Positions 1 to 64,000 of a stretch of DNA of 64,000 nt are shown here, one piece after another (position 1 is the first letter of the stretch; each line of letters opens with the position of its first letter). The DNA is taken from positions 48,685-112,684 of the IMG/VR virus record IMGVR_UViG_3300036766_000644. One strand, 5' to 3'. The notes under the pieces were generated by a model. It was given only the letters and a program-made list of their open reading frames with translations. It had not been told where the DNA came from and searched no databases. This DNA is from a virus. The position numbers and the translations under genes were made by a program.

Positions 1-1511
1 CCTGACGAGTGAATGGCCTCGATGGTCACCGGGGCGGTAGCTACGAACGAAGCACCGCGACGCTGAACGAAGATACCCTTCTGCCCCTTCCTGGGGCCTG
101 CGGCGGAAGCATCACCGACGGTCTTCTTGAACACCGCGGAGCCTTCAAGCTGGCTCATCGCAACTTGCGTCCCAAGGAGATCGGTAGCATCGATAAGCTC
201 GCCGTTCTCAGTGATGCCGACGTACCGGTCGACGTGGAACTCGTCACGACGGCCATCAACGCCGGGTACGCGGTACCGGGAGTTGTGCCCCTGCATTTGG
301 TTGGCAGGCGCTTCGTTGCTCGGACGGAAACGGATGTTCCTCGCGGGGATGCGCTTACCGTCTGCGTCACCGAACAGATTTACGGGATTCGCGATGACCA
401 GCGCTACCACCGGCTTGCCGTCACACTTCCACAACTTGTACGCCCCAGCATCCTTGGGCTCGTGCAGATCGAGATACGGCTGGATGGCCAGAGCGCGATT
501 CACTCGCTTGCGGTCATCCTTGGCGTAGTACCCCTTCACCTTCACGCCCTGGAACGCAGCGGGGGACTTCGGACCGAAGATGTCCTTGAACTCCGCGGAG
601 GTGGTCTTGTCATCCGCCACGTACAGCGCGCCACCGTGATTCTTGATGCCTCCGCCGTAGTCGGCCAGCTTCAGCGCATCGACGAGCGGCTTCTCGCCGT
701 AGAACCACACCGCCTGCTTCAGCATGGTGGGGCGGGTCTCGAACATCTTCGCCGCGGCCTTCTTGACGCGGTTCGGAGCCTTCGAGAGGAAGTCGAGGAA
801 GGCGAGCTTGGGCTCCGTCTGGTTACGAGCTTCGTCGAAGACGCGACCGGCCTGCTTGACGGCGGCTTCAGGCGTGGAGGGTGAAAGTACATCTCGAGAA
901 CTTTGGCGCGCAATCTGCCCAAAGGCCGAGAGTCCTTGGGCTCCAGGTTTCTTCTTAGCCGCGAGCTGTCCAAGCTCATTTGCAAGACGCCGCTGCCGTA
1001 CATACATGCTATCGGAATGGGGGTTCATCCCCTTCGGGAGGCCAGCTTCCTTCTCCTCCGCGTAGCTGTACCGACCCGTTGTGGGCGGAACAACCGTGTT
1101 GCGGATGTCGACGTCCGTCGGCATGGTCTTGGGCGGGGTCACGCCTTTGCCCATGTCGTTCATCGACTGCTTGTCGAGCTCCTCGAGCCACTCCTTCGAG
1201 AGCGGCATGAAGGCGTTGAGATCCTTGTAGTACAGGATGTCGAGCGGCTTGATTTGGTTGTCCGCCATCACCACCGGGACATAGAGCGTCTGCCCATGGC
1301 GGATGATGACGAAGGCCCCAACACCAGAACCCTCTTCGTGGTCTGTCTCGAGCACCTTGAACGTGACGACGTCCGGCGCCACATTGGGTAGCTTGCTCAA
1401 CAGGACGTTGTACGCCATCTGCGAAAGGCCTTGGTCAAACATGGCCTTTGCCTGATCGCTCGTCCCGCCCTGTTGGCCCATCCCCTGCGTTCTCGGTGAA
1501 ATTGCGGGCAT
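1..1511 (-). CDS. hypothetical protein, 3'-truncated by the window edge (at least 503 aa)
   Basis: I translated the minus strand by hand. An uninterrupted frame runs from ATG at 1509-1511, with GGGAGA 6 nt upstream, to position 1 with no stop. GC3 codon bias is strong. It is absent from the ORF track because it has no in-window stop. The plus-strand ORFs 9..884 and 903..1391 are its antisense. Confidence 0.7.
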   Translation of the reverse strand, partial: MPAISPRTQGMGQQGGTSDQAKAMFDQGLSQMAYNVLLSKLPNVAPDVVTFKVLETDHEEGSGVGAFVIIRHGQTLYVPVVMADNQIKPLDILYYKDLNAFMPLSKEWLEELDKQSMNDMGKGVTPPKTMPTDVDIRNTVVPPTTGRYSYAEEKEAGLPKGMNPHSDSMYVRQRRLANELGQLAAKKKPGAQGLSAFGQIARQSSRDVLSPSTPEAAVKQAGRVFDEARNQTEPKLAFLDFLSKAPNRVKKAAAKMFETRPTMLKQAVWFYGEKPLVDALKLADYGGGIKNHGGALYVADDKTTSAEFKDIFGPKSPAAFQGVKVKGYYAKDDRKRVNRALAIQPYLDLHEPKDAGAYKLWKCDGKPVVALVIANPVNLFGDADGKRIPARNIRFRPSNEAPANQMQGHNSRYRVPGVDGRRDEFHVDRYVGITENGELIDATDLLGTQVAMSQLEGSAVFKKTVGDASAAGPRKGQKGIFVQRRGASFVATAPVTIEAIHSS

Positions 1512-1546
1512 TTCATTCTCCCTAAGGCGTGCAGTGTACCACGTAA

Positions 1547-1590
1547 AGCGAAACGGCCGTCGAGTCCAGTATAGGAACCCGACGGCCGTT
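1547..1590. terminator. stable hairpin downstream of the minus-strand 427-aa gene (perfect 11-bp inverted repeat AACGGCCGTCG / CGACGGCCGTT, no U-run)
   Basis: Inverted repeat read directly. Lies between convergent or consecutive minus-strand genes. There is no T tract, so its function is uncertain. Confidence 0.3.
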
Positions 1591-1617
1591 GTGGGCCCTC
1601 AAACTGGTGAGCCCGGC

Positions 1618-2901
1618 TTAGCTCGCCGAGGCGGAAGAGGCGGCGATCTCACGAATCCGGCCGAGCAGTGCGCTCTCCTTCTTCTGGGGCTCGCCGATTT
1701 CGTCCTTGTGCTCCGGGTCCTTCTTGTACTTGTTGTGCTTCGACTCGTCGCCCTTCATCCCCTCCGAGGCCTTCTTCTCGGTGTGTAGGGTGTTGAGGTA
1801 CTCCTGGCGCTGGTCGTGGTCGTAGCCGATCATCCGGCTGATTGCTGCGACCTTCTCGTCGTCGCCCATCGCGGGGAGATACGGACCGACGTCCTCAGCG
1901 GTCTTCTTGAAGAGGACCACGAACGCCTCTTCCTCGGAGGTCTTCGACGCCTGCATCACCGAGTTGGTGCCCGAGGGGCTGTTCTTCGGTGCGTTGGGGT
2001 GCGGCGTCTCCTTGCCGATACGCGAATCTTGGGGCTCCGAGAAGTTCGCGTTGCCGACGCCAACCAGGTACTTGCCCTGGGGACGGTTCTTGTTGTCCAG
2101 CTGCGCCACGGTGTCGATCTTCGCCGAGTCGGTGAGCTTGTTCTTGTCGGTCCCATCGTGCAGGCCGACCAGCTTGTTGGCGATCTTCTTGAGCTCGGCG
2201 TCCAGGCTGCCTTGCTTCGAAGCGGAGCCCGCGTCCTGCGACACAGAGTTGCCGCCGGAAGGAGAATTCGCCGGGCCCTTGGGGTGCTTGCTCATGTCCC
2301 CGATGAGGCCGCCGATGGTGTCGAGCTCAGTCTTTCCGACGCCGTGGTGGTACGCACCCTCGGGGCGCTGCTTCTTGTCGAGCTCGGCGACCTCGCCAAC
2401 GGCTGCAGCCTGCGAAGCGTCATTGCCCTTGTCGCCGCCGTGAATCAGCGCGCCACTGGTGGCCTGCTTCACTTCCGAAGCCGCCTTGTCCATGCACGCG
2501 ACGGCGCTCTCGGCGGCCACGGTCTGGTAGTCAGACTCGGCGGCGGTCTTGGTGAGATCCATCGACATCTTGGCTGCCTCGGGTGACGGGGGCGGCATTC
2601 CTGCGGCCTCTGACCCCTCGGGGTGCATCTCCGGGGGCATCCCGCCAGCACCGGGAGCTGCGGCACCGGCCTGCTCCATCAGAGCGTGTGCGATCTCCAT
2701 GAGCTTCTGCGCAACGGCGGAAAGCTCCTCGGGGGAGTGCCCACCTTCACCGGACATCTCCGGCATTCCTTCTGCGGCGGGCGAATCCGCGACAGCATCA
2801 GCCGCCTCGTCCATCGCTTCCTTGGAAGGAAAGGCAACGATCCCATTACGGACCAGTTCGTATGCTACCCCACGTGCTGCAGCGCGCTTGAAGAGACCCA
2901 T
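1618..2901 (-). CDS. hypothetical protein with internal ~50-aa degenerate tandem repeats (427 aa)
   Basis: Long ORF. The motifs (E/Q)LD(K/N)K(Q/N)RP(E/Q)G..Y..GVG and P.NSPSG.NSV.Q each occur twice. Possible virion or internal protein. Confidence 0.75.
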   Translation of the reverse strand: MGLFKRAAARGVAYELVRNGIVAFPSKEAMDEAADAVADSPAAEGMPEMSGEGGHSPEELSAVAQKLMEIAHALMEQAGAAAPGAGGMPPEMHPEGSEAAGMPPPSPEAAKMSMDLTKTAAESDYQTVAAESAVACMDKAASEVKQATSGALIHGGDKGNDASQAAAVGEVAELDKKQRPEGAYHHGVGKTELDTIGGLIGDMSKHPKGPANSPSGGNSVSQDAGSASKQGSLDAELKKIANKLVGLHDGTDKNKLTDSAKIDTVAQLDNKNRPQGKYLVGVGNANFSEPQDSRIGKETPHPNAPKNSPSGTNSVMQASKTSEEEAFVVLFKKTAEDVGPYLPAMGDDEKVAAISRMIGYDHDQRQEYLNTLHTEKKASEGMKGDESKHNKYKKDPEHKDEIGEPQKKESALLGRIREIAASSASAS

Positions 2902-3002
2902 GAAGTTTTTCTCCTTGTTACGTTGGCCGGAGTGTAGGCCAGAGGTTGTGGTTTTACAATTGAATCAGTCGGCACGCGCCGCTGAGGACAACATAGGAAA
3001 TA

Positions 3003-3452
3003 TCACTCATCCGACGCAACAGGCGCTGTCCGAGAAGAATCGTACGCCTTACCAACCGCCTGCCCAACCGGCGCCAAAAGCATTCCGCCGCCAATCTGTC
3101 CTGCCATTCCGAGAGGGCCTCCTAGCAGAGATCCTGCGGAGCGGCCAAGCAAATCCCCGACGAGCTCTCCACCACCGGTATCAGGATTAGCGCGGGATTG
3201 AAGAAAAGAACCCATGATGGGCCAGGCCAACGCCGCGGCTATTGCACCGGGGCTCCGAGGGAGCGTCTTGGTGATGAGCCCCTTGCTGGGGTGGAAAAGC
3301 TGCCCTTTTTGAAACTGCTTCAGCGCTTCACGCGGCTGTCCGAGCCCTTGGCGCTGTACCTCTTCGAGGTAGTCGTCCCAGCCGCCAGCGCACTTCACAC
3401 CGAAGGAATGCAGAGCCGCACGGACACCTGCGGATTGCGCCAGGGGTAGCAT
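3003..3452 (-). CDS. hypothetical protein, Gly-rich C-terminus (149 aa)
   Basis: ORF whose ATG overlaps the stop of the upstream beta' C-half gene (TGATG). Confidence 0.55.
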   Translation of the reverse strand: MLPLAQSAGVRAALHSFGVKCAGGWDDYLEEVQRQGLGQPREALKQFQKGQLFHPSKGLITKTLPRSPGAIAAALAWPIMGSFLQSRANPDTGGGELVGDLLGRSAGSLLGGPLGMAGQIGGGMLLAPVGQAVGKAYDSSRTAPVASDE

Positions 3453-5251
3453 CAGTACCTTCCCTCAGGGCCCATACCGAATTCGGACCCATATGCGTAA
3501 GCCGAGACTGGGTGGACGCTGTGGCGATCCGATACTGCGCCAGTGCGAGCCCCCTGTAGGAGACTGTCCTTCAAGTAGCGGTGGGCGAGTCGCGCCATCC
3601 AATCGGGGTGCAGAAGAGGATTGCGGGCCATCGGGCGCATCATGAACTCAACCCGAGGGAGATTCGTCGCAACACTGACGTGGGTGACGCCGTGTGATTT
3701 CAACGTCGCAAGTATCGACGCCGAAAGGGGGGTGCCCGCGGTGAAGTGAAGAACTTCTTTGCCCAGCACGCCACCAGCGGCCTGCGCCAGGGGGACTTCG
3801 TGGCTGCTCCTCCCCGCTGCGTCGCGGTACACGTCGTACGGGAGTACTTCACCTTTTAGGAGTTCAGGATGTGCGTCGGAGTGATCGAGAACCTTGATGT
3901 GGTTGAGATCTGCGCGGGCGACCAGTTCAAGGTGCCGCTTATCGACATTGATTCCTTGACCGGAATAGATGTCATGAAGTGTGTCGACGAGATATTGCCG
4001 CCCCACTCCGAAACCTTTGTGTTGGATGAGCTCATCTGGCTTTGGGATCCCTTCGGAGAGGACATCACCGGCCTCCACCTTCTGGCCCACGGTTACGCGA
4101 GGCATCAAATTCGGGCCTACGTAGTGTTGTACCGTATCTACGTAGATATAGGTACCGCCGTGAGACGCGGGCGCAATCTTTGTGACCGCCCCCGTATGTT
4201 CCGCCAAAGCGGCCTTGTTGATGAAGCTCTGCGGAACCTCGAGGAGCTGTCGGATCCCAGGCATCCCCTGAAGCTTCGATGAGCTCCCCTTCAAGGACCG
4301 CCCACCGTGCTTAGCGCCTAGCGCCATTTGCGTCAGCGGCTCTGAGATCGACTGCGCGGCACGGACACCGACGTTGATACCGATGGCATGCGGGCGCCCA
4401 CGCTCATCTAGGCCCTGGCACTTCCGGCAGATCCCCTCAGGGGCGGCGCAGGACATCGGAGACCGTACGTAGACCGTCTTGACGTTGTCCCGTAGTTTGG
4501 ACGCTACGGCCTTGGTCACCAGGTCGTTGCGGTGGAGCCCCGCCTGGTCCTTCGACAGGTATCGATCGACGATGTTTCCGTCGGAGCTTGCTAGGGCGAT
4601 ACCGTTCAGCGTCCCGCAGTCATCCTGGGTGATGACCAACGGGTACATGTTGTTGGTCATGATCTTCAACATGTCGCCCGGCTCAGAGATGGAAATGGCC
4701 GCCTGTACCGTGGCGTGGCGAACGTCGTTACCCGCGGTCCAGTAGTCCGCGGCGCTGAGCCCTTCGGCATAGGACTTGTGCACCAGCCACGGATGAATTG
4801 CGCCGTGACTCGTCGTGACCGCCACCGGGGAGGTGACCGTCTTCATCAGCTGTTCCATGTTTCCACGGGCTCCGGAGAGAGCCATCGCGGTCATGGTGCC
4901 GGGGTGCTGGGCTGTCTGAGCTTTGAGCGCCGCTTGGGCGTCGAGGATGATCTTCTCTCGTGCGTCCCTAGTAGTAGCGTTCTTCAGCGCCGCGATGGCG
5001 GGGAGCATGATCTTGTCGCGGGCGTGGTACATGGGTGTGATGTCGTCGATTCCGACGGACACCCCCTCCAGCGTCGAGATGTCGTCGCCAAGAGCTTTCA
5101 GCTTGCTGACGATGTCAACGTACGCCGTAGGGTCCTCGTTGGCGAGGTCCAACATCTTCTGCGTGAGCTCCTTCTTGCCCATCGCGCCAGTGATGTGTTG
5201 GTGCGCGGGGAGAAGATCGTTGATCAGGTATTTCCCCAGCGTCTGAGCCAT
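3452..5251 (-). CDS. RNA polymerase beta' subunit, C-terminal half (split beta' homolog, 599 aa)
   Basis: SGARGNMEQLMKTV resembles SGARGS..Q. GVRAAQSISEPLTQMALGAKH resembles the AAQSIGEPGTQLTMRTFH trigger-loop and bridge region. SPMSCAAPEGICRKCQG resembles C..GVCAHCYG. Confidence 0.85.
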   Translation of the reverse strand: MAQTLGKYLINDLLPAHQHITGAMGKKELTQKMLDLANEDPTAYVDIVSKLKALGDDISTLEGVSVGIDDITPMYHARDKIMLPAIAALKNATTRDAREKIILDAQAALKAQTAQHPGTMTAMALSGARGNMEQLMKTVTSPVAVTTSHGAIHPWLVHKSYAEGLSAADYWTAGNDVRHATVQAAISISEPGDMLKIMTNNMYPLVITQDDCGTLNGIALASSDGNIVDRYLSKDQAGLHRNDLVTKAVASKLRDNVKTVYVRSPMSCAAPEGICRKCQGLDERGRPHAIGINVGVRAAQSISEPLTQMALGAKHGGRSLKGSSSKLQGMPGIRQLLEVPQSFINKAALAEHTGAVTKIAPASHGGTYIYVDTVQHYVGPNLMPRVTVGQKVEAGDVLSEGIPKPDELIQHKGFGVGRQYLVDTLHDIYSGQGINVDKRHLELVARADLNHIKVLDHSDAHPELLKGEVLPYDVYRDAAGRSSHEVPLAQAAGGVLGKEVLHFTAGTPLSASILATLKSHGVTHVSVATNLPRVEFMMRPMARNPLLHPDWMARLAHRYLKDSLLQGARTGAVSDRHSVHPVSAYAYGSEFGMGPEGRY

Positions 5252-5254
5252 GAG

Positions 5255-5857
5255 TTAGCCGCCGAGGCCGTTATCCGGGGTACCGCCACCACCCTGGAGC
5301 TTGCTCATGGCGTAGGCCATCCCAATCCCCGGGAGTTGTCCCCCGAGGGCGTGACCCCATGTTCCTGCGTGCGCCGGGTCGCCTTTCATTCCACCCATCA
5401 CGTTACTGAGGAAACCGCCATTCGCCGGAGCGGCCGGAGGAGCCGCGGCGCCACCAGCGGCAGGCGCAGCGGCGCCTGCGAGATGACCCTTCACGCCGTC
5501 CCAGATCTGTTGCCCTAGTCCGGGTTGACCCGCCGGTGCGCCAGCAGCGGGAGGAGCGCCAGCAGCGGGAGGAGCGCCAGCAGGAGGTGCGGCGGGAAGT
5601 TGAGGCTTCTTCGTCACACCAACCCCCGCAGTCTGAGGAGCGGCGGCCCCAGCCGCGGCGCCAGCTGCAGGGACGGCGGCCTGCGGCACGGGACCGACGG
5701 CCGGAGCAGCACCTTTAAGCGGCGCAGCCCCAATCGGGGATCCTGTTCGTGCGCTACGGAACACATTCACATTCGTCGGAGGCTTGAACGCCCCCGCCTT
5801 ACAGAACGTACCCCACGCAGCGTTGGACCCCTCGGCGTATGCAAAGTCACTGATCAT
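5255..5857 (-). CDS. low-complexity Ala/Pro/Gly-rich protein (200 aa), probably disordered
   Basis: ORF inside the RNAP operon. Its N-terminus MISDFAYAEG resembles that of the next gene upstream (MMMNLAYAEG). Confidence 0.5.
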   Translation of the reverse strand: MISDFAYAEGSNAAWGTFCKAGAFKPPTNVNVFRSARTGSPIGAAPLKGAAPAVGPVPQAAVPAAGAAAGAAAPQTAGVGVTKKPQLPAAPPAGAPPAAGAPPAAGAPAGQPGLGQQIWDGVKGHLAGAAAPAAGGAAAPPAAPANGGFLSNVMGGMKGDPAHAGTWGHALGGQLPGIGMAYAMSKLQGGGGTPDNGLGG

Positions 5858-6144
5858 ATTGCAGCTCCATCGCGGCCAACGCCGGAGTAGTCGTAAGAAG
5901 AGGCGCCAACGCCCCAGGGAGTAGTCACGCCGCCCCAGCGAACCGGATTACCGAAGCGCTTCTTTTTCTCGTCTTGTGAAGGTGCCTCGTCCTCAAGTTC
6001 GGAGAGGTGCTTGGCGAGACGTTCCGCAGATACACTTAGGTCGCCTTTCGGCATCCCGCGGTGGAAGCTATCGGAAGCGGTCCTGAGACCAAACTCTTCC
6101 TCGGCGCGGGCTTTACCTTCTGCGTAGGCGAGATTCATCATCAA
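5854..6144 (-). CDS. hypothetical small protein (96 aa)
   Basis: ORF with a 4-nt overlap onto the downstream gene. Shares the N-terminal AYAEG motif with its neighbour. Confidence 0.5.
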   Translation of the reverse strand: MMMNLAYAEGKARAEEEFGLRTASDSFHRGMPKGDLSVSAERLAKHLSELEDEAPSQDEKKKRFGNPVRWGGVTTPWGVGASSYDYSGVGRDGAAI

Positions 6145-6286
6145 GGGGAGCTTAGGTTACTTGTTGGAGCTGGACAATCGATTCGGTTTGACAGAGTTCT
6201 CTTTCCAGCCCACCAGAGCCTCGCGCCGCTTAAGCGCTTCCTTCAGCTTCTTCGCGAGATCCTCCGACGCCTGTTGTTGCCCTTCT

Positions 6287-6928
6287 TCAAACGCCCGCTT
6301 GAGGAGTGGTTCCACCGGCGCCTCCTTCGCAGAACATCATCCGGCGTAGATCGTCTGCGTGCTGTTGGTCAGTGAGCGCCATCTGCTCGAGCATCACTTT
6401 GATGGAGAGGTTCTCCCCCGCCATGAGCGATAGGTTACGCAGCTCTTGGATGATCTGCTTCTCAGCCTGAAGCAGGACCATGAAAATCTGGTGGAGGTCG
6501 TTGATGTCCGGGATGGTGCTCACCTTAGGCGTGGGCTCACCACCTAGAGCCGTGATCTTCATCGTGAGGTGGTAGGCGTCTTCACGCTCTTCCCCTGCGT
6601 GCTCCTTGAAGTGGTCGTAGATGACGTCTCGGAAGTGAGCCCGGATCCGGTCACCGTAGTTGATGTACATCATCATCGTGGTGTACTTGAGCTTGAGCAG
6701 CTTCAGGCACTGCGCCACGATCTTTTCCTGAGGGACGGCGAACAGGCCTTCCTCGGGGGAGACGGCCAAGGGATGAACACCCTCAGATGCGGTGGGCTGG
6801 GGGATGGGAACTTCAGCTCCGGCGGCGTCAGACATCTGCGCGTCAGGGGATTGTACTTGCTCCGTAGGAACCTCAATGGCTCCGTCTGACGCGATCTTGT
6901 AGCGCTGCGTGTATACCTTGGTCGTCAC
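6287..6928 (-). CDS. hypothetical protein, possibly ferritin-like four-helix bundle (213 aa)
   Basis: ORF overlapping the beta-beta' stop by 4 nt. Periodic E/H/Q residues (…EHAGEEREDAYH…EKQIIQELRN…LEQMALTDQQHADDLRRM) resemble ferritin or rubrerythrin-like metal ligands. This is a weak call. Confidence 0.55.
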   Translation of the reverse strand: MTTKVYTQRYKIASDGAIEVPTEQVQSPDAQMSDAAGAEVPIPQPTASEGVHPLAVSPEEGLFAVPQEKIVAQCLKLLKLKYTTMMMYINYGDRIRAHFRDVIYDHFKEHAGEEREDAYHLTMKITALGGEPTPKVSTIPDINDLHQIFMVLLQAEKQIIQELRNLSLMAGENLSIKVMLEQMALTDQQHADDLRRMMFCEGGAGGTTPQAGV

Positions 6929-9900
6929 GGGCCCACCTCTACTTTGGTGTTGAGATTTATTTCACCACGCTTGTACGCCGCGTAAGCGTCTGCCTTCGTC
7001 TTGAAGTGGTGCGTTTTGGCGTTGTCCGACCCTACCGCCTTCGTTGCCAAGTGTATCCCTAGCATAGCCTCCATGCGGGGAGCGACCATCAGGCTGTTCT
7101 TCTCTCGGTCGGCGAACAGGAGGTTGGAGAGGGTCAGCCCCTTCACCTCCTGCACAGCGCCTGGGAGGACGGGGACGTGAATCTGGAACGTGTCCCCGTC
7201 GTAGTCGGCGTTCATCCCAAGCTCGATGAAGGGGTTCACCCGAATCGTCTTACCGGCGACAGGGACGGGGTTTGCGCCAACGAAGCCGTAGCGGTGCAGC
7301 GTAGGGGCCCGATTCACCATGACGGGGCGTTCCTTGATCTCCACCATCAAGGCTGTGAGAGCGGCAGGATGCTTCTCCTCTACCATCTCCTTCGAACGAA
7401 CGGCGTTGAACCCCTGGCGCACGAGGCGGGCGATGACGAACTTGCCGTACATCCCCCACAACATGTCGATCGGCAGGCCAATCTCGTCCATGCCCAGAGC
7501 GCCATCGGGAGCGATGGTCCCGCGGCCAGAGACGTCCTGCTGGCGCTTCATGATCTTTTTCTGGAAGAAGCTGCTCTTCGGCGTTGTCTTCCCGGTGATG
7601 TGCTCGAGGAAGCCCTTCACATTGCGCTTCAGGAGCTTCGGGTTGTCCGACTCATGCGTCCCGATGACGGCCCCCACGGCGTTGAACAGATTCTGCCGAA
7701 GCTTGGCGTGTTCATCGGGTGGGAGGATCGGTGACTCAACCTGCCGCTGCAGCGCTTTGTTGTGCAGCATGGCGGCGGCGTAGAGGTAGTTCGCGTCACC
7801 CACGACGAGCTCTGAACCGCCCTTCCCCGCTTGCACTGGGCGCATGATGGGCGGGAGGACCGGGAGCTTGGTCAGCACGTAGGCGTCGCCAGGCTTGAGC
7901 CCCTGCTTGTTCAGCGCGGAGAGAAACTTGAGATGTTTCACCGCGTCGTCCAACTTGACACCACTGCTCTTTTTGATCGATTCTCGAATAGTCTGCATCT
8001 GGCCAGGAACGTCGATGGCGTTCAACTTCTTCTTCACTGCGTCGGCCCCGTGCTGGAACCGGAACAGGTCGAAGTCTTTCGCCGTCATTCCTAGAAGTCG
8101 CCGAGCTGGCTCTGCGAACACAGGGTTTACGACGGACTCGGCCAAGTCGATGTGGCTCCAGCGGGTGCCGTCGGTACCTCCGGTAACCGCCGGGTCGAAC
8201 AACCCACCACGCTCCGCGGCTAGATCTTTGGCGCGGACAAGCTTCTCGTTTTGGATGGCCCCAGAGGACATTCGCATGATGTCCTTGTCCGTGAGAGGCG
8301 ACAGCGTGCTGAGACTCCCTCGAGTGTCCACCTTGACCCCGGCCCCGTGCAGCATGCCGATGAACTTGTCGTAGGCGAACGTCGTCTTCAGCGGAGGCAG
8401 GGGTAGCCCGAGCTGGATGGCCTTCCAGAACTCGTCGTTCTTCTGGCTCTTGATCGCAGCCGTCTCGCGAAGAACGTTGCGGGCGTTGTGCGCTACGAGG
8501 GCGTTGAACTCCATCTTACCGACGGCCTTCGCACCTTCGTCGCCGCCTTTGATGGGCTGCTGATTTACGTCGTACGCCCCAGTACCGCGAGCCGCGAAGT
8601 TGGTCTCGGTGGTCTTGAACAGGCGGAGCACGTACTGCGGCCCGACGAGGATGCCGGGGATCTTCTTGCCCGATACCGGGTCGAACACCGTCTCCTTGTC
8701 CTTGACCCCGTGCTCCTTCATGAGGTCCTTTGTCCACTGCACGTTGTCCCGCCCGGAGAAGTTAGCCACAGCGATCGGTTTACCGATCTTCCTGGCCACT
8801 TTCGCGACACACGTCTCGAGGACTTGAGCCGGGTTGATGCGGGAGATGATGCCTGCGGACGTGTACAGCACGTCCAGGGGTTTACCGCCCTCGTCCTGTA
8901 GCATCTGATGGTCAGGGATGATGCGGGAGACGACGCCCTTGTTTCCGTGGCGTCCCGTGAGCTTGTCGCCTACGCGCATGGGCTCCTTGGTACGCACTGT
9001 GACGAGGACCCGTTTGTCGGTGACGTGAACGTCTGTGACGTCCCCCTCGAAGTCGTGGTCCCAGGTGCGGACGAGCTCACGGTACGGGTTAACGAGCGTC
9101 TTCTTGAAGTTGGCCAGCAGAGTGTCCGACGCGGACAGCTTTCCCTTGGTAACCCCGGCGATCAGGATGTCATGCGGCATGACCTTCATGCCTTTGCGCA
9201 CGACGCCGTTCGCGTCGAGCTTGCGGTACTGGTCCGCGGTGTACTTCGGACCGTAGTACTGGCGGTGCATTTCACGCCCCACGACGGCGTCCCGCTCAAC
9301 CTCCAAAACCTCCTTGTACATGTGCTCCGACGTCAACTTGTCGGCGGCTCCCTCGGAGATGACGACAGCGTCATTCGAGTTCAGCCCGTAGTACGGGATG
9401 TACCCGATGGTCATGTTGCGCCCGAGCGCGAAAGCACCATCGCGGGTGAAGTTGGAATCGGCGAGGCGCTGATTCGCTTCGACGTGATCCCCGGGCTTAA
9501 CGAGGATGTCGTGGTGAAGGTACGTCTTGGATGCGAAGGGAAAGTTGTCCTCGTAGGGTACGCGGATGAGATCTGCTTCGGCTGCGGCCTTCTCGCGCTG
9601 ACGCTCGGAGAGGTAGTCGTCCTGGAACTCGTCCCACGTGTACTCTTCGAGAGACCCAAAGCCCCACTCGGGACCGTGTTTCTGGTACGCCTCCTTCGCA
9701 GCGTCCTTGGAGTCGAAGCCGACCATGCACTTGTCTTCATCGTGCGACCCGTCGCGCTTCTTTTGGCGAACGACGTACACGTGATCGAAGGTACCGTCTT
9801 CCTTCAGGTAGATGTCCACCGTCTCGCCATCATCCCCAACCGTCTTGGGGATGTGCCCGTAGGCGAGAGACATCTTCTTCTCCCACTTCTTGCCCTCAAG

Positions 9901-11736
9901 GGAGACGCCAGAACGAATGTCCCCAGGCTCGAGCTCGAGCTTGAAACACAAGCCCTTGATCGTCTTTTGGCGCTTGACGGCGCCGCCCCTCTTTTCGAAG
10001 GAGTTCTTTTCGAAGACGAAATCCTCGGCGTGCTTCTTCCCGCTTGGGTCGATGTAGATGTACTGCCCGTCGATCCGAACTACCTTCCCCGAAACAGGGG
10101 CGAAAGGAAGCTCCATCAACGCCAGGACCTTCTCCCAGCTCGAGTGCTCCTTACCTTCAGAGTCGCGAATGCCGGATTGAACGAGAGGCGCCTCGCGATG
10201 TACGAGGGGCAGCGCCTGCGTCATGGACTTGCCTCCCATGATGCCGCGGTTCCCCTGCACGGACTCCAAGAAGGGGACAAGGTTTGTCGCCGGGGAGTAG
10301 AGGTGAGAAGCGTCAACGAGGGCGTGCGTGCACGTCGATGCCGGAACCATTTCGACGGTTCCTTTGCGCATCGCAGAGATCATCCCAGACGTCTTCTGGT
10401 TCGGGAACGAGATTACGGCGTTGCCCATCTCCGCCGCGGACAGGAGCGTGTTCTTCCCAGTCTTGAGATCCTTCACCGGGGCGTAGAGGTTGCCGCGCTC
10501 ATCCCTGTGAGCGTACATCGCGGTGCGAATGTCGATGCCCGCTCGGAAAGTCTCCGACGTCCGCACCGGGTCAAGAAGCCCGAAGTGGCTTGAGTGAATC
10601 GTCCGAGCTTCCGCCGGGATTGCCCGCTCATTGGCGATGCCGCCTTCGCCCAGCGAGGTCACGCGAGCTGCGTGGTCGATTGCCTCCATGGGGTTGATGT
10701 GCGTCGGGATCGAGCTCAGCTGAGATCCTGTGAGGAAGCTTCGAATGCCTGCGGAGAACGGAGACGCGGGGAGGATCGTCCGGAGCTCCGTCTTGTGCGT
10801 TGCCCGGCCCTTCACCTTGCTGGCGAGAGCTCGTGCATCCAGGGTGATGCGCTCTTTGATGAAGTCGTCAACGGAGTGGTACGTCTTGAACCGAAGAGCG
10901 TCGCGGTCGTCGGTGTCCTCATTGTTCTTGTAGACGTTGAGGAGGCGCTTCGAAGCAGTCAGCAGGGCGAGGGGCGTCACCGACGCGAACTCGTGCCCGA
11001 GTGTTTCTTTAGTCACCCCAGGGTCCATCGCTGTCGTCGAGTACGCCGCTTTCACAGCCTCCAGCTGTGTCTCAGGGTTCGTCGCCGTTCGCTTGGCAGG
11101 ATGGACCAGTTTCTCGTAAAGCTTGGCGAGGTGTTTGTCGTGCTTTCCGTCGAATTCCGCCTCATTCTTTCCCGCGACATCAGAGCCCCACGCCGTAGCG
11201 ATCTCCCCGTGAGCCGTACCGAGCTTACGGAGTACTGAGTAAAGAGGAATCGCGGTGGTCCCGTACTCGATGTACGGGTGACCCTTTGTAGGGTCCATGG
11301 ACAAGCGGAAGTTCATGCCCTTCGACAAGTTGAAGGCTGCCTCGAGCTCTTCGTTTCCGCGACGCCGAGTGTACACACCTGGCTTGAGGCGCAGCTGGTT
11401 CGAGACGTTGTACTCGTTGCCGTCCAGGATGAAGGTGTGGCGCCCTGTGAAGTAGGGGAGGTTCAGCAGCGTGAAGTTCTTGACCTTCTCGAGCTCCTTG
11501 CCCGCTGCGTCACGAAGGACGACGGTGCCTTTGACCTGCTCGAACAAGGAGCCGCCGCTGAGCAGGGCGTTCTTCTGATCCTTCGGACCGAAGTCTTTCT
11601 CGTGAACCTTTAGATCTGTGAGCTCGATACGCTTATCGCGTAGCGCCAAGGGGAAAGCCGTCTTGAGCGCCTCCAGCGCCTTCGCCCGAATGTTGGTTCG
11701 GCGAGACTCCGGGTCTGTCATCACAGGGGTCAGCAT
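6925..11736 (-). CDS. fused RNA polymerase beta + beta' N-terminal (catalytic) half, 1603 aa
   Basis: Beta hallmarks GRHGNKGVVSRIIP and GKMEFNALVAHNA (cf. GEMEVWALEAYGAA). Beta' hallmarks follow in the same frame: VLPPIMRPV, NRAPTLHRYGFVGANPV and the NADYDGD Mg-binding loop (cf. NADFDGD). Highly diverged from cellular enzymes. Confidence 0.9.
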   Translation of the reverse strand: MLTPVMTDPESRRTNIRAKALEALKTAFPLALRDKRIELTDLKVHEKDFGPKDQKNALLSGGSLFEQVKGTVVLRDAAGKELEKVKNFTLLNLPYFTGRHTFILDGNEYNVSNQLRLKPGVYTRRRGNEELEAAFNLSKGMNFRLSMDPTKGHPYIEYGTTAIPLYSVLRKLGTAHGEIATAWGSDVAGKNEAEFDGKHDKHLAKLYEKLVHPAKRTATNPETQLEAVKAAYSTTAMDPGVTKETLGHEFASVTPLALLTASKRLLNVYKNNEDTDDRDALRFKTYHSVDDFIKERITLDARALASKVKGRATHKTELRTILPASPFSAGIRSFLTGSQLSSIPTHINPMEAIDHAARVTSLGEGGIANERAIPAEARTIHSSHFGLLDPVRTSETFRAGIDIRTAMYAHRDERGNLYAPVKDLKTGKNTLLSAAEMGNAVISFPNQKTSGMISAMRKGTVEMVPASTCTHALVDASHLYSPATNLVPFLESVQGNRGIMGGKSMTQALPLVHREAPLVQSGIRDSEGKEHSSWEKVLALMELPFAPVSGKVVRIDGQYIYIDPSGKKHAEDFVFEKNSFEKRGGAVKRQKTIKGLCFKLELEPGDIRSGVSLEGKKWEKKMSLAYGHIPKTVGDDGETVDIYLKEDGTFDHVYVVRQKKRDGSHDEDKCMVGFDSKDAAKEAYQKHGPEWGFGSLEEYTWDEFQDDYLSERQREKAAAEADLIRVPYEDNFPFASKTYLHHDILVKPGDHVEANQRLADSNFTRDGAFALGRNMTIGYIPYYGLNSNDAVVISEGAADKLTSEHMYKEVLEVERDAVVGREMHRQYYGPKYTADQYRKLDANGVVRKGMKVMPHDILIAGVTKGKLSASDTLLANFKKTLVNPYRELVRTWDHDFEGDVTDVHVTDKRVLVTVRTKEPMRVGDKLTGRHGNKGVVSRIIPDHQMLQDEGGKPLDVLYTSAGIISRINPAQVLETCVAKVARKIGKPIAVANFSGRDNVQWTKDLMKEHGVKDKETVFDPVSGKKIPGILVGPQYVLRLFKTTETNFAARGTGAYDVNQQPIKGGDEGAKAVGKMEFNALVAHNARNVLRETAAIKSQKNDEFWKAIQLGLPLPPLKTTFAYDKFIGMLHGAGVKVDTRGSLSTLSPLTDKDIMRMSSGAIQNEKLVRAKDLAAERGGLFDPAVTGGTDGTRWSHIDLAESVVNPVFAEPARRLLGMTAKDFDLFRFQHGADAVKKKLNAIDVPGQMQTIRESIKKSSGVKLDDAVKHLKFLSALNKQGLKPGDAYVLTKLPVLPPIMRPVQAGKGGSELVVGDANYLYAAAMLHNKALQRQVESPILPPDEHAKLRQNLFNAVGAVIGTHESDNPKLLKRNVKGFLEHITGKTTPKSSFFQKKIMKRQQDVSGRGTIAPDGALGMDEIGLPIDMLWGMYGKFVIARLVRQGFNAVRSKEMVEEKHPAALTALMVEIKERPVMVNRAPTLHRYGFVGANPVPVAGKTIRVNPFIELGMNADYDGDTFQIHVPVLPGAVQEVKGLTLSNLLFADREKNSLMVAPRMEAMLGIHLATKAVGSDNAKTHHFKTKADAYAAYKRGEINLNTKVEVGP

Positions 11737-11819
11737 GTCCGTAAGTATAGCTCCCTTTTTGGTATCAGTAGCTGAGTCCCCACTTAGGGCTCAACTCGCA
11801 GTATCACCGGAGGGTGAAC

Positions 11820-12614
11820 ATGGGAACGAGTAAGAAAAAGAAGACGACGCGAAAAGTACTTCACGCAGGGCACGAGGTCGCAAATCACCTCGTCAACATC
11901 CGCGACGTGGGTGACGCTACGCTACCCGTAATCAAGCTGGCGTACGTGTGCATCAACGACGATCCGAAGGCGTGGAGCAAGCGAAGCGGTGGGATGATAA
12001 GCGGGGCGATGCCCCGGAACGCAAAGATCGCAGCGAAGCTGTGCGCAGGAGCCCGCTGCTTCTTTTGTGGTCGGCCGCAGGAACCGAGCCCGGCGAAGAC
12101 GTTGCTCGACTTCCATCCCGAGTACCCGCTGTGCGAGTGCTTGATGCCACTGCGACAGCTGGCCTACGACTACATCCCGGACTGGCACACGCCGGAGGGG
12201 AACAAGCTGCTCGTGGAGAAGGCGAACGCCGGGGCGTTGAATCGGAACGACCCGGTGTACCAGTACATGTGTGACTGCGGAGAAGGTCCGTACGTCGTAC
12301 ACGTTGGGCGCGTGGCTCATGCGCTCACGATGTTCAAGAGGCACCGGAGGTTGACGCGGTGCGATGCGTGTTACCGTAAGATGGCGCAGCAGAAGTTGTT
12401 GCAGCGGCGCCAGTTCGAAGCACGGAAGGACCCGCTGAAGGTGGCGGTGCAGGAGCTCATCGAGAAGCCGAAGACCGGCCCGGAGGGGAAGATCACTCGG
12501 GATCGGAAGAACAAGAAAAACAAGCCCGTCGAGGGAGCACATCCCGTGTTCATCCCGACTGTGCTGCAACCCCTGTCGGCGCTCGAGGCAGCGCCTGAGA
12601 CCACCCCCACGTGA
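11820..12614 (+). CDS. hypothetical Cys-rich protein with multiple CxxC pairs (265 aa)
   Basis: ORF divergent from the RNAP operon. GGAGGG lies 5 nt before ATG 11820. The track begins it at GTG 11814. Confidence 0.65.
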   Translation: MGTSKKKKTTRKVLHAGHEVANHLVNIRDVGDATLPVIKLAYVCINDDPKAWSKRSGGMISGAMPRNAKIAAKLCAGARCFFCGRPQEPSPAKTLLDFHPEYPLCECLMPLRQLAYDYIPDWHTPEGNKLLVEKANAGALNRNDPVYQYMCDCGEGPYVVHVGRVAHALTMFKRHRRLTRCDACYRKMAQQKLLQRRQFEARKDPLKVAVQELIEKPKTGPEGKITRDRKNKKNKPVEGAHPVFIPTVLQPLSALEAAPETTPT

Positions 12615-12670
12615 ACATTCGCTACGTGACCTGGATCCCCTTCTGGGACTTCAGAAGGTAACCAGGTTGG

Positions 12671-12698
12671 CTTCCCCGTGAGAAACTTCACGGGGAAG
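12671..12698. terminator. hairpin between convergent genes (CTTCCCCGTGA-gaaac-TTCACGGGGAAG, 11-bp perfect stem)
   Basis: Inverted repeat read directly. Lies between the end of 11820..12614 (+) and the end of 12710..13207 (-). Confidence 0.5.
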
Positions 12699-12709
12699 TC
12701 TGGTGGTGG

Positions 12710-13207
12710 CTAGAGATCAGGCTCAGGAGACGTACCGTCAACCCCGACCTTGGTTGCTTTTTTTGCTTTGGCCTTCTTCTCGAACCACCGCACGGACATC
12801 AGGAGACTGCCGTCCTTTTGGGGGTACTCCTGCTCTGACCCAAAAATGTGCTTACCGGAGAGAGTATCGTTGATCGTGGTCTCGTACTCCTCCTTCTTCG
12901 TGTGCGGGCACAGGTAGTCCCCGACATCCGGGAGAGACGCGGCTCCTGATGCCAGGTCCGCCCCGCACCTGGCGCAGGCATCCCAGGGGCGGAAGATGAG
13001 GAACACGTCACGGTGGATCTTGAAGTCGAACGCGGTTACCCCCGCGATACCGTCCTCTGACGTTTCGACCATTCGGTGCGACGGGTTCGACTCCAGCGGG
13101 AAACCGTCGGGAAGATCCTTGCCCAGCGACTCGAAGTCCGCGGGCGTACGCATCGCTGAGTTGAGGATCGACGCGAAGTCAGACCCGGCTTCTGTTTTTA
13201 GGGGCAT
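12710..13207 (-). CDS. hypothetical protein (165 aa)
   Basis: ORF with GC3 bias, downstream of the 575-aa gene. Confidence 0.6.
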   Translation of the reverse strand: MPLKTEAGSDFASILNSAMRTPADFESLGKDLPDGFPLESNPSHRMVETSEDGIAGVTAFDFKIHRDVFLIFRPWDACARCGADLASGAASLPDVGDYLCPHTKKEEYETTINDTLSGKHIFGSEQEYPQKDGSLLMSVRWFEKKAKAKKATKVGVDGTSPEPDL

Positions 13208-13216
13208 CGTGCGTCC

Positions 13217-14944
13217 TTACATCGGCTGCGGTTGGCCAGCTTGCGCTTTCGCTTGGGCACCTTGTTGGTTCTGCATGTCCTCGAGCCGCTGAACGACCAC
13301 GGCGTACATGACGGCGTCCTCTGCTTGGAGACTGTGCATCTGTGACCGCCGAGACCCCGGGTCGAGGCCCATGAGCTGTTGTACGATCTGGTCCGCTTGC
13401 GCGATGACCGCCTGCTGATCGTAGTTGAGCCCTGACGCCTGCTGCGCCTGGTTCTGCACCTGCTGCGCCAGGTTGTTCTGGAGCTTCTTGACCTCGTTCT
13501 GTACGCGCATCTGGTGTCGTGTCTCGTCGAGCGTCTCTTGAAGGCGCTTCTCCCGCTCCTCGTCGAGATCGATGTCGAGCTTCTCCATTACGGTGGTCAT
13601 CGACACGTACTGCTGCCCCTGCTGACCGGTGGCCATGTTGATGAGCATCTGCTTGGACTCGGTATCGTCCACCATCTGAAGCGGCGTGAGCTTGGCCTCC
13701 AGTTTCTCCCAACCGAGGAACTTCGCCAGGCTGTCTGCGTACCACTGCAGCAGATCGTTCATGTCATCGGCGTGGCCTTGTGTCTGGTTCTGGATCAGGC
13801 GGAGCGTGGCCTCCATGCCCGCCTTGGTCAGACCGCCGTACAGGAACTCCTGCGGGATGCCAAGCGCCGCCATGATGCTCTTCTCGGCTTCCTGGAGCTC
13901 GCCGATGGTGAGCATCGCACGCCCGTCGCCGCCCAAGTTCGATACGCCAAGAGCAACAGGCGCCATCATGATGTGCAGAGGGTCGCGACGCCAACGACGG
14001 ATGTTGGTCTTCATCTCGTCCTGCCAGCGGGCGAGTGAGATCATCTGGGTGAAGTCCTGCTGGCCGTTCTGTGCCGGGTGCAGGATGCGCATCGGCACGA
14101 CATGCTCCAGCGCGATGGCTTCGTTCGCCTTGCGCAGGACCAGGGTGTAGAGGAACAGCTTGATGGTCGAGGCGAGAGGAGGGAAGCCCCACTGCTGGTC
14201 GATGCCTGATGGGCTTGCGACCTTGATGTGGAAGAGGGCGTCCTTCTCGAAGCGGAAGGTCTTGTTGTCGCGGATGTTCTCGAGGAACTCCATCGGCATG
14301 GAGTTGATGAGGTGCTTCGACCCCGACTTAACCTGGTCTTTGATGTCCTGCGGGATGTTGTAGTAGTACACCGACTGACCCGTGATCGGGTTGTAGTCGA
14401 TATCCATCAGCTTCGGGTCCCAGCGGATGATGTGCACCTTGCTGGCGGCCAGGATCTTCCGGTCAACCACCGTGCCCTGCACCATCTTCTTGCACTTGTT
14501 GCAGTGGTAGGTGAACGTCAGCTTCTTAAGCTCGAACTTGTAGTCGACGTGATTGATCGACGTCATCGTATGACAAGTCGGGCATTTGAGGCTGCGTACG
14601 AAGGGCTTGTAGATCGAGGTGAAGTGGTTACCGTAGACGTGCTTGTCCAGGGACGCCATCAACAGAGCGGACTTGATCTTTAGCGTCTTCTCGAAGAGGC
14701 GTCGGTAGTTCCGCCGCAGCGCTTCGTTCGACGTGCCGTACTCGATGTTGGTGACGACGAGCTCACCGAATTTACGCAGCGCGGCGTAGACGTGGGCGCT
14801 ATTGTAAAGTAAATATTCGCACCATTTAAAGAGGTCCTTGAGCTTTCGTGGGACGAAGCCCGTGAGAAAGTCGAAGGCCGGGTTGGGGTGTGACGCAGCC
14901 CTGTCGAAGGCCGACATCGAATCTGTGTTCGGATTATCCGCCAT
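13217..14944 (-). CDS. hypothetical protein with CPTC…CNKC zinc ribbon and Gln-rich coiled-coil C-terminus (575 aa). A portal-like role is speculative.
   Basis: Long ORF overlapping the HNH gene by 11 nt. I recognised no catalytic motif. Confidence 0.75.
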   Translation of the reverse strand: MADNPNTDSMSAFDRAASHPNPAFDFLTGFVPRKLKDLFKWCEYLLYNSAHVYAALRKFGELVVTNIEYGTSNEALRRNYRRLFEKTLKIKSALLMASLDKHVYGNHFTSIYKPFVRSLKCPTCHTMTSINHVDYKFELKKLTFTYHCNKCKKMVQGTVVDRKILAASKVHIIRWDPKLMDIDYNPITGQSVYYYNIPQDIKDQVKSGSKHLINSMPMEFLENIRDNKTFRFEKDALFHIKVASPSGIDQQWGFPPLASTIKLFLYTLVLRKANEAIALEHVVPMRILHPAQNGQQDFTQMISLARWQDEMKTNIRRWRRDPLHIMMAPVALGVSNLGGDGRAMLTIGELQEAEKSIMAALGIPQEFLYGGLTKAGMEATLRLIQNQTQGHADDMNDLLQWYADSLAKFLGWEKLEAKLTPLQMVDDTESKQMLINMATGQQGQQYVSMTTVMEKLDIDLDEEREKRLQETLDETRHQMRVQNEVKKLQNNLAQQVQNQAQQASGLNYDQQAVIAQADQIVQQLMGLDPGSRRSQMHSLQAEDAVMYAVVVQRLEDMQNQQGAQAKAQAGQPQPM

Positions 14945-15389
14945 TTGCGATCCTCAAGCGTTCTTGACGGCCTTGGTGTGAACGTGCCGCGGTTCGGATG
15001 CGATGACAGTTAGAGCAGACGACTTCGCACTTGGCCGCCTCCGCGAGTATAGCTTTTTCCGAAAATTTGGAAGACATCATATTCGAGATCGCAGACCGCT
15101 TCTTAAACTGTGGTAGATGGTCGAAGTCCATCACGCAGGGAGGGTACGGTACGCCACAATCGGCGCACGGTCTAGCCTTGAGCCCCTCCACCAGCGCCCG
15201 ATTTCGTTTAGCTGTATCGATGGCGTACTGCGCAAGCCGAGCAGCATTTTTGTCGGCCCACTTACGGTACTCTTTCTTGGAGCATTTTTTACAGTAGCTG
15301 TGGCGGTACCCTTTGGCACTCAGCACGAAAAACTTGAGCAGTCTGCATTTTCCGCAAAGCGAGCAGACCTTGTTCGGCCCATAGTCCAT
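14934..15389 (-). CDS. HNH endonuclease (151 aa)
   Basis: N-terminal CxxC…CxxC finger plus CADCG…DFDHL…CEVVCSNCH, an HNH/His-Me finger signature. Confidence 0.75.
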   Translation of the reverse strand: MDYGPNKVCSLCGKCRLLKFFVLSAKGYRHSYCKKCSKKEYRKWADKNAARLAQYAIDTAKRNRALVEGLKARPCADCGVPYPPCVMDFDHLPQFKKRSAISNMMSSKFSEKAILAEAAKCEVVCSNCHRIRTAARSHQGRQERLRIANGG

Positions 15390-15435
15390 GTGCTATACTT
15401 AGCTTAACCTAACAGGAAAAACAAACGGAGCGTTC

Positions 15436-17493
15436 GTGCTGGACATAACGCTGGAGCTAGTAAACGGGACACCGGTGTTCGCGTCACCTGGGATGTACCC
15501 AGGATTAGAGAGGGTTCATGCGGGGATACTCGACATGGAGAAGAAGCGTTGGCGCTTCCCCGCCTACCCACCTTTTGGCCTACTCGCCGTAAATGATCTT
15601 AAAAAAGTCATCAAGGGTATCCGCTTCTCCCCGGAGGCGGAGCAGCGGATCAAGTGGCTCGAGGGGGTGCCGCAACGCATCAAAGACCGCGTACTCCCTG
15701 AGGGGTTTACCTTCGTAACGAAGCCCTTCGACCACCAAATTGGCGTGCTGGCGCAGATGCTCCAGTACCCTCGTTTCGCGCTGTACCTTGACGCAGGAAC
15801 AGCTAAAACGAAGATAGTGATCGACTACAAGCGCTGCTTCCCAGATAAGCGGATGCTCGTAGTCACTCCCCTTGTAACCGTGGACAACTGGGTACGCGAA
15901 GTAGAGCTACATGCCGGAGGGAGCGTAAAAGCGGTCGCGATGCAGGGCGACCCCGAGCGAAAAAGAGACGTCATAACGAGGTACAAGGAGTACGACGTAA
16001 TCGTAGCTAGCTATGGGACAGCTCGAAACTTCGGCTTTCCCCGGCTCTACCCCGCGACACTCGCAGCCCTCAAGTCAGCGCAAGCTGCTGGGGTTCCGCT
16101 GAGTGCAAGCGGGCTCGCAAACCTTGTCCGGTGGATCCGCGTTATTTCGGATCCGGACCGGCAGCTCGACATGGTGGCGGCGTGGGCGCTTGGTGCCCCA
16201 ATGACCCACGTCCAACGCTTCGCTGCAGCAGAGGCAGCTCAGAGCGCTCAGTGGATGATGGACCTGGACTTCGACATCATCGTTGCTGACGAAAGCCACA
16301 ACCTGAACAACATCTCCTCGCAGCAGACCAAGGTAGCTCTGGCGCTGTCGAGGAAGGCGGGCCACCGGTACCTGATGTCCGGCACACCGACTCTCGGTGA
16401 CCCGCGTCACCTGTACGCCCAGATGAAGTTCCTATCTCCGGCGATCATCCCGGAGGAGTGGCGCGAATTCTCCGACATGTTTTTAGAAATGCACCCGTGG
16501 AACAAGCACCAGGTGACGGGGTTCAAGAACACCAACATCCTGAATACGCGGGTGAATCGCGTCTCTATTCGTATGACGAAAGAGGAGTGTCTCGACCTTC
16601 CTCCGCGGTCGATCATCGACATCCCGGTCGAGCTCTCCAGCGAACAGAAGAAGCTCTACAACAAGCTGGTGGGGGACCTGGAAGCAGACCTCTCTGCGTT
16701 CTTCGAGAGCGAAAGCACCCTCGTCGTACAGAACGCGGCGGTGCTGCTGAACAAGTTGGCGCAGGTTACCTCCGGGTTCATCATCGACAGCCAGCGCAAG
16801 TCTGACTTCTGCGACAACTGTCCTCGGCTGGTCAAGTGCGTGGACGAGAACGTTCAGCCGTACACTGCTCGCTGCGAAGTAGCGCAGAAGCCGCCTCCGG
16901 GCCTGCTCAACGTGCTCAAGGAGAACCCGAAGCTAGAGATCCTCGAGGGGCTACTAGACAAGATCCTTGTGAACGAAAAATCCAAGGTCATCGTATGGGG
17001 TGTCTACCATGCGGAGCTTGACGCCATCACGGAGCTGCTCGAGAAGAAGAAGATCGGGTTCGTCCGGGGCGGGGAAGGTAACGTCCAACAGCGGATCGAC
17101 AAATTCAATTTAGACCCCGAGTGCCGGGTGTACTTCGGGCACGTTGCGACGGGCATTGGAATCACGCTCAACGCAGCGACGTACATGATCTACTACGCAC
17201 TCCCCTGGTCACTCGGGCACTACCTCCAGTCAATCGACCGGAACTACCGAGCGGGGCAGTTCGAGAAAGTAATCGTCTACCGCCTTATCGCGGCGCACAC
17301 CGTGGACATGTTCAAGGCGCTGGCGCTCAATCAGAAGAGGGACCTCAGTGCGTCGCTGACGAACAAGATCGCCTGTGCTACCTGCCCGCAGATGGACAGA
17401 TGCCTCCGGGACAACGTAGAAATGTACGACCCGGCGTGCCTCTACCAACGTAACGTAAAACGCATTGTCGCCAAAGCGGAGCTGCTCACATGA
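15436..17493 (+). CDS. SNF2-family helicase / DNA-dependent ATPase (685 aa)
   Basis: LDAGTAKT resembles Walker A. DESHNLNN is the DExH box. LMSGTPTLGDPRHLYAQMKFLSP is SNF2 motif III. C-terminal QSIDRNYRAGQ is motif VI. GTG start with GGAG upstream. Confidence 0.85.
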   Translation: MLDITLELVNGTPVFASPGMYPGLERVHAGILDMEKKRWRFPAYPPFGLLAVNDLKKVIKGIRFSPEAEQRIKWLEGVPQRIKDRVLPEGFTFVTKPFDHQIGVLAQMLQYPRFALYLDAGTAKTKIVIDYKRCFPDKRMLVVTPLVTVDNWVREVELHAGGSVKAVAMQGDPERKRDVITRYKEYDVIVASYGTARNFGFPRLYPATLAALKSAQAAGVPLSASGLANLVRWIRVISDPDRQLDMVAAWALGAPMTHVQRFAAAEAAQSAQWMMDLDFDIIVADESHNLNNISSQQTKVALALSRKAGHRYLMSGTPTLGDPRHLYAQMKFLSPAIIPEEWREFSDMFLEMHPWNKHQVTGFKNTNILNTRVNRVSIRMTKEECLDLPPRSIIDIPVELSSEQKKLYNKLVGDLEADLSAFFESESTLVVQNAAVLLNKLAQVTSGFIIDSQRKSDFCDNCPRLVKCVDENVQPYTARCEVAQKPPPGLLNVLKENPKLEILEGLLDKILVNEKSKVIVWGVYHAELDAITELLEKKKIGFVRGGEGNVQQRIDKFNLDPECRVYFGHVATGIGITLNAATYMIYYALPWSLGHYLQSIDRNYRAGQFEKVIVYRLIAAHTVDMFKALALNQKRDLSASLTNKIACATCPQMDRCLRDNVEMYDPACLYQRNVKRIVAKAELLT

Positions 17494-17924
17494 GACTGAT
17501 CTTGGAGAAGGAAGAAATCGTAGCCATCCTGGGGAAGCACTTCGACACGGAGCTTGACCCGACGAAAGTCATCATCCGCACGGACCCGTTTGAGATCGAA
17601 GTTTGCGGCCTCCCCTTGGGGTCTGGGGATGCCCCGCCACCGAAGAAAGAGGACAACGTCGTCGCGATGCCCCAGGTTTCGCGAAGAACTCCGGTCGCAG
17701 AGACGCAGCTCGTTCAGCGAGCTGACGAAGACGCAACAACGGAAGACCCCGAGCCCGGAAACGACGGGATGGGTGGAGACGCCGCGGCCATCCACCCTGC
17801 TGCGGTGCTGGCAGCATCGAAGGCGCTGGAGGCGCAGTTGGACCGGGAGAACCCCAAGCTGGCACGCCGGTCCGGGAGGTGGTCGGAAATAGCACCAACA
17901 AGCTCAAAGGATGAGATCGAATGA
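17490..17924 (+). CDS. hypothetical acidic protein (144 aa)
   Basis: ORF with ATGA overlaps at both ends. Confidence 0.55.
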   Translation: MRLILEKEEIVAILGKHFDTELDPTKVIIRTDPFEIEVCGLPLGSGDAPPPKKEDNVVAMPQVSRRTPVAETQLVQRADEDATTEDPEPGNDGMGGDAAAIHPAAVLAASKALEAQLDRENPKLARRSGRWSEIAPTSSKDEIE

Positions 17925-18823
17925 CCAAAGGAAATGTCCTCGAACATACCCAGGTGGTGAACGTGAAAGAATCAAGAACCGACGCGCTGCTCCGCCAACT
18001 GAAGGTGGAGGCGGGCTTCCTCGATCCGAAACTGCCGAAGGGTTTCTTTTCGAATTCGCAGTACAACAGCTGGCTCATCTGCGGACGAGCGTACGAGTTC
18101 AAGTACGTGCAGCAGATCTCCACGCCTGACTACGCCTCGACGAGCCGGGGTAACGCGGTGCACGCAGGGGCTGAGCACATGCTCAACGCCAAGATGGCGG
18201 GCAAGCCCCTGAACATCGACGAGGGGCGCGAAGTCGTCAGTCAGACCTTCGACGCCAAGGCGAAGGGCGTCATCGACTGGGGCGAAGAGGACCCCGTGAA
18301 GGTGAAGAACCTGGCGATGGATCTTTTCAAGGCGTACACCACGTACGCACTACCGAAGATCAACCCAGTCGCCATCGAGAAGGGATTCGCCAAGAAGGTC
18401 GGAGACGTTCCGATGATTGGGTGGATCGACCTCATCGACAAACAGCCCGCCATCGCCGTTCCTGGGATGACCGTGGCCCAGCTGGCAGAAGCACCGAGCA
18501 AGCTGGTGGTCGCCGACCTGAAGACCGGTAAGGCGAAGTGGAGCGAAAAGGAGGTGGCGCTGGACCCGCAGCTAACCCTCTACTCCTTCGTAGAAGGCGT
18601 TCCCGACGTTCGCATCGACCAGCTCATCGCGCACAAGAAGGCTCCGACCTTCATCCAAGCGCCCAGCACGCGTACACCCCGAGACGCCGCGATCCTCACA
18701 GACCACATCAATGAGGTTGCGGAGTACGTGAAGAAGGGTGTATTCCCGAAGACCCCGATCGACAACTGGTCCTGCAACAAGGACCACTGCTCGTTCTTTC
18801 ACCTGTGTCGCGGTAAGCAGTAA
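17921..18823 (+). CDS. Cas4/RecB-like PD-(D/E)XK nuclease with C-terminal Cys cluster (300 aa)
   Basis: GWIDLID…VVADLKTGK forms the D…D/ExK core. C-terminal WSCNKDHCSFFHLC looks like Fe-S/Zn ligands, as in Cas4/AddB. Confidence 0.75.
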   Translation: MTKGNVLEHTQVVNVKESRTDALLRQLKVEAGFLDPKLPKGFFSNSQYNSWLICGRAYEFKYVQQISTPDYASTSRGNAVHAGAEHMLNAKMAGKPLNIDEGREVVSQTFDAKAKGVIDWGEEDPVKVKNLAMDLFKAYTTYALPKINPVAIEKGFAKKVGDVPMIGWIDLIDKQPAIAVPGMTVAQLAEAPSKLVVADLKTGKAKWSEKEVALDPQLTLYSFVEGVPDVRIDQLIAHKKAPTFIQAPSTRTPRDAAILTDHINEVAEYVKKGVFPKTPIDNWSCNKDHCSFFHLCRGKQ

Positions 18824-18841
18824 CCCCCAAAGGAGAATCAA

Positions 18842-19183
18842 GTGGCCATCAAGATGAGCATGACGTGTACCCGCTGTCACCGTGAAGACATCCACGAGAT
18901 CGAGAACCTCGCTACCGCGACGGCTTTCGAGGAACTGCAGAAGCGGAAGGCTGCAACGCTGGCCAAGCTCCAGGCCTTCATCGCCAGCCTCCCCGCCGAC
19001 GAGCTCCCGGACTTCTTCGCAGTGCTCGGCGACAAGAGCCTGGTGCACAGCTACCTGTGCGACCCGGTTGACGCGAAGCGGTCCTGCGCCAAGCGAGTGG
19101 GCGACCTGCTCGAAGGTGTGACGGAGCTCGGGCCTCGCAAGCCGAAGACGAAGAAAGAGAAGGTCGAGAAGACCGCGGAGTAA
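18842..19183 (+). CDS. hypothetical protein (113 aa)
   Basis: GTG start with AAGGAG 6 nt upstream. N-terminal CTRCH. Confidence 0.5.
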   Translation: MAIKMSMTCTRCHREDIHEIENLATATAFEELQKRKAATLAKLQAFIASLPADELPDFFAVLGDKSLVHSYLCDPVDAKRSCAKRVGDLLEGVTELGPRKPKTKKEKVEKTAE

Positions 19184-19201
19184 TCGCTCGAGGGACCCCC
19201 G

Positions 19202-19390
19202 GTGACCAACATGGAAAAATACGGCGTTGAGGAAGTACCTGAAGACGTAAAGACTGCGGCAGCGGGGGAGAAAAAGTGTCCCGTCTGTAGCGCACCTCTA
19301 CGTCCCGTCGCGGTCACCGGGGTTCTCTTGTGCCCCAAGTGTGGATCAAAACCATTCGAGGCGTCGGATGCCGACACGAAGCCCCGTTAG
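19202..19390 (+). CDS. hypothetical zinc-ribbon protein (62 aa; CPVC…CPKC)
   Basis: Small ORF. The start could be GTG 19202 or ATG 19211. Confidence 0.45.
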   Translation: MTNMEKYGVEEVPEDVKTAAAGEKKCPVCSAPLRPVAVTGVLLCPKCGSKPFEASDADTKPR

Positions 19391-19625
19391 TAAAGACACA
19401 GCGCGCGCTCAACGAAATTTAGCGGCGCAGCAGCACCTCATCTACAAGCTCAAAGCGATCCGTGCGCTCTGGATAACCGCGCACAACACCCCGCAGGCTA
19501 TTGAGAAGATGGAACGAGAGTTTCTCTTCCTGGTGGGGGAGATCGTTGAAGGCACCCCGGTAGAAAAGTTGACGATGAGCAACATCAACCGCGACGCGTT
19601 CATCCGTGAGTTCAACGACGGGTAG
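19368..19625 (+). CDS. hypothetical protein (~85 aa; start uncertain)
   Basis: ORF overlapping the previous gene. The track begins it at GTG 19341. Confidence 0.35.
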   Translation: MPTRSPVSKDTARAQRNLAAQQHLIYKLKAIRALWITAHNTPQAIEKMEREFLFLVGEIVEGTPVEKLTMSNINRDAFIREFNDG

Positions 19626-19668
19626 CGCGCTGTACGCAGTAAACCAAACCCTCACCTGGAGGAGCCCT

Positions 19669-20646
19669 ATGGCTACCGCCGAAGCACCCGTGTCACCTGA
19701 AGCCGCTCCCGCTGCACCCGTCATCCCCGACGCACCCGTGAAGTCTTCCAAGCGGACGCCGGGGCGCTACATCGAGCTCTCCATCAAGGACATCGTCACC
19801 AAGGCTGGGGACAACGTTCGCACCGGAGAACTGCCGGACATCGAGAAGCTCGCAGCGAGCATCGCCGCTGAAGGAGTCATCGAACCGATCATCGTCACGG
19901 AGTCCACTGAAACCCCGGGCAAGTACACCGTCGTCGCAGGGCACCGGCGGCTCACGGCTGTTCGCAGCCTGGAGGACATGCTCACCATCCCCGCGCTCAT
20001 CATCGACGCCGACGCAGATCGTCGTCTCAAGCTGGCGCTCATGGAGAACATCCACAGGGAAGACATGTCCCCGTTGGACAAGGCCAAGGCGCTGTCGAAG
20101 CTCATGAAGAACACCAAGCTCGAGCAGCAAGAGGTAGCGCAGGCTATCGGCGTTGCTCCGGGCTACGTGTCGCAGTACCTCGCACTGCTGGAGCTCCCGG
20201 AGTCAGCGCTCAACGCACTGCGTGATGGGGAAATCTCGTTCACGCACGCACGCACGCTCTGCCGCCTGGGGACGAACGTCAAGGCAATCGATGACCTGAT
20301 GTTCGAGATCTCGGATCTCACCGTCGCAGCGCTCGACGCCAAGGTCTCGCACATCCTGTCGCAGACGCGAAAGGCTGCTGCGGAGGCGGAGGACGCCGCT
20401 GAACCGGAAGCCGACGCCGACGGAACGAAGCCGAAGAAGGCAAAGAAGGCGAAGGCGCCCCCATCCGAGAAGGAGATCGTCTACTATTCGGAGGCGGAAT
20501 TCCGTCCGATGAAGAAGGAGGACATGCGCGACCTGATGGTGACGTGGAAGCGCAAGGAGGTCAACGCCGACACGGAGGCGAAGCAGCTGGAGTACAAGAA
20601 CATTCTCAAGGGCATCACGCTCGCGGCGAACCTCCGCTTCAAGTGA
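19669..20646 (+). CDS. ParB/Spo0J-like protein with ParB N-terminal nuclease-like domain and HTH (325 aa)
   Basis: EPIIVT…YTVVAGHRRLTA is the ParB GxRR box. LEQQEVAQAIGVAPGYVSQYLALL looks like an HTH. GGAGG lies 6 nt before ATG 19669. Confidence 0.75.
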   Translation: MATAEAPVSPEAAPAAPVIPDAPVKSSKRTPGRYIELSIKDIVTKAGDNVRTGELPDIEKLAASIAAEGVIEPIIVTESTETPGKYTVVAGHRRLTAVRSLEDMLTIPALIIDADADRRLKLALMENIHREDMSPLDKAKALSKLMKNTKLEQQEVAQAIGVAPGYVSQYLALLELPESALNALRDGEISFTHARTLCRLGTNVKAIDDLMFEISDLTVAALDAKVSHILSQTRKAAAEAEDAAEPEADADGTKPKKAKKAKAPPSEKEIVYYSEAEFRPMKKEDMRDLMVTWKRKEVNADTEAKQLEYKNILKGITLAANLRFK

Positions 20647-20786
20647 ACCCTCTCGTACTCAAAGTCATCGGCGTCCTGGCGGCGTACCGAAAGTGGTATG
20701 CCGCCGGGATGACGGATAAAGAGATCTCCCAGAAGATCCGCGAGACGTACCCGGCACAAGCTCGGCCGTTCCGCCCTACTCGGTAA
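20643..20786 (+). CDS. hypothetical small protein (47 aa)
   Basis: GTGA overlap with the parB-like stop. Low confidence. Confidence 0.3.
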   Translation: MNPLVLKVIGVLAAYRKWYAAGMTDKEISQKIRETYPAQARPFRPTR

Positions 20787-21609
20787 AGACGTCGCGAGCG
20801 CCACCAACCTGGTTCGCAACCAAGTAGACTCGTAGCTGGGCCATCGTATCTTTTTTGATCTGGCGTACTCTCTCGGAGGACAAGTCAACTCGCTTTGAGA
20901 TTTGTCGGAGGTTCTTCGGTTCCTCCCGGGCTCCGAAGTACGCCAGGACGATGTACTTGTCTCGCTCTCGTAACGCCAAGCCGTCTAGCGCGGAACGGAG
21001 CATGTTGAACCCATAGGAATTTACGAGGTCGCGTTCGAGGGTGTTGTCGCCGTGCCCTGCGTCGTCGATGGCATCAACGACGTCAAGCGTAACGTGGGCG
21101 GCTTCCACCTCAGTACCCCCGCCATGCTTTCGTAGCGCTCGTAGGGCCTTCTGTTTATGCGCGGGGACACGAATGATGCCCTGGCTGTCGAGCTCTTCAA
21201 GAATCTTTTCACGGACCCACCAGGCGGCGTACGTCAAGAACTTGGTGTTTCTCGTCGTATCGAACCGGTCCGCGGCTACCAACAGACCGATGTTCCCCGC
21301 GGAAATGAGCGTCGTCAAGACGTCGCTCTCGAAGTTAACGCCTCGAGTACGGTACGCATATTCCTTGGCCACCTTCACCACGAAACGAAGCGCGCCGGAG
21401 ATGAGCCGGTCGCGTGCTTTGAAGTTTCGAGGAGCACTGCACTTGGCGCAGCGAACCAAAGAAGACCCTAAGGGGTAGGTGTTTCGACAGGACGAACAGG
21501 TTCGGTACGCCGCGACAAGAGCGGCCTCTTCGCTCTGTGAAACAAAGGAGTTACCTCGCATGTCCGCAAAATACGCCTCAATGACTCGGTCACCGTCGTC
21601 GTTGCTCAT
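20776..21609 (-). CDS. sigma-70 family sigma factor with N-terminal Cys4 zinc ribbon (277 aa)
   Basis: Region 2: LISGALRFVVKVAKEY…NIGLLVAADRFDTTRNTKFLTYAAWWVREKI (cf. LIEANLRLVVSIAKKY…[31 protein letters not shown]). Region 4 HTH: LRERDKYIVLAYFG…LRQISKRVDLSSERVRQI. N-terminal CSSC…CAKC. Confidence 0.85.
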   Translation of the reverse strand: MSNDDGDRVIEAYFADMRGNSFVSQSEEAALVAAYRTCSSCRNTYPLGSSLVRCAKCSAPRNFKARDRLISGALRFVVKVAKEYAYRTRGVNFESDVLTTLISAGNIGLLVAADRFDTTRNTKFLTYAAWWVREKILEELDSQGIIRVPAHKQKALRALRKHGGGTEVEAAHVTLDVVDAIDDAGHGDNTLERDLVNSYGFNMLRSALDGLALRERDKYIVLAYFGAREEPKNLRQISKRVDLSSERVRQIKKDTMAQLRVYLVANQVGGARDVFTE

Positions 21610-21710
21610 TCCCTAATGATCCTCGCTTTTGAGCTTGTACCGGGCCCTCTCGTGGTGTAGGGTCCGGCCCGCAAAAACCAACTACCACGCAAAACAACGG
21701 AGTGTCACCC

Positions 21711-22784
21711 ATGGCTAAGAAGCCTGATGTAGCCCCTGCTGAAACCACCGCTGCAACGCCACCCGCCGTAGAGTCGCCTGCTGCGCCTGTTGAGGCAGCT
21801 CCCGCCGCTCCGTCTGCCATCGTCCCCGCTACGGACAGTGTCTCGCCGGAGTTCGCCGCACGCAAGGCCCTCGCTCTGCGTCTCCCCGAGGGGGCAAGCA
21901 GCCGGGCCCTGATGCTCAAGCGCCCCACCCCGAAGGAGCTCCTGGACCTCGTCCTGGCGCTACCTGAGGCAAGTCAAGAAGCAATGATGATGCTGGTTTC
22001 GAAGACCAACCCGGAGAAGCAGGGGTTGCACGCAGCATCCAGCGGCTTCGAACCCACTGAGCTGAAGGTGTTCCACGGCGTGGGCAACGACCCCACGCGT
22101 CCGCGGCAGACGTTGCCTGGGCAGTTCTACTCCAAGGACTCCCGCGTCCTCGGGGAGAAGTTCAACGCGGTTCCCCTGGCCATCTACGAGGGCCAGATCC
22201 TGTGGCCCCCGAAGGTCCCTGGAGCCGCCGCCGAAAGCACCGCGCCCATCTGCGTGTCGCTGGACCGCAAGATGGGGAGCAAGTACGGCTCCTGCGCGAC
22301 CTGCCCGCTGTCCCCGGAGAACCGCTCCTACAACCAGGGCGGCTGCATGCGGGAAGTGACGGCGTACCTGCTCGATGAGCCGATGACGTCGGTCTTCGAG
22401 CTGAAGTTCAGCAAGACCAGCGAGGGCGCTGGCCGGGCGCTGATGAACATCCTGAAGAAGTCGAACACTCTCTGGGATCGCTGGTTCACCTTCGAGGCCA
22501 AGGAGCGGGTCGAGAAGGGCAACAAGTGGTACGTGATCCAGGCGGGGACCGTGGCCGACGCAGCGAAGGTCAACACCAACCTGGCCTTCCACGCACTGTT
22601 CACCGGGCTGTCCAAGGTCATCGACGCGGACATCTACTACCCGGCGCTGGCCAACACGTACGACCGCGCGAAGAACAGCACGGAGACGGCGGCCCCGGTA
22701 GGTGGAGCAGCGGCACCGTTCGATGAGAAGGCGTTCCTCAAGGGTGACACTGAGGCAGCGCCGGACTACTCGAAGGACGTCTAA
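21711..22784 (+). CDS. hypothetical protein with Ala/Pro-rich N-terminus (357 aa). A recombination or ssDNA-binding partner of the downstream nuclease is speculative.
   Basis: ORF divergent from the sigma gene. GGAG lies 8 nt before ATG 21711. The track uses GTG 21702. Confidence 0.7.
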   Translation: MAKKPDVAPAETTAATPPAVESPAAPVEAAPAAPSAIVPATDSVSPEFAARKALALRLPEGASSRALMLKRPTPKELLDLVLALPEASQEAMMMLVSKTNPEKQGLHAASSGFEPTELKVFHGVGNDPTRPRQTLPGQFYSKDSRVLGEKFNAVPLAIYEGQILWPPKVPGAAAESTAPICVSLDRKMGSKYGSCATCPLSPENRSYNQGGCMREVTAYLLDEPMTSVFELKFSKTSEGAGRALMNILKKSNTLWDRWFTFEAKERVEKGNKWYVIQAGTVADAAKVNTNLAFHALFTGLSKVIDADIYYPALANTYDRAKNSTETAAPVGGAAAPFDEKAFLKGDTEAAPDYSKDV

Positions 22785-22942
22785 GCAAGGGCGTAGGCTC
22801 GCGCCCTCTCCCGTGCCACGGGACTTCACCGGGACGCCGACTTGTCCTCGGCTACGACCGGTAGGAGAGGGACTGTAGTGCTGGCGGAGGCTCCTGCAAT
22901 GTCGGGGAGTCTCCGCTGGTTTACCCTTGCTCTTGGTGCCTT

Positions 22943-23731
22943 GTGGAACTTGTCATCCCTGAACACGTGAAACTAGGTGCGCCGTGGTCCTTCTCCAAGG
23001 CGGGGGTGATCGCAAAATGCTCGCTCCAGTACGACTACAAGTACGGAGCCCAGAAGCAACCGGAGGAGCCGCAAGCGTCATCCGCGGATAGCCGAATCGG
23101 CGTGGTGGTGCACAAGGCCCTCGAGTTCGCCTTGAGTGGGGTCAAAGTGAAAGACTCCTTCATGTTCGCGATCGACCAGGGTGAGCTCACCACGGACGAG
23201 GCGGAGAAGGTGATGAGCTTCTACGAGCAGGTACGCCGGTTCGTGGAGTACATCAACAAGTTCAAGGCGAAGCACGGTGTGCGCCCCCAGAACGTGCTCA
23301 TCGAGCATCGGATCGGGATGTCGCCGGAGTTCAAGAACGTCCACTTCTTCGAGAAGACGGGCCTGTTCCGCGGCGTGCTCGACTTCATGATGTTGACTGG
23401 GCACGGTGACGCCGTCGTCATCGACCACAAGTCGGGGAAACAGAAAGAGATGAAGCACTACGAGGACCAGTGCAAGGCGTACTGCGTTCTCGCGCTGGCT
23501 TGGCGCCCAGAGCTCAAGGGCGTGCAGACCGCCATCAACTTCGTACAGACGGACAAGCTGGAGTGGAACCCCAGAGTCACCGCGGAGACGATCCGCAACG
23601 AGTACTACCCGTGGTTGGTCAAGTTCCTGGCAGATTCGTGCACGGGGCTACTAGCGGATCCGGTACCACAAGAGGGTTGGTGGTGTGACTGGTGCGGGTA
23701 CAAGGGCCAGTGCCCTGCGAAGAAGAAGTAA
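22943..23731 (+). CDS. second Cas4-like PD-(D/E)XK nuclease with C-terminal Cys cluster (262 aa)
   Basis: GVLDFMML…VVIDHKSGK forms the nuclease core. C-terminal WWCDWCGYKGQC resembles Cas4/DUF2800. GTG start. Immediately precedes polA. Confidence 0.7.
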   Translation: MELVIPEHVKLGAPWSFSKAGVIAKCSLQYDYKYGAQKQPEEPQASSADSRIGVVVHKALEFALSGVKVKDSFMFAIDQGELTTDEAEKVMSFYEQVRRFVEYINKFKAKHGVRPQNVLIEHRIGMSPEFKNVHFFEKTGLFRGVLDFMMLTGHGDAVVIDHKSGKQKEMKHYEDQCKAYCVLALAWRPELKGVQTAINFVQTDKLEWNPRVTAETIRNEYYPWLVKFLADSCTGLLADPVPQEGWWCDWCGYKGQCPAKKK

Positions 23732-23749
23732 CCCCTCAAAGGAGTACGG

Positions 23750-26662
23750 ATGCCTAAGCCACACCCTATTTGCGTTGGGTGTCCTCGAGAGGCATGCTCC
23801 GAGACACACCAAAATAGCTACGTCGACGCACCGATAACGTCAGACGCAGATCTCATCGTCCTGGTAGAAGCGCCAGTCTGCGACAGGTACGGTAACGTCA
23901 AGCAAGCCTTCAAGGATGACAGCGGCACGATCATCAAGACGGCTGTCGGAAACCTGAAGCTACAGGAGAAGTACCGCGGACTGAACGTCGCATACGCTTA
24001 CGCCGTGCGGTGCACCAGCAATCAAGGTGACCCCGAGCCGGGCAAAGCGATCCTGATGAAGTGCAAGACGCTCCTGCAGGAGGAGCTCGGTGCTACGAAG
24101 AAAAACCCTGTCATCCTCGCCATGGGGATGACCGCCGTACGCGCTCTGGACATCAAGGGTACGAAGCTCAAGGACATGCAGGGGCGGCTCCTGCCGCAGC
24201 AGCTGGTAGAGACCCCAACGGGGCCCCGGAAGTTCGACACGGTCATCACGATCTCTACGAAGCAGCTTGTCGCTGTTCCTGGGCTCTACACGACGTTCCT
24301 CGCAGACCTGGAGCGTGCGGCCGCAGCAGCGACGACTGGCGGGTTCAACGCTGTTCCCGCTATCGAGACGCTGACCAAAGACTACGTCATCCCGAAGACG
24401 GTCGAAGAAGTCAAAGCCGTCTGTAAGATGATCATGGAGTACACGGAGGGCAACATCCTCCCGGAGAACTGGCCAATCTCGATTGACACCGAGACGAACA
24501 CCAAGTTCCCTCACCGGAGCCACCTCTGGATCCTGGCGGTGTCCATCGCGTGGGCTCCGGGGAAAGCTACAGCGATCCCTCTGTGGCACCCCGGCGTGGG
24601 CGGATACGACCCGCTGGACGTACTCCCGTACCTGTTGCCGCTGCTCGCGTCGAAGAAGCCAAAGTTCTTCCACAACGCGAAGTTCGACCTCAAGGTGTTC
24701 ATGAAGGTCGCGTGGGAGATCGGTAACTTCACCTGGGACAGCATGACAGGCGAGCACGTGCTCGAGGAGGACAAGAAGGGGCAGCACGGCCTGAAGCCGC
24801 TGACGCGGACGTACTTCCCAGACTTTGCGTCGTACGCAGACGCCCTGCACGAGATCCTCACGAAGGAAGAGGGGGACTCACAGCTCCACAACCTTCGAAA
24901 GGTGCTGAAGGCGAAGGTCGCTGGCAGCCGGAAGAAAAAGGGTGGCGCCGAGAAGGACGGGGGATTCGAGAAGATCCCGCTCCACACCCTGCTCCTCTAC
25001 GCCGCGGTAGACGCCGACATGACACGGCGGCTGGGGCTGGGGCAGGATAAAAGAATCCTCATCGAGCAGAACGCCGTCATCAAGCGGAAGTTCGAAGTCG
25101 GGCAGAAGCAGGCGGTACTCAAAGCGCGAGGGATGGAGGCATTCGAAGTCCCCACGCTGTGTGACTCCGAGCGGCCCATCAAGAGGCTGGCTCTCAGGAA
25201 CGTGTTCCCGGTAACCCCGGCACTAGCACGCATGGAGTTCCAGGGGATCAAGATTGACCGGCCGTACTTGGTGACCCTGCAAGGGGATCTGGAGAAGGTC
25301 GTCACGCAGACAACCAAAGAGCTCTACGACATGGCGGGGGACTTGAAGCTGAACAGTCCCGCTGAGATCGCTCGCATCCTGTTCGTAGACGGGTACACGC
25401 ATCCGGTCACCGGAGCTAAAACGGTGTGGCCGCTGACGGGGATCACGAAAACAAAGAAGGGGCAAACCCAGACGACCGAGAAGGTGATGAAGTACTTGGT
25501 CGCTGCGTACCAGTGCCCTTTCGCGTCCAAGAAACTGATCTACTCGAAAGCGTTCAAGGCTAAAAATACCTTTTGCCAGAACGTGTGGGACTTGTCCGAG
25601 CTGGATGGGTACCTGCACACGAACTACAACCAGCATGGGACAAACTCAGGGCGGCTCTCATCCAACGATGAGAACATGCAGAACATCCCGAAGAAGCTGG
25701 CGGGCGTAAACATCAAGAAGGTGTTCGTCACCGACGACGAGTACGAGTACCTCTTCGTCAACGCCGACGCAAAGGGGGCCGAGGTCCGCATCCTCACGGC
25801 CTACTGCCACGACGCAGCGCTCATCGCATCGTTGAACGCCGGGCAGGACACGCACTGCTACATCGCGTCTAAGATCGTGGAGATCGTTCGCCAGTCACCT
25901 GGGGCCAAAGAAGTGCTGGCCTCCATGAACCTCTCGGACGAGTACCCGCTGGTGTACGACGACTTCGCGGCGAGAGAAGTACTGAAGGAGACACACAAGG
26001 CCTACGGCGAGATGCTGGACAAGTTCCGTACGGCGGTGAAGCGGGTCGTGTTCGGTATTCTGTATGGCGCCGGGCCTCAGAAAATTGCCGAGACTATTGG
26101 TATTAGCTTACAGCAAGCACAACAGCTCATTGACATGTTGTTCACGCTGTTCCCGTCGATCAAGGGCTACATGGCCCAGACTCGTTGGGAGCTGCAGCAG
26201 TTCGGATTCGTCGAAACGTTCTTCGGGAGGCGCCGTCGTTTTAGCGTCGTCAATGCCCCGAAGTACTTGCTGGGCCGAGCTGAGCGGCAAACGGTTAACT
26301 TCAAGATCCAGAGCACGAGCTCAGACATCGTCATGGGGCGCCTCGTGGCGCTCGAGGCTCCCCTTCGGGAGCTTGGCGGTAGGATCCTGTTGACCGTGCA
26401 TGACAGCATTGGTTTTCAGATCAGGAAGAAGTACGCCTCACAGTTGCCGGACTTCATCTACCAGTACCTCGAGAAGGGGGCCGCGGAAGCTCACCCGTGG
26501 CTGCCCGTTGCATTCAAGTGGGACTACGAAGTTGGGCCCTCGTACGGAGAGCTCAAGGGACTGGACGCGTACCTGAAGAACACCCAAACCAAGGAGTACA
26601 GTAACGATGCCGCCGAAGCCTATACCGAAGAGGAGGTCCGAACCGCGCTTGCCGAAGTTTAA
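23750..26662 (+). CDS. polA: family A DNA polymerase with 3'-5' exonuclease domain and N-terminal UDG-family-4-like domain (970 aa)
   Basis: ISIDTETN (Exo I) and HNAKFDLKVF (Exo II). Pol motif A region: YLHTNYNQHGTNSGRLSS. O-helix: RRRFSVVNAPKYLLGRAERQTVNFKIQSTSSD. Motif C: LTVHDS. N-terminal ~190 aa carry CVGCP…LVEAPV…AVGNL…YAVRC…ILAMGMTAVRAL, which looks UDG family 4-like. Confidence 0.9.
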   Translation: MPKPHPICVGCPREACSETHQNSYVDAPITSDADLIVLVEAPVCDRYGNVKQAFKDDSGTIIKTAVGNLKLQEKYRGLNVAYAYAVRCTSNQGDPEPGKAILMKCKTLLQEELGATKKNPVILAMGMTAVRALDIKGTKLKDMQGRLLPQQLVETPTGPRKFDTVITISTKQLVAVPGLYTTFLADLERAAAAATTGGFNAVPAIETLTKDYVIPKTVEEVKAVCKMIMEYTEGNILPENWPISIDTETNTKFPHRSHLWILAVSIAWAPGKATAIPLWHPGVGGYDPLDVLPYLLPLLASKKPKFFHNAKFDLKVFMKVAWEIGNFTWDSMTGEHVLEEDKKGQHGLKPLTRTYFPDFASYADALHEILTKEEGDSQLHNLRKVLKAKVAGSRKKKGGAEKDGGFEKIPLHTLLLYAAVDADMTRRLGLGQDKRILIEQNAVIKRKFEVGQKQAVLKARGMEAFEVPTLCDSERPIKRLALRNVFPVTPALARMEFQGIKIDRPYLVTLQGDLEKVVTQTTKELYDMAGDLKLNSPAEIARILFVDGYTHPVTGAKTVWPLTGITKTKKGQTQTTEKVMKYLVAAYQCPFASKKLIYSKAFKAKNTFCQNVWDLSELDGYLHTNYNQHGTNSGRLSSNDENMQNIPKKLAGVNIKKVFVTDDEYEYLFVNADAKGAEVRILTAYCHDAALIASLNAGQDTHCYIASKIVEIVRQSPGAKEVLASMNLSDEYPLVYDDFAAREVLKETHKAYGEMLDKFRTAVKRVVFGILYGAGPQKIAETIGISLQQAQQLIDMLFTLFPSIKGYMAQTRWELQQFGFVETFFGRRRRFSVVNAPKYLLGRAERQTVNFKIQSTSSDIVMGRLVALEAPLRELGGRILLTVHDSIGFQIRKKYASQLPDFIYQYLEKGAAEAHPWLPVAFKWDYEVGPSYGELKGLDAYLKNTQTKEYSNDAAEAYTEEEVRTALAEV

Positions 26663-26948
26663 GCCGATTCAGGACGACGTCCTCGACGAGTGGCGCAACA
26701 CACTCGTGAAGGTCTTCACGGTGACCGGTGGTTGCTTGACGGGAGTCCTCATCAAGTATGACCACAAGTCACTGATCATCTCACCCAAAACCTGTGTGCA
26801 ACGAAAGCACATAGTCTCACTCTACCAGGATCGAAATGGCCCCAATCAAAAAGCTGCAGGACCTGCTGTTCGTGGACACGGAAACGACGGGGCTCGACTC
26901 GACGAAGCACGAGCTACTGGAAGTAGCAGCGATAAGAACAAGCCCTGA
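26607..26948 (+). CDS. Hfq/Sm-like protein candidate (113 aa) overlapping polA 3' end and dnaQ 5' end
   Basis: IQDDVLDEWRNTLVKVFTVTGGCLTGVLIKYDHKSLIISPK…RKHIVS aligns with Hfq Sm1 ([34 protein letters not shown]) and Sm2 (YKHAIS). AAGGAG lies 10 nt upstream of the ATG. Confidence 0.5.
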   Translation: MPPKPIPKRRSEPRLPKFKPIQDDVLDEWRNTLVKVFTVTGGCLTGVLIKYDHKSLIISPKTCVQRKHIVSLYQDRNGPNQKAAGPAVRGHGNDGARLDEARATGSSSDKNKP

Positions 26949-27420
26949 CGGGCGCACGGTCATTCAGACGTACGAGGCGAAACTGTTCCCGGAACACCTG
27001 GAAACGGCGGAGCCCAGGGCATTGGAGGTCAACAAGTACTCCGCTGCTGAATGGCCCCGCGACAAGTGCGCTCGACCCGAAGACGTAGTGGACGCCCTGC
27101 AGAAGATGTCAGGCAACACCGTGCTGGTGGGGCAGAACGTGTCGTTCGACGAGGGCTTTCTTTCGCCTCTGTTCACCCGCCTGGGGATGAAGCCACCCTG
27201 GGGCTACCACAAGATCGACACGGTCTCGCTGGCCTGGCCGCTGTACTTCAACAACGCCGAGCTCCCCGGGCTGAGCCTGGAGAAGCTGTGTAAGTTCCTC
27301 GGAGTAGAGTCGATGCCGACGCACCGGGCAGCCGCTGACGTTGAGGCGTGCCGTCAGGTGTACCTGAATCTGATGGAACGATGGGCGATCATTACCAACA
27401 ACCAGATCGCGCAGCCGTAA
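26836..27420 (+). CDS. DnaQ-like DEDDh 3'-5' exonuclease (194 aa)
   Basis: Exo I FVDTETTGLD. Exo II VGQNVSFDEGFL. Exo III HRAAADVEAC. Confidence 0.85.
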   Translation: MAPIKKLQDLLFVDTETTGLDSTKHELLEVAAIRTSPDGRTVIQTYEAKLFPEHLETAEPRALEVNKYSAAEWPRDKCARPEDVVDALQKMSGNTVLVGQNVSFDEGFLSPLFTRLGMKPPWGYHKIDTVSLAWPLYFNNAELPGLSLEKLCKFLGVESMPTHRAAADVEACRQVYLNLMERWAIITNNQIAQP

Positions 27421-28290
27421 GTTAGTTGGTCGCGAGATCTTGCATCGGAGAATATCCGACGCCTCTGTAGCAGAGGCCGTGTACTTCGGAGATTTTGAAG
27501 CCTAGCTTCTGCAGCAGCAGTAGGTCTGCCCGAGTACACCCAGATGTCTCATGAACTGTTCGGTTGCACGCACCACCAGGGTGCTGCCACATACGACACA
27601 GACAAAGAAGAATCGCGACAGTCACGCAGTAAAAGATCTTGCTCCGGTACCTTTCCGGCGCCTCCGTAGTGGAGGCACTACCCCCGGGTCTCCTCACAGC
27701 CTAGCTGTATCGAAGACCAGGAGGTCTTAGCGACGATCGTAGCCGCGGGTGTTGCCCGCAGCTCCTCGAGGGCCCCAGTCGCCGAGCTGCTCGAACTGAT
27801 TGAACAAAGAAGATCTTGCTGTAAACTTTCCTGCTCCGGTACCAGTCCGGCGTCTCCGTAGTGGAGACTTTTACACGGCGGTGTCTGCGCGAAGCCTAGC
27901 TTCGCTGGACACCCAGGGTCCAAGACATTACCGGATCCTCCCGCGGCGTCGAGCTCGAGTACCGTACCTCGGGTCTCCGGCGGCCGCTAGTACGATTGAA
28001 CAAAGAGGAAAGATCACGTAGTCCGTAAATTCTTGCACCGGTACCTACCCGGCGTCTCCGTAGTGGAGACATTGAGGCCGTGGGTGTATGAGAGCCTAGC
28101 TCTTGCACACCCAGGAGGTTTCTTACCGCGGCGCCAATGATGGCGTCGTCTCGAACTCCTTCGGCCCCTTGATGACCTGCAGCTCTTCGAGATGGAAAAC
28201 AAAGAAGAATTTACGCAGTACCGTAGTGGTGATTCGTTTTGTGTGCCTAGGCACCGTCAGCGTAGTGCTGACTAGATCTCTTAGCTGCCC
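27421..28290. repeat. tandem array of ~4.5 units of ~200 nt, candidate structured ncRNA genes. Units start near 27421 (truncated), 27602, 27803, 27999 and 28198.
   Basis: Each unit shares AACAAAGA(A/G)GA, AGATC, CTTGC.CCGGTACC, CCGGCG(C/T)CTCCGTAGTGGAG(G/A)C, GCCTAGC, CACCC(A/C)GG and TCGAACT. No ORF is consistent across units. Two hairpins show compensatory changes between units. Confidence 0.8.
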
Positions 28291-28295
28291 CGCGA

Positions 28296-28374
28296 GATAG
28301 TTCCCGGGGGGCGGAGGAACTATCATCCAAGGAGTCACCACGTGTGCGAGAAGTCCGGCCTGGAGAGGCCGGAC
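28296..28374 (+). promoter_or_regulatory. two perfect hairpins upstream of gene 28397 (GATAGTTCC…GGAACTATC and GTCCGGCC-tggaga-GGCCGGAC), flanked by duplicated AGGAGTCACCA(C/T)G sequences
   Basis: Inverted repeats read directly. The second AGGAGTCACC serves as the RBS of ATG 28397. Could be a terminator for the repeat array or a translational attenuator. Confidence 0.4.
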
Positions 28375-28396
28375 ACCCCGCCACTCAGGAGTCACC

Positions 28397-28582
28397 ATGA
28401 AGATCGTGTCATTCGTCGTACGTCTCCACTGCGAACACTGCGATGGGACGGGGAGGATTCCCGGAGGTCAACGCGAGTACGGGGAGATGGTGTCGTGCCT
28501 CTACTGTAAAGGGTACGGGACCGTCGCAGGGGATGTATCGTTCGAAGACTTCGCCAAGCTCATCCAAGGGATCGCCAAGTGA
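28397..28582 (+). CDS. zinc-ribbon small protein (61 aa; CEHCDG…CLYCKG)
   Basis: AGGAG lies 6 nt before the ATG. Two CxxC pairs. Confidence 0.55.
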   Translation: MKIVSFVVRLHCEHCDGTGRIPGGQREYGEMVSCLYCKGYGTVAGDVSFEDFAKLIQGIAK

Positions 28583-28800
28583 AGAAGCTGCTTCTACTGC
28601 TCGCGCTCTCGGCGTGCGACGCCATCGATAAGAAGCTGTCCGAGTCGTACGACGTCACCTGCTACTCAGCGGACACGATCATTTACCACGGGTACGCCGA
28701 AGGTCGAATCGCGCAAGACGGGCCAGTCTGGTATTTCAAGGAAGCGAAGACTGGAAAGTTCATCCGCGTCAGTGGTAACTGCCTCATCATCCGGGAGTAG
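28579..28800 (+). CDS. putative lipoprotein (73 aa) with signal peptide and lipobox LSAC
   Basis: MKKLLLLLALSAC. GTG start overlaps the previous stop (GTGA). Possible o-spanin or exclusion lipoprotein. Confidence 0.55.
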   Translation: MKKLLLLLALSACDAIDKKLSESYDVTCYSADTIIYHGYAEGRIAQDGPVWYFKEAKTGKFIRVSGNCLIIRE

Positions 28801-30414
28801 CTACGCGTAGAACTTGAGATCGTTCATCACGATCTTGTGGGCGAACCATCCGAAGAGCTGCGCGTGGAGGCAGTCGTCGGGGAGCTGGGGGCTGTGCCTC
28901 CATACCTTCTTGCCAGACGTCGTCACCTCCTCGTAGATGTTGAGGATGTCCTTGATGGCCTCGCGAGACTCTTCGCGTGGCGGGTACACGGCTGCGCCAC
29001 GCTTCAGGAACATGAGGTAGTTGTCGATGAGAGTCGTACGGTCAGCGAGATAGCGGTCCAGCCCGTTCCACTTGATGGGCTGAGCCAGAGCTCCGTACTG
29101 CACCATTGTCACCCGGTGAGCGCCCAGGCGGGCACGGAGGGTGGCGTTCGGTAGGGCGCCCTCACCAGCGTCTCCGATGACCATGGCGACGTTGTAGCTC
29201 AGGCAGATGCGGGCGATGTCTTCCACGTCCACAACGGCGTTGTTGCCAGGGTAGACGCGGTAGTAGAGCGTGCGGAGCTTCTGCGTGCTGGGGTGGAAGC
29301 CCCAGATCCACAGCACGGTGCGAGAGGTTCCGGTGGTCCCACCACCAGACCAGTCAACACCTGCAACCGTGACTGAACACCCATCCAGGTTCTTGTTCGG
29401 CGTCGGTGAGATTGCGTCGCCTGTGCATAGCGCCTCGAGCTCCTCCAGGGAGATGAGGCGACGCCCTACGGCGTCTGAGACACCGAGGACCTCGTTGCGG
29501 AATCTCGCAGACGAGAACATGTCGTGGTCGCGAAGGATGTCGTCCCAGCGTGCTTGAGCATCCGCTTGGGCGTTTGGCTTCTCCACGGTATTTTTTACGC
29601 AGGACGGGATGTTCAGGGGCATGATCAACTGCGGGATGTGGAACCCCTTCACGGAGTGCTTCCCCGTGTCTTTGTCCACCTTCTGCATGTCGATCCACTG
29701 CCCTGTACGGGGGTTCAGGACGTGGCCACAGTTGAGGCAGATGGGCCCGTGCTTCCCCAGCGACTTCTCGCTCGTGACGATGTTGTACTTGCTGCAGCCC
29801 TCACACTTCATCACCCACTCTGTCTGAGACGACTTGTCCCAGAGGTACTGGATGCTGGCCTCCATCGTCTTGGGCGTGCCCGCGTAGGTCTCGAAGCGGA
29901 ACTCGCTGTTCTTCATGCAGGAATTGATGACCGGGACAACTGAGTCGTACAACATGTCCTGAAACTCGTCGTAGCTCACCCGATCGGCGGAGAAGCCACG
30001 GGCGCGGTCTGCGTCGTCGCAGGCGTAGGTGAAGGCGTTCTCCGAGCCGTTGGTGTAGGATCGGTGCAGCACGCGGTCGGCGTGCTCAGGAGACTGGAAG
30101 TACTTTTTGATGATGGGCGAGTAGGAGAGCGTCTTCCCTACGCGAGTGTTAGAGAAGATCAGCGTTTGTTCTTTTGATGGAGATACGTAGTACTCCTTGA
30201 AGTGTGGCAGGGCCACGCTCTCAGAGATGATGAAGTTGGCCAGTGACGTAGACTTGGCCACCTGTCTCCCGCACATCAGGAGAGTGGACTTGTAGCGCCC
30301 GTTGTAGATGTTCCGGTACATCGGGTAGTCGTCGAGGCTGAACTTGGACCCATCCAGCCAGAGCAACCGCTCAGCGATGTCCGAGAGCTTCTTTGTTTTG
30401 ATCGTCTGTTCCAT
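28801..30414 (-). CDS. terL: terminase large subunit (537 aa)
   Basis: Walker A LMCGRQVAKST. Walker B VSYDEFQDM. C-terminal nuclease region VAGVDWSGGG…IGDAGEG. Confidence 0.9.
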   Translation of the reverse strand: MEQTIKTKKLSDIAERLLWLDGSKFSLDDYPMYRNIYNGRYKSTLLMCGRQVAKSTSLANFIISESVALPHFKEYYVSPSKEQTLIFSNTRVGKTLSYSPIIKKYFQSPEHADRVLHRSYTNGSENAFTYACDDADRARGFSADRVSYDEFQDMLYDSVVPVINSCMKNSEFRFETYAGTPKTMEASIQYLWDKSSQTEWVMKCEGCSKYNIVTSEKSLGKHGPICLNCGHVLNPRTGQWIDMQKVDKDTGKHSVKGFHIPQLIMPLNIPSCVKNTVEKPNAQADAQARWDDILRDHDMFSSARFRNEVLGVSDAVGRRLISLEELEALCTGDAISPTPNKNLDGCSVTVAGVDWSGGGTTGTSRTVLWIWGFHPSTQKLRTLYYRVYPGNNAVVDVEDIARICLSYNVAMVIGDAGEGALPNATLRARLGAHRVTMVQYGALAQPIKWNGLDRYLADRTTLIDNYLMFLKRGAAVYPPREESREAIKDILNIYEEVTTSGKKVWRHSPQLPDDCLHAQLFGWFAHKIVMNDLKFYA

Positions 30415-30869
30415 CAGGAGCTCAAAGATAATTGAAGGTTGTGCAGGCTTAACTCAATGGCCCTAGTGAGTAGAGCCTTTAAAATACCAGGGTCTTCGTG
30501 TGCGTGGCCAAAAGCGCGGTTACAACCACCGTGAGCTAAGCCGCGCACAACATTTGTTTTATGGCAGTGATCGACAACGGGGAGCTCAAACATAGGACGT
30601 TCACACAACCAGCACCGCCCCGCCTGAGCGATCAACATCGAGTGCCAGCGCGCCGTAGTTATCCCATAAAGACGCTTAAGATTTCTTTCCAGCGCCTTGG
30701 CGGGATCTTGAGCGTAATAAGAAGATTTGCGCCCCCGTATGCGTTCAGGGTGCCGCCTACGATACGCAGCATTGCGCCGCCTGTTGCCAGCAACATCCGC
30801 TTTCCTGCAAAGGCGGCAAGGGCCTGACGGCATGCGGTCCACAGATCCACACTTTTTGCAGGGATTCAT
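30414..30869 (-). CDS. HNH endonuclease (endonuclease VII-like) immediately upstream of terL (~152 aa)
   Basis: CKKCG…CRLC plus CWLCERP…VDHCHKTNVVRGLAHGGCN. Start taken at MNPCKKC, because the longer track ORF would overlap the divergent AAA+ gene start. Confidence 0.8.
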   Translation of the reverse strand: MNPCKKCGSVDRMPSGPCRLCRKADVAGNRRRNAAYRRRHPERIRGRKSSYYAQDPAKALERNLKRLYGITTARWHSMLIAQAGRCWLCERPMFELPVVDHCHKTNVVRGLAHGGCNRAFGHAHEDPGILKALLTRAIELSLHNLQLSLSS

Positions 30870-30894
30870 TTCACTCACCACCACAGAGGTTAGC

Positions 30895-32172
30895 ATGAGT
30901 AACGTCGGGCAGGACAAGGTAATCGCAGGTGAAGCGTACTACGACCGCTACAGCATCCCGCGGATGACTCTGCACGAAGCAATGTGGCAGATCGACCTCA
31001 GCATCGAGCAGAAGCAGACTCGAGGAGTCTGGTGCCTCATCTCGGAAGCGGGCGAGGGGAAGTCGCAAGGCATTCACCAGCTTGCCCGCAAGCACAACCT
31101 ACGGGTCGTGGACATCCGGACGTCGCAGTTCTCCATGATCGGAGCCGGTGTTCCGCAGCGAGCTGATGAGTCTGGGCACTTCAAAATCGCCATTCCATCA
31201 GACTACCCGAAAAAGGGAGAGAGGTGCATCCTCATCTTCGACGAAATCAACCAGGGGCAGCAGCACGCCATCGCGCTGTTCTTCAAGTTCCTCGAGGACC
31301 GTGGGATCTACGACTACGTCCTCCCGGATGACTGCGTCATCGTGGCGCTGATGAACCCCAGCACTGCGGGGTACAACGTCACGAAGATCGAGACCAACTC
31401 CGCGTTCAACCGCCGCCTGATGAAGGCGTACGTGTACAACACGTTCTCGGACTGGAAGAAGCACGCGGTGACGAACGACTTCCACTACACCGATGGGATG
31501 GAGAAGCCCTGCCACCCGATGGTCGTGCGCCTGCTCACGGCGTCTCCGTCGATGCTGTACACGGCGAAGGACCGCGACGGGAACAAGCAGTTCGCGTGCC
31601 CTGCGACCTGGCAGACCGTCTCGCTGTCGCTCTACAACCTCGAGGCCTCGAAGACTGACCTCACCTCAGAGCGGGCGGAGTGGCGAATCTCAGCGTCCAT
31701 CAACACGGTGAACGCGAAGACCCTCGTGGAGTTCATCAAGAACAACGAGATCATCATCTCCCCGGAGGAGGTGCTCTACAAGTACAAGGCGAAGAGCAAG
31801 CTCCGCGAGCGCACCCAGGACCTGCAGAAGGAGCCTGGCGGGGAGTACACCCGTCTCGTGGAAGAGGTCGCCCAGTTCATGTTCCGCGAGCGTCCCGACC
31901 CGGAGCTCATCGCACCGCAGCTGGTGCAGTTCTGGCACGACATGCCTGTCGAGCAGGCGCAGCCGTTCTACCAGATGCTCGACTCGGCCTGCACGGCGCA
32001 CGGGGGCATCAGCGAGCCGAGGAACCTCCAGTACATGCAGGCGCTGACCGTGGCTTGCCGCGGCTACCCTCTGTGGAAGGAGATCAACGACCGCATCAAC
32101 CGCATCCACGACGAGCAGGAGAAGAAGGTTCACGGCCGCGGTAAGGGCAGTGATCCGATGGAAGTTGCGTGA
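30895..32172 (+). CDS. MoxR-like AAA+ ATPase (~425 aa)
   Basis: Walker A GEAGEGKS. Walker B CILIFDEINQ. Sensor region ALMNPS. Start at ATG 30895. The track's 30727 start overlaps the opposite-strand HNH gene. Confidence 0.85.
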   Translation: MSNVGQDKVIAGEAYYDRYSIPRMTLHEAMWQIDLSIEQKQTRGVWCLISEAGEGKSQGIHQLARKHNLRVVDIRTSQFSMIGAGVPQRADESGHFKIAIPSDYPKKGERCILIFDEINQGQQHAIALFFKFLEDRGIYDYVLPDDCVIVALMNPSTAGYNVTKIETNSAFNRRLMKAYVYNTFSDWKKHAVTNDFHYTDGMEKPCHPMVVRLLTASPSMLYTAKDRDGNKQFACPATWQTVSLSLYNLEASKTDLTSERAEWRISASINTVNAKTLVEFIKNNEIIISPEEVLYKYKAKSKLRERTQDLQKEPGGEYTRLVEEVAQFMFRERPDPELIAPQLVQFWHDMPVEQAQPFYQMLDSACTAHGGISEPRNLQYMQALTVACRGYPLWKEINDRINRIHDEQEKKVHGRGKGSDPMEVA

Positions 32173-32373
32173 AGCTGAACGCACGGGGACGGCGTATCTA
32201 CGATATCCCCATCATGTTCACCGACGGAACTCCGGACACCGTGCTGGAGATGGAAGGTCCGAATCTCCCAAGGTGGTTGATCCACGAGAAGCGCCACTAC
32301 GTGCTCATGGCGCTGAACATCTACACCCCGACGACGGCGAAGTTGCGCGGGACTAATGCGGAGCTTCGGAAGA

Positions 32374-33105
32374 TCAGCCCAGGAGGGCAGTTATTTGACT
32401 CCTCAACTGACTGGTCTTCCCCGCCACGTGCACCCAAGAAGTAGCGAGCTTGGCCAGCTGCGCTCCCAAGGGGGAGTCCTCGAACCTGTGGTGTTCGAGC
32501 TTCTCCTTGTGGAGCGCGGCCCAGGCCTTCTCGGTTTCATCTTTTAGGGTCAGGGCTTCCTTGCTGACCTTGGCCTGGAGCTCTTCGTTGGCAAAGCCAA
32601 GACCCGACGGCGTGGTGGCGAACCCCTCATCCCAGAGGGAGACCGCCACGTAGGCCTCGATGCAGGGGTCGAACTCGGGGACGCTGTTGCCGGTGTCCGT
32701 CAGAGCGTAGATGAGCTCGGCTTCGAAGCAGGCCCAGGCCATCTGTCCTGCGTCGCACTTGGGAACGGACTCGGGGATGACCATCTCGTTGGTGAAGGCG
32801 TGCGCTGTTGCGCCGAAGACGCGGTAGTCCCAGTAGAAGCTCGGGGTCATCGCCAGCGCGATGGCGGCCATCAGCTTGTCGCGGTTGGCTAGGCAGGGGT
32901 CCAGCTCGAGCCACAGCGTCTCAGGCTCGTATGCGAGGAACGTGGGCCCCAGCAGGTAGTGCGCCGCGATGAGCACGGACGTCGCAGTTGCCTGAGGATC
33001 CTGCATCACCGTCTTGGCGTGGGCCTTCTGTGCGTTGCTCGGGGCCTTGAAGTAGGCCGCGTACGCTTCCTTGACGACGGTGCGCTGGAGGTCGGAGAGG
33101 GTCAT
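32374..33105 (-). CDS. hypothetical protein (243 aa)
   Basis: Minus ORF with protein-like composition. No competing long plus-strand ORF. Confidence 0.65.
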   Translation of the reverse strand: MTLSDLQRTVVKEAYAAYFKAPSNAQKAHAKTVMQDPQATATSVLIAAHYLLGPTFLAYEPETLWLELDPCLANRDKLMAAIALAMTPSFYWDYRVFGATAHAFTNEMVIPESVPKCDAGQMAWACFEAELIYALTDTGNSVPEFDPCIEAYVAVSLWDEGFATTPSGLGFANEELQAKVSKEALTLKDETEKAWAALHKEKLEHHRFEDSPLGAQLAKLATSWVHVAGKTSQLRSQITALLG

Positions 33106-33108
33106 TTG

Positions 33109-34098
33109 TTAGCGACAGTGGGCCTTCAGCTGAAGCTTCAGATCGAGGGGAAGCGTGTCCACAACAGTCGCCAGCTTTGACTGGTCGACGACTCCGCCGG
33201 GGGCGATTTCGTCTCCAAGCTCCTTGCCGCCCAGATCTTCCCAGAAAGACGCAGGCAGCTGAGCGAGTTTCGCGACTGAGATGAAGGTGCCGCCGAGGTC
33301 GACTGACTTGGAGGCCAGTTTTTCTGTGTTGAACATCGTGCGGAGGGGGTCGGGGAGCTTGCGGTCATAGTGGCGATCGAGGCCGCTCCGCTCGTCTAGC
33401 TCCGCGATGGCAGCAGCTACCTTGAGCAGGCCCTTCCGGTCGGAGAGCTCTTCCGGGCCCTTCCGCAGTTGGTTGGCGAGGACCTCGTAGGCGCCCTTGT
33501 AGATGTCCCCATCGGGGCGCTGACCCGCTCGAGCGTCGAGCCACTGGGCGGCGATCTTGGTGCTGGAGACCACCAGGCCTGCGAGCTGTAGAACTTCGGG
33601 ACGGAGCTCAACGCCGAGATCGTCTGCCTTCTTCACCAGGTTGGCGCAGGCGATAGCACGGTTCTCCAGGTCCAGCTTGGAGATGGCCGCGACCAGGTCG
33701 TCCTGGGCGCGCTTGCACTGGGCAGCCGTCTTCACCATGAAGAGACGGTGCTCCGGGATGAGGAAGTCGTTCTCGTCGGAGGCGACCTTCACCTCTTGCT
33801 CCGCGAAGGTGGACTCGGGTACGTCGTAGGCCTCGAGGGCTTGGACGAGGTTCGCGGTGACTTCCTTGGGAAGCGCGCTGGCGACCTTGCTGTAGGCGTA
33901 GCTGAGGGCTGCGTGCTCAGGAGTGTGGATCGGGTACTTGCGCTCAGCGGGCCACGCGAAGGCGGTGTCGGGGAGGGACGCTACGTCATCCTGCTCCACT
34001 TCGGCCTGCTTCACGAAAGCCTCGAGGGCGGGCATCCTGGATACCTGGCGCGCCAGGGTACCAAAAGCAGGGTCGCTGAATTGATCGACAATCGACAT
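33109..34098 (-). CDS. hypothetical protein (~329 aa)
   Basis: GAGGTGG lies 4 nt before ATG at 34096-34098 (minus). The track extends it to 34152. Confidence 0.65.
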   Translation of the reverse strand: MSIVDQFSDPAFGTLARQVSRMPALEAFVKQAEVEQDDVASLPDTAFAWPAERKYPIHTPEHAALSYAYSKVASALPKEVTANLVQALEAYDVPESTFAEQEVKVASDENDFLIPEHRLFMVKTAAQCKRAQDDLVAAISKLDLENRAIACANLVKKADDLGVELRPEVLQLAGLVVSSTKIAAQWLDARAGQRPDGDIYKGAYEVLANQLRKGPEELSDRKGLLKVAAAIAELDERSGLDRHYDRKLPDPLRTMFNTEKLASKSVDLGGTFISVAKLAQLPASFWEDLGGKELGDEIAPGGVVDQSKLATVVDTLPLDLKLQLKAHCR

Positions 34099-34145
34099 TT
34101 TTCCACCTCGAAAGAGGGTTAACCCAAGAAGTATAGGAGGCTTGA

Positions 34146-35771
34146 ATGGCAACTACCACTACCACAGGCGACGAGAACGAACTGCAGAAGTCGCTGGTTT
34201 ACCTCGTGAGTCGCAGAGGTGCCTCGAATTACTGGTGCACCGTCGTGAACGGGATGGACAAGCGTTTCACCAATGGCGACGGGACTCTGTCGGTCCAGCT
34301 GGCGCCGAACTTCAGGTACCTGCTCACCGTCCACCTGCCCTTCTTCGAGAAGTGCTCCCCGACGATGAAGCGGCTCGCGTTGGTGCACGAGGCAGCGCAT
34401 GTCTGCCTGAACCACATCCCCCGGCTGTTCAAGATGGTGGCGAACTGCACGGATCCCTTCGTACGCAAGGCCATCCTGGCGACGTTCAACTTCGCCGCGG
34501 ACTTCGCAGCGAATGACGCCATCGTACGACTCGAGCCGGGATTCGAGGAGACGCACCGCAAGATGGGCACGGCGACCGGCGAGTTCCCGTTCCTGCTGCC
34601 CGAGGAGTTCGGGTTCCCGAAGGGGCTCTCGATGGAGGAGTACTTCACGCTGATGCTGAAGGACCTCCCCAAGATCAAGCAACAGATCCAGCGCATGCTC
34701 CAGGATTTGATGGAGCAGATGGAAGGCGGGGATACGCCCGGAGAAGGAGACGGCGAGGGTGAAGGTGACGGTGAAGGTGGAGGCTCCGGGGGTGGAGACG
34801 TTCTGCGTTCTCCGTTCGGGCGTGGGCGCGGCTCTGGCCTGCCGAACAACATCCCGGGGTTGCCTGAGTCTCTGATCGAGCACGCCATCAACGAGCCTGA
34901 GACCTTCGACATGCTGCAGAAGGCCTTCGACAAGATGACGGGTAAGGGCCACCGCCAGTGGAACGAGAAGGCGGAGCAGATGACCCCCGAGGAGGCAGTC
35001 TCAGCGGGCAACAAGATGAAGAAGCACGCCCAGGCGCTGGCGCGTTCAGCGAATGAGCGCATCAACCGTGACCGCGGCTTCATGGCGGGGTCGGTTCAGA
35101 GGATCATCGACGCACTGCTCGAGCCGGAGCAGATTCCCTGGGACTCGTTCCTGCGGGACATCATCCAGGGCGCCATCTCGGCCCGGGTGCAGGAGGAGAT
35201 GGGCGCGCCAAACCTGGCGCTCATCAACGAGGACTACATGGAGCCCTGGCCCGGCCAGATGCTGGAGTTCGGGTTCAACATCACCTGGATGACGGACACC
35301 TCGGGATCGATGGGGGACGCGGAGTACGTACGTGCCTGTGCGTGCATCAACTCGCTGCTCGCTCAGAACAAGGCGGTGTTCGTGACGTACTGCGAGTGCG
35401 ACGCCGCGATGCAGAAGGAGGTCCGCGTCACCAACGTGGAGCCGCCTTCTGATGAGTACGTGAAGGAGCTCCTGAACCGCCGTGGGCACGGAGGCACCGT
35501 CTACACGCCGTTCTTTAAGCGTGTCGCCGGGGCTGACGTTCCCTCGGATTGGGTGGCCGGTGCGCCCAAGCTCGATGAGAAGCACCCGAAGCCGGACCTC
35601 ATGGTCGTCTGTACCGATGGTGGTGTGGGGCTGATGGGTGAGTGCTTCCCGCAGTTCCGCCCTGACTGCCCCATCATCTGGCTGGTGATGCCGGGGTGTT
35701 CACCCTGCGAGGGGATGGACAATGTGTCACCGAATCGCGTGATCGAGATGTTCTCAATGAAGGAGGAATAA
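34146..35771 (+). CDS. vWA-domain protein with N-terminal HExxH metallopeptidase-like (DUF2201-like) domain (541 aa)
   Basis: HEAAHVCLNH in the N-terminal domain. MIDAS motif DTSGSMGD followed by …VVCTDGG. Typical partner of MoxR-type ATPases. Confidence 0.85.
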   Translation: MATTTTTGDENELQKSLVYLVSRRGASNYWCTVVNGMDKRFTNGDGTLSVQLAPNFRYLLTVHLPFFEKCSPTMKRLALVHEAAHVCLNHIPRLFKMVANCTDPFVRKAILATFNFAADFAANDAIVRLEPGFEETHRKMGTATGEFPFLLPEEFGFPKGLSMEEYFTLMLKDLPKIKQQIQRMLQDLMEQMEGGDTPGEGDGEGEGDGEGGGSGGGDVLRSPFGRGRGSGLPNNIPGLPESLIEHAINEPETFDMLQKAFDKMTGKGHRQWNEKAEQMTPEEAVSAGNKMKKHAQALARSANERINRDRGFMAGSVQRIIDALLEPEQIPWDSFLRDIIQGAISARVQEEMGAPNLALINEDYMEPWPGQMLEFGFNITWMTDTSGSMGDAEYVRACACINSLLAQNKAVFVTYCECDAAMQKEVRVTNVEPPSDEYVKELLNRRGHGGTVYTPFFKRVAGADVPSDWVAGAPKLDEKHPKPDLMVVCTDGGVGLMGECFPQFRPDCPIIWLVMPGCSPCEGMDNVSPNRVIEMFSMKEE

Positions 35772-36046
35772 TGCCGACACCAACAAAAAAAGAAGACATC
35801 ACCATCAAGCACTACAACACGGACCTCGCGGGGAATACCAAGTACTCCGAGGAGACGAAGAAGAACCGCTGCGTGTACCGCCGCAAGGACGGGACGGAGT
35901 ACGTGCACGACGGCGAGCTGATGCGGGCGGATGACGGATCAGGGTACGTCGAGAAGCGCTCCAAGCAGGTGCAGGCGCTGAACATCATGGACATCATCAA
36001 GAAGGTCAAGGAGACGGGCGGACAGATCGTCATTCTGCCTCCGTAA
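35772..36046 (+). CDS. hypothetical basic protein (91 aa)
   Basis: GGAGG upstream. TAATG junction with the vWA gene. Confidence 0.5.
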
Positions 36047-36056
36047 GAAAGCCCCC

Positions 36057-36329
36057 ATGAACGTCACGATGAAGCGAATGATCCGCGACATCGTGCAACT
36101 ACGAAGGAAGGCCGGGCTCACACAACAACAGGTCGCTGACCTGGCGAATGAGCCTTGCCGTACCTTCATCGCGCACCTCGAACAAGGGAGGCGGGAACGC
36201 CTCAACCTCGAGAAGCTGTACGCAACGTTGCACGTGCTGTTCACCATCACCAAGAAGAAGAAGAGGTCTCATGGATCTGTACTGTCTCCGCGTAAAACGC
36301 GAAGCCGCTGGAAAACTCTTTCCCTTTGA
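36057..36329 (+). CDS. XRE-type HTH transcriptional regulator (90 aa), paralog of the N-terminal domain of gene 60436
   Basis: LRRKAGLTQQQVADLANEPCRTFIAHLEQGRRE looks like an HTH. About 55% identical to LRKATGVTQQEVSAMAGEPCRTFLAHFEQGRK in gene 60436. Confidence 0.7.
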   Translation: MNVTMKRMIRDIVQLRRKAGLTQQQVADLANEPCRTFIAHLEQGRRERLNLEKLYATLHVLFTITKKKKRSHGSVLSPRKTRSRWKTLSL

Positions 36330-44528: not shown

Positions 44529-44758
44529 GGTGGGCTCACTGCCGTGGATGCGGATCTGAGCTGGGGCTACAAAAAGCGGATCAGCTCGACGGGCTCTGTA
44601 GCATCCAGATCTCAAATGGCTGCTTCACGAAGGCGAACAGGTGGGCCATTCGTCAGAAGCTCATCAAGGCCTACGGGGCGTACACAGACATTGAAGTAGC
44701 CACGGCTGCCCCGTGGCAAGTAGCCATCGACATGTGGCTCGAGGCGGGGAAGCCGTGA
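44525..44758 (+). CDS. paralog 4 of the tandem zinc-ribbon family (77 aa)
   Basis: CRGCGSEL…DGLCS. C-terminal AIDMWLEAGKP. ATGA overlap. Confidence 0.55.
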   Translation: MRWAHCRGCGSELGLQKADQLDGLCSIQISNGCFTKANRWAIRQKLIKAYGAYTDIEVATAAPWQVAIDMWLEAGKP

Positions 44759-44759
44759 G

Positions 44760-45857
44760 CTACGGCACCAGGTGCTCAAAGTCCGGGCATAGCTCCTTGA
44801 CGGAGAGGTACGTCAGGGAATCCTTGATGAGGGCGGCCGACTCTGCTTCGTCGGCTGCCTTCTTCGCCGTGGCTGCTGTGGCGACGGCCGTGTCCGCGGT
44901 GGTCTTGACGGTTGCAGCAACCTGCACGTCGGCGATCTTCGCGGTGCAAGCTTGGGACAGGTTGGTGTTGAAGGTGGCTAGAGCGGGGGCGCCGTTCAGG
45001 GCCTCCGCTTGGACGGCGGCGGCCATCGTTGTGATAGCCGTATCGAAAACTCCCTTAGCAGCGGTGAACGTCGCCAAAGGCCCTGCACCCGGGGCAGCAC
45101 CCAAGTTGATGTACGTCTGCGAAGCCGTTGCAAACACCGCTGCGGCGGCCATGAAGGTATTGACGGACGCCCGGTAGCTAGTCACTGCTGTGTTGGCACC
45201 GTTGAACTGGCCCAGAAGATTTGAACACTTCTGGCTCTCTGCTACGGCCTTCGTGGCGGCGTCGTTCGCTGCAGTAGCTGCTGCTGCGGCGATGGCGTAC
45301 GCGGACTGCGCTGTTGCCGTGGCCGTCCTTGACGCCAGATACTCTGCGTGAGCGGTGTTGTACGCGTCCTTGCGGGCCGTCTCTTCGCTCAGCGTGAGCG
45401 GAAGCGGGATGTCCGAGTAGGTGTACGGGGGGACCGCCGGGGCATTGAGCGGCGCAAGGAACTCGTCGTTGTACTTGTGCCAGTCGGCGATGAGGTTGTC
45501 GACGCGCTGTTGGATCAGCGTCTTCGCTTGGGTCGCTGAGGCGATGTTGTCGTACGAAACGGTGAACTGCGTGGACAGGTAAAGCGTCTGATTGCGCCCT
45601 ACAGCTGTCTCTCTCCCAAGTGCGAGAGTCGTGAGATCGACGATGTTACCGACCCGCAGGAACGTATCGGCCTTCGGGTTGACTGGATCAGTGACCTGGT
45701 GAACGAAGATGTTCGAGGTATAAGGAGAGGCCCCGTAGATAGGTAGGTCTCCTGCCAGCACGGCGTCGATGCTCGAGTCGATCTTGAAGCGCTGAACGCC
45801 GTCCACGTCGAGGTAGACAGTGCAGCGCTGGCCGAGAGTAGTGACGATGGCGGGCAT
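44760..45857 (-). CDS. Ala/Thr-rich hypothetical protein (365 aa); a structural or fibre-like role is speculative
   Basis: Minus-strand ORF embedded in the plus-strand block. Long AxxA/T-rich low-complexity tract. Confidence 0.65.
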   Translation of the reverse strand: MPAIVTTLGQRCTVYLDVDGVQRFKIDSSIDAVLAGDLPIYGASPYTSNIFVHQVTDPVNPKADTFLRVGNIVDLTTLALGRETAVGRNQTLYLSTQFTVSYDNIASATQAKTLIQQRVDNLIADWHKYNDEFLAPLNAPAVPPYTYSDIPLPLTLSEETARKDAYNTAHAEYLASRTATATAQSAYAIAAAAATAANDAATKAVAESQKCSNLLGQFNGANTAVTSYRASVNTFMAAAAVFATASQTYINLGAAPGAGPLATFTAAKGVFDTAITTMAAAVQAEALNGAPALATFNTNLSQACTAKIADVQVAATVKTTADTAVATAATAKKAADEAESAALIKDSLTYLSVKELCPDFEHLVP

Positions 45858-45869
45858 GGGGCCTTGTGA

Positions 45870-46271
45870 TTACGGAATGGCGATGGGGCCTGTGACGCCG
45901 ACGAAGGCGGTCGCAGTGATGTCATACTCTTTACAGAGAGACGTCATGCGTGAGATCAGAGTTGACGCAAAGTCCTGTGCGAGCGCCACCGATGCGAAAT
46001 CTTTGGTCACAGAGGACAGCCGGTAGTACGGGAGATTGGCCCCCTGCGCCGCGAGCAGCGAGTTGGGGTAGGTCTGTACGTCCAAGACGGTCGCTACATG
46101 ATCGAAGAGTCCGTCCGCGACTTTGAAGACGAACACGGAGGCCGCGGCGGGGCTCTCAGGGAAACCCGTCGAAGAGTTGACAACATCCACGACGCGGTAG
46201 GGCGCCGCTACGGATAGCGCCGGGGGAACTGATGCTGTCCGGGTCTGCGTGTGGTTGAGCGTGGCTGCCAT
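45870..46271 (-). CDS. hypothetical protein (133 aa)
   Basis: Minus-strand ORF immediately upstream of 44760..45857. Confidence 0.55.
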   Translation of the reverse strand: MAATLNHTQTRTASVPPALSVAAPYRVVDVVNSSTGFPESPAAASVFVFKVADGLFDHVATVLDVQTYPNSLLAAQGANLPYYRLSSVTKDFASVALAQDFASTLISRMTSLCKEYDITATAFVGVTGPIAIP

Positions 46272-46315
46272 AGTGGCCCAAGTATAGCTGAAATCTGAAT
46301 CTCGAGGGGAGAGGG

Positions 46316-46954
46316 ATGCACATCTACAACACTCCGGGGACGGACGTAAACGGAAGAAACGTCGAGGAGCACCTGCGGTACCAGTACAAGAGGTTCGTCA
46401 AGGAGACGAAGAGGAACCTCCGCTACAAGCCGGTTCGTTGGATCGGTTTCCCGACGGCGTTCGAGGACTTTGATACTACGGAGATGGTAGCGCCGTATTG
46501 GCCGCGAAATGCTCCGCCGCGTAGGCAGGCTGTGACGCGGCTTCGTGCCTGCCGAACGGCCACCTTCTACGCCACCCTGGATACGCTGGACTACGATCAG
46601 CGCCGGGGCGGGTACTACTACGGCTACAACCGCGGCTACGCCCGCGGGATGTTGCTTCACAACTTCGTGGCTCCGTATGAGCCCCGGAACGCTGACCTGC
46701 TTTTGGCTCCGGGGCTTACTTTGTTCATGCGGGGGCCTGAGGCGTACGTGCTGTTGGATACGTGCCTCGAGCAGGGATGCACGCCTTCAGCTGATTACGA
46801 GATCATCTCTTCGTCGCGGTACATCCGCGTCGAGAGCGAGAAGATGCGACTGCTGTTGTACGAGAACATCACGAAGACCACGCCCTTCGACATCGTGTTC
46901 GAGGTGGGCGTTCAGATGGCTGCACCATTCAATTTCAACCTGGAGGCACAATGA
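46316..46954 (+). CDS. hypothetical protein (212 aa)
   Basis: ORF with GC3 bias, divergent from the minus-strand pair. Confidence 0.6.
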   Translation: MHIYNTPGTDVNGRNVEEHLRYQYKRFVKETKRNLRYKPVRWIGFPTAFEDFDTTEMVAPYWPRNAPPRRQAVTRLRACRTATFYATLDTLDYDQRRGGYYYGYNRGYARGMLLHNFVAPYEPRNADLLLAPGLTLFMRGPEAYVLLDTCLEQGCTPSADYEIISSSRYIRVESEKMRLLLYENITKTTPFDIVFEVGVQMAAPFNFNLEAQ

Positions 46955-47742
46955 GCTGCAACCACAACAAGACTGAGTACGACCCCACGCCGTGTGCATT
47001 TTGCGTGGAAGATCAGAGAATCGCCAACGAGCTGGGGTTGATGAAGAAGGCGTTTCGTGGGATGGGGTGGGTCCCCGGGAGCGATGTGACGGAGCTCGTC
47101 TTGAGGGCGCGCGAGGCCGAGCAGCGCTACGCCGAGGCTATCGCCGATAAGGCGGTCCTCCGGGACACCCACGAGAAGCTGAAGCGTGAAGCCGCTGAGC
47201 TGCATGGTCGGCTGAAGCAAGAGGCAGCCATGACGCAGGAGCACCGCGACGTCATCGTCGAGCTGCGAGAGAAGCTGAAGAAGGAGAAGGCGGCGTGGGC
47301 TACGGCGCCCGACGAACTCCGGGCGGCGCGGGCTGTGATGACCGACAAGTACGGCATGTCGCTCGAGGCCGGTGCGCTCCCGAAGCTCCTGGAGGAGCAG
47401 AACAGGCAGATGGAGGCGTTGAAGCGAGACCTCCTCCTCGCGACCGCGGAGATGAACGCGTACCAGCAATCGCACGGGGTGATGTCGCGTTCGATGCAGC
47501 AGCAGGATGCTGAGGTCGGACGGTACATCGCTGATCGTGACGCTGCTCGACGGGAGCGAGACGAGCACAAGGTGAAGCTCTCGCAGACCGAAGAGGTCCT
47601 GAAGATGCTGAACCGGGAAGCTCTGGAGACGTGGAAGAAGGGGGAGAGCAACGTCATCGAAGCGGTCGGAGCTATCCGAGATCGGGTGATTCAGCAGTAC
47701 GAGCGTGAGGCCATGGCCGCGATAAAGGCGCCGAAGACATGA
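46951..47742 (+). CDS. coiled-coil protein with N-terminal CxxC…CxxC (263 aa)
   Basis: ATGA-coupled. Long charged heptad regions. Confidence 0.6.
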   Translation: MSCNHNKTEYDPTPCAFCVEDQRIANELGLMKKAFRGMGWVPGSDVTELVLRAREAEQRYAEAIADKAVLRDTHEKLKREAAELHGRLKQEAAMTQEHRDVIVELREKLKKEKAAWATAPDELRAARAVMTDKYGMSLEAGALPKLLEEQNRQMEALKRDLLLATAEMNAYQQSHGVMSRSMQQQDAEVGRYIADRDAARRERDEHKVKLSQTEEVLKMLNREALETWKKGESNVIEAVGAIRDRVIQQYEREAMAAIKAPKT

Positions 47743-48011
47743 TCGGGGCATGGTACCGCGTTCGAATCACCTACGGCCCAGGGCATCAGGGCGTCCATGT
47801 TGAGTGGACCTGGTCCCCGGAGGAGCCCTCCGAAGATGAGATGAAGGAGTGGTTCGACGAGATCGCCACCCGTGAGTACATGGACTGGCCAATCGGTAAG
47901 GTCGAGAAGATGGACCTCCCTGAAGACGTGAGGCTCGAGAAGATCAAACATTACCAGGCGCGGATCAAAGGAGCTGTTCACATGCTGAAGGTACTTGGAG
48001 AGACGACGTGA
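47739..48011 (+). CDS. hypothetical protein (90 aa)
   Basis: ATGA-coupled. Confidence 0.5.
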   Translation: MIGAWYRVRITYGPGHQGVHVEWTWSPEEPSEDEMKEWFDEIATREYMDWPIGKVEKMDLPEDVRLEKIKHYQARIKGAVHMLKVLGETT

Positions 48012-48454
48012 CGCTCGAAGAAGCGCTCATCGAAGTAAAGAAGCAGCGCGACGACTACTGTATGGCGCTGAGTAAGATCAGCGACATCCGTGACAGCATC
48101 GTCGGGCAGCAGGGGTTCAACTTCAGCGAGCATGCGTACCCACTCGTGGCGGTGCTTGGGTCCGTCGGGTTCGAGGGCAAGGGGTATGAAATTTCTCGGG
48201 AGAACCTGGGGACGCTGATCGAACAGAGGGACCGCGCCGAGGTCGAGCGCGACAAGGCCCGCGCAGCACACGCAGTCATGGCCGAGGCTATGCACCGCAT
48301 GGAAGGCCAGCGGAACGAAGCCCGGGACGAGGTGGCGAGGCTACGTAAACTCTTGGAGGCCGAGGTCACTACGTACACGTGGTCATCCGAGCGTGAGCGT
48401 GCGGTGGCTGCGTTCTGTCGCGACGTACTCGCCTCCACCAAGGAGCCCAAGTGA
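48008..48454 (+). CDS. hypothetical coiled-coil protein (148 aa)
   Basis: GTGA-coupled. Confidence 0.5.
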   Translation: MTLEEALIEVKKQRDDYCMALSKISDIRDSIVGQQGFNFSEHAYPLVAVLGSVGFEGKGYEISRENLGTLIEQRDRAEVERDKARAAHAVMAEAMHRMEGQRNEARDEVARLRKLLEAEVTTYTWSSERERAVAAFCRDVLASTKEPK

Positions 48455-48732
48455 GCGCCACCCCTGGACCCTGGTTCTGGAACGAAGAACGTTGGCTGGT
48501 CGAGACGTTGGATGGGGATCGCGTGTTCAAGGCGTTCGACCCGTACGATGATGTGGATCGAGAGCCCATCGCGAAGGACATGCGTCTTGCCGCCGCCGCG
48601 CCGGAACTGCTGAAAGCGTTGGTGGCGTTGCTGCGGGAAAGCGACGGCGTTGATTGTCGTATCGGCGACCGCTCGGGGAAGGCGGTACGTAGGGCACACG
48701 CAGCAATCAAGAAAGCAAAGGGGATCAAATGA
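48451..48732 (+). CDS. hypothetical protein (93 aa)
   Basis: GTGA-coupled. Confidence 0.5.
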   Translation: MSATPGPWFWNEERWLVETLDGDRVFKAFDPYDDVDREPIAKDMRLAAAAPELLKALVALLRESDGVDCRIGDRSGKAVRRAHAAIKKAKGIK

Positions 48733-48938
48733 AGGAGAAGAGATTTGTCGTGGATGACTCGTCGTCTCTCGGGACCGTAGTGGTCTCGGTGCGGCATCCG
48801 CCGGGCAGTAAGTGGGAGAACTGTGTGGAGCTCTACGTCGAACGAAAGGGGTGTGGTTGTCCGGAAGGACAGATCATGCTGAGCGCTGTCGACTGGGCGA
48901 AGCTGGTGCGGGCCATGGGGAAGGCGGTTCGGCTGTGA
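48729..48938 (+). CDS. hypothetical small protein (69 aa)
   Basis: ATGA-coupled. Confidence 0.45.
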   Translation: MKEKRFVVDDSSSLGTVVVSVRHPPGSKWENCVELYVERKGCGCPEGQIMLSAVDWAKLVRAMGKAVRL

Positions 48939-48998
48939 GCGAAGTACAAGAAGAAGATCTCGAACGAACGCATCGCGTTTACGCATAAGGAGCAGTGA

Positions 48999-49352
48999 AT
49001 GGGCTTCAACACCACAGTAGTTGTGCTTAACGACGCGCTCGACCAGATCTCCAAGGATCCTCTGTTCGGGAAGAAGTTGGCTGACGCTGTCCTGTATCTA
49101 GGTGGCCCCAGCAAGTTCCACCTCGACATCCCGTCGGGGAACAGCTGCAACGCGGCGACGGTCGTCGAGACGCACCACGCCGATGAGGTGGTCGTCGTTG
49201 CCGTCGGGGGCAACATGGGACGGATCCTCGGGTACGGCGGCGGCTACAAGTCGTCGGACCTGGACATGGTGAAGACGCTGGCGTGGAAGCTTGGGTACAC
49301 GCTGCGGATTCGGCCGAATCTCAAGAAGGCGAAGAAGAAGGGGAATAAATGA
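48999..49352 (+). CDS. hypothetical protein (117 aa)
   Basis: AAGGAG lies 7 nt before the ATG. Confidence 0.55.
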   Translation: MGFNTTVVVLNDALDQISKDPLFGKKLADAVLYLGGPSKFHLDIPSGNSCNAATVVETHHADEVVVVAVGGNMGRILGYGGGYKSSDLDMVKTLAWKLGYTLRIRPNLKKAKKKGNK

Positions 49353-49552
49353 CCAAAGAAAACAAGAGAAAGATCAAAGAAGCAATAACGTTGCTTCTGG
49401 AGGTGAAGGCGACGCTCAAGGTGGACTCGAAGACGTGTAGCGAGTGTGGGAGCACCGCACGGCAGCACGGCAGCACGGATGACTGGGCGCTGTTCAACGG
49501 GCTGTGTGATGCGCAGGACATCTTGTATCGGCTGTCGCGGATGGAGGACTGA
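49349..49552 (+). CDS. hypothetical small protein (67 aa)
   Basis: ATGA-coupled. Confidence 0.45.
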   Translation: MTKENKRKIKEAITLLLEVKATLKVDSKTCSECGSTARQHGSTDDWALFNGLCDAQDILYRLSRMED

Positions 49553-49554
49553 CC

Positions 49555-50082
49555 ATGCCTTGTATCCACGATGTTTCGATGTTGGTTCGGTGCGAACAGT
49601 GCGATTCGATGCGAAACCAGGAGCTACTTACTGTGGCCAAGCAAGAGGTTGCTGACTCGACATGTCAACGCTGCGGCGAGGTTGGCGAAGACAGACGTAC
49701 GTTGTGGATGGCGTGCTTCTACGAGATGCAGGAGCTTGGGCTGCCCTTTGGAAGGAAGTCCCTGCTCGAAGCTGACCCTGCGCACCTCAAGCTGCACAAG
49801 CCTGCGCCTACTCTCCCCCTGGGGAACGGGGTGTCGATCAACATCGGGGGTGGCGAAGTCACCACGGACCAGCCTCTCGGGGTTCGTGGCTTCTACACGC
49901 TGCGCGTCTGCAAGGACTGCCGCGCTACGTGGATGTCCGCCATCAAGAACTGGTTCGAGTGGATCGACACGCGGGAAAGGCGTTCCCCCGGGACTGGGAT
50001 CTTCATCCGTCGAAACGGGGCCAACGTCGAGGTGACGGAAGAAGAGTTCCGGGAGATGGCGGCGAAAAAGGAAATAGAATGA
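49555..50082 (+). CDS. Cys-rich hypothetical protein (175 aa)
   Basis: ORF with CEQC…CQRC…CKDC. Confidence 0.55.
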   Translation: MPCIHDVSMLVRCEQCDSMRNQELLTVAKQEVADSTCQRCGEVGEDRRTLWMACFYEMQELGLPFGRKSLLEADPAHLKLHKPAPTLPLGNGVSINIGGGEVTTDQPLGVRGFYTLRVCKDCRATWMSAIKNWFEWIDTRERRSPGTGIFIRRNGANVEVTEEEFREMAAKKEIE

Positions 50083-50273
50083 AAGAAGTCACCTACTTCA
50101 TCGAGGAGAAGATCGTTAACAAATGGATGCGGTTTAACCCCTACGACGGCTGGCCTCTCGGGTTTGTGCGATTGAGCTCTGCCAGGGCGTGGGCTGAGCA
50201 CGAGTTCGGAACGGAGATTCCCTACCGCATCGTGAAGATCGAGAAGACGTTCATACGAAAGGTGGTTCGATGA
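50079..50273 (+). CDS. hypothetical small protein (64 aa)
   Basis: ATGA-coupled. The track begins it at 49929. Confidence 0.45.
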   Translation: MKEVTYFIEEKIVNKWMRFNPYDGWPLGFVRLSSARAWAEHEFGTEIPYRIVKIEKTFIRKVVR

Positions 50274-50524
50274 AGAGTAACCGAGAAGACCTCCGCAACG
50301 AGCGCATCGAGTGGCTGACTCGAGCAGTACGAGCTCTGATGAAGATGGAGTTCGAGGGTGACAAGTACTACCAGATGGAGGTAGGGCGGCAAGACGTTGA
50401 GCTGACTGCGCGTGAGAAAGCGTACAAGGACGCAGCCAAGGCAGTGGACGCCTTCATGAAGGCGCCGACAGCCGAGGAGGCGTTGAAGAAGCTCTACGAG
50501 ATTCCCCCGACGGAGGAGCCATGA
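50270..50524 (+). CDS. hypothetical protein (84 aa)
   Basis: ATGA-coupled. Confidence 0.5.
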   Translation: MKSNREDLRNERIEWLTRAVRALMKMEFEGDKYYQMEVGRQDVELTAREKAYKDAAKAVDAFMKAPTAEEALKKLYEIPPTEEP

Positions 50525-50802
50525 AGAAGTTCACCCAGGGCGACAACGAGCTGCTTCACCGCGTCTACGAGACCCACTTCGCCGATGGGGCGGTGGGGCG
50601 GAAGATCGCGGGGGACATCTCGAGGCTGATCGAAAGGCGGAGCAAACAAGTAAAGAAGCAAGCCGAACGACTCGAAAAGCTTGAAAAAGTTCTGTTGCGT
50701 GTTGTTGAACGGGTTAACCGCGAGGCTGGCCGAGGGACGGGCATCCCGGCGGATCTCCTACACGATGTGAACAACTACGTTGTACCCCTGAGGTTACGAT
50801 GA
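50521..50802 (+). CDS. hypothetical protein (93 aa)
   Basis: ATGA-coupled. Confidence 0.5.
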   Translation: MKKFTQGDNELLHRVYETHFADGAVGRKIAGDISRLIERRSKQVKKQAERLEKLEKVLLRVVERVNREAGRGTGIPADLLHDVNNYVVPLRLR

Positions 50803-51068
50803 GCACGAAGAAGCAACCAAAGAAGATCTCAGAAGAGGAGCGCCTCAAGCGTGCACTGCAGGACGCGAACGCACGCTTGCTGATCCAGAAGTCGTACTCG
50901 CGCAGCCTACATAAGCTGCTGTGCGAGGCGGTGACGTTCGCGCAGGCCATAGCCATCTGCGAGCTCATCAACGATGGGCATCCGAACACGGCCTACGAGA
51001 CGGCGATGATGCGGCTGAGCAACTTTCTGGACAAGGCGGATCGGCTGGTCGATCAGAGGGATCTGTGA
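50799..51068 (+). CDS. hypothetical protein (89 aa)
   Basis: ATGA-coupled. Confidence 0.5.
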   Translation: MSTKKQPKKISEEERLKRALQDANARLLIQKSYSRSLHKLLCEAVTFAQAIAICELINDGHPNTAYETAMMRLSNFLDKADRLVDQRDL

Positions 51069-51346
51069 GCTTGAACACCGAACTGAAGCTGGAGCGCGTG
51101 GTCAAGCAGTCACCGAACAAGTGGCTCTTCGTCTACGAGAAGGAGCAGTACACCGTCGGAGATAGGCACGTGGTGAAGGATCGCTTCGTGTCGTTCTTCG
51201 CAGAAGAGCTCATGGACCAGCGGCTCTTCGAGAAGAGGTGCCTCGAGGAGTTGGGGTTCTGGCCGTGCGCAGAGGATTTGTACCCCGTCACGCAGGGCTG
51301 GCGGTCGTACATCAACCAGTGCTTGGAAATGGTCGAGGAGACGTAG
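51065..51346 (+). CDS. hypothetical protein (93 aa)
   Basis: GTGA-coupled. The track begins it at 50921. Confidence 0.45.
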   Translation: MSLNTELKLERVVKQSPNKWLFVYEKEQYTVGDRHVVKDRFVSFFAEELMDQRLFEKRCLEELGFWPCAEDLYPVTQGWRSYINQCLEMVEET

Positions 51347-51347
51347 T

Positions 51348-52373
51348 GTGTCAAACGCGAAGATAGCTGAAGTCTACATCAACACGCTGCATTACCACAT
51401 CTTCCCGATACGACGGATCATCGGGGCGGGCACTGAGTCAGCTCGGTGCGACTGCCTCGATGATACGTGCCCCAACATCGGGAAGCATCCGCACATCGCC
51501 TGGTCGAAGGAGGCTGGGCGGCCTGAGCACTGGGAGAACTGGCCGCAAGATGGGTTCGGTATTGCGACAGGATCCAGATCAGGTATCTGGGTGCTCGATG
51601 TGGATCCGAAGAATGGTGGTTTCGAAACGCTGGCTCGCTTGGAGCAGGAGAATACGCCCCTACCCAAGACCATCACCGTCATCACCGGATCAAAGGGGAT
51701 GCACTTCTACTTCAAATATCCTGGCGAACAGTACCGAAACACGGCTGGTGCATTGGGGCCCGGCCTCGATACGCGTGGCGATGGAGGCTACGTGGTCGGG
51801 GCGGGGTCCCTCCACAAGAGTGGACGTAGGTACAACTGGCAGAACGGACCAGGGTCAGCTGAGCTTGCTGCGGCTCCTGAGTGGCTGCTGAAGAAGGTCC
51901 AGCAGCCAGCGCGACGAGTCGCCAGTAGTGGGGCGAACCACGGAGAAGAGAAGCAGGGGATGCACTCTTCAGGGTCACCTCGAGTGGAGACAGAGTTCCT
52001 GCTCGAGGAGATGCTCGCTCCTGAGTGCCAACTCACGCAGTGGATGAGGGACTACCCAAATGAAGTCCCTCGGGAAGTGTGGCGTGGGCTGGCCACGAAC
52101 CTGGCCTGCGCTGTACTGGACCACAAGGACCTCATTGAGACGGCTTGTGCGGCGTTCCACGAGATCTCCGAGGAATACGATGGGTACAAGGAGTCCGAGA
52201 CGGAGAAGGTCTTCCGCGACTCGGTCACTGTAGCTGCGATGTACGGACCTATGAGCTTCGAGCATATGGCCCGTGCAGGGATGCCCGCGGAGTATGCGTA
52301 CCCGTCGGACGCGAAGAACCTGTTGCATGCTGCGCGGTTAGCGTGGAGGGCAGAACAAGCTCGCAAGAGGTGA
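51348..52373 (+). CDS. bifunctional DNA primase/polymerase (Prim-Pol) N-terminal domain protein (341 aa)
   Basis: GIWVLDVDPKNGG and DTRGDGGYVVGAGS match the Prim-Pol signature. CDCLDDTC. GTG start. Confidence 0.75.
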   Translation: MSNAKIAEVYINTLHYHIFPIRRIIGAGTESARCDCLDDTCPNIGKHPHIAWSKEAGRPEHWENWPQDGFGIATGSRSGIWVLDVDPKNGGFETLARLEQENTPLPKTITVITGSKGMHFYFKYPGEQYRNTAGALGPGLDTRGDGGYVVGAGSLHKSGRRYNWQNGPGSAELAAAPEWLLKKVQQPARRVASSGANHGEEKQGMHSSGSPRVETEFLLEEMLAPECQLTQWMRDYPNEVPREVWRGLATNLACAVLDHKDLIETACAAFHEISEEYDGYKESETEKVFRDSVTVAAMYGPMSFEHMARAGMPAEYAYPSDAKNLLHAARLAWRAEQARKR

Positions 52374-52457
52374 TGGGACGTGGTAGTTACCGCGACCCCG
52401 CGACGGCTGACACCGTCCACGAACCTCTATACTTCTCAACCTCTGCCATCCCAGGCG

Positions 52458-52504
52458 GGCCCCGGTCGGCGTGTCAGCGCTGGCCGGGGCGCAGTACTTT
52501 TTTT
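52458..52504 (+). terminator. terminator-like hairpin with T7 run between the Prim-Pol and VirE-like genes
   Basis: GCCCCGGTCGGCG…CGCTGGCCGGGGC imperfect stem followed by TTTTTTT. Confidence 0.45.
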
Positions 52505-52517
52505 CAAGGGGGAGTGA

Positions 52518-54437
52518 ATGCCGCTACCAAGTCCCGAAGAAGTACAGGGGATGCTGATCGACTCGGCCTTCGGAAGCGACGCGTTCACGGTCTCGAAGGG
52601 TGAGAAGACGACGTGGATGCTCGAGATGGAAGCCGAGAAGGCGGTCGCCGCTGCGCAAGCGCGACAACAAGCCGGACAGCCTGCGTCCGTGATCCCGAAT
52701 ACACCGCCTAACCCAGACCCTGCGCCAATTCCCATACTCGGGAAGCTGGCCGGGGTCTTGAAGTACTTCACGCGCGGTGATCCCGTTTTAGAGGCGGCCA
52801 CCAAGATACGATTCAAAGACTTCTACGCGGGCGTGCTCACCAAGGGCGTGCTCGTACTCGAGCCTGCGTGTGATGCTGAGTGGGACGCGGCGAAGCCGAT
52901 GGATGTGCCGTACGCTAATCTCAAGCGGGCGGGGCTCCATCGAGGAGGCATACCTCTCGGCATTGATACCCTCGGACAGTGGATCAAGAGCAAGACGTAC
53001 GGTGACTGCATGCCGAACGGGTCGCTGGCGGATGATTACCTGTGCCTGCTGACTCTACTCAAGCTTGATCCTGAGCTCACCGGAGGCAAGCTTGAGTGGA
53101 ACATGATGGACTGCACGATCACAGCGGATCGTGTACGTGTGGACTTCGGCCTCATCATCAGCAACATCCGGATTGCTATCGGCTCTACGTACTCCGTGCC
53201 CTCCACGGGGCGCCGCGGAAACCGCCGCTTCGTGCCCAGCGAGTCCTTCGTGATGCAGGCCGTCGAGGCAATCGCCAAGGAGAACCCGTACCACCCTTCG
53301 AAGGAGTATCTCCAGCTTGGCCCTACGTGGGACGGCACCGACTACATGCTGCTCCTGCTGAAGGCGATTGGTGGGATCAAGGACACCGCTGGCCTCGCAG
53401 GTGAGGCGCTGGACTGGGTGATGAAGACGAACGCCTTGGCGCTGTCGCAGCTCACGAAGACGCTAGTAGGCGCAGTTGCACGGACCATGGACCCAGGCTG
53501 CCAGATGGACACGATGCTGGTGCTGAAGTCGAAGCAGGGCACCAAGAAGTCTTCGTTGTTCAGGGCCATCGCACCAGCCAGGCGCTTCTCGTCAGCGCAC
53601 TTCGACTTCGGGTCGAAGGACTCGCGCATAACGTTCATGCAAAACACTCTCATTGAAGTCGCGGAACTGAGCTCAATGCAGAGGAAGGACATCGGGCTCG
53701 TCAAGGCTGAGATCACGGAACGCAGTGACGACTTTCGTCAGCCTTACGCGAGGTCGATGACGAAGAACCCACGCTGGTGCATCATGGTGGGCTCTACTAA
53801 CGATGACACCTTCTTGAAGGATCAGACGGGGTCACGGCGTTTCTGGGTCATCGTCGTATTGGATGATCACAAGACGGACATCCCGTACGTCGAAAGCATC
53901 ATCCCGCAGGTGTGGGCGCAGGCTTTATTCCTCTACCTCGGGGCGGCGGCATGCCCTACCTGCGCTGCTGCGGCTGACGGGGAAGTACGTTGCCCCGACC
54001 ATCGTTGGTGGCTGAGCCTCGAGGAAGACGAGCTGCGTGAGAAGTACAACGAGCAGTTCACCGAGCAGGAGCCGTACGTCGACATGGTGAAGGACTGGCT
54101 CCGGAATACCCTCTCGGACAAGAAGACCGCGAAGCAGGGGCTACACACCGCCCACAAGAACACCGACGCCCTCAAGATTCACGAGGTGCTGGAAGCCGTG
54201 GCTAACCTGCCCCCTGAAAAATGTGGGGATCCGGGCCACCAAAGGCGCATGGCTTACGCCCTAAAACAAAACGGCTACATCAAGAAACACACGGAAGACG
54301 GCAATGTGTGGATTAGTCCAGGTATGCAGAACAGACCTGATCTTTCCATCGTACGCCCCGTAGATCCGCCTAAGACAGTTAAAAAAGAAGAAACGACTCC
54401 TGAGGAACTAGAGGCGTTAAAAAAAGCTAAAACGTGA
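52518..54437 (+). CDS. primase-associated P-loop NTPase (VirE / P4-primase C-terminal-like) (639 aa)
   Basis: Walker-A-like LKSKQGTKKSSL. Walker-B/arginine region GSRRFWVIVVLDD. Follows the Prim-Pol gene, as in P4/VirE-type replication modules. Confidence 0.7.
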   Translation: MPLPSPEEVQGMLIDSAFGSDAFTVSKGEKTTWMLEMEAEKAVAAAQARQQAGQPASVIPNTPPNPDPAPIPILGKLAGVLKYFTRGDPVLEAATKIRFKDFYAGVLTKGVLVLEPACDAEWDAAKPMDVPYANLKRAGLHRGGIPLGIDTLGQWIKSKTYGDCMPNGSLADDYLCLLTLLKLDPELTGGKLEWNMMDCTITADRVRVDFGLIISNIRIAIGSTYSVPSTGRRGNRRFVPSESFVMQAVEAIAKENPYHPSKEYLQLGPTWDGTDYMLLLLKAIGGIKDTAGLAGEALDWVMKTNALALSQLTKTLVGAVARTMDPGCQMDTMLVLKSKQGTKKSSLFRAIAPARRFSSAHFDFGSKDSRITFMQNTLIEVAELSSMQRKDIGLVKAEITERSDDFRQPYARSMTKNPRWCIMVGSTNDDTFLKDQTGSRRFWVIVVLDDHKTDIPYVESIIPQVWAQALFLYLGAAACPTCAAAADGEVRCPDHRWWLSLEEDELREKYNEQFTEQEPYVDMVKDWLRNTLSDKKTAKQGLHTAHKNTDALKIHEVLEAVANLPPEKCGDPGHQRRMAYALKQNGYIKKHTEDGNVWISPGMQNRPDLSIVRPVDPPKTVKKEETTPEELEALKKAKT

Positions 54438-54439
54438 AG

Positions 54440-54765
54440 GCTGAACCCCCGGCTGAACCCAAGGACGGTTTTCATGGGTACAGCCGTAAGGCGATGAACC
54501 GATTCATCTTTTAGTCAAAAAAAGGCCAAACTGAACCACTGAACCCACTGGACCCTAAAGTTGAAGACTTGGCTGTGATGTACATAACGGCGAGTCACTC
54601 ATAATATGCAAGCAAGGCTCATGCCAAAAAGAGGTCATTTAGCTGAGGTGTCAAACAGAATCTCCTATTTACTATTCAGGATGGTTCATGGGTTCAGTTT
54701 GGGGTCGGATTTAAAAGATTTCAAGTAGTTATGGCTGAACCCATCTTGCGAAGTGCTGAACCCTC
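54440..54765. repeat. iteron cluster (CTGAACCC in both orientations, at least 6 copies) flanking an AT-rich stretch. Candidate replication origin or regulatory region.
   Basis: CTGAACCC at 54441, 54453, 54539, 54735 and 54756. GGGTTCAG at 54690. CTGAACCA and CTGGACCC variants. AT-rich 54560-54730. Located right after the primase/helicase gene. Confidence 0.55.
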
Positions 54766-54913
54766 CCTTGCCCACACGTTCCTACTCCCGAGTCGTGCTG
54801 TTTCGCCTTCCGGCACCATGGTCTCGTCCTGGAACCCGTGGTCGACGACCTGACTCGAGGACGGGCACGCAACCCACTCAGGGTGTCCCCCAGGGCCCCT
54901 AGAAAGCGTTCCG

Positions 54914-55195
54914 ATGAAGGCCGAGCTCCGGCTGTTGAAGCTCCGAAAAGAAAAGCACGACGCCATCGCGGCGCTCGCCACGAAGTACGACAAACGCATC
55001 GCCACGCTTCTCAAGTCGCTCGATGGAAAATGTAAGCATCCTGTAGAAGTCCAGCAGCCGTTGGCGTGGCTCTGGGATAGTGGGTACGGCCACCAGAAGC
55101 AGGTCGCAGGCATCACCTGCGGTGCCTGCGGTAAGCAGAAGCTCTGGACCGGCTCAACGCTTTGGTACTTCCCCGGCGAGTGTGAGCACACCTGA
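54914..55195 (+). CDS. hypothetical protein with CxxC…CxxC (93 aa)
   Basis: ORF. Confidence 0.5.
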   Translation: MKAELRLLKLRKEKHDAIAALATKYDKRIATLLKSLDGKCKHPVEVQQPLAWLWDSGYGHQKQVAGITCGACGKQKLWTGSTLWYFPGECEHT

Positions 55196-55557
55196 TGGTC
55201 CAGAAATCCACAGTCGTTCACGATTCCGTCATGGAAGAGTTCACACCGACCTGCAGGCACTGTAAGAAGACGGCCGACGAGCACATGGACGGAACCGAGG
55301 ACGCCACAGGCAAGTGCCTCTTCGAAGCAACGACGTGGGAAGAGATGTCTCACGACGAATGGACGGAGTGGCGCAAGAGCTTGTGGGCTGAGCTCTCTGC
55401 TGATTTCATCCGCGACCAGCTTCGTTCGAACGGAATAGCCTCAAGGATCAAGACGGACCTGATGGTTTACGGTAACGCGTTCGTCGAGGCCACGCCTGCT
55501 TCTGACGGAATCAAGGTTACGCGCGTTGAGCCGTGGCTCGTCGACGAGAAGAAGTGA
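55195..55557 (+). CDS. hypothetical protein (120 aa)
   Basis: TGATG-coupled. Confidence 0.5.
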   Translation: MVQKSTVVHDSVMEEFTPTCRHCKKTADEHMDGTEDATGKCLFEATTWEEMSHDEWTEWRKSLWAELSADFIRDQLRSNGIASRIKTDLMVYGNAFVEATPASDGIKVTRVEPWLVDEKK

Positions 55558-55559
55558 CC

Positions 55560-55775
55560 ATGCCCCCACTACCCGAACGTGAAGTATTCCAGCGGTACCT
55601 CGACAACGATGCTCGTAATCTCTTAGACGTTCATCCGGGGCGACAAGATCTCATGCTTCGCTGCGCCGCAGACTGCGCACGACGTTACGTCGAGGCCTTG
55701 GACTTCGGTGACGCTGCCTTTCTTCAGCAAGCTGAAGGCAATCTTCGTCTCGCCGTGAAGTCTCTCTGGACCTAA
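55560..55775 (+). CDS. hypothetical protein (71 aa)
   Basis: ATG two nt after the previous stop. The track begins it at 55533. Confidence 0.45.
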   Translation: MPPLPEREVFQRYLDNDARNLLDVHPGRQDLMLRCAADCARRYVEALDFGDAAFLQQAEGNLRLAVKSLWT

Positions 55776-55787
55776 GCTTGGAGCCCC

Positions 55788-56345
55788 ATGTACCTCGGCA
55801 TCGACCAGTCTCTTCGTTGTTCCGGTGTCGCAGTAATCGGTAAGGACCAAGAGCTCCTGTACGTGGGGACGATTACTCCGGGGAAGCTCACCGGCGCCCC
55901 GAGGTTGGGGTGTATCCGTAGTGCACTGCGAGATGTTTTAGCCGCTGAGCCGGACATCGAATTCGCTGCGCTCGAGGGCTACTCCTACGGTTCTGGGGCT
56001 GGCCGAACCTTCGAGCTCGGTGAAGTCGGTGCCGTAGTGAAGCTGGTGTTGTGGGACGCAGGAATCCCCTACATCACTGTTTCTCCAGCGGGGTTGAAGC
56101 AGTTCGTCTCGGGCAACGGGGGCTCTAACAAAGAGCACATGCGCCAGGCTGTACTCAGTAAATGGGGCATCGACTTCGCTGATCGAGACGATGAGTGTGA
56201 CGCCTATGGCCTCGCCCAGGTAGCTCGGGCGACCCATCTGGGGGTAGGCAAGACTCGGGCAGAGCTCGAGGTAGTGAAGAAGCTAAAAGATACGACCAAG
56301 AAGATCTCGCTGGTCGCTACACCAGCGCGTATTGTTTCCATCTAA
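55788..56345 (+). CDS. RuvC-like Holliday junction resolvase (185 aa)
   Basis: MYLGIDQSLRCSGVAV is the motif-I Asp. …ALEGYSYG… and DDECDAYGLAQVA carry the C-terminal Asp. RNase H-like fold signature. Confidence 0.7.
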   Translation: MYLGIDQSLRCSGVAVIGKDQELLYVGTITPGKLTGAPRLGCIRSALRDVLAAEPDIEFAALEGYSYGSGAGRTFELGEVGAVVKLVLWDAGIPYITVSPAGLKQFVSGNGGSNKEHMRQAVLSKWGIDFADRDDECDAYGLAQVARATHLGVGKTRAELEVVKKLKDTTKKISLVATPARIVSI

Positions 56346-56356
56346 CCAAGGTGCTT

Positions 56357-59098
56357 ATGGATCTCACGCCACAAATGATCATTGAGAGCAGCATGCCCGC
56401 TGCCTTGACCCCGCCGTCGACGCTCACCTTCAAGGCCGTCTTCACCGCCGACAATCAGCATCCGTACGACGTCATCACATGGAAGAACGTGGACGCCGTC
56501 ATTCGTAAAGCCGACGGCTCCGTAGCCTTCGAGCAGCTCCAAGTCGAAGCCCCGTCATTCTGGAGCGAGCGAGCCATCAACATCGTCGCGGAGAAGTATT
56601 TCCGCATGATCAATGGTGTGAAGGAGAACTCAGTCAAGCAGCTCATCACCCGCGTGGCGAGGACCATCGCGCACTCTGGCCAAGAGCAGGGCCTGTTCGG
56701 TGCGAAGGAGAGCGTGACGTTCGAGCTCGAGCTCACCTACATGCTGCTGCACCAGATGTTCGCGTTCAACTCTCCGGTGTGGTTCAACATCGGCGTCCCC
56801 GGTGTGAGCCAGCAAGCATCGGCCTGCTTCATCAACTCCGTCGAGGACACGATGGAGAGCATCACCGACCTGGCCAAGACCGAGGTCATGTTGTTCAAGG
56901 GTGGCTCTGGCGCGGGGACCAACCTCTCCAAGCTCCGCAGCAGCTACGAGCTCCTGTCTGGGGGCGGCAATCCCTCAGGCCCTGTGAGCTTCATGAAGAT
57001 GCTGGACGCCGGGGCTGGCGTCACCAAGTCAGGCGGAACCACACGCAGAGCAGCGCTGATGCGCGTGCTCAACGTGGACCATCCCGATGTCCTCGTTCAG
57101 TCCAACGGCGAGGCAGGCTTCATCAACTGCAAGACGCACGCAGAGAAGATCGCACAGGCTCTCATCGCCGCAGGTTTCAGCGCTGAGTTCAACAAGCCGG
57201 GCAACGCCTACGACTTGTCCCCGTTCCAGAACGCCAACAACTCAGTGCGTGTGACCGACTTCTTCATGCGCAAGGTGCAGGACGACCAGGCGTTCCAGAC
57301 GAAGAGCCGCACCACCGGAGAGACAGTCCACACCTACAAGGCCCGTGAGCTCTGGGACGAGATTGCCAAGGCAGCGTGGGCCAGCGGAGATCCTGGCCTT
57401 CAGTTCGACACGTCCACGAACAAGTGGCACACGCTCCCCAACACAGGGAAGATCAACTCATCGAATCCCTGCTCAGAGTTTCTGCATCTCGACGACACCA
57501 GCTGCAACCTGGGCAGCTTCAACCTGCTCAAGTTCAACCGCAATGGGCCGCCTGGCCAAGGGTCTGCGTTCGATGTCACGGCGTTCGTGCACGCAACAGA
57601 GATTGCCATCACTGGGATGGAGATCCTCTGCGGCTACGCGGACTACCCGACGTTCGACATCGCCAAGCACACCAAGGCGTCGCGCCCGTTGGGGATTGGC
57701 TACGCCAACCTCGGCTCGCTGCTGATGGTGAAGGGGCTGGCTTACGACTCCCCTGAGGGTCGTGAGTTCGCAGCTGGCGTCACAGCGCTGATGACAGGCG
57801 CGGCGTACCGGCAGAGCGCCCGAATGGCGAAGGCCGTAGGCACGTTTGACTACTTCAACGCGAACAAGAAGGAGATGCTCGAAGTCGTAGCGCTACACAA
57901 GGACGCGGCGGAGCTTCTTCCTAAGCGCCACCACGCCTCGATCAAAGAAGCTGTGTCTATCTGGCACGAGGCGTACGCGCTCGGCAAAGAGTACGGATAC
58001 CGCAACAGCCAGGTCTCCGTGCTGGCCCCCACAGGCACCATCGGCTTCATGATGGACTGCGACACCACGGGCGTAGAGCCGATGATCGCTCTCGTTCAAC
58101 ACAAGAAGCTCGTCGGTGGTGGCTACGTGAAGATGCCGAACCGGGTAGTTGCTGAGGCTGCCCGCAGCCTCGGCTACATCAACTCTGAGCTAGACCTGTT
58201 TTTGGCGGATCTGGATAAGCCGGTCTCCGCAGATACGATTTTCCCTGTGGCACACCGCAAGGTCTTCCAGACAGCCATTGGTGCAGACCCCATCAGCACC
58301 GAAGGTCACCTGCTGATGATGGCAGCCGTCCAGCCTTTCCTCAGCGGCGGCATCAGCAAGACCGTCAACATGTCGAACCACGCCACCGTCGGTGACGTCG
58401 CCAACGTGTACATGCGTGCGTGGGAGCTCGGCCTGAAGTGCGTGGCCGTCTACCGCGACGGCTGCAAGGCGAGCCAGCCGATCTCCTCGAAGGCAGAGAA
58501 GACGCTCGACAAGGCGCAGTCCGAAGAGCTCAAGACAGCGCTGAAGAAGACCATCAAGGAATTCGAGGAAGGCAAGCCGCACCTTCGTTGGGGTGAGCGC
58601 AAGCGTCTCCCCGATGACCGCAACAGCATCACCCACAAGTTCAGCGTGGGCGGACAAGACGGCTATCTGCACCTCGGTCTCTACGACGATGGCAGCCCTG
58701 GCGAGGTCTTCATCAACATCAGCAAGGCAGGCTCGACGCTCCATGGTCTCGTCGACATGGCGGCCACAGCCATCTCGGTGGGCCTACAGCACGGCGTGCC
58801 GTTGAGCACCATGCTCGAGAAGTTCCGCGGCATGCGTTTCGAACCCTCAGGATTCACAGGCAACAAGGCAATCCCGAGGGTCGACTCACTGGCGGACTAC
58901 TTCGCCAAATGGATGGAGCTTAGGGAATCAGCACAGCTCCCTGTCCAAGAGACCCCGAAACCTGCTACACAAGCATCGACGAAAACGAATGGGGTCAGCT
59001 ACCACGGGGATCCTTGTCGCAGTTGCGGTAACATCACCGTACGAGCGGGCAGCTGCTGGGTCTGCAATTCGTGCGGTACAACGACGGGATGCGGATGA
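56357..59098 (+). CDS. nrdJ: class II (adenosylcobalamin-dependent) ribonucleotide reductase (~913 aa)
   Basis: NPCSEFLHLDDTSCNLGSFNL is the catalytic Cys loop. C-terminal CRSCGN…CWVCNSCG zinc ribbon. ATG 56357 with AAGG upstream. Confidence 0.85.
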   Translation: MDLTPQMIIESSMPAALTPPSTLTFKAVFTADNQHPYDVITWKNVDAVIRKADGSVAFEQLQVEAPSFWSERAINIVAEKYFRMINGVKENSVKQLITRVARTIAHSGQEQGLFGAKESVTFELELTYMLLHQMFAFNSPVWFNIGVPGVSQQASACFINSVEDTMESITDLAKTEVMLFKGGSGAGTNLSKLRSSYELLSGGGNPSGPVSFMKMLDAGAGVTKSGGTTRRAALMRVLNVDHPDVLVQSNGEAGFINCKTHAEKIAQALIAAGFSAEFNKPGNAYDLSPFQNANNSVRVTDFFMRKVQDDQAFQTKSRTTGETVHTYKARELWDEIAKAAWASGDPGLQFDTSTNKWHTLPNTGKINSSNPCSEFLHLDDTSCNLGSFNLLKFNRNGPPGQGSAFDVTAFVHATEIAITGMEILCGYADYPTFDIAKHTKASRPLGIGYANLGSLLMVKGLAYDSPEGREFAAGVTALMTGAAYRQSARMAKAVGTFDYFNANKKEMLEVVALHKDAAELLPKRHHASIKEAVSIWHEAYALGKEYGYRNSQVSVLAPTGTIGFMMDCDTTGVEPMIALVQHKKLVGGGYVKMPNRVVAEAARSLGYINSELDLFLADLDKPVSADTIFPVAHRKVFQTAIGADPISTEGHLLMMAAVQPFLSGGISKTVNMSNHATVGDVANVYMRAWELGLKCVAVYRDGCKASQPISSKAEKTLDKAQSEELKTALKKTIKEFEEGKPHLRWGERKRLPDDRNSITHKFSVGGQDGYLHLGLYDDGSPGEVFINISKAGSTLHGLVDMAATAISVGLQHGVPLSTMLEKFRGMRFEPSGFTGNKAIPRVDSLADYFAKWMELRESAQLPVQETPKPATQASTKTNGVSYHGDPCRSCGNITVRAGSCWVCNSCGTTTGCG

Positions 59099-59388
59099 AC
59101 CGACGAAGCTTTCTTTCCATCAGTGGGCTGTTCGGTGTGGGCGCTGGGCTTGCTGCCACAGTGTCCCACGCCAGCCGTCCCACAGATCCTCGAGCCATGG
59201 TTTCGTGTGAAGGTGCTCACGAGCCTGTGGCGGACTACATCGATGGTGACCCCGCCATCTGCATCGCGACGGCGGACGACCTCATGCGAACTCTCGTACC
59301 GTGCAAGCGTTGCGGTGCGTTGTTCGCGATGCCCTGGAAGGCGGCACAAGTGCCTGTGATGACCTACGGCCTGGGGCGAATCCGATGA
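59095..59388 (+). CDS. small protein with twin-arginine (Tat)-like signal peptide (~97 aa)
   Basis: MNRRSFLSISGLFGVGAGLAATVSHA. ATGA overlap with the nrdJ stop. Confidence 0.5.
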   Translation: MNRRSFLSISGLFGVGAGLAATVSHASRPTDPRAMVSCEGAHEPVADYIDGDPAICIATADDLMRTLVPCKRCGALFAMPWKAAQVPVMTYGLGRIR

Positions 59389-59585
59389 AGTGCTCCAACT
59401 GCGACAAAGAAGCTGACGGCATCACGGCGCTGGTGCTCTACAACGACCAGACCCGGGAGTCCGTCGCGCGCATTTGCCCGGTTTGCCAAGAGAACGTCTT
59501 GACGTTGAAGATCGTTCTGACGCGTAGCGACATCGACAAACGCTTCACCTTCGACGGGTACCTTCCCGTCGCGTCTAAGAGGTAA
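59385..59585 (+). CDS. zinc-ribbon small protein (66 aa; CSNCD…CPVC)
   Basis: ATGA-coupled. Confidence 0.45.
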   Translation: MKCSNCDKEADGITALVLYNDQTRESVARICPVCQENVLTLKIVLTRSDIDKRFTFDGYLPVASKR

Positions 59586-59586
59586 C

Positions 59587-60093
59587 GTGCCCCTCGACCC
59601 CATCACGCTCACCAACAAGCTACTGGCCCTCGATGAAGGGCCGGTCCAGCTGACTGACATTCCGTCCACGGCTAAGGCGTGGGCGGATGCGTGGTGGGGT
59701 TACGCGTCGGGCATGGTGTACTTGAACCCGTTGTCGCTGCTTGCGTCGCAACAGCTGGCCACGGGTGCGTTCATGGGCGTCATCATGTCTGGGCTCGGCC
59801 CCGATCCGTTTCCCGGGGCGCCTGCCACATTCATCGCCGCACTTGAGGGAGCAATGCGCGCTGGTTGGGGCGCATTGTCTACCCCCGCATCGTTGATCCC
59901 CCCTGTCATCTCCCTCATCCCGTCACCAGTACCGTTCATTCCGTTGGGGATGGCCATCATTCCCGTAGGGATGGCCGCCCAAGACAAGACCGCTGTTCGC
60001 GCCATGCTCGCTGGGATCATCCACGGCTGGACCATCACCCACATCACGGTCTCTTCCATTGTTCCGCCTGGGACGTTGGGACCGATTCTCTAG
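59587..60093 (+). CDS. hydrophobic, probably membrane protein (168 aa)
   Basis: GTG start. Several hydrophobic segments. Confidence 0.55.
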   Translation: MPLDPITLTNKLLALDEGPVQLTDIPSTAKAWADAWWGYASGMVYLNPLSLLASQQLATGAFMGVIMSGLGPDPFPGAPATFIAALEGAMRAGWGALSTPASLIPPVISLIPSPVPFIPLGMAIIPVGMAAQDKTAVRAMLAGIIHGWTITHITVSSIVPPGTLGPIL

Positions 60094-60100
60094 GAACCGC

Positions 60101-60394
60101 ATGGCCCTCAAAGAAGGCACGAAGCACGACGCCCAGAAGCCCCGCTGGTCCCTCCTCCCGACGGTAGCAATTCAAGCTGTCATCGGCGTGCTCGAGTACG
60201 GAGCACAGAAGTACGCCCCTGAGAACTGGCGCAAAGTCGAGAACGCCCGCACCCGCTACTACGACGCAGCCATGCGGCACATTCACAGCTGGTGGCTTGG
60301 TGAACAGATCGACGCAGAGTCAGGGCATCATCACCTGGCTCATGCGATCTGTTGTTTGGTTTTCCTACTCGCGGTTGAGGTAGAGGGCACGTAA
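60101..60394 (+). CDS. dATP/dGTP diphosphohydrolase-like protein (97 aa)
   Basis: KHDAQKPRWSLLP…VIGVLEYGAQKYAPENWRKV…YYDAAMRHIHSW…ESGHHHLAHA matches the phage dGTP/dATP pyrophosphohydrolase N-terminal domain pattern. Confidence 0.6.
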   Translation: MALKEGTKHDAQKPRWSLLPTVAIQAVIGVLEYGAQKYAPENWRKVENARTRYYDAAMRHIHSWWLGEQIDAESGHHHLAHAICCLVFLLAVEVEGT

Positions 60395-60401
60395 AAACTG
60401 G

Positions 60402-60419
60402 CCGCTCTTGGGTATAAGG
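60402..60419 (+). promoter_or_regulatory. second copy of promoter-like motif CTTGGGTATAAGGG about 17 nt upstream of gene 60436
   Basis: Matches 39664-39681. Confidence 0.4.
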
Positions 60420-60435
60420 GACCGAAAGGAAACTC

Positions 60436-61539
60436 ATGGATCCCACGATGCGGCAGTTGATCAAAGACGTAGTTCTCCTTCGCAAAGCAACAGGTGTGAC
60501 GCAGCAGGAAGTGTCCGCTATGGCGGGCGAACCGTGCAGAACCTTCCTCGCTCATTTTGAGCAAGGGCGGAAAACCCACGTAAACTTGGAAAAGTTTTAC
60601 CGGGTGCTGCACGTATTTTTCAACAAGGCCAAAGGAATACCCGTGTCCGATACGTACGTAACCGTCGCGCAGTTTGACCTCGCAATCGCATCTCTTCGCG
60701 CAGAAATTTTAGCGTCGAAGGGCGTCATCACTCCGAAGGTTCAGCGCACCGTAGTGGAGAAACCTACGAAGCCACAGTTCGAGCAGTACGTTGATGAGAT
60801 CGTGTGTCGCTACACGGTCGATTCCCCGGTGGACACCCAGGTTCTGCTCGGCATCTTGAAAGCCCGCGTCGACGCCGGGGAGATTCAACTCTACAGTAGT
60901 AACCGGCTACTCAAGATCCAAGAGAGCAAGTTCATCAGAACCAAAGGGACTAAGCTCCGGTGTTCCGCGATCTCACTGTACCTTCAGACGAGCGGTAAGG
61001 AGTTCACCGGCTTGAACACCCCGGACAAGTTCCCTCAGGTGAAGTTCATTCGGCTTTCACCAGCAGTCAACGCACCCAACCCACACTACGCGTGGCCGAA
61101 GATTCTCTCCGCTCCTCCTGCCCCCGTACCCGCGCAACTCACGTTGCTCGCTCCTCCCCGCAACCAGATCCTCACCGGCTTGACGCAAGAAGAGACGGAT
61201 TACGCTATGGCCAATTTCGGCCACGGCCCAAAGAACGACGCAGGATGGGTCTACTTCGCACATCCCGTGCTGTGGCGGCAGCTCGCTGAGCTCGGGAGAA
61301 CCACCAAAGAGGCGGTCCACCGGGTGACCCACCGCAACATCGAGTCAGCTGAAACCACCATGCCGGGCGTGCGTACGCCGACGAAGCAATCGCACGAACT
61401 CGTGTCGGCGTACTTGCTGTGGCTGTACTCGCTTGGACACATCCACGTCGATAAGCAGGGGTCTGATCTCATCGTCACCCGGGCGTCTGGGCGCACATAC
61501 GCTGTGGTGGACGTCCTGCCCGCAGCACGGCAGGCGTAG
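60436..61539 (+). CDS. XRE-type HTH N-terminal domain protein with ~280-aa C-terminal extension (367 aa), paralog of gene 36057
   Basis: N-terminal 60 aa about 55% identical to the 36057 product. Confidence 0.7.
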   Translation: MDPTMRQLIKDVVLLRKATGVTQQEVSAMAGEPCRTFLAHFEQGRKTHVNLEKFYRVLHVFFNKAKGIPVSDTYVTVAQFDLAIASLRAEILASKGVITPKVQRTVVEKPTKPQFEQYVDEIVCRYTVDSPVDTQVLLGILKARVDAGEIQLYSSNRLLKIQESKFIRTKGTKLRCSAISLYLQTSGKEFTGLNTPDKFPQVKFIRLSPAVNAPNPHYAWPKILSAPPAPVPAQLTLLAPPRNQILTGLTQEETDYAMANFGHGPKNDAGWVYFAHPVLWRQLAELGRTTKEAVHRVTHRNIESAETTMPGVRTPTKQSHELVSAYLLWLYSLGHIHVDKQGSDLIVTRASGRTYAVVDVLPAARQA

Positions 61540-61560
61540 CTATTTGTAGTACAGCCCCCA

Positions 61561-61588
61561 CGTCCTTGAGACGTGGTGGCTTTTTTAG
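61561..61588 (+). terminator. rho-independent terminator (CCACGTC-cttga-GACGTGG + TTTTTT)
   Basis: Hairpin plus T-run read directly after gene 60436. Confidence 0.6.
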
Positions 61589-61603
61589 TAGGGAAAGGAT
61601 CGC

Positions 61604-61762
61604 ATGCCCAAGCCCAAGCCCCACATCTCCCTGGAGCTCTGGTCCATCAACAGGTGGCTCCGCTTTACCGGTGTCAGGATCTATGTTCAGTTCACCTGTG
61701 CCCACGAACCAGACGAACCCACACGAATCGGCCTCCAGTGGTGGGGTTGGAAGGACTTATGA
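61604..61762 (+). CDS. hypothetical small protein (52 aa), not in the ORF track
   Basis: ATG 61604, GAAAGGA upstream, ATGA overlap with the next gene. Confidence 0.35.
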   Translation: MPKPKPHISLELWSINRWLRFTGVRIYVQFTCAHEPDEPTRIGLQWWGWKDL

Positions 61763-62127
61763 TCCCAGGCGGAACCGACGTAGTCATCGCAACAACGAGG
61801 CCTGTTGAGCTCATGGACCTGGCCGTACGCTGGCTGTTGCGCCACTGGAAGAACGGCGTGGTGGCCAGCGCCGACCAATCACGGCTCTGGTTCGCCCACT
61901 CGTTCTTCCACATCCCCTTCGGAACCGACGATGAGTTCTTCGTCTTCGAAGACGGGAAGAAGTACGTAGCCTCCAAGGAAGACCCCACCAACATCGACAT
62001 GATCCACCTGCTCCGACGAGACAACGAGCTGACGGTGGTGATGGACCCAGGATCCGCTGTGGGCTTGGAGCTCGTCGACATGCTGACGCACACGACGTTT
62101 CCAGGGATCCCTGATGGGCAAGCCTAA
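61759..62127 (+). CDS. hypothetical protein (122 aa)
   Basis: ATGA-coupled. The track extends it to GTG 61573 across the terminator. Confidence 0.5.
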   Translation: MIPGGTDVVIATTRPVELMDLAVRWLLRHWKNGVVASADQSRLWFAHSFFHIPFGTDDEFFVFEDGKKYVASKEDPTNIDMIHLLRRDNELTVVMDPGSAVGLELVDMLTHTTFPGIPDGQA

Positions 62128-62317
62128 CGCCAAGTACGCTCTCTGCGGGAACTGCGAGAAGCCGAAGTTCACCCACGTAGGCGCGAAGTGCCTCTTCAGC
62201 ACGACCGACTTCCGGCCGATGACAACCAAGGAGCGCGCGCTCTACGTCCGAGCTCACGGACTCTTCGAAGGAACGGTCACGGGAAGGCTGGCCTACATCG
62301 GGGTGAGGGCCAAATGA
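62114..62317 (+). CDS. zinc-ribbon protein (67 aa), paralog of the N-terminal region of 62314..62691
   Basis: CGNCEKPKFTHVGAKCLFSTTDFRP compared with CTACHKSLEYHIDKKCPFDSTEFRP. Confidence 0.5.
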   Translation: MGKPNAKYALCGNCEKPKFTHVGAKCLFSTTDFRPMTTKERALYVRAHGLFEGTVTGRLAYIGVRAK

Positions 62318-62691
62318 GCAACATGCTTGAAGGCGAATACGGTTACCCCGGTCACCCGGCGTACCCGCTGCGGCAGCTATCGACAGGCGGTGACTGGTAC
62401 CCGAAGTGGATCCCCTGCACCGCCTGTCACAAGTCGCTCGAGTATCACATCGACAAGAAGTGTCCGTTCGACTCGACGGAGTTCCGCCCCGACGAGGATA
62501 CGATTGTGCTGATCCTCGGGGAGATGCGCTTACAAGACCGCAAGCTCCAAGCAGAAGAAGACGGTTGGAACTACGGCAAGGATCCAAACATGCCGGTGAA
62601 ACGTGTTACCCTCGAAGACTCCATTCGTCGCTACTTCCTGGCGTACGAAGTCGTGGTAGACACTCTCGTAGGAAAGCTCAACATTGAGTAA
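62314..62691 (+). CDS. zinc-ribbon protein (125 aa)
   Basis: ATGA-coupled. Shares the CxxC…KCxF..T(D/E)FRP motif. Confidence 0.5.
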   Translation: MSNMLEGEYGYPGHPAYPLRQLSTGGDWYPKWIPCTACHKSLEYHIDKKCPFDSTEFRPDEDTIVLILGEMRLQDRKLQAEEDGWNYGKDPNMPVKRVTLEDSIRRYFLAYEVVVDTLVGKLNIE

Positions 62692-62968
62692 AGAGGCGCA
62701 GCTCGCAGGAATCAGTCCCTACGTTCTGCGCCTCGCAGCTCACTACGCATGCCTCGGCGTCGGTACCTACCTGCCCAAGGGCTACGCGCAGTTCGACCGC
62801 ATCGAGGTCGTGCTGAAGCAGCCCTGGCAGCCTGGGGAGCACTTCACCGACTCGTGCCTGATCCTCTGCGTGGAGTTCTACGTAGGCAATGAGCAGCTTC
62901 GCTACGTAGAGTTCGCACTGACCCCCGCAGGCTTCAGCGGGAAGCCGGTGGTGCGGGCTGTGGAGTAG
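62684..62968 (+). CDS. hypothetical protein (94 aa, TTG start)
   Basis: ORF with GC3 bias. AGGAAAG lies 8 nt before the TTG. Low-moderate confidence. Confidence 0.4.
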   Translation: MSKEAQLAGISPYVLRLAAHYACLGVGTYLPKGYAQFDRIEVVLKQPWQPGEHFTDSCLILCVEFYVGNEQLRYVEFALTPAGFSGKPVVRAVE

Positions 62969-63185
62969 CCTGCTCCCAGACGGGCCGACACGTATTCTCG
63001 CAGGGCGCTTTTTTAGCCTCGAGCAGTTGCCCGCACGTGTTCTCGCCGCACCAACAACAGTTGAACCACACAGGCATCCGATCCCGCAGCACCTTGGGAT
63101 TGTCCCCGGCGCAGTCGAGGCAGATGTAGTGGAGCACTCGGAACTCCTGGGTGTTAGCGCGCCCCGCCTGAGTACGGTTTCGCAT
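62934..63185 (-). CDS. Cys-rich small protein (83 aa)
   Basis: Minus ORF with CLDC…CCWCGENTC…C. Confidence 0.45.
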   Translation of the reverse strand: MRNRTQAGRANTQEFRVLHYICLDCAGDNPKVLRDRMPVWFNCCWCGENTCGQLLEAKKAPCENTCRPVWEQATPQPAPPASR

Positions 63186-63501
63186 GGCCCGCCGCCACCA
63201 GAGCCTCGTTGACGTTCGCCCCAGCTGCGTTGGTGACCACGCCCAAGTAGCGCCCGTACTTCTCCTTAGCGTCTTTCTTGGTCTTCACCATCACTTTGGG
63301 ATCAGTGAGCAGCGCGCGCAGAAACTCGGTAGCCGCCGCAGCAGCCGTGCGCTCCTCCGCTACCTTGGAGTTCGACTCCGGCGTGTTGATGCCGTCGAGG
63401 CGAATTCGCTCGTGAGCGTGGACGTTCAGCCCCATGTCGATGTCCAGGTCCACCGTGTCCCCGTCTATGACCTTCAGCACCACCGCTCGGTATTCGTACA
63501 T
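63154..63501 (-). CDS. staphylococcal-nuclease (SNase/thermonuclease)-like protein (115 aa)
   Basis: VIDGDTVDL…ERIRLDGINTPE matches the SNase Ca-binding and catalytic pattern. Confidence 0.65.
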   Translation of the reverse strand: MYEYRAVVLKVIDGDTVDLDIDMGLNVHAHERIRLDGINTPESNSKVAEERTAAAAATEFLRALLTDPKVMVKTKKDAKEKYGRYLGVVTNAAGANVNEALVAAGHAKPYSGGAR

Positions 63502-63523
63502 GGGCGCAGTCTATACTGATGGC

Positions 63524-64000
63524 ATGCGAGTCACCATCTACGACAAGAACCCCGGCCCTGGTTTCAACCAATGGTTCCTCAAGACCAGCTGGCTCGTCGG
63601 CTGCTGGCTGCAGAAGCTCTTCGGCAAGGTGGACAAGTACTACGGCGCGTCCAACTGGGCTGAGGCCCTTCACTGGCTCTCGCAGCAAGGCCCTCTCGAG
63701 TCCATCCAGTACTGGGGCCACGGCAGCCCTGGGGACGTGTGGCTCGCAGGGGTAGCCCTCCACAAGGCAGCGCTCGGCGCACTGAAGCCGCAGCTGTCCC
63801 CCACCTCCCTGCTCTGGTTCCGCACCTGCTCAACGTTCCAGGGCGGCGCAGGCTACAGCTTCTCGGCGGACCTGAGCACCCGGCTTGGCTGTACTATCGC
63901 GGGCCACACCCGCGTCATCGGCTTGTTCCAGGGCGGCCTCCACACGCGGAAGCCCGACAGCTATCCCAGCTGGCCTCTGTCCGAGGGAGAGTTCCCGAAG
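63524..64000 (+). CDS. hypothetical protein, 5' portion (at least 159 aa, runs off the window end)
   Basis: ATG 63524. Frame open to position 64000. Strong GC3 bias (MRVTIYDKNPGPGFNQWFLK…). Not in the ORF track, which lists the out-of-frame 63519..63755 ORF instead. Confidence 0.6.
   Translation, partial: MRVTIYDKNPGPGFNQWFLKTSWLVGCWLQKLFGKVDKYYGASNWAEALHWLSQQGPLESIQYWGHGSPGDVWLAGVALHKAALGALKPQLSPTSLLWFRTCSTFQGGAGYSFSADLSTRLGCTIAGHTRVIGLFQGGLHTRKPDSYPSWPLSEGEFPK

What the first reader, a model, noticed from the sequence alone, without database searches (positions are those of the whole stretch)
27421..28290. Tandem array of ~200-nt units with two covarying hairpins each: candidate family of structured non-coding RNAs
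About 4.5 repeats fill the only sizeable non-coding gap of the window. One unit starts truncated at the dnaQ stop. The others start at 27602, 27803, 27999 and 28198. Conserved blocks recur in order. Hairpin 1 changes between units with compensation: GCCTCTG-tag-CAGAGGC, GCCTCC-gtagt-GGAGGC, and GTCTCC-gtagt-GGAGAC twice. Hairpin 2 keeps a CTA loop while the stem covaries: GAAGC/GCTTC, ACAGC/GCTGT, GCGAAGC/GCTTCGC, AGAGC/GCTCT. Compensatory substitutions in stems argue for selection on RNA or ssDNA structure rather than protein binding. No ORF is consistent across the units.
Basis: seen in the sequence. Interest (0 to 1): 0.8.

Follow-up and report, generated by a model that had tools for sequence, protein, structure and literature searches.

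The report
Tandem structured RNA array in phage
The roughly 1 kb gap after a phage DNA-replication gene holds five tandem copies of a three-hairpin module that evolves by compensatory changes like a folded RNA, matches no catalogued RNA family, recurs at the same place in a small group of uncultured ~170-195 kb phages, and has no known function.

Summary
Window 27421-28396 holds five diverged direct repeats of about 195-202 nt. Four are regular units and the fifth is a terminal variant.

Each unit has a structured core of about 100 nt with three hairpins, not two. The core is followed by an unstructured, fast-evolving spacer of about 90 nt and the purine-rich boundary motif AACAAAGAAGA.

Covariation is strong. 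Across 22 units from 8 phage contigs, 99.7% of cells are paired. There are 43 double-change cells against 11.4±2.6 in shuffles (0/500).

The array sits at one syntenic position in every relative found: DnaQ-like exonuclease, then the array, then a convergent large terminase gene. Copy number ranges from 3 to 11. A second, diverged array lies elsewhere in the two relatives whose loci cover that site.

Several signals in the wider family point to RNA read from the + strand:
- Seven G·U and no A·C exceptions in 50 copies of the key hairpin.
- A loop-closing pair that alternates between G·U and G-C.
- cUUCGg tetraloops.
- A + strand terminator at one array's end.

There is no Rfam match, no coding signature and no sigma-70 promoter or terminator per unit. 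A better replication-origin candidate lies at 54438-54913.

The function is unknown. My best guess is a multicopy RNA that displays a conserved triloop hairpin as a multivalent protein-binding platform. A retron-type reverse transcriptase with no RNA gene beside it lies 9 kb downstream in every relative where that region could be examined. It is a speculative partner.

The parts
26836..27420 (+). DnaQ-like DEDDh 3'-5' exonuclease gene. Its stop codon abuts unit 1. It is the conserved upstream neighbour of the array in all relatives.
   Evidence: Pfam RNase_T 1.3e-21. PHROG 192. NCBIfam DEDD/epsilon families. Synteny.
27421..27601 (+). Unit 1, the most diverged and lacking the full boundary motif. 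P1 is 27445-27449/27455-27459 (TCGGA/TCCGA). P2 is 27461-27477 (GCCTCTG-TAG-CAGAGGC). P3 is 27479-27539, with tip GAAGC-CTA-GCTTC at 27497-27509. A spacer follows.
   Evidence: CM hit 27425-27550, 77 bits.
27602..27802 (+). Unit 2. Boundary motif ACAAAGAAGA is at 27602-27611. P1 is 27644-27647/27655-27658. P2 is 27660-27676 (GCCTCC-GTAGT-GGAGGC). P3 is about 27680-27725, with AGCCTAGCT at 27698-27706. The spacer is 27726-27802.
   Evidence: CM hit 106 bits.
27803..27998 (+). Unit 3. Motif AACAAAGAAGA is at 27803-27813. P1 is 27836-27839/27847-27850. P2 is 27852-27868 (GTCTCC-GTAGT-GGAGAC). P3 is about 27877-27920, with AGCCTAGCT at 27893-27901. A spacer follows.
   Evidence: The differences between the window and L159 cluster in this spacer (27922-27943).
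27999..28197 (+). Unit 4. Motif AACAAAGAGGA is at 27999-28009. P1 is 28038-28041/28049-28052. P2 is 28054-28070. P3 is 28081-28113, with AGCCTAGCT at 28093-28101, followed by GUUUCUU. A spacer follows.
   Evidence: (inverted repeat I7).
28198..28340 (+). Terminal variant unit.
- Motif 28198-28208.
- 5' strand of a long-range helix, GGTGATTC, at 28228-28235.
- P1t 28243-28254 (GTGCC-TA-GGCAC).
- P2t 28256-28272 (GTCAGC-GTAGT-GCTGAC).
- Hairpin T1 28296-28324 (GATAGTTCC/GGAACTATC).
- 3' strand of the long-range helix within AGGAGTCACC at 28330-28339.
   Evidence: T1 covaries among the window, L159, L001, L161, L163 and L162. The long-range helix is compensated in L172 (GGGATTC/GGAATCCC).
28341..28396 (+). 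Trailing element. Hairpin T2 is GTCCGGCCT-GGAG-AGGCCGGAC (28353-28374). It lies between two identical AGGAGTCACC motifs. The second motif (28387-28396) is the ribosome-binding site of the next gene.
   Evidence: (D14, I5). The T2 stem differs in every relative while the peptide that would be encoded is not conserved.
28397..28582 (+). 61-aa zinc-ribbon gene (CxxCxGxG type) directly served by the last AGGAGTCACC motif. It is present in the window, L159 and L001. In L161, L163 and L162 a P3-like hairpin module takes its place.
   Evidence: Weak Pfam Anti-TRAP and DnaJ_CXXCXGXG hits, below cut-off. Conserved peptide in L001. Absent.
28801..30414 (-). Large terminase gene, convergent on the array. 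It is the conserved downstream neighbour in all relatives.
   Evidence: PHROG 675 9e-45 and Pfam GpA_ATPase. Synteny.

Best explanation
**What it is.** The region is a multicopy locus of structured non-coding RNA read from the + strand.

**Each regular unit contains:**
- A conserved purine-rich boundary motif, (A)ACAAAGARGA.
- A small hairpin, P1.
- P2, a 6-7 bp hairpin of free stem sequence. Its tip is conserved: a U-A-R triloop closed by G·U or G-C.
- P3, a long stable hairpin.
- An unconstrained spacer of about 90 nt.

The last unit is a variant. A long-range helix (GGUGAUUC with GGAGUCACC) closes a multi-hairpin junction and buries a Shine-Dalgarno-like sequence just upstream of the next small gene.

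**How it most likely works (inferred).**
1. Transcription of the replication operon (PolA, then the DnaQ-like exonuclease) runs into the array. No terminator separates them.
2. The transcript either stays as one long RNA or is cut at the A-rich boundaries into pieces of about 100-200 nt.
3. The repeated, loop-conserved P2 hairpins act as a multivalent binding platform, either a sponge or an assembly scaffold. The bound factor, from the phage or the host, recognises the hairpin tip rather than the stem sequence.
4. Copy number (3 to 11 among relatives) would set the dose.

**Shown and inferred.** The repeat anatomy, the pairing constraint, the conservation, the strand signature and the absence of coding or known-family signals are shown. 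Transcription, processing, the binding partner and the biological role are inferred.
For: **Repeats and hairpins.**

**Covariation.**
- 19 units, 99.6% paired, 33 double-change cells vs 8.1±2.1.
- 22 units, 99.7% paired, 43 vs 11.4±2.6, 0/500 shuffles.
- outer P3 arms, 0/5000 permutations.
- a compensatory change between near-identical genomes. There are no differences at all across 27421-27921, and the rest cluster in spacers.

**Core against spacer.** The core is structured (z about -2.3 to -3.0). The spacers are not (z about -0.3).

**Conserved locus.** The array lies between the exonuclease gene and the terminase gene in L001, L161, L163, L162 and L172. The short contigs L165, L164 and L160 show it directly after the exonuclease gene. 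The same synteny holds in the distant relatives L254, L255 and L256, with 11, 4 and at least 6 units. A second array lies between co-directional genes in L013 and L015.

**+ strand RNA.**
- Among 50 P2 hairpins, the only non-Watson-Crick pairs are 7 G·U. There is no A·C.
- The loop-closing pair is G·U (GUAGU) or G-C (GUAGC, GUAAC, GCAAC).
- L254 has cUUCGg tetraloops.
- The U·G in the terminal long-range helix becomes U-A in L172, with a compensated indel.
- L256's array ends in a hairpin followed by AUUUCUUUU on the + strand.
- The flanking + strand genes and a working ribosome-binding site fit this orientation.

**Negatives.**
- No Rfam match at gathering or permissive thresholds.
- No tRNA.
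- Absent from 185,579 bacterial and archaeal species genomes for the P1-P2 pattern; only 2 chance hits inside coding sequence.
- Absent from deposited phage genomes.
Against: **No expression data.** None exist.

**Thermodynamics does not favour the + strand.**
- Whole-array folding z-scores are more negative on the - strand in 6 of 6 arrays and in the second arrays.
- In P3, G·T and A·C appositions are equal, 27 each.
- In the window's own clade, P1 and P2 show almost no G·U: one-sided changes number 0 of 266 cells and 1 of 308. That is unusual for RNA and would also suit a DNA hairpin.

**Context in three relatives.** The array abuts the terminase stop with no + strand gene after it. A - strand read-through transcript is therefore equally possible there.

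**No partner or processing evidence.**
- No binding protein is identified.
- No sigma-70 promoter or terminator per unit.
- The boundary motif occurs nowhere else in the window. Its role as a processing site, a phage promoter or a protein site is therefore open.
Confidence: 0.55

Rival explanations
1. These are purely cis-acting mRNA elements, not a trans-acting RNA. The hairpin array would be the 3' trailer of the replication operon. It would block 3'-5' exonucleases and insulate two convergent operons from read-through. The terminal module would be a 5' leader that gates translation of the downstream small gene by burying its Shine-Dalgarno sequence.
For: - The array always lies between convergent genes.
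- No terminator separates the exonuclease stop from unit 1.
- The terminal long-range helix pairs GGUGAUUC with a Shine-Dalgarno-like GGAGUCACC. An identical copy of that motif is the ribosome-binding site of the zinc-ribbon gene.
- L256's array ends with a terminator-like hairpin.
- The second array sits directly upstream of a DUF3846 gene.
Against: - Exonuclease blocks and insulators need only stable hairpins. They do not explain a P2 tip and an 11-nt boundary motif conserved in phages whose reverse transcriptases are only about 50% identical.
- They do not explain 3-11 regularly built units.
- Three relatives keep the Shine-Dalgarno-like motifs but have no gene to regulate.
Confidence: 0.2
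2. The array RNAs are the missing partner RNAs of the phage's retron-type reverse transcriptase at 37160-38356. The enzyme would recognise the small hairpins (P1, P2) as retron enzymes recognise msr stem-loops. It would copy part of each unit, for example the long hairpin, into multicopy single-stranded DNA. The phage might use that DNA as a decoy or regulator.
For: - The enzyme is retron-like in three libraries: Pfam RVT_1, PADLOC RT_XIII 5e-44 and NCBIfam retron families.
- Genes are packed tightly around it, with no non-coding room for its own RNA. No template/variable repeat pair is nearby.
- Both the enzyme and the array are present in all seven lineages where both loci could be examined. 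They lie on the same strand, about 7-10 kb apart.
- The unit layout, two small hairpins followed by one long hairpin, resembles msr-msd. The terminal unit has an enclosing helix followed by a G.
Against: - Retron RNAs lie next to their enzyme gene. Here the gap is 9 kb, with the terminase gene on the other strand in between.
- Regular units have no enclosing a1/a2 inverted repeat: native -14.6 vs permuted -14.1±0.5 kcal/mol, 460/3000.
- The co-occurrence may be plain shared ancestry within one phage clade.
- No Rfam retron msr match.
Confidence: 0.12
3. This is a DNA-level element. The inverted repeats would fold as single-stranded or cruciform DNA and act in packaging (next to the terminase and endonuclease VII genes), in replication or in recombination.
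For: - The position is next to the terminase and endonuclease VII genes.
- P1 and P2 stems in the window's clade are almost exclusively Watson-Crick.
- Both strands fold about equally well.
- The unit length is regular at about 190-200 bp.
Against: - Double-stranded-DNA binding proteins conserve the arms, not the loops. Here the arms vary and the tips are conserved.
- P3 is too interrupted for easy cruciform extrusion.
- Strand-asymmetric signals fit RNA: 7 G·U vs 0 A·C, the G·U/G-C closing pair, and cUUCGg loops.
- A much better origin candidate, with CTGAACC(C) iterons and an AT-rich stretch, lies at 54438-54913 next to the primase-helicase gene.
- Unit length ranges from 90 to 280 nt in distant relatives.
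Confidence: 0.05
4. The array is a series of small protein-coding genes on either strand. The repeats would be paralogous micro-ORFs.
For: - Staggered ORFs of 62-91 aa exist on the - strand across the units.
- Some spacer stretches look codon-like when read by eye.
Against: - No ORF in the gap has the window's coding signature of GC by codon position.
- Reading frames are not kept between orthologous units, and the predicted peptides are not conserved (read).
- Substitutions are compensatory in stems rather than synonymous.
- Differences between the window and L159 fall at every third base in the exonuclease gene but not in the array.
Confidence: 0.02

Closest known systems
Tandem small-RNA gene arrays in bacteria, such as NsiR1 of Anabaena (12 tandem copies) and LhrC1-4 of Listeria (from my own knowledge, not tested here)
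   Same: Several head-to-tail copies of a short structured RNA unit in one non-coding locus. The copies diverge but keep their hairpins.
   Different: In those arrays each copy has its own promoter and intrinsic terminator, and they are chromosomal. Here no sigma-70 promoter or terminator is found per unit. The units carry three hairpins plus a long unconstrained spacer. The locus is phage-borne and flanked by replication and packaging genes.
Protein-sponge RNAs of the CsrB/RsmZ type (from my own knowledge)
   Same: One RNA displays many hairpins whose loop motif, not their stem sequence, is conserved. Copy number varies among relatives.
   Different: The defining GGA loop motif is absent. The conserved tip here is a U-A-R triloop closed by G·U or G-C. 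The bound protein is unknown, and the host is unknown.
Retron msr-msd non-coding RNA (Mestre et al. 2020, PMC7736814)
   Same: Small hairpins are followed by a long hairpin. A retron-type reverse transcriptase is encoded on the same strand of the same genome. The terminal unit has an enclosing helix.
   Different: The array is not adjacent to the enzyme gene (9 kb away). Regular units have no enclosing a1/a2 repeat. There are 3-11 tandem copies instead of one. No DNA product has been shown.
Type III toxin-antitoxin RNA arrays (ToxI) and phage pseudo-ToxI repeats (from my own knowledge)
   Same: A tandem array of a structured RNA unit that is cut into unit-length pieces at an A-rich site. Phages can carry such arrays.
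   Different: ToxI-type units are 34-45 nt pseudoknots followed by a toxin gene. Here the units are 183-202 nt (90-280 nt in distant relatives), hairpin-based, and have no toxin-like neighbour.
CRISPR arrays and RNA anti-CRISPR repeat mimics (from my own knowledge)
   Same: A conserved hairpin alternates with variable sequence. P2 (6 bp plus a GUAGU loop) looks like some Cas6-type repeat hairpins.
   Different: The stem sequence differs from copy to copy (at least 14 variants). The 'spacers' are 90-200 nt, diverge by mutation, and match nothing in the window beyond 13 nt. No cas gene was found among the neighbours scanned.

Membership tests
Any Rfam 15 family | A covariance-model match at or near the family's gathering score | tested here: not met
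   - 0 matches at gathering over the whole window.
- 0 matches at E<=10 over 27350-28450.
- Only sub-threshold chance hits on the 2 kb array of L254.
Retron msr-msd RNA | The RNA gene lies immediately next to the reverse transcriptase gene on the same strand | tested here: not met
   The array ends at 28396 and the enzyme gene starts at 37160. At least eight genes lie between them, including the terminase gene on the other strand. The strand is the same.
Retron msr-msd RNA | Inverted repeats a1/a2 enclose the unit, with the priming G next to a1 | tested here: not met
   In regular units the 5' flank pairs with its own 3' region no better than with permuted ones (-14.6 vs -14.1±0.5 kcal/mol; 460/3000). 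Only the terminal unit has an enclosing 8-bp helix followed by a G.
Retron msr-msd RNA | A retron-clade reverse transcriptase in the same element | tested here: met
   PADLOC RT_XIII 5e-44. NCBIfam retron St85, Ec67 and TIR families, below curated cut-offs. Pfam RVT_1. Syntenic in all relatives.
Retron msr-msd RNA | Production of multicopy single-stranded DNA branched to the RNA | not testable with these tools
   This needs nucleic-acid extraction from infected or co-expressing cells.
Type III toxin-antitoxin RNA array (ToxI-like) | Tandem repeats of about 34-45 nt directly upstream of an endoribonuclease toxin gene | tested here: not met
   The period is 192-202 nt. The downstream genes are a zinc-ribbon protein and the terminase. 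PADLOC gave no hit for the neighbours.
CRISPR array or RNA anti-CRISPR | Near-identical repeats of 23-50 nt separated by spacers of 25-50 nt | tested here: not met
   The stems differ between copies while the loops are kept. The spacing is 90-280 nt. The spacers find no target of more than 13 nt in the window.
Iteron-type origin or centromere (double-stranded DNA protein sites) | Repeats whose arm sequence is conserved because a protein reads it | tested here: not met
   The arms covary freely and the tips are conserved. An iteron-bearing, AT-rich candidate origin lies elsewhere, at 54438-54913.
Tandem independent small-RNA genes | Each unit has its own promoter and terminator | tested here: inconclusive
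   - No sigma-70-type promoter. Terminator-like sites are at chance level: 2 found vs 2.1 expected.
- The phage encodes its own RNA polymerase subunits and a sigma factor. Their promoters are unknown.
- The conserved AT-rich boundary motif could be such a promoter, but it occurs nowhere else in the window.
Protein-coding repeats | A conserved reading frame with the genome's codon-position GC signature | tested here: not met
   See for GC by codon position, for the substitution pattern, and for frames and peptides that are not conserved between orthologous units.

The most novel reading that the evidence does not exclude
The arrays are a natural multi-copy retron-like system carried by a lytic phage. 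The retron-type reverse transcriptase has no RNA gene of its own beside it. It would recognise the conserved P2 hairpin of each unit and copy part of each unit into a set of different small single-stranded DNAs. The fast-evolving spacers would supply variable sequence. The products could serve as decoys or guides against host defences or competing phages. This would be the first natural retron array, the first retron with a detached RNA locus, and a counter-defence use of an enzyme family known from host defence.
Probability: 0.1. Interest if true: 0.9.

Novelty: new member of a known kind. Interest (0 to 1): 0.6.

Why it matters
Phage genomes are annotated almost entirely by their proteins, so a non-coding locus of 0.5-2 kb is easily passed over. 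This one is kept at a single position across a whole clade of large phages that encode their own RNA polymerase subunits. It evolves under clear pairing constraint. It therefore probably does something important in infection.

If the RNA is a multivalent decoy or scaffold, identifying its partner would reveal a new phage-host or phage-internal control point. If it works with the phage's retron-type reverse transcriptase, it would change how retron-like enzymes are viewed.

On the practical side, the covariance model and the simple hairpin signature (a stem, then G-[U/C]A[A/G]-[U/C], then a stem, about 45-55 nt after AACAAAGARGA) allow the family to be annotated in metagenomes.

Tried and rejected
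- **Tandem Repeats Finder** does not see the array because the copies are too diverged.
- **The P1 pattern** CCGGTACCNNNCCGGCG was too unspecific in viral contigs.
- **The P1-P2 pattern in bacterial genomes** gave two hits, both inside coding sequence and without the hairpin.
- **Replication origin** was rejected. The arms vary, and a better iteron locus lies at 54438-54913.
- **Spacers as guides** found no support. No match longer than 13 nt exists elsewhere in the window.
- **Boundary motif as a general phage promoter.** It occurs only in the array within this window. It resembles the AACA element of AR9 late promoters (PMC7598289) but does not fit the spacing. This is left open.
- **An intergenic k-mer search** for a phage promoter motif gave only noise.
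- **An enclosing a1/a2-like helix** in regular units was not significant.
- **Loop-loop kissing** between the P2 UAG and the P3 CUA is only 3 bp and shows no covariation. L160 and L001 unit 2 change one loop without the other.
- **Strand assignment by folding energy** is ambiguous and leans the other way.
- **A diversity-generating retroelement** was rejected because no repeat pair lies near the reverse transcriptase.
- **The 541-aa 'HNH' protein as an RNA-guided nuclease** was rejected. It is a DUF2201 VWA/metallopeptidase-like protein.
- **The P2-like hairpin at 48769-48789** lies inside a plausible ORF and is taken as chance.
- **The weak Anti-TRAP hit** of the zinc-ribbon protein, together with the UAG loops, recalls TRAP and HutP triplet binding. 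The hit reflects only the CxxCxGxG zinc motif and is below cut-off.
- **Literature searches** found no description of such arrays.
Full report
**What is there.**

Window 27421-28396 is the largest non-coding gap of the window (976 nt). It lies between the stop codon of a DnaQ-like DEDDh exonuclease gene (26836-27420) and a 61-aa zinc-ribbon gene (28397-28582). The large terminase gene follows on the opposite strand (28801-30414).

The repeat finder recovers direct repeats with start-to-start spacing of 199, 192, 202 and 202 nt. Tandem Repeats Finder misses them because the copies are only about 58% identical.

The conserved blocks are far beyond chance. AGCCTAGCT occurs 4 times against 0.28 expected. 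The hairpin-1 pattern occurs 6 times against 0.91 expected. The motif AACAAAGARGA is exact only at the unit starts.

**Anatomy.**

Each regular unit starts with (A)ACAAAGARGA. About 45-55 nt later comes a structured core of about 100 nt with three hairpins:
- P1 has 4-5 bp and a 7-nt loop. It reads CCGG-uaccuan-CCGG, or TCGGA/TCCGA in unit 1.
- P2 has 6-7 bp and the loop GUAGU. Unit 1 has GCCTCTG-TAG-CAGAGGC.
- P3 is an interrupted hairpin of about 20 bp with the tip AGC-CUA-GCU.

The remaining ~90 nt of each unit is a spacer. It shows no excess folding on either strand (z about -0.3), while the core does (z -2.3 to -3.0).

The fifth unit (28198-28340) is a variant:
- GGUGAUUC (28228-28235) can pair over about 100 nt with GGAGUCACC (28331-28339).
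- That helix encloses P1t (GTGCC-TA-GGCAC), P2t (GTCAGC-GTAGT-GCTGAC) and an AT-rich hairpin T1 (GATAGTTCC/GGAACTATC).
- A further hairpin T2 (28353-28374) separates two identical AGGAGTCACC motifs. The second is the ribosome-binding site of the zinc-ribbon gene.

**It is not coding and not a known element.**

- No ORF in the gap has the window's GC-by-codon-position signature.
- Frames and peptides are not kept between orthologous units.
- Between the window and L159, which is 96.7% identical over the array region, the differences fall on third codon positions in the exonuclease gene but not in the array.
- There is no tRNA.
- There is no Rfam match at gathering or permissive thresholds.
- There is no sigma-70 promoter, and terminator-like sites are at chance level.
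- There is no match in 50,697 deposited phage genomes.
- For the P1-P2 pattern, 185,579 bacterial and archaeal species genomes gave only 2 chance hits inside genes.

**Relatives.**

Protein-anchored and pattern searches recovered the same arrangement (exonuclease gene, array, convergent terminase gene) in a small clade of uncultured phages of about 170-190 kb:
- L001 and L161, from contigs of 190 kb and 187 kb.
- L163 and L162.
- L165, L164 and L160, which are cut by contig ends, so only the exonuclease side is seen.
- L172, from a 168-kb contig whose exonuclease is 66% identical.
- L159, a near-identical variant of the window.

Units fall into orthologous classes (first, second, third, terminal) across phages, so the array predates their divergence.

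Two of these genomes carry a second, more diverged array about 66 kb away. It lies after an intrinsic terminator and a 75-aa ORF, and before a DUF3846 gene, all on one strand.

Searching with the phage's reverse transcriptase found three more distant phages whose enzyme is 49-52% identical. They have the same synteny and arrays of 11 (L254), 4 (L255) and at least 6 (L256) units, with periods of 90-280 nt. Two things survive this deep divergence. One is the boundary motif, (A)CAAAG(A/U)RGA(U/C)C. The other is P2: a stem of free sequence, a closing G paired with U or C, and a triloop of UAG, UAA or CAA. P3 becomes simply a stable hairpin, often with a cUUCGg tetraloop.

**Covariation.**

- On 19 units, the 14 pairs of P1, P2 and apical P3 are 99.6% paired. 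There are 33 double-change cells against 8.1±2.1 in shuffles (0/500). Sliding the partners by 1-3 columns drops pairing to 33-42%.
- With 22 units aligned to a covariance model, pairing is 99.7%. There are 43 double-change cells against 11.4±2.6, and 7 pairs carry compensatory changes.
- The outer arms of P3 cannot be aligned column by column. They pair better with their own partner than with permuted partners (-14.5 vs -11.4±0.6 kcal/mol; 0/5000).
- The window and L159 show no difference across 27421-27921. The array's differences cluster in the spacers of units 3 and 4 and in the terminal unit. One pair of differences (28300 G>A, 28320 C>T) is compensatory in T1.

**RNA or DNA, and which strand.**

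Within the window's own clade the question is open:
- P1 and P2 are almost purely Watson-Crick.
- P3 has equal numbers of G·T and A·C appositions.
- The - strand folds slightly better.

The wider family settles it in favour of + strand RNA:
- Among 50 P2 hairpins, every single non-Watson-Crick pair is G·U on the + strand (7). None is A·C.
- The loop-closing pair alternates between G·U and G-C. On the other strand this would be A·C.
- L254 carries several cUUCGg tetraloops, which are an RNA-specific stability motif.
- The U·G of the terminal long-range helix is U-A in L172, with a compensated one-base deletion on each strand.
- L256's array ends in a hairpin followed by AUUUCUUUU on the + strand, just before the terminase stop.
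- Gene context agrees. The window and L001 have + strand genes on both sides, and the second arrays lie between co-directional genes.

A DNA-level role is further weakened by a much better origin candidate at 54438-54913. That gap has at least 8 CTGAACC(C) iterons in an AT-rich stretch directly after the primase-helicase gene.

**Function.**

Nothing in the sequence reveals it, so what follows is inference.

The design is many copies of a hairpin whose tip is conserved and whose stem is free. The copies are separated by unconstrained spacers, and copy number varies from 3 to 11. This is the design of a multivalent protein-binding RNA, acting as a sponge or a scaffold. I take that as the most likely mechanism.

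Transcription would arrive by read-through from the replication operon. Cutting at the A-rich boundary motif is possible.

The terminal module additionally buries a Shine-Dalgarno-like sequence, which could gate the small downstream gene. A purely cis role as a 3' stabiliser or insulator is the main rival.

**The most novel reading.**

This reading involves the retron-type reverse transcriptase at 37160-38356.
- It has no non-coding room beside it and no template/variable repeat pair nearby.
- It co-occurs with the array in all seven lineages that could be examined.
- The array units superficially resemble msr-msd RNAs.
- Against it, regular units lack the defining enclosing repeat, the locus is 9 kb away, and the co-occurrence can be plain shared ancestry.

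**Verdict.**

The family is not in Rfam and was not found in the literature searched. I file it as a new member of a known kind, namely structured non-coding RNA in tandem copies. Its function is unknown and its context is interesting.

Noticed in passing
window 54438-54913: An AT-rich gap directly after the primase-helicase gene (52518-54437). It holds at least 8 copies of CTGAACC(C) in both orientations. This is a likely iteron-type replication origin.
   Followed up: partly
window 37160-38356 (+): A retron-type reverse transcriptase (PADLOC RT_XIII 5e-44, Pfam RVT_1) in a lytic-looking large phage. Genes are packed tightly around it. There is no adjacent non-coding RNA locus and no template/variable repeat pair. 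It is syntenic in all relatives.
   Followed up: partly
window 3452-5251 (-), 6925-11736 (-), 20776-21609 (-): Split multisubunit RNA polymerase beta/beta'-like genes. One is fused to a region that matches virion and minor-head proteins. A separate sigma-70 family factor (regions 2 and 4) is also present. The phage may therefore use both its own polymerase and a redirected host core.
   Followed up: no
window 28565-28798: The 73-aa ORF 28579-28800, between the zinc-ribbon gene and the terminase stop, is absent from L159, which is 96.7% identical over the array region. It is a recent 234-nt insertion or deletion.
   Followed up: no
L013 8255-8740; L015 2690-2200 (- strand): A second, diverged array of the same module family in the 187-kb and 190-kb relatives, about 66 kb from the first. 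It lies after an intrinsic terminator and a conserved 75-aa ORF, and just upstream of a DUF3846 gene. The homologous site is outside this window.
   Followed up: partly
L254 800-2765; L256 1-925; L255 2490-3080: Distant relatives carry arrays of 11, at least 6, and 4 units with shorter periods (90-280 nt). Their P2 loops are GUAAC or GCAAC, and they have cUUCGg tetraloops. L256's array ends in a + strand terminator-like hairpin followed by a U-tract.
   Followed up: partly
window 30727-32172 (+) and 34146-35771 (+): An ATPase (PHROG 1297) and a 541-aa protein that PHROGs calls an HNH endonuclease. Pfam matches the latter to DUF2201, a VWA-like plus metallopeptidase-like domain. The pair resembles MoxR-VWA modules.
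   Followed up: no
window 17921-18823 (+), 22943-23731 (+), 19606-20646 (+): Two separate PD-(D/E)XK nuclease genes and a ParB-like gene lie in the replication module upstream of the array.
   Followed up: no

Follow-up and report, generated by a model that had tools for sequence, protein, structure and literature searches.

Gene content and gene order at the locus

The window analysed here, a stretch of 64,000 nucleotides, belongs to an uncultured phage genome of ~189 kb. The part of interest carries the following features:

28801..30414, minus strand: TerL, terminase large subunit (PHROG 675, 9e-45; Pfam GpA_ATPase, 8e-9)
30417..30869, minus strand: HNH gene of the endonuclease VII type, an insert that separates TerL from the ATPase in this genome (Pfam Endonuclease_7, 1.2e-14, above cut-off)
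30895..32172, plus strand: predicted MoxR-class (CbbQ/NorQ-like, AAA_5) AAA+ ATPase, 425 aa (PHROG 1297, AAA_5 in homologues, motifs, AF2 fold)
32169..32444, plus strand: possible 91-aa ORF after the ATPase, overlapping the 3' end of m243; uncertain, genome-specific (Logan assembly call, GC3 signal)
32374..33105, minus strand: m243, conserved 243-aa protein, second gene of an antisense pair (53 homologues)
33109..34098, minus strand: m347, conserved, mostly helical 329-aa protein, first gene of the antisense pair (362 homologues of ~330 aa)
34129..34136, minus strand: CTATACTT, promoter-like box, 31 nt before the ATG of the 329-aa gene and pointing into it (motif count, conservation)
34146..35771, plus strand: DUF2201 protein (vWA gene), 541 aa, with an N-terminal zincin-like HExxH domain, a Gly/Asp/Glu-rich linker and a C-terminal vWA domain with complete MIDAS (Pfam, PHROG 1314, invariant motifs)
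35771..36046, plus strand: 91-aa ORF, variable accessory gene, translationally coupled to the vWA gene (TAATG; sequence)
36057..36329, plus strand: 90-aa XRE-type HTH protein, variable accessory gene (PHROG repressor/regulator families, ~1e-4 to 1e-5)
36271..36903, plus strand: p211, conserved protein of 210 aa, Cys-rich at its C-terminus (tblastn in relatives)
36903..37157, plus strand: 84-aa ORF, insert specific to this genome (Logan call)
37160..38356, plus strand: retron-type reverse transcriptase (RT), 398 aa, with a clade-invariant His/Cys insertion (Pfam RVT_1, 6e-15; PADLOC RT_XIII, 5e-44)
38353..39624, plus strand: Cys-rich protein of 423 aa whose gene closes the cluster, in ATGA overlap with the RT stop (detected in relatives)
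39623..39665, plus strand: intrinsic-terminator-like hairpin (19 pairs, 11 GC) with a T-run at the cluster end (RNA fold, in which the hairpin dominates)

Synteny was compared over 25 loci anchored on the ATPase and 34 anchored on the RT, 26 lineages remaining after dereplication. The order TerL (minus), ATPase (plus), m243 (minus), m347 (minus), vWA (plus), p211 and RT was shared by ~40 IMG/VR contigs and persisted down to ATPase identities of 22-45%. The clade consists of uncultured phages of ~170-195 kb that possess their own multisubunit RNA polymerase pieces, and the ATPase/vWA pair is one of its vertically inherited core modules. In relatives, TerL and the ATPase gene lie back to back with start codons only 10-50 bp apart; the HNH gene of the present genome, which has a weak codon-position GC signal, is missing from most of them, a similar insert being seen in locus L007. 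The stop codons of the ATPase and m243 genes are 3-15 nt apart in most relatives, and the 91-aa ORF at 32169..32444 had no tblastn match in any of them.

The preliminary description of this DNA had considered the ATPase and its vWA partner to be split by two opposite-strand genes of 243 and 329 aa. Both ORFs are present as claimed and the split is real; it is, however, no anomaly, since the same order across ~40 contigs makes it ancestral. The separation is thus a clade-fixed layout and not a disruption. Nor does the accompanying statement that such partners are normally encoded side by side hold as a rule in phages: the pair is adjacent in AR9, but two small genes lie between the partners in RG-2014 and three in PA5oct.

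The two intervening genes were analysed in their own right. None of the 53 homologues of m243 was named, and the protein had no Pfam domain and its family profile no PDB match. All homologues of the 329-aa protein are ~330 aa long, which supports the M19 start. Its family comprises 2127 representative clusters at 50% identity and shows a weak DUF6582 motif (Pfam); its AF2 model (pLDDT 77) had no match in a PDB fold search, and the BFVD matches were two uncharacterised viral proteins. Profiles of m347 and m243 matched gp242, a 'structural protein' (E 2e-4), and gp243 (E 2e-7) of Salmonella phage Arash, respectively. These two genes are adjacent, as are m347 and m243, and no ATPase or vWA gene was found in the 78 kb of Arash examined.

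The box CTATACTT occurs in five exact copies in the window against ~0.7 expected. All five are found in the non-coding 12% of the window, each aimed at a gene start 7-84 nt away, and a TAnnnT box was found at the matching place and orientation upstream of the 329-aa gene in 15 of 15 divergent relatives. With a box of this type of its own, and with a counterpart in an Arash region devoid of ATPase and vWA, the intervening pair is a separate unit. The split therefore arises from two units of opposite orientation whose interleaving is ancestral, one on the plus strand (ATPase, then vWA, p211, RT and Cys-rich protein) and one on the minus strand (TerL and the 329-aa/243-aa pair), so that the latter pair is not part of the chaperone module. 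No promoter was identified for the ATPase gene, nor for the vWA gene, the conserved box in the 47-bp gap before it facing the opposite way, into the 329-aa gene.

Class assignment of the two proteins

The length of the ATPase (425 aa) was also obtained from an independent gene call. Its Walker A motif, previously given as GEAGEGKS, actually reads SEAGEGKS, a small error; the Walker B motif LIFDEIN was read correctly, and the protein agrees with the patterns GxxGxGK[ST] and hhhhDE (SEAGEGKS, LIFDE). Walker A, Walker B, the sensor-1 N and an RR pair did not vary among 20 homologues (G53, G55, K56, D116, E117, N154, R173 and R174 are invariant). The sequence matched PHROG 1297 'ATPase' at 8e-38. 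No Pfam match was obtained at E <= 0.1 for the window copy itself, and AAA_5 was matched by 17 of the 20 homologues (best 1.2e-8) and AAA_3 by four; one JGI homologue bears the name 'MoxR-like ATPase'. The best compact Foldseek matches of the AF2 model (pLDDT 82) were CbbQ2, a 'MoxR AAA+' protein (6l1q_A, E 7e-8, TMt 0.62), and NorQ as solved in complexes with the vWA protein NorD (9qh8/9qh4, TMt 0.60-0.62). Dynein AAA2-4 was also matched (E 3e-8), and other AAA+ proteins (clamp loaders, FtsH, RuvB) gave TMt values of 0.32-0.46. The MoxR-like assignment first made from motifs thus holds in profile tests (PHROG, AAA_5 in homologues) as well as in fold tests, the class resting on homologues and on a predicted fold.

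In the DUF2201 protein, the HEAAH metallopeptidase-like motif and the DTSGSMGD motif of a MIDAS-bearing vWA domain, both proposed earlier, lie at residues 81-85 and 384-391, and profiles support both domains. H81, E82, H85, D384, S386, S388, T451 and D491 are invariant among 15 relatives that are 26-78% identical, as are N115, A117, D119 and N123 of the zincin domain. The window copy matched Pfam DUF2201 (VWA-like domain, PF09967) above the gathering score (30.8 bits, cut-off 26.4, E 3.5e-7) and DUF2201_N (PF13203) below it (20.0 bits, cut-off 23.2, E 5.6e-4); both domains were matched by all 15 relatives (best 3e-19 for DUF2201_N, 5e-15 for DUF2201). The protein matched PHROG 1314 at 3e-28 and, by tblastn, the AR9 'zincin-like protease fused to vWA domain', and its family profile had a weak match (E 0.004) to the integrin alpha-X I-domain, located in the MIDAS region. 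No experimental study of any DUF2201 phage protein was found in the literature.

The missing Pfam match of the window ATPase and the sub-threshold DUF2201_N score could be taken to mean that the motifs arose by chance in two unrelated ORFs and that no MoxR/vWA system exists here. This is extremely improbable: it is refuted by the family profile matches (17 of 20 and 15 of 15; PHROG, 1e-28 to 1e-38), by catalytic and MIDAS residues that are invariant at 22-45% identity and by the CbbQ/NorQ fold match.

The RT cluster and candidate clients of the pair

The ATPase and the vWA protein are very likely partners. They form the only such pair in the block, and both are kept by every clade member. The DUF2201 gene starts 1974 nt downstream of the ATPase on the same strand, and the partner is likewise downstream in all relatives. 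In a test of branch-wise rate covariation, ATPase-vWA ranked first among 15 pairs (rho 0.39, or 0.37 with a second set of taxa) with a p value of 0.011 that fails correction for 15 comparisons; TerL-m347 came next (0.33). ATPase-vWA was also among the top three distance-matrix partial correlations (0.39), along with ATPase-RT (0.43) and vWA-RT (0.41).

NorQ-NorD and CbbQ-CbbO each combine a MoxR-class AAA+ protein with a vWA partner and remodel nitric oxide reductase and Rubisco, respectively. By analogy with these systems, the vWA domain would dock a client protein via its MIDAS, the ATPase ring would remodel this client with ATP, and the zincin domain may then cleave it. Our preferred reading, which we consider probable, is that of a genuine two-part machine, a ring-forming MoxR-class ATPase with its DUF2201 partner, which belongs to the core modules of the clade and may act on a non-structural complex. 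Judging from gene position, this client could be a phage-encoded complex from the same strand. The guess is based on the strand shared here with PolA, an exonuclease and the RT, and on the location of such pairs in other phages, amid genes that are early or serve DNA metabolism: AR9 g028 and g029 adjoin each other behind an annotated early promoter, the pair of the N4-like Delftia phage RG-2014 lies among RNA polymerase and nucleotide-metabolism genes, and that of the jumbo phage PA5oct is near RNase H.

The set of RT, p211 and Cys-rich protein would be one candidate client. As described previously, the vWA gene is the first of a co-directional cluster that ends with the RT and the Cys-rich protein, and this position was borne out: seven plus-strand genes, from the vWA gene to that of the Cys-rich protein, are tightly packed with gaps of at most 10 nt or overlaps. 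Some of these genes vary. The 91-aa ORF at 35771..36046 was seen in L004 and L005, the closest relatives, and in no others, the HTH gene (Pfam HTH_31 and HTH_3 below cut-off) was missing from the relatives compared, and in relatives the RT directly follows p211, the 84-aa insert being absent. Others recur: tblastn detected p211, for which family-library searches gave no match, at 25 of the 35 loci and in each case between vWA and RT. The Cys-rich protein, for which no family library or PDB entry was matched, was detected at 18 of them (21-44% identity), invariably behind the RT. The YADD motif of the RT and residues H116, C120, C123, H136 and C138 are invariant in the clade.

A reading in which the pair is dedicated to this module, assembling, activating or processing an RT-p211-Cys-protein complex, with the seven-gene cluster as one system, draws on several of these features. 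The vWA, p211 and RT genes are contiguous and co-directional in each of ~35 loci, with p211 abutting the vWA stop or overlapping the vWA gene in L010, L012, L022 and L024, a single strong terminator follows the last cluster gene only, and the distance-matrix test links both ATPase and vWA with the RT. However, vWA-RT (-0.15) and ATPase-RT (-0.19) were at baseline in the branch-based rate test, and no RT occurs within 6-9 kb of the RG-2014, PA5oct and AR9 pairs. Moreover, synteny is equal throughout the 16 kb from PolA to RT, so the adjacency of vWA and RT adds little information. The putative link to the RT rests on position and is not robust in rate tests; we regard dedication to the RT module as unlikely.

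A role in virion morphogenesis, with the pair serving as chaperone and processing protease for head or packaging proteins, TerL or the two sandwiched proteins among them, would be suggested by analogy and is a possible reading, if not a likely one. A virion-assembly role was proposed for the jumbo-phage pair by Iyer et al. in 2021 (PMC7824862), by analogy with the MoxR-vWA pair that the Acidianus two-tailed virus requires for developing its tails. In the present clade the genes flank TerL and the m347/m243 pair, one member of which has a homologue in Arash, gp242, with a structural-protein annotation, and the record of the PA5oct ATPase bears an 'ESI-MS/MS' note. On the other hand, the Arash label stems from a proteome of particles in which 116 of 252 proteins were flagged, ribonucleotide reductases included (PMC10585845), the AR9 pair follows an early promoter and the N4-like phage pair lies in an early/middle DNA-metabolism region. 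The pair is also on the strand opposite to TerL, m347 and m243 and shows no rate covariation with these genes (ATPase-TerL -0.37, ATPase-m243 -0.53, vWA-m347 -0.40).

Comparison with known systems

As to the RT, its sequence class is that of retrons, PADLOC type XIII being the nearest (Mestre et al. 2020, PMC7736814). The clade profile matched retron RTs in the PDB at 5e-25 to 5e-14 (Ec67 5e-25, Ec86 2e-22) and group II RTs at 1e-7, and NCBIfam retron models matched far below their cut-offs. The Cys-rich, putatively Zn-binding neighbour is reminiscent of the SWIM-finger partner found in type XIII. Unlike in retrons, an msr-msd RNA would find no non-coding room beside the RT, where genes abut on both sides, and no Rfam family was matched in the window; the only non-coding element downstream of the cluster is the terminator hairpin, and an msr-msd RNA may be hidden inside coding sequence. 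PADLOC matched no RT neighbour to an effector model. The present RT further differs from retrons in being vertically inherited in a phage clade and in its extra invariant His/Cys insertion.

A precedent for a MoxR-vWA couple beside an RT, which favours dedication to the RT module, comes from bacteria, where vWA-MoxR ternary conflict systems are coupled to DGR reverse transcriptases (Kaur et al. 2020, PMC7159879). In these systems of cellular genomes, however, the RT is of the DGR type and is accompanied by template and variable repeats and by targets with FGS domains, whereas here the RT is retron-type and the element belongs to the core of a lytic phage genome. A DGR was rejected for the present locus: no repeat above 37 nt occurs at 30-42 kb, and the only repeats found window-wide in the TR/VR search, at 27.6-28.1 kb, are not A-biased.

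Pairs of MoxR and zincin-vWA proteins are already known from jumbo phages, AR9 and N4-like phages; the chaperone/cochaperone pair of a MoxR AAA+ protein and a metallopeptidase-vWA protein was described in group 2.2 jumbo phages (Iyer et al. 2021, PMC7824862). The pairs of AR9, RG-2014 and PA5oct share with the present one PHROG 1297 and 1314, AAA_5 and DUF2201_N/DUF2201 and the HExxH-plus-MIDAS architecture, and their proteins were matched by the clade profiles at 1e-15 to 1e-31. They too belong to large lytic phages, with partners often a few genes apart. Sequence identity is only 22-27%, however, and the intervening genes here are larger, on the opposite strand, preceded by their own promoter-like box and conserved in the clade. 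The arrangement of the ATPase back to back with TerL and the retron-type RT module downstream of vWA also set the present clade apart.

The likeness to NorQ-NorD and CbbQ-CbbO lies in the predicted structure, since the ATPase model has its best compact matches in 6l1q_A, 9qh4 and 9qh8, and in the logic of an ATPase ring with a MIDAS-bearing vWA adaptor. Identity is as low as 10-12%, NorD and CbbO have no zincin domain, the phage ATPase has an extra helical C-terminal half of ~200 aa, and the clients are certainly different.

Domain composition and ancestral layout of the block

Profile searches upheld the MoxR-like ATPase and vWA/HExxH assignments of the preliminary description. All of its coordinates and motifs were right except for Walker A, which reads SEAGEGKS and not GEAGEGKS. 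An independent gene call from the public assembly gave the same products (425, 243, 329, 541, 91, 90, 210, 84, 398 and 423 aa).

Genes of the block (coordinates, strand, description)
28801-30414, minus, terminase large subunit (TerL; PHROG 675 at 9e-45)
30417-30869, minus, Endonuclease VII-type HNH gene (Pfam 1.2e-14; weak codon-position GC signal)
30895-32172, plus, MoxR-like ATPase
32374-33105, minus, 243-aa protein
33109-34098, minus, 329-aa protein
34146-35771, plus, DUF2201 zincin-vWA protein
36271-36903, plus, p211 (210 aa)
37160-38356, plus, reverse transcriptase (RT)
38353-39624, plus, Cys-rich protein

The window copy of the ATPase had no Pfam match and was matched by PHROG 1297 (8e-38), and AAA_5 was matched by 17 of 20 of its homologues. 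Walker A, Walker B, the sensor-1 Asn and an Arg pair were invariant. The closest compact fold matches of its AF2 model (pLDDT 82) were CbbQ2 ('a MoxR AAA+-ATPase') and NorQ from NorQ-NorD vWA complexes, with TMt values of 0.60-0.62, as against 0.32-0.46 for other AAA+ clades. The vWA protein matched Pfam DUF2201 (VWA-like domain) above the curated cut-off and DUF2201_N (putative metallopeptidase) slightly below it; both DUF2201_N and DUF2201 were matched in 15 of 15 divergent relatives (best E 3e-19 and 5e-15). Invariant across 26-78% identity were the HExxH motif, N-A-D-N positions downstream of it and the full MIDAS (D384, S386, S388, T451, D491).

About 40 IMG/VR contigs (up to 194 kb) came out of homology searches anchored on the ATPase, the vWA protein and the RT. 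The order PolA(+) ... TerL(-), ATPase(+), 243-aa gene(-), 329-aa gene(-), vWA(+), p211(+), RT(+) was found in every contig long enough, usually with the Cys-rich protein next after the RT, and it persisted down to identities of 22-45% (ATPase), 25-30% (vWA), 30-38% (RT) and 47-59% (TerL). The split of the ATPase and vWA genes by two minus-strand genes, pointed out in the preliminary description, is thus present throughout these contigs; since order and strand are the same at such deep divergence, it is ancestral to the whole clade and not an interruption.

Spacing within the block is tight. The start codons of TerL and the ATPase lie only 10-50 bp from each other in most relatives, and the stop codons of the ATPase and 243-aa genes only 3-15 bp. 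The 480-bp TerL-ATPase gap of the window holds the inserted HNH gene, whose stop overlaps the TerL start and whose product is probably a free-standing homing endonuclease. The gene is missing from most relatives, and a related insert occurs in one of them (locus L007). Other variable inserts are small genes at 35771-36046, 36057-36329 (plus strand, XRE-type HTH) and 36903-37157. These three were inserted in the vWA-to-RT cluster in this genome only, and the HTH gene shares 59 nt with the beginning of p211. In the related loci L010, L012, L022 and L024, the vWA gene runs right up to or into the start of p211.

The large phage genome containing the window has a G+C content of about 0.60. Window genes include a family A DNA polymerase, an RNase T-type exonuclease, helicases, a primase, ParB and ribonucleotide reductase. 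The 243-aa protein is identical to one on a 188,569-bp JGI contig. No DNA-level relatives of the 28-42 kb region were found by megablast among 50,697 phage records, and the nearest cultured TerL proteins, those of Salmonella phage Arash and the Vibrio phage D181 group, are about 29% identical. Bacterial genomes searched for host clues gave only three matches, remote and unrelated.

A stretch of about 1 kb (27420-28400), flanked by the RNase T-type exonuclease gene and by two small genes converging on TerL, is devoid of called genes. It holds three direct repeats about 195 nt apart (cores at approximately 27626-27677, 27818-27870 and 28020-28071), each comprising two short hairpins on the minus strand (GTCTCC-ACTAC-GGAGAC and GCCGG-nnnGGTA-CCGG), with compensatory changes between copies. 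Close relatives carry the array at the corresponding position, with 68-71% identity over 600-745 nt and 90-98% in the cores, and differences among its copies show no A bias. Rfam families and tRNAs were not found across the window, including this 27.4-28.4 kb region. The array could be an origin/iteron, small-RNA or regulatory array.

The intervening antisense pair and its promoter-like box

The 8-mer CTATACTT lies on the minus strand in the 47-bp gap between the 329-aa and vWA genes, 31 nt upstream of the 329-aa start codon. Five exact copies occur in the window (about 0.7 expected), all in non-coding DNA, which makes up 12% of it.

Exact copies of CTATACTT (coordinates, strand)
11743-11750, minus
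15393-15400, plus
34129-34136, minus
46280-46287, minus
52427-52434, plus

Each copy faces a gene start 7-84 nt away, the targets being the gene of a 1603-aa protein, two helicase genes, a gene at 46271 and the 329-aa gene. A TAnnnT box (TATACT, TATAAT and variants) was found at the same place and in the same orientation in 15 of 15 relatives examined. Together, the gene-facing copies and this conserved box point to the intervening pair as an independently promoted unit, nested antisense between the chaperone genes. The box was also considered as a promoter of the vWA gene; this reading was dropped, and the copy at 34129 was assigned to the 329-aa gene, because every other exact copy has the CTATACTT reading in the direction of its neighbouring gene. 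Neither the vWA nor the ATPase gene showed a similar element. Within 28-41 kb a single strong plus-strand terminator was found, located after the Cys-rich gene, and sites in a sigma-70 scan were no more numerous than in shuffled sequence. A 12-mer occurring at both 32432 and 34122, ACCCAAGAAGTA, was set aside as a chance repeat: exact 12-mer repeats are expected by hundreds in 64 kb, and the observed count was reached in 4 of 100 shuffles.

CTATACTT is a candidate promoter motif of the clade, possibly one used by an RNA polymerase or sigma factor that these phages encode themselves. Pieces related to the beta subunit of multisubunit RNA polymerase are encoded in the window, one of them within the 1603-aa protein (6925-11736, minus). 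Residues ~585-720 of this protein match PHROGs with mixed labels (minor head protein, virion structural protein, endolysin, DarB-like antirestriction), and a 599-aa neighbour (3452-5251, minus) matches the same PHROGs. Combined with the beta-subunit-related regions, these matches suggest a split or virion-delivered multisubunit-type RNA polymerase.

The two intervening proteins had no assignment in Pfam, PHROG, NCBIfam or PADLOC except for a weak DUF6582 motif in the 329-aa protein. Sequence profiles gave no PDB match for either, and PHROG scans of their distant homologues were uninformative. The mostly helical AF2 model of the 329-aa protein had no PDB fold match (Foldseek) and matched just two uncharacterised viral proteins in BFVD. 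Its family is large (2127 representative clusters in an exhaustive profile search), and no names were returned. Profiles of the pair matched the adjacent Arash genes gp242 (E 2e-4) and gp243 (E 2e-7), which share order and strand with it; homologues of the ATPase, the vWA protein and the RT were not found within the 78 of 181 kb of Arash examined. The 'structural protein' label of gp242 is weak evidence, since the particle proteome flagged 116 of 252 proteins, metabolic enzymes included.

Partnership of the pair and the reverse transcriptase cluster

Evolutionary rates of six block proteins were compared over 26 dereplicated lineages. In distance-matrix partial correlations, which count deep splits many times, ATPase-RT (0.43), vWA-RT (0.41) and ATPase-vWA (0.39) ranked highest. 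A branch-based test, with branch lengths fitted on one topology and residuals taken against the other proteins, retained only ATPase-vWA (rho 0.39, p 0.011; 0.37 in a second set) and TerL with the 329-aa protein (0.33), whereas vWA-RT (-0.15) and ATPase-RT (-0.19) fell at the baseline expected with six proteins. These rates support an ATPase-vWA partnership, though not beyond multiple-test correction, and the link of the RT to the pair is not robust.

The preliminary description had suggested that the pair may be functionally tied to the RT module. Dedication of the pair to the RT is still a live alternative: the distance-matrix correlations speak for it, while the branch-based test and the absence of any RT within 6-9 kb of the pair outside the clade, in AR9, RG-2014 and PA5oct, speak against it. 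The observation behind that proposal was confirmed; its interpretation is supported in part.

The RT is of retron type (PADLOC RT_XIII at 5e-44), and its clade profile matched the RTs of retrons Ec67 and Ec86 (about 1e-25 to 1e-22) better than group II RTs (1e-7). An insertion between conserved RT motifs carries invariant H116/C120/C123/H136/C138 (RT genes of loci L004-L065), probably a zinc site. Throughout the clade the RT gene belongs to the vertically inherited core and always follows p211. Bacterial MoxR-vWA systems have been reported coupled to DGR reverse transcriptases (Kaur et al. 2020, PMC7159879); a DGR reading was rejected here, no TR/VR repeats being present. As there is no room beside the RT for an msr-msd RNA, no Rfam match and no known effector nearby, the cluster is filed neither as a retron nor as a DGR.

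Possible clients and comparison with known phage pairs

For none of the phage MoxR/DUF2201 pairs is a client or phenotype known. In this clade the context is unusually constrained: order and strand of the pair, TerL, the two orphan proteins and the retron-type RT have persisted over very deep divergence, which narrows the candidate clients to a handful of testable proteins. Beyond domain make-up, conservation and layout, which are established, a mechanism can be modelled on NorQ-NorD and CbbQ-CbbO: the vWA MIDAS would dock a client, the ATPase ring would remodel the docked protein, and cleavage by the zincin domain may follow. In group 2.2 jumbo phages, a MoxR AAA+ ATPase has been described together with a vWA cochaperone fused to a metallopeptidase, and a role in virion assembly was proposed (Iyer et al. 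2021, PMC7824862). Such a role is a live alternative here too; given the early/DNA-metabolism context in AR9, N4-like phages and PA5oct and the strand and rate pattern of this block, we lean toward a non-structural client encoded on the plus strand.

A more specific scheme, to which we give little credence, would make the pair the loading/maturation machinery of a vertically inherited retron-like RT complex (RT with its Zn insertion, p211 and Cys-rich protein), serving phage replication, packaging or counter-defence instead of belonging to a mobile defence island. A single long plus-strand transcript might begin at the ATPase gene, or at some point before it, and run to the terminator at 39665, with the minus-strand genes embedded in it in antisense orientation. 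Were the pair really linked to the RT, a chaperone-dependent reverse transcriptase would be a core function of a lytic phage; even without such a link, the block documents, for an uncultured phage clade, that units transcribed in opposite directions are interleaved in a conserved way, and it provides a promoter motif.

Clade profiles matched the pair proteins of AR9, RG-2014 and PA5oct at 1e-15 to 1e-31. The pair genes are adjacent in AR9, behind an annotated early promoter, and are separated by two genes in the N4-like Delftia phage RG-2014 and by three in PA5oct. Compared with the phage pair of Iyer et al., the window pair is distinguished by a back-to-back arrangement with TerL, an antisense unit lying between its two genes, and a retron-type RT cluster downstream. 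The window pair is a divergent member of the known phage MoxR/zincin-vWA pair, in a distinct and strictly conserved layout.

Follow-up and report, generated by a model that had tools for sequence, protein, structure and literature searches.

The region between positions 54441 and 54762 of the phage DNA that we analysed (a stretch of 64 kb, hereafter the window) is probably an iteron-type origin of replication of the SaPI/P4 type, which operates with a self-loading initiator-helicase. An origin of the iteron type, or else a repressor-binding region, had been proposed for this region in a preliminary description of the sequence, and three observations now strengthen the first of these readings: the helicase encoded just upstream is a homologue of SaPI1 Rep, its C-terminus is predicted to fold as a winged helix, and the architecture of the region can be followed over 13 related loci, with repeat words that switch between genomes. 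We infer that the helicase reads the repeats, that the AT-rich centre of the region melts, and that replication starts there.

The short repeats found 3' of the helicase gene are real and non-random, and what the preliminary description stated as fact proved correct throughout. The heptamer CTGAACC occurs 17 times in the window: seven exact copies are grouped in 54441–54762 (323 bp), six of them on the forward strand (54441, 54453, 54531, 54539, 54735 and 54756) and one on the reverse strand (54691), and the ten others are in the remaining 63.6 kb. A motif equally common elsewhere would, according to the preliminary description, have refuted the proposal, and this is not what is found: no other 340-bp segment of the 64 kb contains more than one copy, so that there is a single cluster. 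The Poisson probability of such clustering is about 1e-15 per 340-bp segment; once all the segments are allowed for, it rises to about 3e-13. The description had also counted at least six copies of the repeat or of its complement; the octamer CTGAACCC is indeed present eight times in the window, both strands considered, and six of these copies are within 54441–54763. The near-variants are where they had been placed: CTGTACC at 54477 (reverse strand), ATGAACC at 54494 (forward) and 54683 (reverse), and CTGGACC at 54548 (forward). The cluster thus consists of seven exact and four to five one-mismatch copies in 323 bp; a weaker TATTCAG is at 54673. As for the shorter word TGAACC, 9 of the 46 copies in the window are inside the repeat region.

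The cluster lies, as had been described, between the helicase (VapE domain) and the next ORF: the first repeat is 4 nt past the stop codon of the helicase (54435–54437), and about 150 nt separate the end of the cluster from the start of the next ORF at 54914. The left outer set (54441..54500) begins with two forward copies of CTGAACC 12 bp apart, at 54441 and 54453, followed by two degenerate copies, GGTACAG, inverted, at 54477–54483 and ATGAACC, forward, at 54494–54500. The left inner array (54531..54554, forward) consists of CTGAACC at 54531, CTGAACC at 54539 and CTGGACC at 54548, with a spacing of 8–9 bp. It is mirrored by the right inner array (54673..54697, reverse), which consists of TATTCAG at 54673, GGTTCAT at 54683 and GGTTCAG at 54691. 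These two inner arrays form an inverted repeat of 20 nt (54526–54545 and 54683–54702, 90% complementary, 137 nt apart). Between them is the AT-rich centre (54555..54672, about 120 bp), the proposed unwinding region. Further 3' are a candidate IHF site on the forward strand (54719..54731, TTTCAAGTAGTTA), which has one mismatch to WATCAANNNNTTR and may be a DNA-bending site, and the right outer pair (54735..54762), two forward copies of CTGAACC at 54735 and 54756, 21 bp apart. Last, a conserved leader (54766..54913, forward strand) connects the repeats to the next gene; it includes GCCTTCCGGCAC at 54805–54816, followed by CATGG. The orientation pattern, in which tandem copies converge on the AT-rich centre, was absent from the preliminary description.

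The opposed triple arrays (54531–54554, forward, and 54673–54697, reverse) flank the DNA that is richest in AT in the window. The observation that the repeats bracket the most AT-rich segment holds on three scales, since the lowest GC content of the 64 kb is found here per 100 bp (38%, 54628–54727), per 170 bp (40.6%, 54578–54747) and per 300 bp (43.3%, 54461–54760), for an overall value of about 60% in the window. The low-GC zone starts within the helicase gene, because the last 30 codons or so of the latter are AT-rich. This C-terminal tail of the helicase (54335–54437, residues ~607–639; about 43–47% GC) is poorly conserved, and residues 607–627 are predicted to be disordered (pLDDT below 50).

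The proposed initiator is a VapE-family, SF3-type helicase of 639 amino acids, encoded on the forward strand (52518..54437), whose VapE-like domain is recognized by PF05272 with an E-value of 1e-53. The gene directly upstream (51348..52373, forward strand) encodes a Prim-Pol (Pfam PF09250, E 2e-37; DNA primase according to PHROG) and is the first gene of a primase–helicase–origin module. The gene of a Prim-Pol is also immediately 5' of that of the helicase in the 10 relatives, out of 10, that were fetched with their gene context.

The helicase of the window is a homologue of SaPI1 Rep in both sequence and fold. Among solved structures, the profile of the helicase family has a match in a single family only, that of SaPI1 Rep1 bound to DNA (PDB 7pds, E 3e-33). 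The AlphaFold model of the helicase has a mean pLDDT of 86.6, and its best structural match according to Foldseek is 7pds again (E 1.6e-19, target-normalised TM 0.70, about 484 alignment columns), followed by the NrS-1 helicase, MCM proteins and poxvirus E5. A C-terminal winged helix is predicted for residues ~554–599 (window ~54177–54314), with three helices followed by a beta hairpin. Nearly all the matches of the 60 C-terminal residues are to winged-helix DNA-binding domains, that of 7pds_A among them; the scores are modest, as expected for a domain of 60 residues, yet consistent. The predicted recognition helix spans residues 572–584 and contains Q575, R576 and R577.

SaPI Rep is a helicase that is also the initiator: it needs no ATP to bind and melt the origin, and it is self-loading (PMC9371898). 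Its C-terminal winged helix reads iterons of 5–6 nt, of which 6–12 are present directly 3' of rep, and the centre of the origin is AT-rich and flanked on both sides by two or more iterons, those on one side pointing the opposite way to those on the other (PMC9371898). In SCCmec, the helicase Cch2 binds repeats in the gap that is 3' of its own gene (PMC7581432). The order primase–helicase–origin is common to these systems (SaPI Rep, meaning SaPI1 Rep1 or SaPI5 PriRep5, 7pds, and SCCmec Cch2) and to the window. SaPI Rep is the closest solved homologue of our helicase in sequence and fold, and a C-terminal winged helix is present in the former and predicted in the latter; in both cases the repeats come right after the helicase stop codon and are opposed on each side of an AT-rich centre, and the 11–12 repeats of the window are within the published range of 6–12 (PMC9371898; PMC7581432). 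However, the identity to SaPI Rep over the structural alignment is only about 20%, and the window helicase is longer (639 residues against 477) and has a long additional stretch at its N-terminus. The repeat words of the window are of 7–9 bp, arranged over 320 bp in five parts (2 + 3 / centre / 3 + 2), conserved non-repeat blocks are present in addition, and the primase is a Prim-Pol. The host replicon also differs, being a large high-GC phage that encodes its own RNA polymerase rather than a small Gram-positive satellite.

The resemblance to P4 is one of layout. In the annotated P4 record, crr is directly 3' of the alpha gene, and the type-1 iterons of P4, GGTGAACAG, form tandem sets at 9–11 bp with inverted copies around AT-rich DNA. 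The architecture of these octamer iterons (TGTTCACC) is similar to that of the window, and their core GGTGAACA is the same in two of the relatives (L001 and L005), whereas it differs from the CTGAACC of the window at two positions. P4 needs two cis regions, ori and crr, which are 4.5 kb apart, whereas the window has one cluster within the 64 kb that it covers of a genome of roughly 190 kb. Homology of the helicase to P4 alpha was considered and found no support (BLASTP E 0.2; hhalign probability of 7.9% for the C-terminus), the only resemblance of alpha to the helicase C-terminus being a 16-residue stretch, LK..G..K[KR]HT..G. Since alpha is not detectably homologous, we regard P4 as a functional analogue, and SaPI Rep as both analogue and homologue. 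Iteron plasmids of the pSC101, R6K, RK2 and P1 type are comparable in that the sites of the initiator are beside an AT-rich unwinding element, and an IHF site is frequently present as well. These plasmids have direct repeats of 17–22 bp and Rep_3-type initiators with two winged helices, and they recruit the DnaB of the host; in the window, on the contrary, the words are of 7–9 bp at a spacing of 8–9 bp, the arrays are opposed, and the proposed reader is the helicase itself. The window ORFs scanned beside the region gave no match to the Rep_3 family.

The comparison with related genomes supports the same reading. A protein search returned about 26 helicases (43–69% identity), encoded on metagenomic contigs that reach 196 kb in length. 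We considered 13 related loci, 10 obtained by exact protein look-up, two (L013 and L015) by a metagenome scan and one (L047) by a scan of IMG/VR with a conserved 15-mer that is described below; their helicases are 51–69% identical to that of the window where this was measured. All 13 have a non-coding gap of 460–670 bp directly 3' of the helicase stop codon. The layout, read from an alignment of 11 loci (A3) and from the raw sequences, is the same in most relatives: two forward repeats, three forward repeats in tandem, a conserved AT-rich core, then three inverted repeats and again two forward ones. The left outer forward pair is at the same place, and made of the genome's own word, in L001, L002, L004, L005 and L006; homologous triple arrays, forward (as judged by eye) and inverted, are present in most relatives, as is, by eye, a right outer pair with a separation of about 21 bp. 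The first gene 3' of the gap varies (it encodes a DUF4031 protein, a cysteine-rich protein of 62 residues, a 93-residue protein with a CxxC motif or a 239-residue protein), which implies that the non-coding gap travels with the helicase and that it is a synteny breakpoint. This first gene is at 54914–55195 in the window, 7377–7601 in L001, 7447–7635 in L002 and 7486–8205 in L009. In the window, it is one of two small ORFs without family matches, which are followed by the genes of a RuvC-like resolvase and of a class II ribonucleotide reductase.

Of the new points, the most useful is that the relatives form a series of switching repeat words which is tied to one residue of the helicase helix. 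To avoid any bias, the word of each of 14 loci was defined as the most frequent 7-mer in the 400 bp past the helicase stop codon. It is CTGAACC in the window, L004, L006, L007 and L009, GTGAACC in L008, GTGAACA in L001 and L005, TGAACAC in L047, parts of CTGAC[G/T]ACC in L002, L003 and L013, and GTGAAGG in L015. In 13 of the 14 loci the genome's own word is present in 3–9 copies in these 400 bp; outside, there are 0–3 copies in the 3–11 kb available for the relatives, and 10 copies in 63.6 kb for the window. L010 has no clear top word, its best one having two copies in the 400 bp. From one genome to another, the word switches at every position of the layout together, and this concerted change therefore suggests that a single trans-acting reader, whose specificity has diverged, recognizes all the sites.

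The helicase C-terminal domain is well conserved, and residue 576, located between the invariant Q575 and R577, varies. This residue is R or K in six genomes whose word ends in GAACC, A or S in three genomes with GAACACC, and M in three genomes with GAC[G/T]ACC; it is N in two genomes, which have different words. On a neighbour-joining tree built from the rest of the helicase, the R/K genomes are scattered, the M genomes form a clade that encloses the sampled A/S genomes (L001 and L005), and the N genomes group apart in a clade of their own. The correlation between residue and word thus amounts to about three independent switches on the tree, and is therefore no proof; comparison of these sequences is nevertheless suggestive of residue 576 tracking the repeat word. 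The relatives constitute a natural specificity series that could be used for decoding how these winged helices read DNA, or for building orthogonal replicons.

Regarding the mechanism, we propose that the VapE-family helicase would bind the repeats of 7–9 bp through its C-terminal winged-helix domain, with two helicase assemblies on the inner triple arrays, which are turned towards each other with about 120 bp of AT-rich DNA between them. The outer pairs of repeats would be added binding sites, and a bend at the IHF-like site may fold them onto the core. The AT-rich centre would then melt, the helicase would load itself onto the single strands, and the adjacent Prim-Pol would prime synthesis. 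The IHF consensus of Craig and Nash is said to be WATCAANNNNTTR. This sequence is found exactly at 6 of the 14 loci (L001, L002, L003, L004, L005 and L009), 237–346 nt past the helicase stop codon, where it always separates the right inner array from the right outer pair, and the 187 kb of sequence examined contain no further exact match; the one-mismatch copy of the window is at the corresponding position. A bend at that position would bring the outer pair onto the core.

The GC skew is of little help in this respect. The preliminary description had expected an inflection at the origin. The skew of the window is strongly positive (0.07–0.19) over about 15 kb, from ~38 to 53 kb, and past 54 kb it is close to zero or negative, so that the cumulative curve peaks at about 54–57 kb. 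A plateau and a turn are therefore observed where expected, but the extremum is a maximum and not the minimum of bacterial origins. The boundary coincides with the repeat region, and genes are on the forward strand on both sides of it. In the relatives, no consistent change in skew was seen between the 5 kb before and the 5 kb after the gap. Considering that the polarity is wrong and that the change is absent in the relatives, the skew neither supports nor refutes an origin.

An alternative is that the repeats are operators, maybe for the autoregulation of the helicase, of a promoter located in the gap and serving the next genes, in which case any origin role would be nil or secondary. We consider this rather improbable. 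It is true that the gap divides two co-oriented gene blocks of differing GC skew, and that the leader, which separates the repeats from the next start codon, contains a block, GCC..CCGGC followed by GG and by TGC a few bases on (54805–54826 in the window), which is invariant in the 11 aligned loci. Since the phage has its own RNA polymerase, its promoters would be invisible to a sigma-70 scan, and unrecognised promoters could lie in the gap. However, the repeat word is clustered at a single locus within 64 kb, 11–12 sites over 320 bp are many for an operator, the gene downstream varies whereas the gap stays with the helicase, and opposed arrays around an AT-rich core, after a SaPI-Rep-like helicase, are the signature of a helicase-initiator origin. 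Transcription control may exist alongside origin function: the leader 54766–54913, with its GCC..CCGGC block, is possibly a promoter for the phage polymerase or a leader for the next genes. In L001, L004 and L005, a near-copy of the 3' flank of this block, CTACATGG(G)TCC, is found about 48 bp upstream of GCC..CCGGC. The idea that GCCTTCCGGCAC is a repeated promoter motif was discarded, as it is unique in the window, and folding of the downstream block with RNAalifold gave only a consensus hairpin of 3 bp, with no covariation.

The gap contains other conserved blocks that are not repeats. In the relatives, TTTCGAAACTTCT is conserved beside the left inner array, AATCAAAGGGTTAG between the right inner array and the right outer pair, and GCCTTCCGGCA.CATGGG 3' of the repeats; GCCTTCCGGC is strongly conserved in all of them. 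The centre contains, in most relatives, a short hairpin of the GTGGCT-loop-AGCCAC type, with a few compensatory changes, followed by CACATATGGTCATTTT. In eight relative loci (seven distinct contigs) the 15-mer CCACACATATGGTCA, with the hairpin just before it, is identical and located in the centre of the gap: L001 (7066–7080), L003 (6076–6090), L005 (7034–7048), L006 (7119–7133), L010 (7172–7186), L013 (2560–2574), L015 (3386–3400) and L047 (on the reverse strand). Its conservation is far above that of the flanking DNA, although the helicases of the carriers are only 51–69% identical to that of the window. The scan of IMG/VR with this 15-mer gave 23 matches, two of which have flanking context (L047, which was new, and L006 again); the others look like chance. 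The 15-mer is absent from L002, L004, L007, L008, L009 and from the window, which is also devoid of the hairpin; the AT-rich centre of the window contains only weak versions of the conserved blocks of the relatives, GTTGAAGACTT (54565–54575) and GGTCATTTAGC (54633–54643).

Blocks such as CCACACATATGGTCA and GCCTTCCGGC fall outside a simple iteron model, which does not explain them. They could be accommodated by a composite origin, in which the iterons would be combined with a second signal made of the hairpin and the 15-mer, serving either as a dedicated priming or loading site for the Prim-Pol or as a promoter for the phage RNA polymerase; the window would have replaced this element. We find this proposal unlikely. 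If it were true, the design would be one that has not been described for helicase-initiator replicons, and, if this signal were a promoter, transcription would be coupled to origin firing.

The conserved centre could also be thought to encode a small non-coding RNA, acting as a primer or a regulator, with the repeats as flanking regulatory or processing elements. The hairpin, which is followed by CACATATGGTCATTTT and shows a few compensatory changes in most relatives, and the 15-mer that is identical in eight loci (seven contigs) speak in its favour, but a conserved hairpin is equally expected of single-stranded origin DNA, and the window has neither of the two elements. At gathering thresholds, no Rfam 15 family is matched anywhere in the window, and accepting E-values up to 5 adds only a single, chance-level match (E 0.92) between 54300 and 55000. 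With RNAalifold, the centre forms five pairs, for −1.2 kcal/mol, with a positive, hence unfavourable, covariation term. No promoter- or terminator-like signals bracket the centre, the sigma-70 scan having found none. All this makes an RNA very doubtful.

Repeated short boxes occur at some pac and parS sites, and a 20-nt inverted repeat flanking 137 bp might evoke the ends of a small insertion; a packaging (pac/cos), partition or mobile-element feature is nevertheless hardly credible here, as the terminase gene is 24 kb away (28801–30414), no partition genes are among those scanned beside the region, and the putative element has no second copy in the window and recurs in the relatives with the same architecture, at the same locus and with genome-specific words, unlike a mobile insertion.

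The possibility that the region encodes a small protein was also discarded. There is an ORF of 40 residues at 54606–54728 and one of 210 residues on the reverse strand at 54721–55353, neither of which has family matches. The relatives are alike in all six frames, so that the conservation is at the DNA level, with no frame-specific coding signal.

The origin type proposed here is not a new principle. It extends to large high-GC phages the combination of a self-loading helicase-initiator with iterons that is known in small staphylococcal satellites and in P4, and it provides a concrete, testable candidate origin in a group of uncultivated phages (a clade with sizes of about 180–196 kb) that encode their own multisubunit RNA polymerase. 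Searches by megablast, blastn and tblastn found no isolate of this clade and no close relative of it in GenBank: the region has no DNA relatives among GenBank phages (megablast, blastn), and the matches of the helicase in tblastn are all below 33% identity. The scan of IMG/VR with a single protein found no relative either. A scan of a genome collection returned only distant relatives (26–29%) in two MAGs, which therefore give no clue about the host.

The phage itself has a genome of about 190 kb with 60% GC and its own multisubunit RNA polymerase. Besides the fused beta/beta'-like polymerase, the window encodes a family A DNA polymerase, an SNF2 helicase, a reverse transcriptase and the large terminase (28801–30414; 24 kb from the repeats); no tRNA or tmRNA was found. 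A protein of 1603 residues (6925–11736, reverse strand) carries beta- and beta'-type domains and an inserted domain that resembles inorganic pyrophosphatase (PF18823), and another of 599 residues (3452–5251, reverse strand) contains Rpb1 domain 5, which suggests that with these two proteins the phage encodes a multisubunit RNA polymerase in which the fusion is unusual. The reverse transcriptase ORF (37160–38356, forward strand; RVT_1, E 6e-15) is located within a block of small early-type genes; it could be part of a diversity-generating retroelement, or else have a role in defence or counter-defence. Last, we note that in L010 a protein of the dATP/dGTP pyrophosphohydrolase family (PF04447) is encoded a few kb 5' of the Prim-Pol gene, at 441–1076; this family is associated with phages that substitute 2-aminoadenine for adenine.
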